Shown here in pieces: positions 1 to 29,321 of a stretch of 29,321 bases of DNA. The notes beneath the pieces were generated by a model. That model worked only from the letters and a program-made list of their open reading frames with translations. It had not been told where the DNA came from and ran no database searches. Made by a program: the position numbers and the translations under genes. Within the stretch, counting starts at the first letter, position 1; each line of letters opens with the position of its first letter. Origin of the DNA: an uncultured Pseudomonadota bacterium (GTDB lineage Bacteria; Pseudomonadota; Alphaproteobacteria; RF32; CAG-239). The stretch is from the NCBI GenBank assembly GCA_902495305.1, contig CABUWG010000025.1:1-29321 (forward strand). The letters run 5' to 3'.

Positions 1-758
1 AATGCGGATTTTATACGAGCCAATTCTTCCGACGCTTTTCCATACCGATTAATCAGTGGTTCCAATTCCTCTATCTTCTCTACTATCCGTTTTTGTTCTG
101 CCAACGGTGGTAAAGGAATCATGAGATTATATAAACTAGATGAATTTAGCGTTTTTCCCTTAATCGCCTCTTTTGTATCCGTCGTCAATGTAGTTAAATA
201 AGGCAGAACCTTATATAAATATTTAGTTGTATTTTTCTCTATATCTATAAAAGGGAAAATGGATACTATGGCCTCATTATGAAAAGCATCCATTCCTAAT
301 ATCGAAACTTTACCTATAGTTAATTTAAAACTCATGAGCAAAGTACCTTGTCGCGAAATTCTATTCTTAAATACCTCTATATTGGCCTTTTCTGATACTC
401 CTTCTTTTGTTGAATTAATTACTTCTCCATCTATCAAATCAGCAATAGATACCCAAGGATAATTTTTTTCCCAATATTCAAAATCGTTGCGTGATGGTGT
501 TTTTCCCATAGGAAAATCAGCAATATCTCCTAATTTTACCCACATCCATGTATCCGGAATTTTAAACGGTGTTTCTGCGGAATTTATACGACCGTTTTTT
601 TTCTGCGATTTTATTTTTCCTTCTTTAATCAGCTTATTCTTTTCAGCTTGAATCCGCTCATACAGTAGGCTTGCCGGTTCGTCTGACGGATCTTGTGAAA
701 CGAGACGACCAGATATTGCGAGCTGCAGTATAGAATTTTTAAGATCAATTGCTTTCAT
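1..758 (-). CDS. hsdS: Type I restriction-modification specificity subunit HsdS (partial; 3' end runs off window start)
   Basis: The frame is open on the minus strand from the ATG at 758-756, which directly abuts the hsdM stop at 761-759, to the window edge. My translation reads MKAIDLKNSILQLAISGRLV...PFKIPDTWMWVKLGDIADFPMGKTPSRNDFEYW...ISRQGTLLMSFKLTIGKV...MIPLPPLAEQKRIVEKIEELEPLINRY. This shows a target-recognition-domain pattern followed by the conserved HsdS LPPLAEQ-KRIV spacer helix. Confidence 0.8.
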   Translation of the reverse strand, partial: MKAIDLKNSILQLAISGRLVSQDPSDEPASLLYERIQAEKNKLIKEGKIKSQKKNGRINSAETPFKIPDTWMWVKLGDIADFPMGKTPSRNDFEYWEKNYPWVSIADLIDGEVINSTKEGVSEKANIEVFKNRISRQGTLLMSFKLTIGKVSILGMDAFHNEAIVSIFPFIDIEKNTTKYLYKVLPYLTTLTTDTKEAIKGKTLNSSSLYNLMIPLPPLAEQKRIVEKIEELEPLINRYGKASEELARIKSA

Positions 759-2231
759 TTAATTTATTCCTAATATTTTTTTAATTTGAGTAATTACTTC
801 CGACATTTCAGTTTCTAACGCGGCTTTTTGTTGTTCAAACTGTTCAAACAGCTCCTTTGGTTCCAGTATAACGTTTTCTATCGTTGGATAGCCGCAAAGA
901 TCTAAATTAAAATTCCTAGTTTTCAATTCTTCAAATGAATATTTTTTCGCTTTATCAAAGCCATCTTCTTGAATTTCTTGTCTATTATTCCACCATTCTC
1001 TAACAGGATCAAAGTGTTCTAGTTGCATCGGTTTTGTTTTATTAAAAGCTTTTATGCCCTCAGGCATGTCTAATCTATAGAACCATGTTTCTTTAGTTTG
1101 ACCTTTTTTATCAAAGAACAGAAGGTTTGTATTAATGCTAGTGTATGGCGCAAAAACGCTTTTTGGTAATCTGATGACCGTATGTAAATTACATTTTGTG
1201 AGTAATTCTTCTTTAATGCGAGTTTTAGCACCACCTTCTCCGAATAGTGCACCGTCAGGTAGAACCATAGCGCATCTTCCTGTATTTTTAAGCAGTTTAA
1301 TAATAAGTACTAAAAACAGATCGGCTGTTTCTTTTGTCCTGACATGTGCCGGAAAATTAGATTCTATTCCATCTTCTTCTTCGCCGCCAAATGGTGGATT
1401 AGTCAGAATTATATCTACCTTATCTTTTTCAGAATAATCACTTAATGGACGAGCCAAACTGCCGTTTATAAAGTGTTTAATATTTGGTGCGTCTATTCCG
1501 TGTAAAATCATATTTGTTGTACAAAGAATATATGGAAGCTGTTTCTTTTCCCAACCCATAATACAGTCGTGTAGCGTATTAAAAGCTTGACCTGTTTTTA
1601 ATTGAGGATTTAGATACTTAACGGCAGAAGCCAAAAATCCGCCAGTACCGCATGCTGGGTCTAAGATTTTCTCGCCTAATTTTGGAGCCGTCATTTCCAC
1701 CATAAACTGAGTAACAGCACGTGGAGTATAGAACTCTCCAGAATGTTTATTATTTTGAAGGTCTTTTAATAATTGTTCATAAATATCCCCAAATAAATGT
1801 TTGTCGGTCCCTTTATTAAAATCAATTTCATCTATCTTATTGATAACCTGACGAAGTAATTGTCCAGATTTCATATAATTATGAGTATCTTCAAAAACAG
1901 ATCGGACCATAGCAGCATTTGGATCAGAAATATCTAATTGTTTAAGTCCAGGGAACAGTTCTTTATTTACAAAATCTAGCAACTCTTCGCCAGTTATACC
2001 TTCATCATTCTCTGCCCATGAAGACCATTTTAATTTTTCGGGAATTGGAGATACGTAATCATCGTTGATAAGAATATTTTCTTTTTCTCTATCGGAAAAG
2101 ATTTTTAAAAATAGCATCCAAGTAAGTTGTCCCAGTCTTTGAGCATCGCCATCGACGCCAGGGTCTTTACGCATAATTTTTTGAATGGATTTTACAATTT
2201 GGCTTACATTTGACATTCTATTTGCCTCCAT
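759..2231 (-). CDS. hsdM: Type I restriction-modification N6-adenine DNA methyltransferase subunit HsdM
   Basis: 490-aa ORF. It has the SAM-binding motif I DPACGTGGFL, the catalytic motif IV NPPFG and an HsdM_N-like helical N-terminus. Its start overlaps the hsdR stop by 14 nt and its stop abuts the hsdS start. Confidence 0.95.
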   Translation of the reverse strand: MEANRMSNVSQIVKSIQKIMRKDPGVDGDAQRLGQLTWMLFLKIFSDREKENILINDDYVSPIPEKLKWSSWAENDEGITGEELLDFVNKELFPGLKQLDISDPNAAMVRSVFEDTHNYMKSGQLLRQVINKIDEIDFNKGTDKHLFGDIYEQLLKDLQNNKHSGEFYTPRAVTQFMVEMTAPKLGEKILDPACGTGGFLASAVKYLNPQLKTGQAFNTLHDCIMGWEKKQLPYILCTTNMILHGIDAPNIKHFINGSLARPLSDYSEKDKVDIILTNPPFGGEEEDGIESNFPAHVRTKETADLFLVLIIKLLKNTGRCAMVLPDGALFGEGGAKTRIKEELLTKCNLHTVIRLPKSVFAPYTSINTNLLFFDKKGQTKETWFYRLDMPEGIKAFNKTKPMQLEHFDPVREWWNNRQEIQEDGFDKAKKYSFEELKTRNFNLDLCGYPTIENVILEPKELFEQFEQQKAALETEMSEVITQIKKILGIN

Positions 2232-4587
2232 ACATCAAACGTTCTAATTTTTCTATAGTATTTAAATATTCTTCATTACCGCCGATTTTTCCAAATAATT
2301 CTACAGGCCTACCGAACTTTTTCTCAAAATCTGGGGTTTCTAAAGTTTTTCTATCTTCAAACGCATAAATTCCGAATTCTACATACTTAGATAATACATC
2401 AATATAAAAATCTTTCTTTCCATCAGGTAGTTGTGCTAAAAATTCTTTACAAAAATCAGCACGTTGAAAACGCGTTATAGGTTCAATATCGTAAGTATTT
2501 TTAAGAATTATATCAAAAATATCAATATCTGCTGGATATATAGCCTTTAATTCTTTTATAATTAAACCCTCATCAATCAAATGTTTTATAAAAGCCGTCT
2601 TCTTACGAGCCCCCATCCATGCAGACCGAAAAGAATCCTCCGTATCATATCGTTTCAATATGAAATTTTTATAATAATCCTGTATATTCTCGCTTATAAG
2701 CTTTCCATTTTCATCTAACCACTGAACTCTTTTGTCTACAATAGATACAGGAACATCATCAATTACATATTTATTATTTTGTGGTTCTTCATCAATAACT
2801 TCACCACCTTCCCATTCTCCTTCTGATATTTCTTCTGGATCTTCTTCTATAGTCCATTCATCCGGTTCATCGTTTGGTTCTTCAACATCAGCACCAGCTA
2901 CAACTTTTATTTCTGTCGGATAACCATCAAATTCTGGATCTGCGAATAATTTTGTCGCCTTACGAAAATCCATGATAGTGAAGTAATATTTCTGATATTC
3001 TTCATTTACACGCGTTCCTCGGCCTATAATCTGTTTAAATTCTGTCATTGAGTTTACTGTTCTATCAAGGACAATCAACTTACAGAGCTTTGCATCTACA
3101 CCAGTTGTCATAAGTCGAGACGTAACAGCAATAACCGGATATTTTTCATCCAACGCAATAAAATTATCTAACTCTTGTTTCCCTTCTAAATTGTCACCGG
3201 TAATCTGCATAACATACTTACTATTCTCTTTCATCAGATCATCGGCAACCTTTGCTATAGCATTTCTCATTCGCATAGCATGATTAATATTTTCACAAAA
3301 GATAATTGTTTTTGCATATGGATCATTTTCACGCAGAAATTTTATAACACATTTTGCCACACATTCTGTTCTAGCATTGAGTATTATATCTTTATCGTAA
3401 TCTTTTTCCGTATATTCCTTATCAGGAATCTCATTACCATATTTATCCAATTTTCCAAATTCTGGTCTCCACCCCAAGTCCTTATCTAATATTACCCTCA
3501 TTACTTTATAAGGAGCGAGAAAGCCATCAGCGATACCTTCTTTTAAGGAGTATGTATAAATAGGTTTACCAAAATACTGACTTGTAGAAATATCTCTATC
3601 TTCTTTTGGTGTGGCGGTCATACCTATTTGAGTTGCTGAACTAAAATATTTTAGAATTTCATGCCATGATGAATTTTCTTTGGCAGAGCCACGGTGACAT
3701 TCATCAACAATTATTAAATCAAAGAAATCTTGAGAAAACTGCTTATATATATTTTTCTCTTCTTCTGTTCCCGTTACTGCTTGATACAGAGATAAATATA
3801 TTTCATAAGCCTTATCAACGCTCCTATTTTCTATCTTTGTCATAGCATTACCAAATGGTGCAAAATCTTGGACTTTTGTCTGATCTATTAAAATATTCCT
3901 ATCAGCCAAAAATAAAATACGTTTTTTTTGCTTAGATTTCCACAAACGCCAGATAATCTGAAATGCAGTATAGGTCTTTCCTGTTCCTGTAGCCATCACT
4001 AAAAGAATACGCTTTTCACCGCGAATCACCGCTTCTACAGTTTTGTTAATAGCATTTCTCTGGTAATATCTTGGTTCTTTACCAGAAGTATCTACATAAT
4101 AATCTGATAAAATATTATTACCTTCTGTTTGGGAAATTTGTTTCGCTTGCTTATATCTTTCCCACAATTCTTCAGGTGTCGGGAACTCGTTAATTGCTAA
4201 TTCTCGTTCTTTTCCTGTTAGAAAATCATGTTCATAAAAACCTTTACCATTTGAGCTATATGCAAAAGGAACATTCAAACATTCTGCGTATGCCATACCT
4301 TGTTGTAATCCATCACTCACATCTTTATGAAATTTTTTTGCTTCTACAATTGCTATAGGAAAATTCGGCTTATAAAAAAGCAAATAATCAGCTTTTTTTC
4401 TTTTACCTTTGCGGATTTCTTTATCTTTTACCATTATTCTGCCATTAGTGAATAGGTACTCCATTCTTATTTGGGTTTCAGAATGCCATCCTTTATTAGT
4501 AATAGCAGGTGTAATCTCGATACGTTTTGTATCTTCCTCAGATAAATTTTTATATTTTACATAAACATCATTCATAATGTTTTCCAC
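2218..4587 (-). CDS. hsdR: Type I restriction enzyme endonuclease/translocase subunit HsdR (EcoEI/type IB-like C-terminus)
   Basis: 789-aa ORF. The N-terminal PD-(D/E)xK-like nuclease region reads DYLLFYKPNFPIAIVEAKK. The SF2 helicase motifs are MATGTGKT (I), VDECHRG (II), MTATP (III) and QIIGRGTR (VI). The C-terminal helical region resembles the EcoEI R-protein C-terminal domain. Confidence 0.95.
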   Translation of the reverse strand: MENIMNDVYVKYKNLSEEDTKRIEITPAITNKGWHSETQIRMEYLFTNGRIMVKDKEIRKGKRKKADYLLFYKPNFPIAIVEAKKFHKDVSDGLQQGMAYAECLNVPFAYSSNGKGFYEHDFLTGKERELAINEFPTPEELWERYKQAKQISQTEGNNILSDYYVDTSGKEPRYYQRNAINKTVEAVIRGEKRILLVMATGTGKTYTAFQIIWRLWKSKQKKRILFLADRNILIDQTKVQDFAPFGNAMTKIENRSVDKAYEIYLSLYQAVTGTEEEKNIYKQFSQDFFDLIIVDECHRGSAKENSSWHEILKYFSSATQIGMTATPKEDRDISTSQYFGKPIYTYSLKEGIADGFLAPYKVMRVILDKDLGWRPEFGKLDKYGNEIPDKEYTEKDYDKDIILNARTECVAKCVIKFLRENDPYAKTIIFCENINHAMRMRNAIAKVADDLMKENSKYVMQITGDNLEGKQELDNFIALDEKYPVIAVTSRLMTTGVDAKLCKLIVLDRTVNSMTEFKQIIGRGTRVNEEYQKYYFTIMDFRKATKLFADPEFDGYPTEIKVVAGADVEEPNDEPDEWTIEEDPEEISEGEWEGGEVIDEEPQNNKYVIDDVPVSIVDKRVQWLDENGKLISENIQDYYKNFILKRYDTEDSFRSAWMGARKKTAFIKHLIDEGLIIKELKAIYPADIDIFDIILKNTYDIEPITRFQRADFCKEFLAQLPDGKKDFYIDVLSKYVEFGIYAFEDRKTLETPDFEKKFGRPVELFGKIGGNEEYLNTIEKLERLMYGGK

Positions 4588-5522
4588 ATCTTTCTTTCAT
4601 CAAAATCTTCCGGTTGAATGACCTTTACATGTTTACCCCATGTGTAAAGATGCCAATCCATTTCAAGTGCGCCACCGGCACGGAATTTTACGGTTAAGGT
4701 ACCGTCCGGATTGCGGATTGCTTCTTGCCTCGGATGAAATGTATATTGAGCCGCGGAATCTGCAACTTCTGCATCAAACAGCCATTCAACATCAAATGGT
4801 TTTTCTTGGTAAACCCCAAAGGCTTGTTCGCTGAATTCCTTAAGCGAGAAATGAGGATCGCGCTTGAAGTATGTATTTAAGACTTCAATTTCCTTGATTT
4901 TATTCAGGTTAAAGTGACACATCTTGCGCTTTGTTGGATCCCAAGCAATAAGGTAGTGTTTATTTCCATACAAAAAGCCATAAGGGTACAACTCGCGCCA
5001 GTCCTTGTTGTGCGCAGAATCATATTTTATTTTAATGCGGTTGCACGCAATAATTGCGTACCTGAGTTGTTTTAAGTGCTCGGTGTTGATGATAATCTTT
5101 GGTCCGGGCCGGAAAGCGTAACCTTCAGCTTCCAAAAGTGCTTCGGCATCCGGTTCGATCCTGTTTGTGGCATCTTTACCGATGATGGCTTTTATTTTAT
5201 GTAAAACAGTATCAACGTAGTGCGCATCTAGTATACTTTTTGTTGCCAAAAGTTTTGAAGCATTTTGCAAGGCGTGGATCTCTTCCATAGAAAAATTGAC
5301 CATTTCGCGGCCGGTCCCCTTAGGCAAATACCAACGTTTTGTATTATAACGACCGTTAATTTCTTTTAATTGAGGGTATTTATCGGCGATGGAATCTTTC
5401 ATACGAACCGCTGTCCGGAGAGAGACATCATACTTTTCCATGATGTCTTTAAGAGAAACGCCGTCATCTGTGTCCTGCATCCACAAAATCAGGTCATTGA
5501 GCGTCTGCGTTTTTTTATACAT
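4572..5522 (-). CDS. WYL-domain transcriptional regulator (wHTH-WYL-WCX, BrxR-like) heading the type I R-M operon
   Basis: 316-aa ORF. The N-terminal HTH reads LSLKDIMEKYDVSLRTAVRMKDSIADKY and the central WYL-type segment reads WRELYPYGFLYGNKHYLIAWD. Its stop overlaps the hsdR start by 16 nt, implying one transcription unit. Confidence 0.85.
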   Translation of the reverse strand: MYKKTQTLNDLILWMQDTDDGVSLKDIMEKYDVSLRTAVRMKDSIADKYPQLKEINGRYNTKRWYLPKGTGREMVNFSMEEIHALQNASKLLATKSILDAHYVDTVLHKIKAIIGKDATNRIEPDAEALLEAEGYAFRPGPKIIINTEHLKQLRYAIIACNRIKIKYDSAHNKDWRELYPYGFLYGNKHYLIAWDPTKRKMCHFNLNKIKEIEVLNTYFKRDPHFSLKEFSEQAFGVYQEKPFDVEWLFDAEVADSAAQYTFHPRQEAIRNPDGTLTVKFRAGGALEMDWHLYTWGKHVKVIQPEDFDERKMWKTL

Positions 5523-5553
5523 GTTCCGGCTCCATTCTTACTTTAGCTGGCAC

Positions 5554-5583
5554 ATTATACTCGATTCTTTTTTCAAATGTCAA
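5554..5583 (-). promoter_or_regulatory. Sigma70-type promoter for the WYL-hsdRMS operon
   Basis: On the minus strand: TTGACA (5583-5578), an 18-nt spacer, then TATAAT (5559-5554), about 30 nt upstream of the WYL ATG at 5522. The inverted repeat ATGTC-N6-GACAT (5577-5592) overlaps the -35 element. Confidence 0.5.
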
Positions 5584-5631
5584 TATGGACATGACAAAAA
5601 TTGGCAGGAATTTTAAATTTCAAAAAAGCAA

Positions 5632-5844
5632 TTACTCATACAGCCCTTGTTCAATGCAAGGTTCTTTTACGAATGGGTTCGGGTTTCCTTGGATTTCCTC
5701 AATACGCTTGGCTCGGGTGCATTCCCATGGTGTGACCAGATATCCTAGCCACGATGGGCCATCGTGACGGGCTATGCTATACCCGATGTTAACAACAAAC
5801 GCAAGGGATTTGTGAATTTTTTCGACAACTCCTGCGCTGGACAT
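5632..5844 (-). CDS. Orphan 70-aa ORF in a locally GC-richer patch; hypothetical, or a gene remnant
   Basis: ORF track only. I saw no convincing Shine-Dalgarno sequence upstream of the ATG and recognised no domain. Confidence 0.25.
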   Translation of the reverse strand: MSSAGVVEKIHKSLAFVVNIGYSIARHDGPSWLGYLVTPWECTRAKRIEEIQGNPNPFVKEPCIEQGLYE

Positions 5845-5988
5845 CTACATTTTACTGGCAGACATCCCCACCGGAATTAGAATTATACAAATAAAAAAAG
5901 GATTACAACCGCACCAAGGCAAACAGAAGTCAAAAAATGGCACAACGAGGCTGTATCATGTCAAAAATTGTCAGAGTTTAGATTTTTT

Positions 5989-6201
5989 CTACCAATCTCG
6001 TTCTTCATCTTCGCGTTCCCAACTCAGATTTCCATGTTCATTTATGGAATTGCGTTGGCCGTCATCGTAATTATCGCGCTCGATCTCTCCGGATCGGATA
6101 TAATCTTCTGCGGTGGGTTCTTGATTAAATGGACTGCGCCTTCTTGGTTGTTCGTTTGATTGATTCATAATTCCAAAAAACAATTCACTAAAAAATCCCA
6201 T
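5989..6201 (-). CDS. Small (70-aa) net-acidic hypothetical protein
   Basis: The track ORF is 5989-6234. The first ATG overlaps the predicted -10 box, so the likely start is the ATG at 6201-6199 (MGFFSELFFG...), preceded by AAAGGAA 7 nt upstream. The C-terminal half is rich in D/E (..RDNYDDGQ..WEREDEERDW). Confidence 0.5.
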   Translation of the reverse strand: MGFFSELFFGIMNQSNEQPRRRSPFNQEPTAEDYIRSGEIERDNYDDGQRNSINEHGNLSWEREDEERDW

Positions 6202-6232
6202 AATAATGTTCCTTTCTTGGTTGTGCAGAGGC

Positions 6233-6261
6233 ATTATATCAGAAAAATTATCTCAAAGCAA
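6233..6261 (-). promoter_or_regulatory. Sigma70-type promoter for the small acidic ORF
   Basis: On the minus strand: TTGCTT (6261-6256), a 17-nt spacer, then TATAAT (6238-6233). Confidence 0.45.
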
Positions 6262-6313
6262 AAAATAAAAAATATGTGATGACAGTTTATGGCATAACAT
6301 TGTAATTTTATAT

Positions 6314-6342
6314 TTGCATTTTTAAATTGAAACGGCTAAAAT
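6314..6342 (+). promoter_or_regulatory. Sigma70-type promoter for druH-druE
   Basis: TTGCAT (6314-6319), a 17-nt spacer, then TAAAAT (6337-6342), about 45 nt upstream of the druH ATG. Confidence 0.4.
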
Positions 6343-6348
6343 ACAAAA

Positions 6349-6370
6349 CGCTCGTTATAAAGAACGAGCG
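6349..6370 (+). promoter_or_regulatory. Perfect 8-bp stem hairpin / inverted repeat in the druH leader
   Basis: CGCTCGTT-ATAAAG-AACGAGCG. It lies immediately after the predicted -10 box and just before the AAGGAC ribosome-binding site. Confidence 0.35.
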
Positions 6371-6385
6371 AATAAGGACTTTTTG

Positions 6386-9300
6386 ATGCTATTGGTTGAA
6401 AATGTTTTGCATGAATTTTTAAATGATTTCTTAAATAAAAGAAATCTTCCGTTCCCCGATGGACGGATGCTTTATGCATATCAGATGAATCAACGTGAAT
6501 ATCTTGAATTAAAAGAAAAACTTAATGAACTCTGTCAAAATGAAGAATTAGTTGATTTATTAAGGAATAAAGATTTCTCAAGATGTTTTGTTTTGTATGC
6601 TTCAGAGTGGTGGAAACGTGAATACAGCGGTGGCGTTTGGTCCTGGGAACCTATATTTAAAACCATCTCTAATGATGAAATAAAAACCCATCAAGTTCAG
6701 GTTAGATCAAGAGCTATTACAGAAGCTCTAGAGTATTGGAAATACCGCAATTCACTGGCAACAGGAAAAAAATTCTTAGGTGCTATTATTGCCAATGGTG
6801 GTCTTCCTTCAAAATTTATGCAATCTGACAAGTATTCATCTATTGTTAGAGTCTTGCGCGGAATTCTAAGGTTTGCCGGCGAAAATAATGCTAATGATAA
6901 TGAATTATTTATGCGCACAAAAGAAGCAGTAAAAAAACTGCCGGAAGCAATTAGAAAAGACGAAATATGTGAGTTAATAGCAAATTTAGTCAGTACAATT
7001 ATTAAATTAAAAAGAGATTATGAACTTGAAAAAGAAACGCACCCAGTTCAAATCCTCAATCAACGTTGTCCTTCATGGAAAGAACAATTTCCTTTATTAA
7101 TGGAAGATGCTTCTGTTGAAAAAATGCTCGTTGGGTTTGTTGAAGAAGCGAGTAGAATAAACAGAAACAATGTAAGAGGTAAAATTCCATCCGTAGATCG
7201 AATTTTTGATTTTTCTGAATCTGATCAATTAAAATTTTTATTTACTTTTCCTGAATTTGATGTCTCAGCCGCGTATTTTTCAAAATTTTTTGAAATTTCC
7301 AATGCCGAGGAATTGCCACAAACATTTTATATCAATAATTTAGACCTGAAAAATACTACAGTTGCCATTGTTACAATGCAATTAGGCTCTAGAAAAAAAT
7401 ATAAAATCAAAAAGTTTGATAATAGACTAGATAATGTCCTAAATTCAGTGACAATTTCTCTGTCATCAGCAGATAACAAAATACACTCGAAATTAGTTAC
7501 AATATCAGAAAAACTTGATATCAATGCACCTTTCGTCTTTATAAAAAACGACGATGATACATTAATTTTGAAAAGTAACGGAAGTACATATTTAAGAGAA
7601 AATGAATGTTATATTGCATATAAAACAGGCATTTTTGATCTATCTGAATTTGGAACGCTTGAGCGCACTGTGCATATTGGTAATAGCGAATTGCCTTTGA
7701 TAAAATGTACTTCGGATATCGAAACGGAACAGTTCTTCGTAAAGCTGAATGCTTCTAATCCGTCAAATAATAAGTATTGTTTGGACGGTAATATTATATC
7801 TTACAAGGCTTATCCTCATGTTGCATATAAAGGTGTGCCTGAAGTGGTTTGTTATGATGAAGATGGCAAACGCGTTACAATTGCATCAAAGTATATTACC
7901 TATTACCACAAGGGGACTAATCTTCCTATCACTGATATTCAAAATTTTTCGGGAACTGTAGATATTCATTGTAACCATGGGGATATAGAAAGAGTTTATA
8001 CGGTCACTATATTCCCGGCGGATCTTGAAATAAAATTTGATGTAAGTGATGGGGAATACATAAAATTCAGTGATATGAATTGTATAAAAATTTTGCCTGT
8101 CGTTGATAAAAATGTCCAGTTCACTGAAATAGCTAAAAATGAGTTCAAATTTCATTATTTAGGCCAAAAACCTGATAAAGTATGCTTTAAAATTTATTGG
8201 TACAGTGGTGGCACATCTTTCATTTACATTCCATATCCGTGTATGGGTGTTTCATTTTTTGATGAAAACGGAAAGTGTATAGATCTTTTTAACATTTCTA
8301 TACTGCATCTAATGGATAAAAAAATCAAAATTTATAACAACCTAACGAAATCTGAAAAATATAAATTAGTTTTTAAATTAGAAAGAGCAAATAAAAAAGG
8401 AAAACAAGTAGAAAACTCTCGCCCAATATTTACTTATGATTCATTAACAGAAATTAAATTAATTGACTTTGAAGACAACATTAAGAATTTACTTGGGTAT
8501 TCTGATGACGAAAATGATTTAATCAAAGTTTCCGTACAGCTTAACAATAAGGAAATGGGGTTCATTAGAATTTCTCGCTATGATACCTATTTCGTTTTAG
8601 AAAATAGCACCATTTCTATACCAAGTGATCAATTTAGAATTTATTCTAATGAAATGTTAAAGAATACAAATGTAGTAGCAATTAATTTGCTTGATCCAGA
8701 AGTTCCTGTAATCCCGCTAGCTCAAAATACTGACAGTGGTATATTTACTGGATATTGGAACATTGAAAATCTTGATTCGTCCGCAAATACTTACATGATA
8801 ACATCTGATCAAAAATCAGATATATCTATTAAACCTTTTATTTTATGTAAAGATAAGGCTTTTGAAAGTTTATCTGATTTTCACAAAAAAATTATAATAT
8901 CAGATATTGTATCGGTAAATAGCGGTTCGACAATTACTTGCTCCTCAGATGATTTGGAGACGTATTTAATAAGCGGACTTCATTCTTATAAATCAGAATT
9001 GTGGAAAGATATTGGGGATTTGAAGCAAGTTTTTGCCACTCAGAATATTTCTTTAACCGCTCTTAAATTATGGCAGGTTCTATGTTCCAATGAATTCCTG
9101 TTGGCAAGACTATTATTGTTCTGTTCCTCGGAACGAATCATTATGCAGAAAATAAGAGATGAGCTTATCTCTGTCCCGGCCATCATCTCTTTTGCTACAT
9201 GGGAAGCGGCTATAACTGAATATTTACAATATTTGCGTGAAGCTTTTGCAAAAATTCCAGGTATGGAATCGATGCTGAAAAGTATGATATCAGAACAATT

Positions 9301-9850
9301 TAAGGTTCTGACCGATACATTTCCCGAAATCGAGGTAACTGTTTACTATTTACTTTTCAAAATAAGCTGTAATTTTACAGACATGATTGAATTTAATTGT
9401 ATAATTCCTCATGTAGGAAAAGCAATTAATTTTACTGAGCAACAACTGAGTGATGAAATTTTTACAAAAAATAAGTATGATGAGAACGATGAAATTGAAG
9501 AATTGTGCTGGATGCAGACATTGCAGGCACAAAACTCATTAGAAGAGGATAATTGGATTCCTTTGCCTTTCCCTCAGCTATACCAAGAAATACAAAGCAT
9601 GTATCCTCAAGAACTATCTAATCTTGCTTCATATTTATTTAAGCTCAATAAGTTTTCGTATTTTATTGAATATGTTGTTAATTTTCCACAGCTTTGTGCT
9701 TTTTATGCTTTCTATAATGCAAAAAGTCGAGATGAAATTCGTAATTTAATGAAATTTTCTATAAAAGATTTTATGAATTTTAACCAAAATTATTTTATAG
9801 AGGTTTATAAAATAGCAATATCAATTATGTTAAGAAATTCAACCAAATGA
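6386..9850 (+). CDS. druH: Large domain-less protein, candidate DruH (Druantia type III)
   Basis: The track ORF starts at TTG 6383. ATG 6386, with AAGGAC upstream, is the more likely start (1154 aa). I recognised no catalytic motif. It ends 7 nt before a ~2000-aa DUF1998 helicase gene, which is the druH-druE arrangement. The coding sequence is very AT-rich. Confidence 0.7.
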   Translation: MLLVENVLHEFLNDFLNKRNLPFPDGRMLYAYQMNQREYLELKEKLNELCQNEELVDLLRNKDFSRCFVLYASEWWKREYSGGVWSWEPIFKTISNDEIKTHQVQVRSRAITEALEYWKYRNSLATGKKFLGAIIANGGLPSKFMQSDKYSSIVRVLRGILRFAGENNANDNELFMRTKEAVKKLPEAIRKDEICELIANLVSTIIKLKRDYELEKETHPVQILNQRCPSWKEQFPLLMEDASVEKMLVGFVEEASRINRNNVRGKIPSVDRIFDFSESDQLKFLFTFPEFDVSAAYFSKFFEISNAEELPQTFYINNLDLKNTTVAIVTMQLGSRKKYKIKKFDNRLDNVLNSVTISLSSADNKIHSKLVTISEKLDINAPFVFIKNDDDTLILKSNGSTYLRENECYIAYKTGIFDLSEFGTLERTVHIGNSELPLIKCTSDIETEQFFVKLNASNPSNNKYCLDGNIISYKAYPHVAYKGVPEVVCYDEDGKRVTIASKYITYYHKGTNLPITDIQNFSGTVDIHCNHGDIERVYTVTIFPADLEIKFDVSDGEYIKFSDMNCIKILPVVDKNVQFTEIAKNEFKFHYLGQKPDKVCFKIYWYSGGTSFIYIPYPCMGVSFFDENGKCIDLFNISILHLMDKKIKIYNNLTKSEKYKLVFKLERANKKGKQVENSRPIFTYDSLTEIKLIDFEDNIKNLLGYSDDENDLIKVSVQLNNKEMGFIRISRYDTYFVLENSTISIPSDQFRIYSNEMLKNTNVVAINLLDPEVPVIPLAQNTDSGIFTGYWNIENLDSSANTYMITSDQKSDISIKPFILCKDKAFESLSDFHKKIIISDIVSVNSGSTITCSSDDLETYLISGLHSYKSELWKDIGDLKQVFATQNISLTALKLWQVLCSNEFLLARLLLFCSSERIIMQKIRDELISVPAIISFATWEAAITEYLQYLREAFAKIPGMESMLKSMISEQFKVLTDTFPEIEVTVYYLLFKISCNFTDMIEFNCIIPHVGKAINFTEQQLSDEIFTKNKYDENDEIEELCWMQTLQAQNSLEEDNWIPLPFPQLYQEIQSMYPQELSNLASYLFKLNKFSYFIEYVVNFPQLCAFYAFYNAKSRDEIRNLMKFSIKDFMNFNQNYFIEVYKIAISIMLRNSTK

Positions 9851-9857
9851 GAAAAAC

Positions 9858-12800
9858 ATGAAGACAAACAGTTACAGCGAACTTCTTAAAATTTTACCTG
9901 TTCAATCAACAGAAGCAATAATGAGCACATTGTCAATTTTGCCTCTAGACTTACGTGAATTCTTGAGAAAGAAATTTTCGGAAGAAGGTGATAAGTTTGT
10001 CGCTGATCCTGTATTTGAGCCTATGTTCAGTTATAAACCAAGCCAACAAACTTTCGGTGAATTAAGTGGAAAGTTGTTGCCTAGGTCATTTGTTAATGCA
10101 TTACATGGGGCTAGTGAGTATAGATTTGATAAAAGCATGTACCCGTATCAACATCAATTAACCTCATGGGAAACATTATTAAATACGAATAATTCATTGG
10201 TTGTATCAAGCGGGACAGGCTCAGGAAAGACGGAATGTTTTATGATTCCTATTATCTCTGATTTAGTCCAACAGGTTGAAAAAACAAATTCTGTGCTTGA
10301 AGGTGTGCAGGCCTTGTTTATTTATCCATTGAATGCTTTAATTCAAAACCAAAGGGAGCGTTTTAGTGAATGGACTAAACCTTATAAGGGGAATATTCGG
10401 TATTGTTTATATAATGGTTTATTGCCACAACAAACGAGGGAATCGGAACAAAAGGAAACTGTGGAAGAAGTTGTTGATAGAGAGCAATTATGGAAATCTC
10501 CATCTCCATTGTTAATTACCAACACCACCATGTTGGAATATATGCTTATTCGCGCAAACGACAAAAGAATAATTGATAAATCAAAAGGAAAATTAAAGTA
10601 TATCGTTTTAGATGAAGCGCATACCTACATCGGTTCGCAAGCGGCAGAATTATCCCTTTTATTAAAAAGGGTTATGGATGCTTTTGAAGTTAAGCCTGAA
10701 CAGGTTAAATTTATAGCAACATCTGCAACCATAGGTGATAATGATGCAAGCACACAATTAAGACGTTTTCTTTCCAGTATTTCGGGTGTAAATGAAGAAA
10801 ACGTTACTGTTGTGTTCGGTAAAAACGAAATAGAGCCATTAGCCTCATCAACAGCCGGCAAATCAATTGATGAAATTGAAAAAATAGAAAACCCGGATGA
10901 AATTATAAAAGAATTACGAAATAATAAATTAGCTTGTTCTTTAAGATCATTTTTTATTTCTTCGAATACTGAACACGGGGTGGCGAGGACCTTAACCGAA
11001 ATATGCAATAATTTTAATTTAACATCTGATCTTGCTTTAAGATGGTTGGATTTACTATCTGTAACACCTGTAAACGAAAAGAGTTTTTTGCCGCTCAGAC
11101 TACATATTTTTCACAAAACATTTCCCGGATTATGGTCCTGCTGTAATCCAAATTGTACTTGCAAGGATAATATCCCGGGGTGGAAATTTGGAAAGATATA
11201 TTTTAAGGAGCAATGTAAATGCGAATGCGGTGCTCCTGTTTTCCGCGTAAAAGCTTGCGCTAACTGTGGCGAACCATTTCTTGAAGCAAAAATTAACGAT
11301 AGCGCAAAGGATGGGAAAAAATACCTGTATCCAACGATGCTTCAAGATATTGATGAGTTTTCTCTTGATGATGACGACAACTATATCAATGATGTTGAAG
11401 CACACACCGTTTGGGTCGAGAATTTCGAAAAAGATAATGACACGGCTTGTTATTTGAATATAGAAGATAGCTCACTATCTTTGGCGAATAGTAATGGAAT
11501 AAGATTAAACGTTTTTGAAGATTATGAGGACATTCATTGCTGTGATGCTCCGGAAGTTGATCAGATAAAATCATTCATTCCTTTGCAAGGTGCTCCATTT
11601 GTTTTGAGCCATGTTTTGCCGACATTGTTAAATTATGCTGAGATAGCAAAAGATTCAGAGTCTAAACCACATGCTGGCCAAAAAATGATTTGTTTTACGG
11701 ACAGCCGTCAAGGCACTGCTAGATTGGCTGTTCAGTTACAACAAAACTCTGAACGTAACTCCTTCAGAAGTATTTTGTTGCACGTGATTGCACATATAGA
11801 GGCTGAAAACAATAAAAACAATAATGCTGATCAGATTAATACATTAAAAGAAGCATATAAAAGTACAAAAATGCCTCAATTACTGGATATGATAAAGCAA
11901 TTAGAAGGACAAAAAGGAAGTTCCTTTGCAAACGAAAACAACGTCATAAGCGATATCTTGAAAGAATTTGACGATAATGACCTCAAATGGATATACAACT
12001 ATTACCGGGACAAAGATTCAATATTTGACACAAATAGAGGTCAAGGTAACCTGATTGAAATATTGTTTGCACGAGAATTAATCAGAAGGCCGAAAAAGGC
12101 AAATAACGTTGAAACATTAGGTTTACTAGCAACTGCTTATGATTTTAGCAAAATTACAAGTGTGCCTGCAAGTATTAGTAAGTATTTCACATGCGATGAT
12201 TGGAAAAATTATCTTAAAATTGTGTTGGACTTTTTTGTGCGTGCCAATGGCTTTGTTGAATATCCGGAGAATTGGGACAAATGGGGGGCTATCAGCAAAA
12301 ATAATGAACCATTGGATTTTGATCACTGGCCTAAAGCTGATAAGAAAAAGAAAAATAGAAACATTGTTAAATTACTGTTTTATGCATTAGATATGGACCA
12401 AACCAATGACTACCATATTGATATAGTAAACGAAATAATGAAAGAAGCTTGGTTAGCTCTAACTTCTGCAACAGGCATTCTGACCCCGTCAGCCAATCAG
12501 ATCTACCGAATGAAAATGGATAAAATAGGATTAAGGCGATTACAAAAAATTTACGTCTGCCCAATAACCAATAAGGCTCTTGATGTAACATTTAAGGGGT
12601 ATTCTCCTTATTTATCTAGAAAAAATAGAGGCGAATCTAAAGAAATAACTCTAGAGAAATGTAAAGAGTATTCGTTTCCAATCTACGATTACAGTAAAGA
12701 AAGTGGAAAATCGTACGATGAATGCGTTTTAATGAGGAGAGAATGGTTAGAAAATAATGATGAAATAAATGAGTTGAAAAAACTGGGTATTTGGAACAAT

Positions 12801-15800
12801 ATTACGAATTCAATTATTTTAGGTAACCGCTACTTCAGAACTGCAGAACATTCGGCTCAACAAACGCACAGCACTTTGAAAAGGTATGAGGATGATTTCA
12901 AAATAGGGAAAATAAATGTTTTGAATTGTTCTACCACAATGGAAATGGGTGTCGATATTGGTGGTATCACTATATCATCTATGAATAACGTACCACCGCA
13001 TCCGGCAAATTATTTGCAAAGAGCCGGACGTGCAGGACGTAGAAGTGAAACAAAGGCCATAAGTTTTACTTTGTGCAAAGATAACTCGCATGATCAATAT
13101 GTTTTTGCGCATCCTAAATGGGCATTTAGCACAAAAATTGCCGCACCTTATGTAGATAAATACAGTTTTATTGTTTTACAACGGCATATAAACTCTCTCT
13201 TGTTAGCATATTATTTTGACAGCATAAAAGGTCAGATAACTGATGCTACTAAGCTGAATATGGAATGGTTTATGCTTCCGGCTGAAAACAGCAGGTTAAT
13301 AAAATTCAAACAGTTCTGTAAGGATGCAATAAGGGTAAATGACCGTATTAGAAAAGCAATCTCTTCGATTATTGAAAATACACACTACGAAGATATAAAC
13401 CTAGACGTTTTTGTAACACAATTGGATGAATTAATTGATAACCTACAAAAGCGGTGGTACGCAGAGTATGATGCAATTCAAGAGCAGAAAGAAAGGGAAA
13501 AAGACCGCAAGATCAGTTTGGCCGCTATTAAAAAAACTGAAGAACGCTTACTTAAGGAATACATTCTCAAAGAGTTAATTGAATACGGCTTATTACCAAG
13601 ATACGGATTTCCAACTAACATCGTCACTTTTGACACGAATAATAGATTTAATTTAGATAAGAAAGTTTCGCAAACAAGAGAAGATAATCTATTTAAGCGA
13701 AGAGAACTTCCATCAAGAGATATTTGTACTGCACTAAGAGAGTATGCGCCTGGATGTGATGTTGTTATTGATGGTTTGGTTTATAAATCCGCCGGTATAA
13801 CACTAAATTGGCACATTCCTGCCTCTGATTCAGAAGTAAAAGAAATCCAATCAATGCGCTATATATGGAGATGCCACAAATGCGGTGCAAGTGGTACTTC
13901 AACAAGTCTTTGTGATGTAAAATGTGATGTTTGCGGATCTGAAATTGATACGAGAGATATGCAGAAGTATATTCAGCCGGCAGGATTTTCTGTTGATTTT
14001 AATGCGGCTGTAAATAACAACGTATCGGTTCAACGTTATATAAATATCTGTGAACCTTTAGTGACGGCTCATAATACTCTCAATTCCTATTTAGGATTAC
14101 CTTACGTAAAATATAAAAATGATAAAGAAGGTAGTGTAATCCACTATTCAAACGGCGGCGGTGAAGGATATATTTTGTGCCTCGAATGCGGTAGAATGGT
14201 TGCAAACAACAAGAAAAACCGGGAAGAATTCAAAAAAAGACATTACCGTTTGCGTAGTGGCGTATACCCCAATAGTCAAACAGGAAATACTTATAAAGTT
14301 GAATGCCAACATTCGCCTTATTCAATTATAGAAAATATTAATCTCGGCGTAGAAATTAAAACAGACCTTTTGGAGCTAATTCTATCTGATTTAGATGGCA
14401 ACGTCATTGATGACAGGACGTTGGCATATTCACTTGCGGTGGCCATACGTAGCGGTATTGCTAAATACATGAATGTTGAAACAGAAGAAATCGGATGTAT
14501 CGCTAAACAAATCCGGGTTAATGGAACAAATAAAAAAGGGTTTGCGATAGAGTTATTTGATAAAAATGCTTCCGGATATTGCTCTTCAAATGATATTATA
14601 AAAAATTTGAATATCATATTTAAGTATGCCCAAAATATTCTAAAATGTGATTGCGCACAATCTTGCAATAAATGTATTTTACAGAATGACACAAAATACA
14701 ACTACAGATATTTGGATAGAAAACTTGCGCTGGAGTTCTTAACAGATGAGTGGATTGCTAAAAATACTTTGCCGCAGGATATGAAAATCTTCGGAGATGG
14801 CACTCTTGTTGCATCTGCAAGTATTGAAAGTTTGATTGAGGATACTCCAAATTTACAAAAGTTATACTTAATTATCCCGGAAAATATGGAAAATGAAGAT
14901 TTTTCAAACTCTCCAATTTACAGGCTTGTCAACAGATATAATGCATTAAACACTCAGATAATACTTTGCGTGAATGAAAAAACACTGGGAGATGATGTAA
15001 AGAAAACCATTTCTTTGCTTTCCAATTTAAGCAATGTCTCTGTGAAAGCGATACCAGAAAAGCTAAATGATAAAATAATGGCAATTGTTTGGGATGGTTT
15101 CAAGTATTATTCATATGCATCCTTTGATGAAAATGTAAGACAATTAAACCAGTATTGGGGAAGTAATATAAACACATCAATATTATCAGGCTATATTGAT
15201 ATCAACGGCCTAAAATTTAATGATGTTAAATTAGAGACTGTTGAAAATATAAGTTACGATAAAATGTTCAATATTTCGTCAGAGGTTAACGGCCCAGGAT
15301 ATGGGTTCGGTAATAGATTGTTATCCATTTTGGCATCAAGTTTGGATAAAGGAATAAGTTCACCAATAGTAAAAATTGAATATAAGGATAGATATCTAAA
15401 AAATCCTTTGGCCTCAGGTTTATTTTACAGTTTTATAAAAGAACTTAAAGTTAGGTACGAAAAATTATGGAATTGTGCATCTATAACTTTGGAAACAGCC
15501 GAAACTACAGAAACCAACAAACAATATCCAACAATGTTTTATCATGACTGGGATGATGTGGATGCTAGAAATGAGGTATTAACTGCATTGTTTGATAAAA
15601 TTGGATTGAAATTTCAATTAAAAGAGAAAAACAAAAAATATCTCGAGCATAACAGAATAATGACAATTGAACTGGAAAATGGCGAAAAAATTAATTTAAT
15701 ACTAGATCAAGGCTTTTCTTACTGGAGATGTCTTGCATATTGTTACGCTGAAAACATCTTTCCGTTTGATGCAGACATTGATGAACAGGTGGCAAAAATC

Positions 15801-15869
15801 GGACAATGGTTACCGAATGTATCCGGTGATACTTATCCAACCAGAATATTTTACACTAAATCGAAATAG
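9858..15869 (+). CDS. druE: DEAH-box SF2 helicase with DUF1998 (MrfA-type Zn-binding) module and long C-terminal extension; DruE-like
   Basis: 2003-aa ORF. The helicase motifs are SSGTGSGKTE (I), LDEAHTY (II), SATIG (III) and QRAGRAGRR (VI). The Cys clusters are CCNPNCTC..CKCECG..CANCG, CHKCG..CDVKCDVCG, CLECG and CDCAQSCNKC, as expected for the DUF1998 zinc module. Its size and its pairing with the upstream giant ORF match DruE. Confidence 0.85.
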   Translation: MKTNSYSELLKILPVQSTEAIMSTLSILPLDLREFLRKKFSEEGDKFVADPVFEPMFSYKPSQQTFGELSGKLLPRSFVNALHGASEYRFDKSMYPYQHQLTSWETLLNTNNSLVVSSGTGSGKTECFMIPIISDLVQQVEKTNSVLEGVQALFIYPLNALIQNQRERFSEWTKPYKGNIRYCLYNGLLPQQTRESEQKETVEEVVDREQLWKSPSPLLITNTTMLEYMLIRANDKRIIDKSKGKLKYIVLDEAHTYIGSQAAELSLLLKRVMDAFEVKPEQVKFIATSATIGDNDASTQLRRFLSSISGVNEENVTVVFGKNEIEPLASSTAGKSIDEIEKIENPDEIIKELRNNKLACSLRSFFISSNTEHGVARTLTEICNNFNLTSDLALRWLDLLSVTPVNEKSFLPLRLHIFHKTFPGLWSCCNPNCTCKDNIPGWKFGKIYFKEQCKCECGAPVFRVKACANCGEPFLEAKINDSAKDGKKYLYPTMLQDIDEFSLDDDDNYINDVEAHTVWVENFEKDNDTACYLNIEDSSLSLANSNGIRLNVFEDYEDIHCCDAPEVDQIKSFIPLQGAPFVLSHVLPTLLNYAEIAKDSESKPHAGQKMICFTDSRQGTARLAVQLQQNSERNSFRSILLHVIAHIEAENNKNNNADQINTLKEAYKSTKMPQLLDMIKQLEGQKGSSFANENNVISDILKEFDDNDLKWIYNYYRDKDSIFDTNRGQGNLIEILFARELIRRPKKANNVETLGLLATAYDFSKITSVPASISKYFTCDDWKNYLKIVLDFFVRANGFVEYPENWDKWGAISKNNEPLDFDHWPKADKKKKNRNIVKLLFYALDMDQTNDYHIDIVNEIMKEAWLALTSATGILTPSANQIYRMKMDKIGLRRLQKIYVCPITNKALDVTFKGYSPYLSRKNRGESKEITLEKCKEYSFPIYDYSKESGKSYDECVLMRREWLENNDEINELKKLGIWNNITNSIILGNRYFRTAEHSAQQTHSTLKRYEDDFKIGKINVLNCSTTMEMGVDIGGITISSMNNVPPHPANYLQRAGRAGRRSETKAISFTLCKDNSHDQYVFAHPKWAFSTKIAAPYVDKYSFIVLQRHINSLLLAYYFDSIKGQITDATKLNMEWFMLPAENSRLIKFKQFCKDAIRVNDRIRKAISSIIENTHYEDINLDVFVTQLDELIDNLQKRWYAEYDAIQEQKEREKDRKISLAAIKKTEERLLKEYILKELIEYGLLPRYGFPTNIVTFDTNNRFNLDKKVSQTREDNLFKRRELPSRDICTALREYAPGCDVVIDGLVYKSAGITLNWHIPASDSEVKEIQSMRYIWRCHKCGASGTSTSLCDVKCDVCGSEIDTRDMQKYIQPAGFSVDFNAAVNNNVSVQRYINICEPLVTAHNTLNSYLGLPYVKYKNDKEGSVIHYSNGGGEGYILCLECGRMVANNKKNREEFKKRHYRLRSGVYPNSQTGNTYKVECQHSPYSIIENINLGVEIKTDLLELILSDLDGNVIDDRTLAYSLAVAIRSGIAKYMNVETEEIGCIAKQIRVNGTNKKGFAIELFDKNASGYCSSNDIIKNLNIIFKYAQNILKCDCAQSCNKCILQNDTKYNYRYLDRKLALEFLTDEWIAKNTLPQDMKIFGDGTLVASASIESLIEDTPNLQKLYLIIPENMENEDFSNSPIYRLVNRYNALNTQIILCVNEKTLGDDVKKTISLLSNLSNVSVKAIPEKLNDKIMAIVWDGFKYYSYASFDENVRQLNQYWGSNINTSILSGYIDINGLKFNDVKLETVENISYDKMFNISSEVNGPGYGFGNRLLSILASSLDKGISSPIVKIEYKDRYLKNPLASGLFYSFIKELKVRYEKLWNCASITLETAETTETNKQYPTMFYHDWDDVDARNEVLTALFDKIGLKFQLKEKNKKYLEHNRIMTIELENGEKINLILDQGFSYWRCLAYCYAENIFPFDADIDEQVAKIGQWLPNVSGDTYPTRIFYTKSK

Positions 15870-16078
15870 ATACTGTAAAAGTTATGGTATATCAGATAGT
15901 TATATTAGAGGTTCGCGACAAAAGAGTGGGTGTCCACGCTGGGTGGAAAATTAGCCCACTAGGTAAAAATATGGTTTGTAAAAATTGAGAAAGCCCTAGT
16001 GTTTTCAGCGTTATATCGCTATAATTCATCTAAATGAAAACGAGGCTGTATCAAAGTAGGGATTTTCCCTAGATGTCG

Positions 16079-16132
16079 CCGACCACTAAAAAAGGGTGCA
16101 CGAAGTGTGCCTTTTTTTGTGGCTTCGGGAAG
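16079..16132 (+). repeat. Copy 1 of a ~52-nt imperfect palindromic element
   Basis: CCGACCAC-T-AAAAAAGGGTGCAC-GAA-GTGTGCCTTTTTTT-GTGG-CT-TCGG. It folds into one long hairpin with two G-U pairs and a GAA loop, and carries a T-run. A near-identical copy lies 176 nt downstream. Confidence 0.8.
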
Positions 16133-16254
16133 CTGATGAGAAACCACGAGAAAGTGGGTTCGACTACCAGCGAAAGGCGGATGAAAAGACGCCGGTGAGC
16201 GAAGCGAATGAGCGCCTGTGCAACTCAAGCGGAGCGCAGAGTAATCCCGCTGCC

Positions 16255-16308
16255 CCGACCACTAAAAAAGGGTGCACGAAGTGTGCCCTTTTTTGTGGCT
16301 TCGGGAGC
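16255..16308 (+). repeat. Copy 2 of the ~52-nt imperfect palindromic element
   Basis: CCGACCACTAAAAAAGGGTGCACGAAGTGTGCCCTTTTTTGTGGCTTCGGGAGC. It differs from copy 1 by one T->C change in the 3' arm of the stem and by a missing A near the 3' end. Confidence 0.8.
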
Positions 16309-16546
16309 CGTCTCCGGCGGGTGAGGCTTCAGTTTTTGCTCACTGCTTCAGAAGCCGCGTTGCCGTGATGGTGTATGTGAGAGATAGGACTTCGAAAAAT
16401 GGGCGAAAAACGTCAGTGTGCCGCGAAGAGTACGACCAGAGGCGCAGTGACAGCATACAGTTTAATTTATGCCGTAAAAATCCTGCATTTACATAATCTT
16501 TGTTCTGTTCGTTGCAGAAAGCAATTCAGCAGCCGGTTAATTTTTA

Positions 16547-17203
16547 TTGCTTGTTTTTTTCATCCGGTATATCTTATTTTTATCTTTATTCAGAAAGGGC
16601 AGGATTTTGCAGGGGTATAATTTAAGCCGCAACAAGAGTTTAAGGCTTCCGAAGATTGTAGAAAACGAAGCCGGCGTTCTTAATTCCACAGATGATTTGT
16701 TTGCAACACGTCAGGCTTCCGCTTTGGCCGCTGACAGGAAATTTCCGAAAAAAAACGAGGACGGGGAGGAAAATGGCCATGACGCCGAGTTGGAACGGGT
16801 TTTGAAACTGCCTGAAACCGCGAGCGAGCTGGTGGTCATAACCAAGGCAAAAAAACTCGGGGCTTATACGATTGCGATTACGGCAAAATCGCCGGCAAAG
16901 TTCCGCGGCGTGTTTGTTAACCGGATGCAAAATTTTTGCCTCGACGCCGTACAAAATATGCTGAATGCCAATTTTATCCGCGCGGAAGACGAGGAAAGCA
17001 AAAAACTGCGGGAGAAGTTTCAGTCTGATGCGATTATCTGCTTGAAAATGCTGGCATATATTGCCATGGTGGCAGAGAATGCCGGTTGTATTTTGAAAAG
17101 ACAATATAAACAGATTGCATTGCAGGCCGGCGAGACGATTAATCTGGCTCTGGCCTGGAAAAAGAGCGATGATGAAAAATGGAGGAGCAAAAAAGAGATT
17201 TGA
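16547..17203 (+). CDS. avd: DGR accessory variability determinant (Avd-like four-helix-bundle protein); true start uncertain
   Basis: The C-terminal ~130 aa (ELVVITKAKKLGAYTIAITAKSPAKFRGVFVNRMQNFCLDAVQNMLNANF...CLKMLAYIAMVAENAGCILKRQYKQIALQAGETINLALAWKKSDDEK) fit the Avd / 23S-rRNA-IVS four-helix-bundle pattern. The gene sits directly upstream of the TR and RT. The track ORF begins at a TTG. A TATAAT at 16616-16621 lies inside it, and there is no in-frame ATG before the conserved part. Confidence 0.75.
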   Translation: MLVFFIRYILFLSLFRKGRILQGYNLSRNKSLRLPKIVENEAGVLNSTDDLFATRQASALAADRKFPKKNEDGEENGHDAELERVLKLPETASELVVITKAKKLGAYTIAITAKSPAKFRGVFVNRMQNFCLDAVQNMLNANFIRAEDEESKKLREKFQSDAIICLKMLAYIAMVAENAGCILKRQYKQIALQAGETINLALAWKKSDDEKWRSKKEI

Positions 17204-17246
17204 AACCGAAAGGTTTTAAATGAGGGAAAGCTTGTAATTGCCTTAT

Positions 17247-17356
17247 TTGGTCGGCGTCCGCTAATAATAACGGGAATGTTCGCACCGTGAATAATGACGG
17301 AGATAAGAACTATAATAATCCCCAAAAACGAAAGGCCGCCGTTCGGCCCGATTTGC
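17247..17356 (+). repeat. DGR template repeat (TR)
   Basis: A 110-nt match to 18888-18997 at a constant offset of 1641. I counted 15 mismatches by hand, and all are at TR adenines. Read in the VR frame, the TR encodes Asn-rich AAY codons (NNNGNVRTVNNDGDKNYNNPQKRKAAVRPD). Confidence 0.9.
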
Positions 17357-17421
17357 TTTTGAAGGGAAACATTAAAATTGCGTCCGGCAAAGCCGCAAGT
17401 TTCCGAAAAACAAGCCTGTTT

Positions 17422-17443
17422 ACGGTTTTTATGCAAAAACCGT
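17422..17443 (+). other. Perfect 9-bp hairpin in the TR-RT spacer region
   Basis: ACGGTTTTT-ATGC-AAAAACCGT, located in the part of a DGR RNA that normally carries the structured spacer (Sp) element. Confidence 0.4.
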
Positions 17444-17550
17444 CCGTGCTGAAAGCAAAGGAAGTTTTCTCTTTTCCGGCCGCTGCGGGAAAATGTTCCA
17501 TGCGGAGGAAGAAACAAAAACAGCAAATGTTTTATGAAATACCACATACA

Positions 17551-17578
17551 TTGACGCAGTTTTGTTTTAATGTATTAT
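17551..17578 (+). promoter_or_regulatory. Possible internal sigma70-type promoter upstream of the RT gene
   Basis: TTGACG (17551-17556), a 16-nt spacer, then TATTAT (17573-17578). GGAGA lies upstream of the RT ATG at 17616. Confidence 0.3.
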
Positions 17579-17615
17579 CGGGTATTTCTTTTTTTATCCG
17601 GAGATATGACAGAGC

Positions 17616-18683
17616 ATGAACCTGAACAAGATATTTTCATTTGAAAATCTGATGGAAGCCCACAAACTGTGCCGGAGAAGCAAACAGCACAAACGCGGCG
17701 CCATCATGTTTGAGATTGAACTCGGACGTAACATTGCCAAACTGGCAGATGATTTGGCAAAGAAGAAATACAAACTCGGAAAATACAGGCAATTTACCAT
17801 TTTTGATCCCAAGAAACGCCTGATTGAGGCTTTGCCGTATAAAGACAGGGTTGTTCTGATGTGTTTTTGCAAATATGCGCTTGAGCCGCGTCTGGATTGC
17901 CGGCTGATTTTTGACAATGCAGCGTCCAGAAAAGGCAAAGGGCCGGAATTTGCCATTGAACGCCTCAGCGGTTTTGTCCGCAGGCTTTGCTGTCAGAAGC
18001 CGGAAGAAGACATTTACTTTCTGAAATGCGACATTGCAAAATATTTTCAGAACATCAATCACAAGATATTGTTGGAAAAACTGCGGCGGTGCGGTTTTTC
18101 TGACGATGAAATGTGGCTTATGGAACAGGTTATCCGTTCGCACGGCGAAACCGGCGTTCCGCTCGGAAACCAGACAAGCCAGTGGTTTGCCCTGCTCTAT
18201 CTGGACGAGATTGACCGACTGGCAAAAGAACGCCTGCGCGCCCCGTTTTATATCCGCTATATGGATGATTTTGTCCTGTTAAGCAAAGACAAGGCTTTTT
18301 TGCAGCGCTGCCGAAATGAAATCGGTCTGGCCTGCCGCGAAAATCTGAAATTGCAGCTGAACGCCAAAACGCAAATCGGAAAGCTGAAAGACGGGCTGGA
18401 TTTTCTCGGATATAATTTTAAGCTCACGGTTACCGGCAAGCTTCTTAAAAGCCTGCGCGCTTCTGCCCGCCGGCGGCAACGGCATTATATTAAGATGATT
18501 GCCCGTTATTATTTGCAGGATGTTCTTGACGATGAATACCTGAATGTCCGTTTTAATGCCTTTAAGGCGCATATGAAAGGTACATCTGACTGGAAATTTG
18601 TACGTGACCGGTTAAACAGCCTGAAAAAGAAGAAGCGGCTTATGAAAAAAGCCAAAGATAAAAAATCCTTGCCCGCTTGCTGA
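17616..18683 (+). CDS. DGR reverse transcriptase
   Basis: 355-aa ORF. It has the catalytic YMDD box (YIRYMDDFVLL) and the DGR-type motif LGNQTSQ (the [ILV]GxxxSQ signature). It is flanked by Avd and the TR upstream and by the VR-bearing gene downstream. Confidence 0.95.
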   Translation: MNLNKIFSFENLMEAHKLCRRSKQHKRGAIMFEIELGRNIAKLADDLAKKKYKLGKYRQFTIFDPKKRLIEALPYKDRVVLMCFCKYALEPRLDCRLIFDNAASRKGKGPEFAIERLSGFVRRLCCQKPEEDIYFLKCDIAKYFQNINHKILLEKLRRCGFSDDEMWLMEQVIRSHGETGVPLGNQTSQWFALLYLDEIDRLAKERLRAPFYIRYMDDFVLLSKDKAFLQRCRNEIGLACRENLKLQLNAKTQIGKLKDGLDFLGYNFKLTVTGKLLKSLRASARRRQRHYIKMIARYYLQDVLDDEYLNVRFNAFKAHMKGTSDWKFVRDRLNSLKKKKRLMKKAKDKKSLPAC

Positions 18684-18723
18684 AAGTGTAGTATTATTAG
18701 TGGTAACTAATGGAGGAACTCTA

Positions 18724-20697
18724 ATGAATACAACATTATTGACAGAAGATCAAATCTGGGGAAATCAGGCTCTGGATGTTATGAAGAAGTATGGAACCAG
18801 AACGGCATTGACCGATTTGGCCATCGTATTGGGCGGTTTAATGGGGCGCTCGACCACAACCTCCGAGGGTGAACGTTCCGGTTATCATTGGTCGGCGTCC
18901 GCTGATGGTAGCGGGGATGTTCGCACCGTGAATCTTGACGGAGATAAGTACTCTGGTAATCCCCAAGGACGAGAGGCCGCCGTTCGGCCCGCTTTGCCTC
19001 CATCCGAGACATCTAAAATCCGTCCGAACGCAGTGAGGACGCTGAGATTGCCCGAAGGGCAATCGCTCGAAATTTGCGAATTCGGGGCCTATCCCCAAGA
19101 CATTGTTTCGCAGAAAATTTCGCAAAATCTGGAAAAATCTTACCAAAAAAGAAATCTTAAAACAACAGGAAAGTCTTATACTTTCGATGATGCCGGCCTG
19201 ACAGATTACAGTTCTGCTTTTAAGCCTAAAACTTATCAGGAATATGAGGATTCGTCTTCCGGTAAAAGATATGTCCGTGTTGAGGGCAAACCTGCCGACG
19301 AGGATTCGATTCTGTCTGACGGAATACGCGTTCAGAAAGGCGAAGCCTATTGGCTTGAGGTCAAGCCGATTGAATGGCTGAAAGATCCGTCCGGCGTCTG
19401 GGTGGCGAAAAAAGCCCTTTTTTCCGGCGTGCAATTTGATTCCGACAGCGATTATGACGGCAATTTTGCCCAAACCGACATGAAGCGGTATCTGGACCGC
19501 TATTTCTCAAAAGAAATGCAAGCATCCCGCGATTATTCCGTAAGCCGCAGCCGCAATGTCGACGTTTCCGAAGAAAAAAGCTTTACGCCCAAACCGCCCT
19601 CGGCCAGACAGAAAAAATACGGCATTCAGGTTGTGGACGAACCGATGACGGTTAAAGACCAGATTGACTTTTATGTGCAGAACGGCATGTCCTTCATGCT
19701 GCACGGACCATCCGGCGTCGGAAAGACCGCGAGGGTGGAAGCCATTGATCCGGATTTGACTGCCGTGCCGTTGTGGAACGGCGTCTTGCCCGAAGATGTG
19801 GTCGGCAAGGTGCGTTATCCGGACGGAAAAACCGGCTTGCCCGATGAAAACAAGTCCGGCGGAGAATGGATTGCACCGGACTGGTATGTGGAGTTGTGCA
19901 AAAAATGCGAAGCCGAACCGGACAAAAACCATGTTTTGTTCATTGACGAGGTTACCAATGCCCGTCCGACGACGCAAAGTCTGATTTTTCATATAACCCT
20001 GAAAAAATCCATCAGCTCCAGCAAGGGCAAGCTGCCGGACAACGCCGTTGTCGTACTGGCCGGAAACAGCAAAGAAGAATCCGGCGCGGCGTATAATATG
20101 CCGGAGCCTTTATTCCGACGGATGTGCGGCCATATTTATCTGGAAGCGAATGTGCCGGAATGGCTGGAATGGGCCAGCGAAAAAAGCCGTAAGCATCCCG
20201 AAGATCCGGAACGTCTGAATATTCATCCGCTGGTGTCTTCTTTTGTCGGGACATACGGGCATCAGGTTTTCTACTCTTCTTATGACGAGGAAAATCCGCA
20301 GCAATGGGCAATGGATCCGCGCGGCTGGGAACAGGTTTCGGACATTATTTATGACAACAAAGGCATTATCCGGAGAGAACTGCTGGAAAGCAAAATGGGA
20401 AAAGAACTGGCGGCCAATCTGCTGGCTTATGCCAAAAATCCGCCGCTTTCGCTCGAAGAAGTGATTAACGGCGAATATTCCGAGCATGACATTCCGTCCG
20501 GCAATGATGCCCGTTTGGCGCTGACACTGAGCCTTCGGCACGTGGATGACCGGCGGGTCGGGAAAGTCAGGGATTTTATCCGAGAAAATCTCGGACGGGA
20601 AAATGAAGCCATTTTTGATTCCTTTTGGATTGGCAAAGACGATGAAAGGGCTTTGCAGATTGCCCGTCAGAAACAACTCAGAAATGCAGGGAGGTAA
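18724..20697 (+). CDS. DGR target protein: N-terminal hypervariable ligand-binding-type domain fused to AAA+ (AAA_5/MoxR-like) ATPase
   Basis: The track ORF starts at GTG 18700. ATG 18724, with GGAGGA at 18712-18717, is the likely start (657 aa). The VR encodes residues ~56-91 (WSASADGSGDVRTVNLDGDKYSGNPQGREAAVRPAL). Walker A is LHGPSGVGKT, Walker B is VLFIDEV, sensor 1 is VVVLAGN and the Arg-finger region is PLFRR. Confidence 0.9.
   Translation: MNTTLLTEDQIWGNQALDVMKKYGTRTALTDLAIVLGGLMGRSTTTSEGERSGYHWSASADGSGDVRTVNLDGDKYSGNPQGREAAVRPALPPSETSKIRPNAVRTLRLPEGQSLEICEFGAYPQDIVSQKISQNLEKSYQKRNLKTTGKSYTFDDAGLTDYSSAFKPKTYQEYEDSSSGKRYVRVEGKPADEDSILSDGIRVQKGEAYWLEVKPIEWLKDPSGVWVAKKALFSGVQFDSDSDYDGNFAQTDMKRYLDRYFSKEMQASRDYSVSRSRNVDVSEEKSFTPKPPSARQKKYGIQVVDEPMTVKDQIDFYVQNGMSFMLHGPSGVGKTARVEAIDPDLTAVPLWNGVLPEDVVGKVRYPDGKTGLPDENKSGGEWIAPDWYVELCKKCEAEPDKNHVLFIDEVTNARPTTQSLIFHITLKKSISSSKGKLPDNAVVVLAGNSKEESGAAYNMPEPLFRRMCGHIYLEANVPEWLEWASEKSRKHPEDPERLNIHPLVSSFVGTYGHQVFYSSYDEENPQQWAMDPRGWEQVSDIIYDNKGIIRRELLESKMGKELAANLLAYAKNPPLSLEEVINGEYSEHDIPSGNDARLALTLSLRHVDDRRVGKVRDFIRENLGRENEAIFDSFWIGKDDERALQIARQKQLRNAGR
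18888..18997 (+). repeat. DGR variable repeat (VR)
   Basis: It is the counterpart of the TR at 17247-17356. The substitutions fall only opposite TR adenines (A->G, C or T), mostly at first and second positions of AAY codons. The 3' end shares the GC-rich segment GGCCGCCGTTCGGCCCG. Confidence 0.9.
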
Positions 20698-20699
20698 GC

Positions 20700-21083
20700 A
20701 TGAATAACAAGAAAAAAATGCTGTTTGAGCAGGTATTGGACAATAATCCCCTGCATCCGGTCATTTTGGCCGGCTGTGAAGATCTCTCCCTGCCCTCCTG
20801 CGTCTTTATGCCGGCGGATATTGCCGAGCGGGAGCTGTTTATTCCGTCTGACTGGAGCAAAATGCTTGATTTTGAGGCGCAAAACGGCAAGGCTTATCTT
20901 TTGATTGAGGGACTGGACAGGCTGGAGCCGGCGCAGCAAAACAAATTTTGCATGCTTTTGAAAAACCGGCGGGCCGGAAACTACAAACTGCCCGACAATG
21001 TCAGGATTGTTATTCCGGTTGTCGACAAATCGGGGCTCTCCGGCGACATCCTGTCTCTTTCTCTGCTTTGGGGCGTTGAATAA
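20700..21083 (+). CDS. Small (127-aa) protein resembling a Walker-A-less AAA+ core fragment
   Basis: GGGAGG lies upstream, and the ATG is 2 nt after the preceding stop. The segment AYLLIEGLDRLEPAQQNKFCMLLKNRRAGNYKLPDNVRIVIPV resembles the Walker B to sensor 1 stretch of AAA_5 proteins. No GxxGxGK[ST] P-loop is present. Confidence 0.6.
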   Translation: MNNKKKMLFEQVLDNNPLHPVILAGCEDLSLPSCVFMPADIAERELFIPSDWSKMLDFEAQNGKAYLLIEGLDRLEPAQQNKFCMLLKNRRAGNYKLPDNVRIVIPVVDKSGLSGDILSLSLLWGVE

Positions 21084-22612
21084 TGCCGGCAGACAATAAT
21101 GACATTGATTATATCAGGGAACGGGTTCTCCGGAAATTTCCGCTGCTCGGCGTGACGATGTCTGCCCTGAACACCGTGGCTGATGACAATATTGGCACGG
21201 CGGCGACTGACGGGCATACCGTTTATTATTCTCCAAAGTTTTTTGCCCCGCTTTCCGATGACGAAAAAACTTTTATTTATGCGCATGAGGTGATGCATGT
21301 GGCTTTTAACCATATTCTGCGCAGCAAAGGCAAGAAGCAGCGTCTGTGGAATACGGCTACGGATGCCGTTATTAACCAGATTCTCCAAAACGAAGAACTG
21401 CCTATGGTTGACGGCGGCGTAGACATGGCGGAAGCCGTCAACAAATCTGCCGAAGAAATGTATGAAAAGCTCCTGAAAGAACAAGAGGAAAAGAAACAAG
21501 AAAACAAACAGCAAAAGCAAGGAAACGATCATTCCGAGCAACAGCCCGACAGCGGCCGGCAACAGCAAAATACGCCCCAGCCCCAGGAGAATAATCAGCA
21601 GGAGCAGGAAAACGCAGAAGGGGAAGAAAGCGAACAGGCCGGACATGACAATCATGAGATTTGGAAAGAAGCTGTTGAGCGGGAAGAAAAACAAAGACAG
21701 CAGCAAGAAGACAGCCGGAAACAAAAAGAGAATTCTCCGTCGCCCAAGCAAGAGAAATCGGGACAAAACCTTTTGGACAAGCTGAAAGACTTGTTTAAAA
21801 AGCAGAATAAGCCCGCAAACCAAAACGGGGCTGAAAATAAAGAAACCCGCCAAGGGAGCCCTGACGGCGCCGACAGCCCCCGTTCCAAAGGGAATGAGAG
21901 CGTTTATGAAAAGCGGTTTGCCGAAGATAACCGGCAGGAGCGCAAAAGACAAGCCGAACAGATTCGCAAGGCTTTGCAACAGCACAAAAATGAAGTTCTT
22001 AAGGCGCAATCCGAAGAATATTCCTTCGGTAACGTCGGCGAGGCCAAGGCGGTTACCGACTGGAAGAAGCTTTTAAAGAAGACTATCGAAAAGGAAGAAG
22101 ACCGCTGGTCTTACCGCCGTTCCGGCGCCGACAACGACTATATGGCCCGCGTGGAAGAACTGGAAGAAGAAAACCGCTCGGAAACGGAAGTCATGCTGGA
22201 CGTCAGCGGTTCAGTCGACGAAGACATGCTGAAAGAATTTTTACGGCAGCTGAAGCCTATTTTAAAAACCTCAAAACTGAAAGTCGGGTGTTTTGACCAT
22301 CGGATTTTTGGTTTTAAGGAGATAAAAAACAGCCGCGACATTGACAATTTCAGGGTGCCGGGCGGCGGAGGGACGAATATTGATCAGGCCGTACGGGCTT
22401 TTTCCAAGAAAAAAGACGTCAACAAGATTGTCTTTACGGACGGGTATTCCGATGATATGCCGCGGCAGGATCTGAAAAATACAAATGTCATCTGGCTTAT
22501 TTATGACAACAAGAATTTTCATCCGGTTTGCGGAAAAGTGATTTATGTCGACCGCTCCAAACTCGGGCAGGATTATATGAAAAATGTCTATTTTGCCAGA
22601 GGCGGCAGATAA
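21083..22612 (+). CDS. DUF2201-type protein: N-terminal HExxH putative metallopeptidase domain, long E/K/Q-rich linker, C-terminal vWA-like domain
   Basis: 509-aa ORF. The TAATG start/stop overlaps the upstream gene. The N-terminal region reads TDGHTVYYSPKFF...YAHEVMHVAFNHILR...NTATDAVINQ, with an HExxH motif. The C-terminal region reads VMLDVSGSV (a DxSxS MIDAS-like motif) ...PGGGGTNIDQA...IVFTDGYSD. Confidence 0.85.
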   Translation: MPADNNDIDYIRERVLRKFPLLGVTMSALNTVADDNIGTAATDGHTVYYSPKFFAPLSDDEKTFIYAHEVMHVAFNHILRSKGKKQRLWNTATDAVINQILQNEELPMVDGGVDMAEAVNKSAEEMYEKLLKEQEEKKQENKQQKQGNDHSEQQPDSGRQQQNTPQPQENNQQEQENAEGEESEQAGHDNHEIWKEAVEREEKQRQQQEDSRKQKENSPSPKQEKSGQNLLDKLKDLFKKQNKPANQNGAENKETRQGSPDGADSPRSKGNESVYEKRFAEDNRQERKRQAEQIRKALQQHKNEVLKAQSEEYSFGNVGEAKAVTDWKKLLKKTIEKEEDRWSYRRSGADNDYMARVEELEEENRSETEVMLDVSGSVDEDMLKEFLRQLKPILKTSKLKVGCFDHRIFGFKEIKNSRDIDNFRVPGGGGTNIDQAVRAFSKKKDVNKIVFTDGYSDDMPRQDLKNTNVIWLIYDNKNFHPVCGKVIYVDRSKLGQDYMKNVYFARGGR

Positions 22613-22658
22613 ATTTTTGCCGGTATGAATATTATCTGAAAAAAATTGAAAAAAATTC

Positions 22659-22687
22659 TTGTAAATAAAAAAGAAAAAATGTATATT
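22659..22687 (+). promoter_or_regulatory. Possible promoter for tRNA-Arg
   Basis: TTGTAA (22659-22664), a 17-nt spacer, then TATATT (22682-22687), about 60 nt upstream of the tRNA. Confidence 0.3.
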
Positions 22688-22749
22688 CGCTTTTGTAATT
22701 GCGGTAGGAGTGTTTTTGATGAGCTTTTGCCCTGTAAATTCTATCTTTT

Positions 22750-22826
22750 GCGCCCTTAGCTCAGCTGGATAGAGCAACAGCCTTCTAAGCTGTGGGTCAG
22801 ACGTTCGAATCGTCTAGGGCGCGCCA
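22750..22826 (+). tRNA. tRNA-Arg (anticodon UCU), CCA encoded
   Basis: I folded the cloverleaf by hand. The acceptor stem is GCGCCCT/AGGGCGC, the D arm is GCTC-AGCTGGATA-GAGC, the anticodon stem is ACAGC/GCTGT with loop CT-TCT-AA, and the T arm is AGACG-TTCGAAT-CGTCT. The discriminator is G, followed by CCA. Confidence 0.9.
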
Positions 22827-22863
22827 TATAACAGAACCCTGCAAAAAGCAGGGTTTTGTTATA
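22827..22863 (+). terminator. Long hairpin immediately after the tRNA (terminator-like)
   Basis: TATAACAGAACCCTGC-AAAAA-GCAGGGTTTTGTTATA. The stem is 16 bp with one G-U pair and has a T-rich 3' arm. Confidence 0.55.
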
Positions 22864-22981
22864 TCTGCAAGTCTTGCGCTACTAAGGAAAGCTATGTGGC
22901 CGGCATATTCTGCCGTGAGCGCCCTGCCCCAGAAATCGCGTTGCTCAGGTGGAAACTCTAAAATAAAAAGGCAATAAAAAA

Positions 22982-23007
22982 AGAGGCAAGGATGATCCCT
23001 TACCTCT
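22982..23007 (-). terminator. Hairpin terminator downstream of the 249-aa minus-strand gene
   Basis: AGAGGCAAGG-ATGATC-CCTTACCTCT. The stem is 10 bp with one mismatch, is flanked by A- and T-runs, and lies 16 nt beyond the stop at 23023. Confidence 0.5.
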
Positions 23008-23022
23008 TAAAAATTGTTGAAC

Positions 23023-23772
23023 TTAAGCCGTGGCGGTCAGAATTTCTTTTTTGACTTTCAGCTTATTAAAAAATCCGTTTACGCCAATCCGCCGGTAAAA
23101 GTCTTTGTGGTCAATTTTGCTCCAGCGTTCTTTGAACAACACCGGATAGAGCCGCCATCTTTGCGGGGTTGCAAAATAGCAATACAGATCATTCGGATCT
23201 ATATTTTTATCCCAGTAAATCATTTGCCAGGCCCACTGGAAAACCTCTTGCGCGGTTGCCGCTTTCAAACAAGATGATGACAGCATATAGTTCCTGCGCG
23301 GTTCTCCGTATTTATCAAGATGTTCTGCCAGACCGCAGATTATCTTGACCATATGTTCCCTGATATTGGGAGATTTCAGGCAGGTTTTGGCCTGTTTGGT
23401 CAAGAACTTCCAGCATCCGTCAGTCATCAATCCCGGCTGATCCCATTTTGCAGAATATTTGTCATAGCTTTCAAGCAGCAGATTATCTCTTGTCGGTTCA
23501 TGCAGAACGGCACCGTTAGACAGGCGCTGCATGGCAATTTCCAACAAGGCTTCTCCGCTTACCCAATCCTGTTTCCAGAGGTATTCTCCAAAATCGGCAA
23601 TGAGCAGCATATAGTCGTCGCCAATTCGCCAACCGCGAATGTCCTGACCTCCTTCATGCAAGATTTTTGGCAAAATGACTTTGTGAACAATCTCTTTATG
23701 AGACATTGCCTCAATTTCATTTTGGGTCATTCCTGATAATTTCGCCACTCTTTTTACAAAATTTGTGTTCAT
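23023..23772 (-). CDS. Hypothetical 249-aa protein (Trp-rich, no recognised domain)
   Basis: It is a long ORF flanked by a terminator hairpin downstream and an AT-rich divergent intergenic region upstream. I recognised no motif. Confidence 0.65.
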   Translation of the reverse strand: MNTNFVKRVAKLSGMTQNEIEAMSHKEIVHKVILPKILHEGGQDIRGWRIGDDYMLLIADFGEYLWKQDWVSGEALLEIAMQRLSNGAVLHEPTRDNLLLESYDKYSAKWDQPGLMTDGCWKFLTKQAKTCLKSPNIREHMVKIICGLAEHLDKYGEPRRNYMLSSSCLKAATAQEVFQWAWQMIYWDKNIDPNDLYCYFATPQRWRLYPVLFKERWSKIDHKDFYRRIGVNGFFNKLKVKKEILTATA

Positions 23773-24006
23773 AATTTTTTGTTTTTGGGGTTAATAATAA
23801 AGATAATTCGTAATTTACTTTTTAAAACATATCATAAATCAGGTTATTTGGCAACCCTGTTTTTTGTTTATTTGTCCAACTTAACAAAAATGTCATATTC
23901 CGCCGGAAAATTCTTATTAACTCAACTTAAACTATTTTAAGATATATTGATTTTTAATAATTGATATTTTACTTATTATATAAGTGAATCATTTGGGGTT
24001 ATGCGC

Positions 24007-24441
24007 ATGAATAAGAAATTTGGCGGTTGCTGTATGGCAGTATCTTTGTTGTTTTCTGTGGCAGTACAGGCCGCGGAAGTTGACGACTGCATTAACAATT
24101 CAAACAGTTCCGACGAGGCTTACAGCCGGTGCTGGCTGGACGAAGCCAAGCGTTTGAATACGGAAATCAAAAACAAATATGAGCAATTGGCTTCTAACAA
24201 GCTTGCGGCAGAATGGAACAAGGGTAACGGCATGTTTAAGGGGAATCTGAAAGATATGTACGATTCCTGGGTGGCTTACCGCAACCGGTTTTGTTCTTTG
24301 TCCGGCGTAGCCGGCCATTACGAAACATCTGAAAGCAAAGCTTTTCATCAGTCTTTATGTCTGGTAAACCTCAGCAAAAAACATAATCAGGAATTAGACG
24401 GGCTGCTTTCGACTTTTGCTTCTCAAATGATTAAAGATTAA
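24007..24441 (+). CDS. Secreted DUF1311 / LprI-like (lysozyme-inhibitor family) protein
   Basis: The track start is 24001. ATG 24007 has better spacing from GGGG at 23995-23998. The signal peptide reads MNKKFGGCCMAVSLLFSVAVQA/AE. The Cys...Y..C...E...Y..L...W..YR..FC spacing (YDSWVAYRNRFC) is typical of DUF1311. Confidence 0.7.
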   Translation: MNKKFGGCCMAVSLLFSVAVQAAEVDDCINNSNSSDEAYSRCWLDEAKRLNTEIKNKYEQLASNKLAAEWNKGNGMFKGNLKDMYDSWVAYRNRFCSLSGVAGHYETSESKAFHQSLCLVNLSKKHNQELDGLLSTFASQMIKD

Positions 24442-24444
24442 AAT

Positions 24445-24469
24445 AAAAGCCTCTTTTCTGAGGCTTTTT
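24445..24469. terminator. Bidirectional rho-independent terminator between convergent genes
   Basis: AAAAGCCTC-TTTTCT-GAGGCTTTT. It lies between the DUF1311 stop at 24441 and the ABC transporter stop at 24472. Confidence 0.7.
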
Positions 24470-24471
24470 GT

Positions 24472-26247
24472 TTATCTCAACTGCGTCCGGTAAAGTGAGG
24501 CATAAATACTGCCTTCTTTTTGCATCAGTTCTTCGTGGCTGCCGACTTCTGCAATCTCACCATAATTAACGACCACAATTTTATCGGCGTTACGGACTGT
24601 AGACAGGCGGTGGGCAATGATAAACACTGTCCGGTCTTTCATCAAATTGTCAATGGCCTCCTGCACCACGGCTTCCGACTTGTTATCCAAAGCCGAGGTT
24701 GCCTCGTCCAAGATGACAATCGGCGCATTTTTGATGAAGGCACGCGCAATGGCAATACGTTGTTTTTGACCGCCGGAGAGCAAGACGCCGCGTTCGCCGA
24801 TTTCGGTATCGAGCCCTTTTTCCAATCCGGAAATAAACTCTTCCAGACAGGCGCTTTTTACGGCTTGTCTGATTTGCTCTTCCGACGCATTCTCATCTCC
24901 CAGCAGAATATTGTCGCGGATTGTGCCGGCAAACAGGAAATTGTCCTGAAAGACAATGGCGATTTTGTCACGCAACGAGATTAAATCCAAGTCGCGAACA
25001 TCTACACCGTCAATCTTTACTGCGCCGGATTTGACGTCATAAAATCGGGGCAGCAGGTTGACCATTGTGGTTTTTCCGCCGCCGGAATTGCCGACGAAAG
25101 CAATGGTCTGCCCTACTTTGACTTTCAGGCTGACATCTTTCAGAACCGGTTTGTCTTTTAAATATTCAAAGCAGACGTGGTCATAAAAGATTTCTTTTTT
25201 AACCTCGGTCAGAGGTTTGGCATCCGGTTTGTTATGAATTGCCGGTTGTTGTTCCAGCAGCCCGAACACCCGTTCCATTGCCATGAGCGCCATTTGGACG
25301 TTGTTGTAGTTGTTGCCGATAGATTTTATCGGATTATACAGCATAATCAATGCCGTAATGAAAGAAACAAAGTTTCCGGCCGTAATCTCATGATGGACAA
25401 TCAAATAACTGCCCAGCCAGATGACGCCGGCAATACCGAAGGAAATGACCAAATGCATCAGCGGCGACATCATGCCGGTCCGCTGGATCATCTTAATCCC
25501 CATTTTAAACACGGTTTGCAGCGTGTTGCGAAAGCGTTTGCCCTGATAGTCATAAAGATTGTACGACGTAATAATCCGGTTGCCGGCAAAGGTTTCGTTA
25601 TAATGTGTCATAACCGCGGAACCGGAAAAAATGGTCTTGTCCATAACGGATTTGATACGGCGGCGAACCGTTGTCAGCGGATATAACGCCCCTAAAAGCA
25701 CAACGACGGCGACAATTGCCAGCTGCCACGAATTGTAAAACAAGACGCAAATCAATGAAATTGACGAGAAAACGCGGGTGGTAAAAAGCTTCATATTCGA
25801 CAAGAGGCCGTTGCAAGCCAGATCAACGTCCTGATTGAAACGCATCTGAATATCTCCAGAGTTTGACCTATCAAAATAAGACGCTTCATAGGTCATCAGC
25901 TTGTCAAACAGGTCTATTTTGACATCATTGGCGATTTTGCGCCCGACCCAGGTGTTCAGATAAGTTGCGGTATAGTTGAGCAGGCTCTGCAAAGTGCTGA
26001 ACAAGATAATCAAAAGCGGAATATAAGATGTGGCCGCGGTGCTTTTCTCCACCATTACCACATCCATATACGGCTTGAGCGACCAGGCAATGACCGCATC
26101 CATCGAGCCAATCGGAATGGTAATCAACACTGCCAAAATCGCCCTAACCCAATACGGCTTCACATAAGGCAGCATTTTACGATAATTTTGAACAATATAC
26201 AAGTTGTTGATTTTATTTCTTATTTTTGCAAACATATTAACCTTCAT
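24472..26247 (-). CDS. ABC transporter, fused permease/ATP-binding protein (MsbA-like lipid/glycolipid exporter family)
   Basis: 591-aa ORF. It has an N-terminal six-helix ABC membrane domain, Walker A GNSGGGKTT, the signature LSGGQKQRIAIARA and Walker B IVILDEATSALD. Confidence 0.9.
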   Translation of the reverse strand: MKVNMFAKIRNKINNLYIVQNYRKMLPYVKPYWVRAILAVLITIPIGSMDAVIAWSLKPYMDVVMVEKSTAATSYIPLLIILFSTLQSLLNYTATYLNTWVGRKIANDVKIDLFDKLMTYEASYFDRSNSGDIQMRFNQDVDLACNGLLSNMKLFTTRVFSSISLICVLFYNSWQLAIVAVVVLLGALYPLTTVRRRIKSVMDKTIFSGSAVMTHYNETFAGNRIITSYNLYDYQGKRFRNTLQTVFKMGIKMIQRTGMMSPLMHLVISFGIAGVIWLGSYLIVHHEITAGNFVSFITALIMLYNPIKSIGNNYNNVQMALMAMERVFGLLEQQPAIHNKPDAKPLTEVKKEIFYDHVCFEYLKDKPVLKDVSLKVKVGQTIAFVGNSGGGKTTMVNLLPRFYDVKSGAVKIDGVDVRDLDLISLRDKIAIVFQDNFLFAGTIRDNILLGDENASEEQIRQAVKSACLEEFISGLEKGLDTEIGERGVLLSGGQKQRIAIARAFIKNAPIVILDEATSALDNKSEAVVQEAIDNLMKDRTVFIIAHRLSTVRNADKIVVVNYGEIAEVGSHEELMQKEGSIYASLYRTQLR

Positions 26248-26345
26248 TGCTTATTATGTGCGCATAATAGCAGACTCTGTCTTTTTTTGCAAGGCAGAGC
26301 AATGATAGTCCACATTAATAATGTGTCAGGAAAAGTTATTTCTCT

Positions 26346-26993
26346 TTAATAAAACCTGTTTTTTTCTTTTTGAGCAATAATTCTCATAAAAGTGTCATCC
26401 TGACCGTTAAAAGGAGAAAAGCCTTTTTTCTCAACGCACAGTTTGACTTTTAAATCATTCCTTTCCAATTTTTTGCAGGTTTTTACCATATCAAGAAAAC
26501 GACGGTAATGATTTTCATAAATAAAAGCGTTTTCCTGCCCTTCAACAGGTTTTCCTTTCATATACAATTCATTTTGCATTCCGCGAACTTCGATGCACAT
26601 ATATCCGGACTTGCTTAAAACATTTGATGCCCATTTGAAGACCTTGTCTTCCTGTTCCTCAGCAATGGAATGAAGCGTAAAGCGAGAATAAACGGCGTTA
26701 AACATTCTGTCATCAGACAAATTTGTGAAGTCTCCGCATTCAAATTTGAGATTATCTTGTTGTTTTATCTCATTAAGGTGCTTGATTTCTTCCGCGCACT
26801 GGTCAACTGCCGTCGTGTTAATTCCGTTTTGAGCAAAATAAAATGCATCACGCCCGTTTCCGCAACCGAGTTCAATCAGCAGATCATTGCGGCGGAGATA
26901 ATTATCCTTAACAAAACGCGAAAATAATGACGGTTTGAAAGGCATTTTGGCCTGTGCATAAAAATTTTCCCAATAAACTTTATCGTCTACCAT
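26346..26993 (-). CDS. Class I SAM-dependent methyltransferase
   Basis: 215-aa ORF with the motif I sequence LIELGCGNGRDA. Its stop is 2 nt from the upstream licD-like gene. Confidence 0.8.
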   Translation of the reverse strand: MVDDKVYWENFYAQAKMPFKPSLFSRFVKDNYLRRNDLLIELGCGNGRDAFYFAQNGINTTAVDQCAEEIKHLNEIKQQDNLKFECGDFTNLSDDRMFNAVYSRFTLHSIAEEQEDKVFKWASNVLSKSGYMCIEVRGMQNELYMKGKPVEGQENAFIYENHYRRFLDMVKTCKKLERNDLKVKLCVEKKGFSPFNGQDDTFMRIIAQKEKNRFY

Positions 26994-26994
26994 A

Positions 26995-28050
26995 TTATTT
27001 TATCCTTATTGCTTGTAATTTTGTGATTATTTCATCAATGTTGCTTGGAATTCCTGACAGAAACACACCTTCATGGCGATTCAGATTTTCCGGAAAGCTC
27101 CAGTAGTTACCGTAAATATGCGCAAGATATTTATGCTGATTATGAGGAACATTAAATTCCATTCCTTCAAACTTTCTTTTCTGTAACGGAAAAATATCAT
27201 CATAATCATAGAAATACGGCTTGAAATACGCCCAATTTTCAATCCCTTTAAAAATGGCGGGACGGCTTTGGCTTTCCGGTTTTTCCGCTTGCTTTCCTTC
27301 ACATATGTTTTTGAAAGTATAATCGGAGAGCTGTTTTCTGAATGCTGTTAAACTGGCTTCATTTTCTTCGACTTGAGAAAAATTCATATTATAAAATTCC
27401 CTGCCGGCAATCATCTTTTGAGACAATTGTTGTTTTTCTTCATCCGTTTTCAGGGGTTTGTAGTAAAAGTCGTAAGGAAAAACATCGAGATTAAGATAAG
27501 TGCCATGGTAAGAAATCCGAATGAAATTATCCCATTTCATAAAAGTGCCATATTTTCCGTAAAAATGGAGTTCCGTCCCTTTAAATTCTTCTTCCAGAAT
27601 GTCAAAAAGGCGGTTGTAACTCTCACGGGGCATGGCAACGTCCATATCATCATCCCAGGGAATAAAGCCCTGATGACGAACGGCCCCCAGAAGCGTGCCG
27701 AAATCCAGCCAATATTGTAAATTGTGCTTCCGGCAAGCCTCATCAAATATCCGCAAAATTTCCGCGTCGGCCAGCTGCAACGCACGCATTTTTCCTTTTG
27801 CCGGCGGGAGTTTGGTTATATCAACCGTATAATTAAGAAAAGAAACAAATTCGGAAACGCTTAATCCGGTTTCAGAAATTTTACCTGACTTTCCCGCTAA
27901 ATCCTGAAGCATAACCTGCGTTTGAATATTCTGGGCTTTGATATCTTCCAATGTTTCTTTATTTTTCCAAATCTGCCGGTAGGTTTTGCTATATTTGTAA
28001 AGCAAACTCTCCGACCAACTCATTTTTTCTTTTCTTTTTTTACTTACCAT
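26995..28050 (-). CDS. licD: LicD-family phosphocholine/phospho-alcohol transferase
   Basis: 351-aa ORF. It contains the LicD core LDFGTLLGAVRHQGFIPWDDDMDVAMPRESYNRL (DxD-type motif). Confidence 0.8.
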   Translation of the reverse strand: MVSKKRKEKMSWSESLLYKYSKTYRQIWKNKETLEDIKAQNIQTQVMLQDLAGKSGKISETGLSVSEFVSFLNYTVDITKLPPAKGKMRALQLADAEILRIFDEACRKHNLQYWLDFGTLLGAVRHQGFIPWDDDMDVAMPRESYNRLFDILEEEFKGTELHFYGKYGTFMKWDNFIRISYHGTYLNLDVFPYDFYYKPLKTDEEKQQLSQKMIAGREFYNMNFSQVEENEASLTAFRKQLSDYTFKNICEGKQAEKPESQSRPAIFKGIENWAYFKPYFYDYDDIFPLQKRKFEGMEFNVPHNQHKYLAHIYGNYWSFPENLNRHEGVFLSGIPSNIDEIITKLQAIRIK

Positions 28051-28125
28051 CAGTCCACCTTTTGTTTTTAAAAATACATAGAAAGAGCTATTGCCTTTTC
28101 TATGGTTTTCGTTAAAAATTTTACT

Positions 28126-29187
28126 TTACCTGAAGATTATTTTATGCAAACGCAACAGGCTTTTAATAAATATCAGCACGCTGTAGCTGAAGCATTTTAA
28201 GCCTTCCTCCAATTTCTTTTTCAATTTTTTCTTTTCTGCCAATGCGTAACGGTGTTTATAAAATTTCTCTTTATATCGGGAAATTTGTAACAATTCTTCA
28301 TAGCAATAACGCAGCGGTATTTTAAAATCAGGATCACAGTATTTTTGATATAAAGACAGCCATTCTTCATAAGTTTGGACATGAAATATTTTTTTGCCGT
28401 ACAGCCAGAATAAGCTGTCTTTCAACGGGTGGATTCCATATTGCTTAAAGTTCAAGCAAATTAAATTATTGGCAAACGATTGTTCAGTCAACCTTATGCC
28501 TTTCTCTGTTACATCTGAACAATCTTCTATTGTTTCATAGACATACGGAAATTTCTTGCTTAGGCAGGAAAGCCAGATATGCTGTTCCGGAATATAACGA
28601 AAATTCCCTTGAATAAACATATACTTCTCTTCATTTACCGGCCGATGTGACAAAAACCATTCTGCATCCGTTCTTGTCTGCAAGGGAATGTCCCAAAGCA
28701 ACAGCATGTCTTGCGTTAGGCCGAATGACAGAAAATCATAAGGAAAAAACATCTTTTGCGTTGGCTTATCTCCCAGAACCGTGATAATCCGGTGAGAAAA
28801 AATTTTCATTTCCTGACCAGATTTCGGATATTTATAAAAATGTTTTAAAAAACCGGTTTCACGAATTTCAAAATCTGTACGCAATTTCAAGGCATATTTA
28901 GTGGTGACCTTTTCCAACCCTGCTTTGGTTGAAACAATTTGCCGATTGATGTTGTTAGGTTTACTTCCCAGATTTTTATCTGCAGAATACATGGGAGCTA
29001 TGGCTCCGGGATCTTTATTTAATATAACCGTATCATAATCCAGACCGGAAACATCCGTTCCTTCCCAAGTTGATAAAATAATTCCGGCTCCCGGAAGCTT
29101 ACGCCGTATGCTTTGAAGGCACAACGGGGTTAACTCCGGTGACACAGCACCTTGTACGACAACGGTTATATCATTAAAATCGATCAT
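28126..29187 (-). CDS. Putative LPS/surface-polysaccharide biosynthesis protein (WavE-like)
   Basis: 353-aa ORF. From memory, the N-terminus ITVVVQGAVSPELTPLCLQSIRRKLPGAGIILSTWEGTDVSGLDYDTVILNKDPG resembles the WavE family. Its position in a glycan-modification cluster supports the call. Confidence 0.5.
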   Translation of the reverse strand: MIDFNDITVVVQGAVSPELTPLCLQSIRRKLPGAGIILSTWEGTDVSGLDYDTVILNKDPGAIAPMYSADKNLGSKPNNINRQIVSTKAGLEKVTTKYALKLRTDFEIRETGFLKHFYKYPKSGQEMKIFSHRIITVLGDKPTQKMFFPYDFLSFGLTQDMLLLWDIPLQTRTDAEWFLSHRPVNEEKYMFIQGNFRYIPEQHIWLSCLSKKFPYVYETIEDCSDVTEKGIRLTEQSFANNLICLNFKQYGIHPLKDSLFWLYGKKIFHVQTYEEWLSLYQKYCDPDFKIPLRYCYEELLQISRYKEKFYKHRYALAEKKKLKKKLEEGLKCFSYSVLIFIKSLLRLHKIIFR

Positions 29188-29321
29188 ATCTTTTCCTTTA
29201 TTTCTTCAATAAACGGGAAAGCTTTCAGATTTAAATGAACGCCGTCCCGATAATATTCGCCTTTGGTTGTCAAATTGCTATTCAAAAGTTTATCTATTAT
29301 TGAGACAAAGCGTACCCCCCC
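29184..29321 (-). CDS. C-terminal fragment of an upstream ORF, possibly SGNH/GDSL-like hydrolase
   Basis: The minus-strand frame is open from the window edge to the TGA at 29186-29184, in an ATGA overlap with the next gene. The translation is ..VRFVSIIDKLLNSNLTTKGEYYRDGVHLNLKAFPFIEEIKEKI. The DGVHLN segment resembles block V of SGNH hydrolases. Confidence 0.35.
   Translation of the reverse strand, partial: GGVRFVSIIDKLLNSNLTTKGEYYRDGVHLNLKAFPFIEEIKEKI

Follow-up and report, generated by a model that had tools for sequence, protein, structure and literature searches.

A diversity-generating retroelement with its variable repeat near the 5' end of a MoxR-class ATPase gene in an uncultured gut alphaproteobacterium

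Does the 29,321-nt contig CABUWG010000025.1 of an uncultured gut alphaproteobacterium (assembly GCA_902495305.1; the whole stretch is referred to here as the window) carry a functional diversity-generating retroelement (DGR), and what kind of protein does it diversify? An earlier note, made from the sequence alone, had described co-oriented genes for Avd and a reverse transcriptase (RT) together with a gapless template/variable repeat pair differing only at template adenines.

The retroelement and its repeat pair

The elements of the DGR and its target are as follows.

16607..17203, + strand, avd, 198 aa (likely start TTG 16607; the longest open reading frame begins at 16547)
17247..17356, + strand, template repeat (TR), 110 nt with 34 adenines
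17348..17596, + strand, structured spacer RNA between the TR and the RT gene
17616..18683, + strand, DGR reverse transcriptase, 355 aa
18724..20697, + strand, target gene, 657 aa, with ATG 18724 following a GGAGG ribosome-binding site
18888..18997, + strand, variable repeat (VR), residues 55-92 of the target

The TR and VR form a 110-nt ungapped repeat at an offset of 1641, and a script count that tabulates mismatches by TR base reproduces the manual count of the earlier note: all 15 lie at A (A>G 10, A>C 3, A>T 2) and none at a non-adenine. MAFFT and a repeat search (family D1, 86% identity) agree with this count. The figure of about 34 adenines proves exact (A34, G27, C26, T23), and the AAY (Asn) codons said to pack the TR in the VR frame number 9 of 36; the same frame includes Lys codons AAG, AAA, and AAG at residues 75, 82, and 84, which can mutate to stops. 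The pair is the sole long repeat in the window, and an adenine-tolerant scan revealed no second VR; at the next-best site, 14 mismatches within 60 nt were at non-A positions.

Avd, the TR, and the RT are indeed present and co-oriented, and all are intact. The 198-aa length of Avd is that given by gene callers in sister strains, and TTG 16607 is likely a better start than 16547. A conserved N-terminal extension of ~60 aa, present across relatives, precedes a four-helix-bundle Avd domain that matches phrog_3206 ("Avd protein of DGR"; E 1.8e-13); PF22296 (bAvd) matches 10 of 10 Avd orthologues (best E 4.6e-6), and NF033474 matches at E 0.0019, under its family cut-off. The RT reading frame is uninterrupted over 355 aa, which answers the concern about a frameshift, and contains the reported [ILV]GxxxSQ and YMDD motifs (LGNQTSQ at 183, YMDD at 215). 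It matches RVT_1 (E 2.7e-17) and phrog_1423 (E 1.4e-90), and among solved structures its closest relative is 8ub7_A (328 aa, annotated "Reverse transcriptase"; E 1.4e-31), with a group II intron maturase at 1.7e-11; 8ub7_A is presumably the RT from the DGR of Bordetella phage BPP-1. The avd-TR-RT order is the commonest DGR core (Architecture B, 68% of 372 DGRs; PMC5758913).

The spacer RNA is supported by covariation. In an alignment of 10 loci with a mean column identity of 78%, RNAalifold predicts 66 pairs, 24 of them with compensatory changes; 96.3% of cells are paired, versus 39-53% with the partners slid, and the covariation score was reached by 0 of 500 shuffles. Helices are formed by 17348-17359/17452-17461, 17378-17382/17394-17398, 17422-17430/17435-17443, 17472-17483/17502-17512, 17517-17522/17528-17533, 17536-17543/17581-17588, and 17546-17557/17564-17575, followed by a U-run.

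The 3' ends of the repeats resemble the IMH elements of known DGRs.

17334..17356, + strand, IMH*-like 3' end of the TR, GC-rich GGCCGCCGTTCGGCCCG then ATTTGC
18975..18997, + strand, IMH-like 3' end of the VR, GGCCGCCGTTCGGCCCG then CTTTGC, coding for AAVRPAL
19046..19064, no strand assigned, inverted repeat GATTGCCC-GAA-GGGCAATC, 49 nt downstream of the VR end

The GC-rich 17-mer is common to both copies; a hairpin and a following T-rich tract belong to the TR copy only, and TR and VR diverge completely beyond 18997. The most 3' mismatch, A17351/C18992, is shared by each of the five distinct same-species alleles as well as by more distant relatives (L003 and L011), and is therefore a fixed IMH/IMH* difference rather than a diversified site. 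By this comparison, the 15 mismatches are resolved into 14 diversified sites and one fixed site, and the A17351-to-C18992 change marks the homing boundary. The inverted repeat is a candidate hairpin or cruciform assisting homing. It is found in L001 and L004, and L002 has another stem sequence in the same place that still pairs (CCTGCCC-GAA-GGGCAGG), but loci further away in relatedness lack it or differ there, so we only infer a role in homing. The earlier note was silent on the fixed boundary mismatch, as it was on the N-terminal VR position and the MoxR-class target.

A MoxR-class target and its operon

The target is the first gene of a conserved operon.

18724..19518, + strand, N-terminal module of the target carrying the VR, 265 residues
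20700..21083, + strand, small conserved open reading frame, 127 aa
21083..22612, + strand, VWA/zincin (DUF2201) partner, 509 aa

In the target, the N-terminal variable module is followed by a MoxR-class AAA+ ATPase, and the C-terminal domain is helical. Assignment to the MoxR class is by motifs and fold: Walker A (GPSGVGKT) is at 328 and Walker B (VLFIDE) at 404, the top Foldseek matches are CbbQ2 (6l1q, E 1.6e-9) and NorQ (9qh4/9qh7) with target-normalised TM of 0.57-0.66, and 2r44 is matched by PDB profile (E 5e-4). The protein contains no signal peptide, Ig-like, or tail-fibre domain, and is cytoplasmic rather than a surface or phage protein. Placement of the VR at residues 55-92 of 657 is uncommon, as N-terminal VRs were seen in 3 of 372 DGRs (PMC5758913) and the VR is at the end of the open reading frame in 87% of cases (PMC11661182).

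An AlphaFold2 model of the N-terminal module is confident (pLDDT 90.9, pTM 0.83). The module matches no family in Pfam or PHROG, but belongs to a large family (1470 cluster representatives at E<=0.001) that is combined with many partners and is tied to DUF6273 through homologue P0242. The DUF6273 Pfam model matches the module neither in native nor in artificially permuted order, and Foldseek searches of PDB and BFVD gave no structural neighbour, C-type lectin or otherwise, so the fold assignment comes by transitive homology alone. By that route the module appears distantly related to DUF6273 and circularly permuted, with the VR half first (bearing W.AS..G.V..V..G....R..VRPAL), then a beta-rich insert of ~110 residues, then the other half.

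The small protein is conserved in most related loci and may be a degenerate AAA+ fragment, having a weak match to the ATPase family phrog_1297 (E 0.088). Its gene starts 3 nt past the target stop (2 nt between the two) and overlaps the start of the VWA gene, which itself adjoins the ATPase gene in nearly all loci. The VWA protein (PF13203, E 2.3e-30; PF09967, E 1.7e-12) joins DUF2201_N to a DUF2201 VWA domain through an acidic linker of low complexity; the HExxH motif (HEVMH) of the former and the MIDAS motif (DVSGS) of the latter are both intact.

Function of the cassette and alternative explanations

The locus is very probably an intact chromosomal DGR that diversifies the first gene of a MoxR ATPase/small protein/VWA-zincin operon, with the diversified module as a putative sensor head. 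By analogy with the Bordetella phage model, avd, the TR, and the structured spacer would be transcribed, and an RT-Avd complex would copy the TR into cDNA, misincorporating opposite adenines. The cDNA would replace the VR (18888-18997), with direction set at the GC-rich IMH (18975-18997), one fixed base off the TR copy. Such a replacement would rewrite 19 codons, 18 of them in residues 61-84 and the 19th a near-silent GGA at 73, for ~7e17 possible protein variants. With the VR close to the 5' end and AAG and AAA codons in the TR, some events would create stops removing nearly the whole protein. The variable module would then act as a ligand-binding head on a cytoplasmic MoxR hexamer, forming with the VWA/zincin partner a hypervariable intracellular sensor.

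A role of this sensor in conflict or defence seems most plausible. Relatives that keep the ATPase have the N-terminal module replaced by ankyrin repeats or other domains; the module family is large and has many partners, DUF6273 is a known DGR-varied domain, DGR/MoxR-vWA associations have been proposed as antigen sensors (PMC7159879; PMC10907252), and a variable defence-gene site lies just upstream, occupied by Druantia III and a type I R-M system here and by other defence-like genes in L080. Against a defence role, PADLOC defence models match none of the target, small protein, or VWA protein, and no recognisable killing effector or VMAP protein was found. The cassette also has the same chromosomal place in sister strains and L004 (87.6% nucleotide identity), behaving like a core gene rather than a mobile defence island.

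The conserved position and the absence of a defence-model match, together with the structural likeness to CbbQ and NorQ, which are housekeeping enzyme activases (one match being NorQ bound to the NorD VWA domain), suit a chaperone or maturation system of the NorQ-NorD or CbbQ-CbbO kind, in which the head tunes substrate or adaptor recognition rather than sensing invaders. We consider this somewhat unlikely: massive targeted hypervariability is hard to square with a cellular substrate that stays fixed, the operon has no linked gene for a client enzyme, the head is swapped in relatives, and null alleles are frequent and evidently tolerated. Phage homologues of both the ATPase (phrog_1297, E 7e-37) and the VWA protein (phrog_1314, E 6.6e-68) likewise speak against it.

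Activity in this strain is a separate matter, as the window holds a single static VR allele that might be a diverged copy left by a DGR that no longer diversifies. Many natural alleles, including those of several relatives, have stops or frameshifts within the VR, which could indicate decay, although many of these could be assembly artefacts of a heterogeneous region. Such a fossil is improbable, since every reading frame and catalytic motif is intact and purifying selection, with compensatory changes, acts on the spacer RNA. TRs of the five same-species alleles are near-identical (sister-strain TRs differ by 1-7 nt) and the VRs are all different, with 92 of 99 mismatches at A. The L086 TR is 1 nt off that of the window, yet the 10 changes in its VR are not the same set, and every one of them is at an adenine; retrohoming has therefore taken place since these strains diverged. 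The VR is hypervariable among homologues as well as strains: strain alleles at least 90% identical differ at 10-18 of 40 residues in the VR versus 26-42 of 617 outside; an RT-less homologue, P0046, listed on 42 contigs of which 24 were read, served as a non-diversifying control, and no TR was found in RT-less related loci.

The phage homologues, and the fact that DUF6273 DGR targets are phage receptor-binding proteins, among them tentaclins with a VR near the N-terminus (PMC10743442), could suggest a prophage or phage-derived cassette with a receptor-binding target. This is very unlikely, as phage structural, integrase, and lysis genes are absent from the window, the genes on either side are cellular, with tRNA-Arg, an ABC transporter, and LicD downstream and, in sister strains, a SurA-like gene upstream, and the phage homologues cover only the ATPase part of the target (residues ~280-647). 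The target also lacks a signal peptide and Ig-like or tail-fibre domains, and its fusion partner is an AAA+ ATPase.

An ordinary duplication or gene-conversion tract accounts for the bare existence of a two-copy repeat and nothing more, and was rejected as having a negligible probability: 15 of 15 mismatches would fall on 34 A among 110 positions with a chance of 1.6e-9 (hypergeometric), RT and Avd adjoin the repeat, and the pattern recurs independently in 14 other loci and four sister-strain alleles. The cassette is common to 14 species-level relatives, and every one of them has a TR/VR pair (13 loci have 0-2 non-A mismatches per 70-nt window, while L004, which bears an indel, has 7). This recurrence, with the near-identical TRs and adenine-changed VRs of same-species strains, indicates a functional lineage.

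Comparison with known systems

The intact DGR preferred here shares with the prototype BPP-1 DGR (avd-TR-brt, with mtd as target) Avd and RT, adenine-specific TR/VR differences, an AAY-rich TR, a GC-rich IMH with a non-identical IMH*, and a structured spacer RNA after the TR. In BPP-1, however, the target is upstream and the VR encodes the final ~50 residues of a C-type lectin domain in a phage tail fibre, whereas here the target is downstream and the VR lies at residues 55-92 of 657 of a cytoplasmic ATPase, so that the IMH must be coding sequence; this TR also holds Lys codons mutable to stops.

NorQ-NorD and CbbQ-CbbO, which include the closest solved structures for the ATPase part, likewise pair an AAA+ hexamer with a MIDAS-motif VWA partner, but have no variable N-terminal module or DGR, a VWA partner without zincin-like DUF2201_N, and defined clients (nitric oxide reductase and Rubisco). 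CPR-bacterial UVR4 targets (Wu et al. 2018, PMC5758913) also join a DGR to an AAA_5/Midasin-type ATPase; their NTPase motif is upstream of the VR, the reverse of the order here, the host phylum differs, and the fold of the UVR4 VR was left unclassified.

DUF6273, a DGR-varied binding domain resembling C-type lectin domains (PMC10743442), is found in gut phage targets that include tentaclins and Mtd-like proteins (PMC10743442), proteins of Faecalibacterium prophages (PMC11792537), and those of Toutatisvirus (bioRxiv 10.1101/2024.10.15.618418). The C-terminal VR-bearing end of DUF6273 corresponds to the VR segment here by transitive homology via P0242; tentaclins share the N-terminal domain placement, and the gut is the common habitat of these targets and the present one. 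Those phage proteins are receptor-binding proteins with Ig-like domains, whereas this module is circularly permuted, has no direct match to the Pfam model, and forms one protein with an ATPase encoded in a cellular operon.

The ternary MoxR-vWA (VMAP) conflict systems described in multicellular bacteria (Kaur et al. 2020, PMC7159879; Dore et al. 2024, PMC10907252) also combine a DGR, a MoxR-class ATPase, and a vWA protein, with a diversified binding domain predicted to be cytoplasmic; their authors interpret them as hypervariable sensors of antigens. Published examples follow a "strict syntax" in which other domains are N-terminal to the diversified one, a C-terminal FGS/C-type lectin domain usually fused to the vWA protein; here the diversified module is N-terminal and fused to the MoxR ATPase, the vWA partner is a DUF2201 zincin-VWA, and neither a VMAP nor a caspase, trypsin, or TIR component was found. 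Host range differs as well (cyanobacteria, actinobacteria, and Chromatiales versus gut and rumen Alphaproteobacteria MAGs). Links of DGRs with MoxR-vWA systems are thus already published, as is the targeting of DUF6273 by DGRs, and a DUF6273-like/MoxR combination with an N-terminal VR was not found in the literature searched. What is unusual in this cassette is that the DGR rewrites the front end of an intracellular MoxR-type ATPase rather than the tail end of a surface or phage protein.

The retroelement and its repeat

The window carries a clear diversity-generating retroelement (DGR), which upholds the reading in the earlier note, with every core feature in place: its parts are present and intact, the RNA between TR and RT is structured, and TR/VR divergence is adenine specific across strains and species. 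The cassette is organized as follows.

16607-17203, avd
17247-17356, TR, with putative IMH* at 17334-17356
17348-17596, spacer RNA
17616-18683, RT gene
18724-20697, target gene, the first part of which (18724-19518) codes for the N-terminal module
18888-18997, VR, within the target gene, with putative IMH at 18975-18997
downstream of the target, a small ORF and a VWA gene

The TR and VR form a 110-nt ungapped repeat with an offset of 1,641 nt, the sole long repeat in the window, and an adenine-tolerant scan of both strands found no second VR there. All 15 TR/VR mismatches (10 A>G, three A>C, and two A>T) fall on the 34 adenines among the 110 TR positions, for which the chance probability is 1.6e-9 (hypergeometric). 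The counts of mismatches and of AAY-rich coding made by eye in the earlier note hold up in a computed alignment: by script no non-adenine position differs within the repeat, and MAFFT and a repeat finder agree on the repeat. In the VR frame the TR codes for a segment WSASANNNGNVRTVNNDGDKNYNNPQKRKAAVRPDL and is as rich in AAY codons as had been described, with nine of them.

The 3' end of the VR has a GC-rich putative IMH, and the corresponding putative IMH* in the TR is not identical to it, as expected of a DGR. The stretch common to TR and VR is GGCCGCCGTTCGGCCCG, followed by a fixed C in the VR versus A in the TR, after which the two diverge. A17351/C18992, the mismatch nearest the 3' end (Asp versus Ala in residue 90), is the same in all same-species alleles and in two loci of related genomes, L003 and L011; because it is identical in every allele, it is a fixed IMH/IMH* difference and marks the IMH/IMH* boundary. 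Of the 15 changed adenines counted earlier, 14 are diversified sites in the window. An inverted repeat at 19046-19064, 49 nt 3' of the VR, is a candidate element only; it is kept in close relatives, has another but still pairing stem sequence in related locus L002, and is missing from more distant loci.

The RT is encoded by an uninterrupted 355-aa ORF, free of the frameshift that the earlier note had raised as a possible defect, and has the motifs recognized there (LGNQTSQ at 183 and YMDD at 215). Its best PDB match is 8ub7_A ("Reverse transcriptase," 328 aa; E = 1.4e-31), which we take to be the DGR RT of Bordetella phage BPP-1 and which leads the group II intron RTs by 20 orders of magnitude (group II intron maturase, 1.7e-11). 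The Avd proposed to adjoin the TR is borne out by a match to phrog_3206 ("Avd protein of DGR") in PHROG at E = 1.8e-13, and by matches of 10 of 10 orthologues to Pfam bAvd (PF22296; best E = 4.6e-6); the window Avd alone is below the curated NCBIfam and Pfam cutoffs, and an Avd profile has no match among PDB sequences. The four-helix bundle of Avd is preceded by a conserved extension of ~60 residues. Since Avd is called at 198 aa in sister strains of the same species, its start is likely TTG 16607 and not 16547.

The spacer between TR and RT, 259 nt long, aligns across ten loci with a mean column identity of 78%, versus BLASTN identities of mostly 65 to 75% for the flanking genes against the same loci. 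RNAalifold predicts 66 base pairs in the spacer RNA, 24 of them with compensatory changes; 96.3% of cells pair, compared with 39 to 53% when the partners are slid, and the covariation score was reached in 0 of 500 shuffles. In one helix, 17452-17461 pairs with the TR's 3' end (17348-17359). The last hairpin (17536-17588) is terminator-like and leads into a U-run immediately ahead of the RT gene, with a -35/-10-like site (17551-17578) overlapping this end of the spacer. The spacer RNA is probably the counterpart of the cDNA-priming spacer RNA of the Bordetella phage system. Individual promoter- and terminator-like sites are used as annotations only: in a consensus scan the former are not enriched (7, versus 8.1 in shuffles), and the latter are more numerous than in shuffles (18 versus 10.5; sd 3.4).

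By analogy with the Bordetella phage model, an RT-Avd complex would reverse transcribe the TR RNA with mutations at adenines, and the resulting cDNA would replace the VR, with the IMH setting the direction of transfer. Nineteen codons would be open to rewriting, 18 of them in residues 61 to 84, giving ~7e17 possible protein variants.

Diversification and disruption across strains and species

A scan with one genome per species yielded 78 loci with relatives of the target, most from uncultured gut or rumen Alphaproteobacteria and the rest from Clostridia. The order avd-TR-RT-target-small ORF-VWA gene is common to 14 loci, all of which have a TR/VR pair; 13 have 0 to 2 non-adenine mismatches per 70 nt, and L004, a locus with indels, has 7. 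Loci that lack an RT have no TR, with a background of 7 to 17 non-adenine mismatches. Between same-species alleles (at least 90% protein identity), 10 to 18 of 40 VR residues differ, versus 26 to 42 of 617 elsewhere in the protein. Four further strain alleles have TRs 1 to 7 nt from that of the window, and their VRs differ from their own TRs at adenines in 23 of 24, 20 of 24, 24 of 26, and 10 of 10 mismatches, so that five distinct strain alleles, including that of the window, have 92 of 99 mismatches at A. These strain alleles are evidence of past activity and indirectly favour continuing mutagenic retrohoming in the population.

Relatives at loci L009, L010, L012, L015, L021, and L079 to L081 keep the N-terminal module and the operon and have no RT or TR within 7 to 10 kb. 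One such RT-less protein, P0046, has 42 contigs of different samples listed for it (24 of which were read) and serves as a natural non-diversifying control. RT-less relatives with the same module and operon indicate that the DGR either is an add-on to a pre-existing operon or has been lost repeatedly.

The window's own VR allele is intact, and its TR includes three Lys codons (residues 75, 82, and 84) that are able to become stops. Among the 14 cassette loci, the VR has in-frame stops in five and frameshifts in one, and N-terminal fragments of 68 to 104 residues that end within the VR are common in assemblies; some of these fragments represent 33 to 54 member sequences, and N-terminally truncated remainders of 549 to 592 residues are called in the same clusters. 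Broken alleles are found in L002 (7168-7265), L003 (7170-7270), L013, L014, L028, and L004, and in proteins P0163 to P0221. The breaks in natural alleles are 1-nt indels or stops at TR codons AAG, AAA, or TAA; the TRs of L002 and L003 have TAA where related species have the conserved Trp codon TGG, and those of L005 and L026 have TAA at another place. The broken alleles could be real DGR-made nulls or assembly artefacts of a mixed population, and part of the disruption may come from misassembly of a heterogeneous region. An alternative genetic code in these relatives is rejected, because the stops sit at just these TR codons and code 11 leaves every other long ORF uninterrupted. The cost of an N-terminal VR would be visible in these natural alleles, in that stops and frameshifts made by the DGR delete nearly the whole protein, and such nulls would be either tolerated damage or a useful switch.

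The target operon and its variable module

The target starts at ATG 18724 behind a GGAGG ribosome-binding site, and the VR encodes residues 55 to 92 of its 657, not the C-terminal end as in the canonical DGR variable protein. No signal peptide or long hydrophobic stretch was seen on inspection of the target, which is thus likely cytoplasmic. Residues 1 to 265 are modelled as one compact, mostly beta module (pLDDT 90.9, pTM 0.83). An AAA+ domain occupies residues ~300 to 500, and its Walker A and Walker B motifs read GPSGVGKT and VLFIDE; the full-length model has pLDDT 81.6 and pTM 0.45. The solved structures closest to the ATPase part by Foldseek are MoxR-class CbbQ2 and NorQ (E = 1.6e-9 to 1e-7; TM 0.57 to 0.66 normalised to the target), including NorQ with the NorD VWA domain, and the target profile matches PDB 2r44 at E = 5e-4; Pfam AAA_5 scores 19.2 bits, under its cutoff of 22. 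By motifs and fold, the target is a MoxR-class AAA+ ATPase.

A 127-aa ORF begins 3 nt after the target stop codon, and the next gene, which overlaps the stop of this ORF, codes for a DUF2201_N/DUF2201 protein with intact zincin (HEVMH) and MIDAS (DVSGS) motifs. The three-gene set is kept in nearly all alphaproteobacterial loci, and the N-terminal module is exchanged in some relatives, such as P0111, which has ankyrin repeats. Phage genomes have homologues of the ATPase part and the VWA protein and none of the variable module. Of these two parts (window 19654-22612), the ATPase matches phrog_1297 ("ATPase"; E = 7e-37) and the VWA protein matches phrog_1314 (E = 6.6e-68), whose PHROGs label, "HNH endonuclease," looks wrong for a DUF2201 zincin-VWA protein.

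The N-terminal module has no match in Pfam, NCBIfam, PHROG, or PADLOC, and a Foldseek search with its model returned no neighbour (best E = 0.18 in PDB and 0.076 in BFVD; TM ~0.1). It belongs to a family of 1,470 representatives of 50%-identity clusters (E <= 0.001), a family without a Pfam model of its own, in which the module may stand by itself, be repeated in tandem, or be joined to ankyrin, DUF4116, LRR-like, or ATPase domains; the module-bearing proteins are 157 to 1,005 residues long among the 150 listed, with the module tandem or internal in some. When the first 105 residues were used for a profile search, all matches were fragments from this one gene family, with no new architectures, and they brought to light the many alleles that are cut short within the VR.

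Two relatives of the module match Pfam DUF6273. In one of them, P0242, PF19789 (DUF6273) is matched at 26.3 bits (gathering cutoff, 23.5) across the boundary from one tandem module copy into the following one, and both copies align with window residues 1 to 265 (E = 7e-38 and 4e-36). Taken together, the match and the alignments equate residues ~5 to 92, including the VR, with the C-terminal half of DUF6273 and residues ~205 to 265 with its N-terminal half, so that, compared with the Pfam model, the module appears circularly permuted and carries a beta-rich insert of ~110 residues. PF19789 matches neither the window protein nor any of 29 N-terminal homologues. Permuted constructs of the window protein and eight homologues, in which residues ~200 to 268 are joined to 1 to 97, did not recover DUF6273 when scanned against Pfam, save for one weak match (E = 0.019). 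P0242 is therefore the sole basis of the permutation, and with direct tests negative in both native and permuted form the link to DUF6273 is a transitive one. DUF6273 resembles C-type lectin domains (PMC10743442), to which the module would be tied indirectly, through P0242.

Genomic context, function, and relation to known systems

The cassette is flanked by the following features.

759-15869, low-GC (~33%) defence island, directly upstream of the cassette
759-2231, type I restriction-modification HsdM
2218-4587, type I restriction-modification HsdR
4572-5522, WYL regulator
6383-9850, Druantia type III DruH
9858-15869, Druantia type III DruE
22750-22826, tRNA-Arg(TCT), 138 nt downstream of the VWA gene

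The defence island is strain specific, being absent from L004 and the sister strains; several island-less strains have a SurA-like gene directly 5' of avd, and another relative has different defence-like genes at the island site. Synteny with L004 runs through the tRNA-Arg to an ABC transporter, and the tRNA is therefore not an island boundary here; it is the only Rfam match above gathering score. A prophage origin is rejected, as the window lacks any phage genes. Between DruE and avd lies a 52-nt direct repeat (16079-16130 and 16255-16306; 98% identical), each copy of which includes the terminator-like hairpin GCACGAAGTGTGC and a T-run behind it. The 183 nt at 16079-16261 are 98.9% identical to L004, where flanking DNA is only ~87% identical, a pattern suggestive of a small element, mobile or strongly conserved, at the edge of the island. 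The best Rfam match overlapping 16079-16306 (E = 0.16) is below gathering score, and in a permissive Rfam search of 15800-17700 nothing came up beyond two matches under threshold (E = 0.058 and 0.16).

A tentative reading of the cassette, which we hold at somewhat less than even odds, is that the module is the ligand-binding head of a cytoplasmic MoxR hexamer that, with its VWA-zincin partner, acts as a hypervariable conflict sensor. The strain-specific defence island directly upstream is mildly suggestive context for this, but no defence model matches, there is no obvious killing effector, and enzyme activases are the closest solved ATPases. A more elaborate proposal, which we consider unlikely, has the DGR serve an immune sensor inside a unicellular gut bacterium in two ways. 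It would diversify the ligand-binding heads of a MoxR hexamer, which would recognise proteins of invaders and turn on the VWA-zincin partner, and it would also act as a high-frequency off/on switch. Switching of the whole sensor would follow from the position of the VR at the 5' end and from stop-prone TR codons (TAA in some species), and, if real, would provide a built-in purge of self-reactive or costly variants.

DGRs are well known, with more than 350 catalogued by 2018. Kaur et al. 2020 (PMC7159879) predicted that DGRs are linked to MoxR-vWA systems, and Dore et al. 2024 (PMC10907252) studied such links. The bacteria concerned are multicellular, and their variable FGS/C-type lectin domain sits at the C-terminus, usually that of the vWA protein, accompanied by VMAP, peptidase, or TIR components. 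In the window, unlike in the systems that Kaur et al. 2020 describe, the N-terminus of the ATPase carries the diversified module. The VMAP ternary system described there consists of a MoxR ATPase, a vWA protein, and VMAP with a peptidase, cyclase, or adaptor domain; the window has the first two, and its third gene codes for a 127-aa protein without a family match. N-terminal VRs occur in only 3 of 372 DGRs, and a CPR target class has a Midasin/AAA motif upstream of the VR (Wu et al. 2018, PMC5758913). Tentaclins, the phage-encoded DGR targets, have an N-terminal DUF6273 followed by Ig-like or Fn3 domains, whereas the window target has no Ig or Fn3 domains, no accompanying phage genes, and an AAA+ ATPase after the module. 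The literature searched makes no mention of DUF2201 with either DGRs or MoxR.

The target is a new variation on known architectures: its MoxR ATPase has a DUF6273-like, apparently permuted head at the N-terminal end, and its operon includes a zincin-VWA protein. The apparent permutation would tie a large family without a Pfam model to a domain of phage DGR targets, and the compact cassette (~6 kb) has 14 related cassettes that provide natural variants for comparison. The recently proposed association of DGRs with MoxR-vWA "antigen sensors," drawn from multicellular cyanobacteria and Chromatiales, extends here to gut and rumen Alphaproteobacteria, and the published rule of a C-terminal variable domain is broken by an N-terminal head on the ATPase itself.

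Follow-up and report, generated by a model that had tools for sequence, protein, structure and literature searches.

A role as sensors and effectors has been predicted for DGR-linked MoxR-vWA systems (PMC7159879, PMC10907252). The passages on CPR/DPANN DGRs in Wu et al. 2018 (PMC5758913) describe targets in which a CLec or unclassified VR is fused to AAA/Midasin-like ATPases, and AAA-type targets of these lineages are also cited, from Paul et al. 2017, in the corresponding part of PMC10907252. DUF6273 domains are reported to be C-lec-like and to be diversified by DGRs in gut phages (PMC10743442, PMC11792537). As for related ATPase-vWA pairs, the vWA finger of NorD is engaged in the NorQ pore and the NorD linker is remodelled by NorQ (PMC13036017), and a role in virion assembly has been suggested for a phage ATPase-zincin/vWA pair (PMC7824862).

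Here we describe a locus at 16547-22612 of a 29,321-nt stretch of DNA from an uncultured gut alphaproteobacterium (hereafter the window), where a complete DGR (Avd, TR, RT) is directly followed downstream by an operon of three closely packed genes. We find this DGR to be real and active; it diversifies a soluble MoxR-class ATPase protein. The layout is new; DGR-coupled MoxR-vWA systems and DGR-targeted AAA proteins had already been predicted computationally, and an initial annotation of this DNA was right that such conflict systems had been proposed (PMC7159879, PMC10907252). We consider, with moderate confidence, that the system is a chromosomal, cytoplasmic three-protein machine with a DGR-rewritten recognition domain, likeliest a conflict sensor/effector against fast-evolving invader proteins.

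A complete and active DGR

The DGR comprises the following features:
16547..17203, + strand: Avd, DGR accessory protein (phrog_3206 'Avd protein of DGR', 50.9 bits)
17247..17356, + strand: template repeat (TR), 110-nt pair with the VR
17334..17350, + strand: inverted repeat GGCCGCCGTTCGGCC, rich in G+C, in the 3' terminal part of the TR and corresponding to the IMH-like element of the VR
17616..18683, + strand: DGR reverse transcriptase (RT), 355 aa (RVT_1, 63.6 bits; phrog_1423, 305.9 bits)
18162-18182, + strand: RT motif LGNQTSQ
18258-18269, + strand: RT motif YMDD
18888..18997, + strand: variable repeat (VR), residues 55-92 of the target, in a beta-hairpin and loop region of its N-terminal domain
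18975..18991, + strand: IMH-like element, rich in G+C, in the 3' terminal part of the VR, inside the coding sequence and encoding AAVRPA

The Avd frame in its longest form encodes 218 aa from a TTG at 16547, an uncertain translation start; the Avd-like portion spans residues 81-213, the match to NF033474 is weak, and 15 related loci keep an Avd gene ahead of their TR. The TR holds 34 adenines and 10 AAY codons, and its 19 potentially variable codons would allow for ~10^18 peptides. VR and TR differ at 15 of 110 positions, every one of them at a TR adenine and at codon position 1 or 2. The conserved 5' and 3' repeat ends each occur exactly twice in the window (0 expected by chance), which leaves a single VR, as first annotated, within the 657-aa protein. 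Exact copies of the 17-mer of the inverted repeat are found solely at 17334-17350 and 18975-18991 (the TR copy was also covered by a scan for terminator-like hairpins), and the residues R88, P89 and L91, encoded in the 3' part of the VR, are invariant or nearly so across the family. We infer the role of the inverted repeat and of the IMH-like element by analogy with the Bordetella phage DGR model.

Sixteen more species-level loci have the same Avd-TR-RT-target layout, likewise with mismatches biased to A. The TR is nearly identical in the window and its two nearest relatives (loci L004 and L001), while their VRs differ at A sites. In three clusters of proteins of >=90% identity, VR differences amount to 0.41-0.55 per site, vs 0.003-0.029 in the rest of the protein (19-140x), so that near-identical proteins from different samples carry hypervariable VRs. 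This heterogeneity, which the initial annotation had proposed to look for, indicates that the DGR is active in nature. A decaying relic, or a chance likeness of TR and VR beside an unrelated ATPase operon, might be read from the loss of the adjacent DGR in some relatives and from frameshifts in some assembled VRs (L004), the latter most simply consensus artefacts of assembly across a heterogeneous VR. Yet RT, Avd and TR are intact, and we regard this explanation as highly improbable; it is effectively ruled out by the mismatches solely at adenines, the layout common to the 16 further loci and the hypervariable VR within near-identical clusters.

A variable domain fused to a MoxR-class ATPase

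The target starts with an ATG at 18724, preceded by GGAGG, and is organized as follows:
18724..20697, + strand: DGR target, a soluble protein of 657 aa in which a disordered linker joins a predicted variable ligand-binding domain, at the N-terminus, to a MoxR-class AAA+ ATPase
18724..19524, + strand: N-terminal domain, residues 1-267, a circularly permuted DUF6273 relative with a beta-rich insertion
19621..20694, + strand: MoxR/AAA_5-class AAA+ module, residues 300-657 (phrog_1297, 128 bits; Foldseek)
19705-19728, + strand: Walker A
19933-19950, + strand: Walker B
20065-20067, + strand: sensor-1 N
20116-20121, + strand: RR

The AF2 model of the N-terminal domain (pLDDT 94.3, pTM 0.92) gave no Foldseek match in PDB or BFVD, and the profile of the domain matches 2,730 cluster representatives. 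The link to DUF6273 comes from matches that straddle the junction of tandem copies of the domain and from the N-terminus of a homologue (L040, 31.5 bits). Its scaffold evolves faster than the ATPase (mean pairwise identity 49% vs 74%). The domain was originally seen as acquired, but it is no addition particular to this locus, being present in relatives without a DGR, at the same chromosomal site (L083).

The initial annotation as an AAA_5/MoxR-like protein held for the MoxR class but not for the target's own AAA_5 score, which at 19.2-20.7 bits falls under the Pfam cut-off of 22; the class rests instead on phrog_1297, on relatives that pass this cut-off and on structural matches, the best being CbbQ (6l1q, 4.8e-9) and NorQ (9qh4/9qh7) at 12-16% identity. 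The AAA+ motifs are conserved among relatives (K 77/77, D 75/75, E 73/75, N 75/75), with the arginines invariant or nearly so. No 19-residue window exceeds a Kyte-Doolittle value of 1.6, and hydropathy thus points to a cytoplasmic system. The VR lies, as had been noted, in a soluble, non-structural protein and not in a phage tail fibre or surface lipoprotein.

The partner genes

Two further genes complete the operon, joined to the target gene as initially described by a 2-nt gap (TAA-GC-ATG at 20695-20702) and to each other by a TAATG overlap (21081-21085):
20700..21083, + strand: 127-aa conserved partner protein, starting 2 nt past the target stop codon
21083..22612, + strand: zincin-vWA protein, 509 aa (Pfam DUF2201_N and DUF2201; phrog_1314, 230.6 bits)
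21119-21703, + strand: DUF2201_N metallopeptidase domain (Pfam, 106.6 bits)
21284-21298, + strand: HEVMH, residues 68-72
21347-21364, + strand: WNTATD
22190-22549, + strand: DUF2201 vWA domain (Pfam, 47.9 bits)
22199-22213, + strand: MIDAS motif DVSGS, residues 373-377

In 37 loci the 127-aa gene separates the ATPase gene from the DUF2201 gene, and its product has no match in Pfam, PHROG, NCBIfam or PADLOC. It had been called an AAA-like protein lacking Walker A, a reading that is no more than suggestive: hhalign aligns it weakly with the Walker B-sensor 1 region (E 0.004-0.015, probability 3-9%), but BLASTP finds no significant similarity to AAA proteins. It is possibly an inactive AAA-like alpha/beta core without a P-loop. 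The DUF2201-type assignment of the third protein stands, both Pfam scores exceeding the gathering score and both annotated motifs being in place. HExxH is conserved in 45/45 relatives, WNxATD in 45/45 (at five fixed positions: W, N, A, T, D) and DxSxS in 44/44; the two domains are separated by an E/Q/K-rich stretch of ~215 residues, disordered-looking by composition. The catalytic motifs of ATPase, zincin and vWA are intact, and their conservation across 44-77 relatives supports the competence of the domains.

Relatives and genomic setting

The order of the three genes is kept in ~40 species-level loci from gut MAGs. A DGR lies near 17 of 78 species-level loci, always upstream and always in Alphaproteobacteria, while in several relatives even the footprint of a DGR is missing, so that the core machine works without hypermutation. 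The nearest relatives by protein identity (L004, 95%; L001, 92%) share 16079-26314 or 16079-22864 with the window, and their left flank carries CTP synthase and SurA-like genes, not a defence island. Adjacency to a type I R-M system and Druantia, stressed in the initial annotation, is real in the window but absent from these two relatives, and is thus specific to its strain. The G+C content of the cassette is like that of these housekeeping flanks; the island, at 34% G+C, and not the cassette, is the foreign part. A tRNA-Arg gene lies 138 nt downstream. Other relatives lie among pyrophosphatase, OmpA, FabH and L32 genes, and synteny with housekeeping flanks holds over relatives of 65-95% identity. 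Defence genes flank a minority of loci: type III R-M adjoins four (judging from ORF coordinates, the related group L006/L007/L014/L017), HsdR/PIF1-WYL genes adjoin L081, and AbiLi and AriA-like genes adjoin some others. The neighbourhood survey suggested at the outset thus recovered the DGR association in part of the family and defence genes beside a minority only. None of the three operon proteins is covered by a PADLOC (2023) model.

The set lies outside any phage structural module, and IMG/VR yielded no close relative. A module derived from a phage or mobile element would serve inter-element competition or counter-defence, the DGR retargeting a bacterial or prophage-remnant copy of a phage host-takeover pair to proteins of the host or of rival elements. 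This reading has points in its favour: the families matched most strongly are those of phages (phrog_1297, 128 bits; phrog_1314, 231 bits), the pair occurs in early/replication regions of N4-like, rV5-like and jumbo phages, gut phages have DUF6273-type DGR targets with N-terminal VRs (PMC10743442), and the tRNA-Arg gene is close by. We find it quite improbable, given that the cassette, in the window as in L004/L001, is not bordered by integrase, structural or lysis genes, that no close relative turned up on IMG/VR contigs, that identity to the phage proteins is just 22-37%, and that the housekeeping synteny extends across relatives.

The same stable chromosomal position, housekeeping neighbours and native G+C would fit a housekeeping MoxR-vWA chaperone (like NorQD, CbbQO or RavA-ViaA) for an endogenous client, not immune in function, whose binding the DGR merely tunes. 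A DGR is missing from many relatives, the structures matched best are those of chaperones of the cofactor-insertion or activase type, and the experimentally characterised MoxR-vWA pairs named in PMC7159879 (section 8) and PMC13036017 are all chaperones. But a fixed client is hard to square with ~10^18 variants and a VR 19-140x more variable than its surroundings, the partner has an intact zincin peptidase that NorD, CbbO and ViaA lack, and no client gene is conserved beside the operon among the loci inspected. We thus consider a chaperone unlikely.

Proposed mechanism

The Avd/TR/RT cassette copies the TR, with adenine-specific errors, into the target gene at codons 55-92. In the conflict sensor/effector that we favour, modelled on NorQ-NorD, on CbbQ-CbbO and on the MoxR-vWA conflict systems that have been predicted, the ATPase may form a hexamer displaying six variable domains, on whose ring the partner's vWA domain would dock; ATP hydrolysis would then pull the partner's linker and so control the metallopeptidase, and the variable domains would pick the captured protein, to be remodelled or cleaved. 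We infer the hexamer, the vWA docking and the peptidase control from distant homologues, at 12-16% identity in the structural matches. The least certain step is the role in conflict, in which the ligands would most likely be rapidly evolving proteins that phages or other mobile elements make inside the cell.

The conflict reading draws on the DGR-linked MoxR-vWA predictions, the fast-evolving N-terminal scaffold and the defence genes beside some loci. Against it count the lack of a PADLOC model for the three proteins, the presence of a DGR near just 17 of the 78 loci, and the stable site, the housekeeping neighbours of the closest relatives and the native G+C, these last three being atypical for mobile defence systems, as well as the location of the closest homologues of the ATPase-zincin/vWA pair in early/replication regions of lytic phages. 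A further point against it is that the system has no toxin, nuclease, TIR or pore-forming effector; the metallopeptidase is the only recognisable one. Ligand binding might instead free this peptidase on host proteins, so that growth stops and the ligand is not directly neutralised. Such abortive infection has been proposed for peptidase-bearing VMAP ternary systems (PMC7159879, PMC10907252) and would agree with a sole enzymatic effector of invariant motifs, but the set is without VMAP, caspase/trypsin, TIR or other death-associated domains and shows no sign of self-targeting. Sequence alone does not part this possibility from the conflict sensor/effector; we deem it distinctly unlikely.

Comparison with known systems

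The set resembles VMAP ternary systems (Kaur et al. 2020, PMC7159879; Doré et al. 2024, PMC10907252) in that a DGR diversifies a C-type-lectin-type domain in a cytoplasmic machine with a core of MoxR-class AAA+ ATPase and vWA protein, often with a peptidase, and in that the function (invader sensing and response) is predicted computationally only. There, however, the variable FGS/CLec domain forms the C-terminus of the vWA component or of another target protein, and a distinct, invariant protein provides the MoxR ATPase, whereas here the ATPase itself carries the VR, at its N-terminus and in a DUF6273-type domain. They also have EAD adaptors and a VMAP protein that carries trypsin or caspase domains; our operon shows no gene annotated as VMAP (by annotation, the search models being without VMAP-C), and its vWA protein has, unlike theirs, an N-terminal zincin (DUF2201_N). 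Their hosts are mostly multicellular cyanobacteria, actinobacteria and Chromatiales, not uncultured gut Alphaproteobacteria.

The CPR/DPANN targets, as far as the passages on them go, share an AAA+/Midasin-like NTPase within the DGR target itself, which suggests coupling of ligand binding to the ATPase; those passages mention no DUF2201 partner, and the RT clade and host lineage they give differ from ours. The phage pair, an N4 gp24-like ATPase with a vWA protein (noted in jumbo phages by Iyer et al. 2021, PMC7824862), likewise combines a phrog_1297 ATPase with a phrog_1314 DUF2201_N+DUF2201 protein of the same zincin-linker-vWA architecture. The phage ATPases lack the N-terminal variable domain, matching only residues ~280-647 of the target; the pair has no DGR, the 127-aa middle gene is not seen in Kc283, and identity is 22-37%.

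Tentaclins and other DUF6273-type gut-phage DGR targets (PMC10743442, PMC11792537) also bear the VR on a beta-hairpin with flanking loops in a DUF6273-related domain. In tentaclins, which are virion or adhesin proteins, Ig domains follow the lectin domain, whereas here a permuted domain with a beta-rich insertion precedes an ATPase, and the protein is cytoplasmic. NorQ-NorD and CbbQ-CbbO (PDB 9qh4-9qhg, 6l1q; PMC13036017), the best structural matches for the ATPase, have partners built, like ours, from an N-terminal domain, a linker and a C-terminal vWA domain with a MIDAS motif, but at 12-16% identity they have no variable domain, no peptidase and a defined endogenous client (cNOR, Rubisco). 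The set thus represents a new layout of the computationally predicted bacterial "antigen sensor" kind.

A diversity-generating retroelement directed at the N-terminus of an ATPase

The initial annotation had described an ATPase diversified by a diversity-generating retroelement (DGR) and coupled to two further genes, and this was borne out by the verification of the template repeat (TR) and variable repeat (VR) pair, the reverse transcriptase (RT), the accessory protein (Avd) and the coupled gene set:

16547-17203, + strand, Avd homologue (phrog_3206, 50.9 bits)
17247-17356, + strand, TR, pairing with the VR
17616-18683, + strand, RT (RVT_1 63.6 bits; phrog_1423 306 bits; YMDD and LGNQTSQ motifs)
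18724-20697, + strand, 657-aa target gene (GGAGG seven bases 5' of the ATG)
18888-18997, + strand, VR (residues 55-92 of the 657-aa protein)
+ strand, 127-aa gene between the two larger genes, starting two bases after the stop codon of the 657-aa gene
+ strand, 509-aa gene (DUF2201_N and DUF2201), its ATG overlapping the TAA of the 127-aa gene

The TR and VR are mismatched at 15 of 110 nt, and all 15 differences fall at TR adenines and at codon position 1 or 2. The conserved repeat ends occur at two places only in the window, i.e., the TR and the VR, against a chance expectation of zero, so the VR is a single one as originally proposed, and no second VR or target for this TR is present anywhere in the window. 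Together, the adenine-restricted differences and the confinement of the repeat ends to two sites confirm the first observation. The [LIV]GxxxSQ motif, present in this RT, is specific to DGR-type RTs, and the Avd is a divergent one given that the NCBIfam Avd equivalog model scores 17 bits against a cut-off of 80. We thus find an adenine-directed TR/VR pair, an adjacent DGR-type RT, an Avd and ongoing VR diversification (described below), as expected of a DGR, but not the usual (though not obligatory) layout of a C-terminal VR in a C-type lectin fold, the VR being situated near the N-terminus. With ten AAY codons and 19 mutable codons, the TR could give rise to ~10^18 possible peptides; three of the mutable codons encode lysine (AAG, AAA and AAG).

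Relatives of the locus and diversification in nature

More than 780 homologues of the 657-aa protein were found, and an exact look-up in the assembly index gave no match to the window protein itself. Scanning one genome per species yielded 78 loci, the closest in metagenome-assembled genomes (MAGs) of uncultured gut or rumen Alphaproteobacteria (L004 and L001, with 95% and 92% protein identity) and the remoter ones (33-45% identity) in Clostridia MAGs, often as several paralogues per genome. The gene order ATPase, small protein, DUF2201 is kept in ~40 loci, in 16 of which Avd, TR and RT are immediately upstream, while they lie 8 kb off in one more (L034). All 17 DGR-bearing loci are alphaproteobacterial, carry the VR at residues ~53-92 and have 71-100% of their TR/VR mismatches at TR adenines. 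Three others (L009, L079, L080) have no nearby DGR, yet the differences between their VRs and a related TR lie mostly at adenines, which implies that a DGR is present at another genomic site or was lost recently; no adenine-type footprint is seen in L083, L010, L012, L021-L024 and L029. Owing to the interleaving of DGR-positive and DGR-negative members by identity, we conclude that the DGR was repeatedly gained or lost.

Two variations on this layout were seen. In L034, from a MAG labelled Rickettsiales, the TR and RT (8-1368) are ~8 kb upstream of the target (8001-9953) with genes intervening, and thus the DGR need not adjoin its target in this family. The Clostridia loci L035-L075 (e.g., L053, L038, L040, L058) encode proteins of 693-916 aa that have the same ATPase and divergent N-terminal domains, with up to five loci per MAG, most of them lacking both a DUF2201 neighbour and a DGR; this set is a paralogous expansion of the same receptor-ATPase design.

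DGR activity was assessed in three database clusters of at least 90% identity, whose members, originating from different samples, were aligned full-length. Per-site difference within these clusters was 0.41-0.55 in the VR vs 0.003-0.029 outside it. Moreover, the window, L004 and L001 have nearly the same TR, while A sites do differ between their VRs. Part of the surface of the N-terminal domain is still being rewritten in an adenine-directed manner, and a relic DGR is effectively excluded. Many database entries (clusters P0001, P0003 and P0017) are annotated as N-terminally cut proteins of 549-562 aa that start after the VR. The annotation of L004 is short because its assembled VR is frameshifted (L004 8160-8290), and frameshifted VRs in MAGs probably arise as an artefact when a consensus is assembled across heterogeneous sequence, real off-switching by stop codons at the three mutable TR lysine codons being possible as well.

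A putative permuted DUF6273-like domain fused to a MoxR-class ATPase

AlphaFold2, run on an alignment of 37 homologues, models the target in three parts, i.e., an N-terminal domain (residues 1-267, pLDDT >90), a disordered linker (268-289) and a AAA+ module (~300-657). Modelled alone, the N-terminal domain reaches a pLDDT of 94.3 and a pTM of 0.92. Foldseek found no significant structural neighbours for it in PDB or BFVD and no C-lec structure, and Pfam gave no match to the isolated N-terminal half even at E <= 10, DUF6273 included. An exhaustive profile search with the same domain recovered 2,730 cluster representatives (844 with E <= 1e-30), many of them stand-alone proteins of 265-330 aa and others in tandem or fused to ankyrin or DUF4116 repeats (e.g., P0131, 818 aa, and P0139, 1005 aa). 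DUF6273 matches in tandem relatives span the junction between copies (P0131 residues 214-375, 26.3 bits, over the 23.5 cut-off; P0139 residues 500-626, 20.9 bits, under it), and in the L040 homologue, which scores 31.5 bits, residues 24-137 correspond to profile positions 54-171. This register and the junction-spanning matches indicate that the domain is probably a circularly permuted relative of DUF6273, through which a link to the lectin fold would be indirect. The family is without a Pfam model of its own, and the register of the DUF6273 model is permuted relative to it.

The structures nearest to the AAA+ module (Foldseek) are CbbQ (6l1q, 4.8e-9) and NorQ (9qh4/9qh7, ~1e-8), the latter including NorQ-NorD vWA complexes, and dynein, McrB and sigma-54 activators rank below these. 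A phage family, phrog_1297, matches the module at 128 bits. The window protein itself remains under the Pfam AAA_5 cut-off (19.2-20.7 vs 22 bits), which the Clostridia homologues L057, L054 and L040 exceed (33.2, 26.7 and 22.7 bits). As regards the original AAA_5/MoxR assignment, we accept the module as MoxR-class at the family level. The motifs GPSGVGKT, VLFIDE, LAGN and PLFRR are all present, and the Walker A lysine, the Walker B DE, the sensor-1 asparagine and the RR pair are kept in 71-77 of the 73-77 related loci. The vWA partner of the ATPase is the DUF2201 protein, encoded two genes downstream in ~40 loci.

The two partner proteins

The close coupling proposed for the three genes (2-nt gap, then ATG/TAA overlap) is present as described. 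The 127-aa protein is kept between the ATPase and DUF2201 genes in 37 loci; it has no match in the Pfam, PADLOC, PHROG or NCBIfam libraries, and a homologue search with it retrieved 7 close proteins only. Its conserved pattern (a hydrophobic strand, "LLVIxGLD", "EQxKFxxLLKDRR" and "KLPxxVQIvxPV") is aligned in two hhalign profile comparisons, in the correct register, with the Walker B-to-sensor-1 stretch of the ATPase, albeit weakly and short of significance (E 0.004-0.015, probability 3-9%). BLASTP between the two proteins was not significant and a PDB profile search returned no AAA protein. We hypothesize that it may be a "Walker-A-less AAA fragment", as first suggested.

The DUF2201-type assignment of the 509-aa protein proved correct, with both Pfam domains over their gathering scores (DUF2201_N 106.6 bits, cut-off 23.2; DUF2201 47.9 bits, cut-off 26.4), a phrog_1314 match of 231 bits, and both the HEVMH (residues 68-72) and the vWA DxSxS motif (DVSGS, 373-377). 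A disordered-looking E/Q/K-rich segment of ~215 residues separates its two domains. Given that the HExxH (45 of 45 relatives), the MIDAS DxSxS (44 of 44) and the downstream WNxATD (likewise invariant in 44-45 relatives) are universally retained, a functional peptidase and a functional metal-dependent adhesion site are predicted. None of the 657-, 127- and 509-aa proteins has a hydrophobic segment suggesting secretion or membrane insertion. The three genes are tightly linked, all their catalytic motifs are intact and their products are soluble, and the peptidase-vWA partner is the only candidate effector of the set. An abortive-infection trigger is one rival, less likely reading of the set. In PADLOC-DB 2.0.0, the 657-aa target, the 127-aa and the DUF2201 proteins matched no defence-system model (0 families).

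Genomic neighbourhood

The window is divided into three blocks of different base composition:

1-16078, low-G+C block (0.34), with restriction-modification (R-M), WYL protein and Druantia genes
759-2231, type I R-M methylase
2218-4587, HsdR
4572-5522, WYL-domain protein
6383-9850, Druantia type III DruH
9858-15869, Druantia type III DruE
16079-22612, + strand, DGR/three-gene block (G+C 0.48, six elements)
22613-29321, right block (G+C 0.41), with tRNA-Arg(TCT), a 249-aa protein, an LprI-like protein, an ABC transporter and others

The low-G+C defence island covers 1-15869, and PADLOC scores of 948, 314 and 1944 bits were obtained among its R-M and Druantia genes. To the right of 16079, the window is collinear with L004 and L001 at 87-89% nucleotide identity; to the left the collinearity is lost, and both relatives have CTP synthase and SurA-like rotamase genes there and lack the Druantia/R-M island. 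The DGR-less three-gene set of L083 has the same CTP synthase/SurA-like flank and shares the downstream 249-aa and LprI genes of the window, and that of L079 neighbours pyrophosphatase, OmpA, HU, FabH, PlsX and L32 genes. As the G+C of the cassette is also that of the housekeeping flanks in relatives, we conclude that the three-gene set is a resident chromosomal operon. By the same comparisons, the Druantia/R-M island is a strain-specific low-G+C insertion, and the case for a defence role that had been built on its adjacency is not upheld. The G+C jump at ~16 kb was also considered as a sign of a foreign DGR cassette and rejected, since the relatives show that it is the island that is the outlier. 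A housekeeping chaperone, i.e., an ATPase set serving the cell's own proteins, is a rival reading that residence among such genes brings forward, and if the defence reading were wrong, the locus would still be a rare case of hypermutation on the client-binding domain of a chaperone. The ongoing rewriting of that domain is the observation against which this rival has to be weighed.

Across the related loci, four flanking ORFs match type III R-M Res and five match SNF2/DrmD-type helicases, all of which, from the ORF coordinates, we infer to belong to the related L006/L007/L014/L017 group. The L081 flank has HsdR, PIF1-WYL and AAA_14/DUF4143, and AbiLi and AriA-like ATPases adjoin a few DGR-less loci. 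Defence genes thus flank a minority of loci (as raw counts), and a location away from defence genes, which the initial annotation had named as speaking against its inference, is in part what the relatives show. No structural genes adjoin the cassette, which places it outside prophage structural modules, and neither the N-terminal domain nor the full-length alignment retrieved real relatives from IMG/VR, on which ground the locus was rejected as a prophage or phage cargo gene.

Several features of the block borders were recorded besides. A 52-nt direct repeat (16079-16130 and 16255-16306, 98% identical) marks the right edge of the Druantia/R-M island and begins exactly where the homology to L004 begins; each copy consists of an A-tract, a GCAC-GAA-GTGC hairpin and a T-tract, and has the look of a bidirectional terminator. 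This non-coding stretch (16079-16306) is 99-100% identical to L004 vs ~87% for the neighbouring genes, and it could be a junction or attachment remnant of the island or a conserved regulatory RNA. A tRNA-Arg(TCT) gene (22750-22826; ARAGORN, Rfam 66.7 bits), a possible integration hotspot, is located 138 nt 3' of the DUF2201 gene. Further downstream, a 249-aa protein (23023-23772, - strand) that matches none of the libraries and an LprI-like protein of the lysozyme inhibitor family (24001-24441, + strand) are both kept in L004 and L083.

Phage relatives and a proposed mechanism

N4-like, rV5-like and jumbo phages encode relatives (22-37% identity) of the DUF2201 protein and of the ATPase, the latter over residues ~280-647 only. 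In Kosakonia phage Kc283, the pair is found among exonuclease, helicase and rIIA genes, i.e., in the early/replication region. The MoxR and metallopeptidase-vWA pair was noted in jumbo phages by Iyer et al., who suggested a role in virion assembly (PMC7824862). A search for the target family in the supplements of Roux et al. 2021 gave nothing beyond a viral protein cluster (CobS/N4 gp24-like) that is unrelated to it. A phage-derived inter-element weapon, i.e., a phage pair turned against competing elements, is a rival reading that these relatives bring to mind; the chromosomal residence of the operon is to be considered alongside. The 657-aa family offers a functional handle on a pair widespread in these phages.

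In NorQ-NorD, a vWA finger is inserted into the pore of the hexameric ATPase, and the linker that joins the NorD N-domain to the vWA is remodelled on ATP hydrolysis (PMC13036017). The DUF2201 protein has the same arrangement of N-domain, long linker and C-terminal vWA, with a zincin as its N-domain, and based on this likeness we postulate a mechanism of ring formation, docking and pulling. By analogy, an ATPase ring with six variable lectin-like domains would select a protein ligand, the vWA partner would dock onto the ring, ATP-driven pulling of the linker would position or activate the zincin, and the zincin might then cleave either the protein thus bound or a substrate downstream of it. A cytoplasmic receptor would gain from hypermutation mainly if its ligand changes fast, which points to proteins of phages or other mobile elements. 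The proposed ligand-sensing role matches sensor models for DGR-linked MoxR-vWA systems (PMC7159879, PMC10907252).

We regard the chances as evenly balanced that the overall picture, a variable-domain ATPase ring and a vWA-zincin partner acting on fast-changing foreign proteins, is correct, its weakest link being the conflict or immune purpose. The initial interpretation is partly supported: it is retained for an active DGR on a soluble ATPase-vWA set, its defence role is a putative one, and its defence-island argument is lost on comparison with the relatives. A protein-level anticipatory immune machine, in which the DGR would write up to ~10^18 specificities into the substrate-recognition domain of a AAA+ motor that, with the vWA-zincin, captures invader proteins in the cytoplasm of gut bacteria and destroys them by proteolysis or disables them, appears rather unlikely to us. 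Such a machine, if real, would amount to a programmable split protease of FtsH-like type, with a choice of substrates that evolves in the population. The unusual location of the VR at the 5' end of the operon would also allow the whole operon to be silenced by stop codons arising at any of the three mutable lysine codons.

The layout is compact, with six elements in ~6 kb and a motor ATPase that itself carries the hypervariable receptor, and coupled with the activity seen in natural sequence data it renders the question of cytoplasmic DGR recognition and transduction experimentally approachable. Predictions of intracellular DGR "antigen sensors" come chiefly from multicellular bacteria and CPR lineages, and to our knowledge no such sensor has yet been put to an experimental test; this clean, naturally active example could make them testable.

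Comparison with known systems

The great majority of DGR targets are surface or virion proteins in which the VR is C-terminal, a placement that Roux et al. found near-universal and attributed to a requirement for cis elements outside the coding sequence (PMC8144416). VRs at the N-terminus are rare: Wu et al. counted 3 in 372 DGRs (PMC5758913), and gut-phage tentaclins have them as well (PMC10743442). The 657-aa family provides an example on a permuted DUF6273 scaffold, in which the cis-acting homing elements must be encoded inside the reading frame. DGR targets with Midasin-like AAA domains occur in CPR bacteria (PMC5758913; PMC10907252, citing Paul et al. 2017), and DGR-coupled MoxR-vWA systems have already been described computationally (PMC7159879, PMC10907252). 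Those VMAP ternary systems include a VMAP protein, occur mostly in multicellular bacteria, and have the variable FGS/CLec domain C-terminal on the vWA component or on a separate target (PMC7159879, PMC10907252). The window set differs in that no further domain follows its C-terminal vWA and the variable domain is on the ATPase; besides, its only third gene product (127 aa) is far shorter than the tripartite, multidomain VMAP proteins (PMC7159879).

The idea underlying the three-gene DGR set has precedent. The searchable literature gave no prior account, however, of the combination seen here, namely (i) a permuted DUF6273 domain with an N-terminal VR, (ii) its fusion straight to a MoxR ATPase, (iii) the partnering of this ATPase with a phage-type zincin-vWA (DUF2201) and a small conserved protein, and (iv) the occurrence of the whole set in uncultured gut Alphaproteobacteria.
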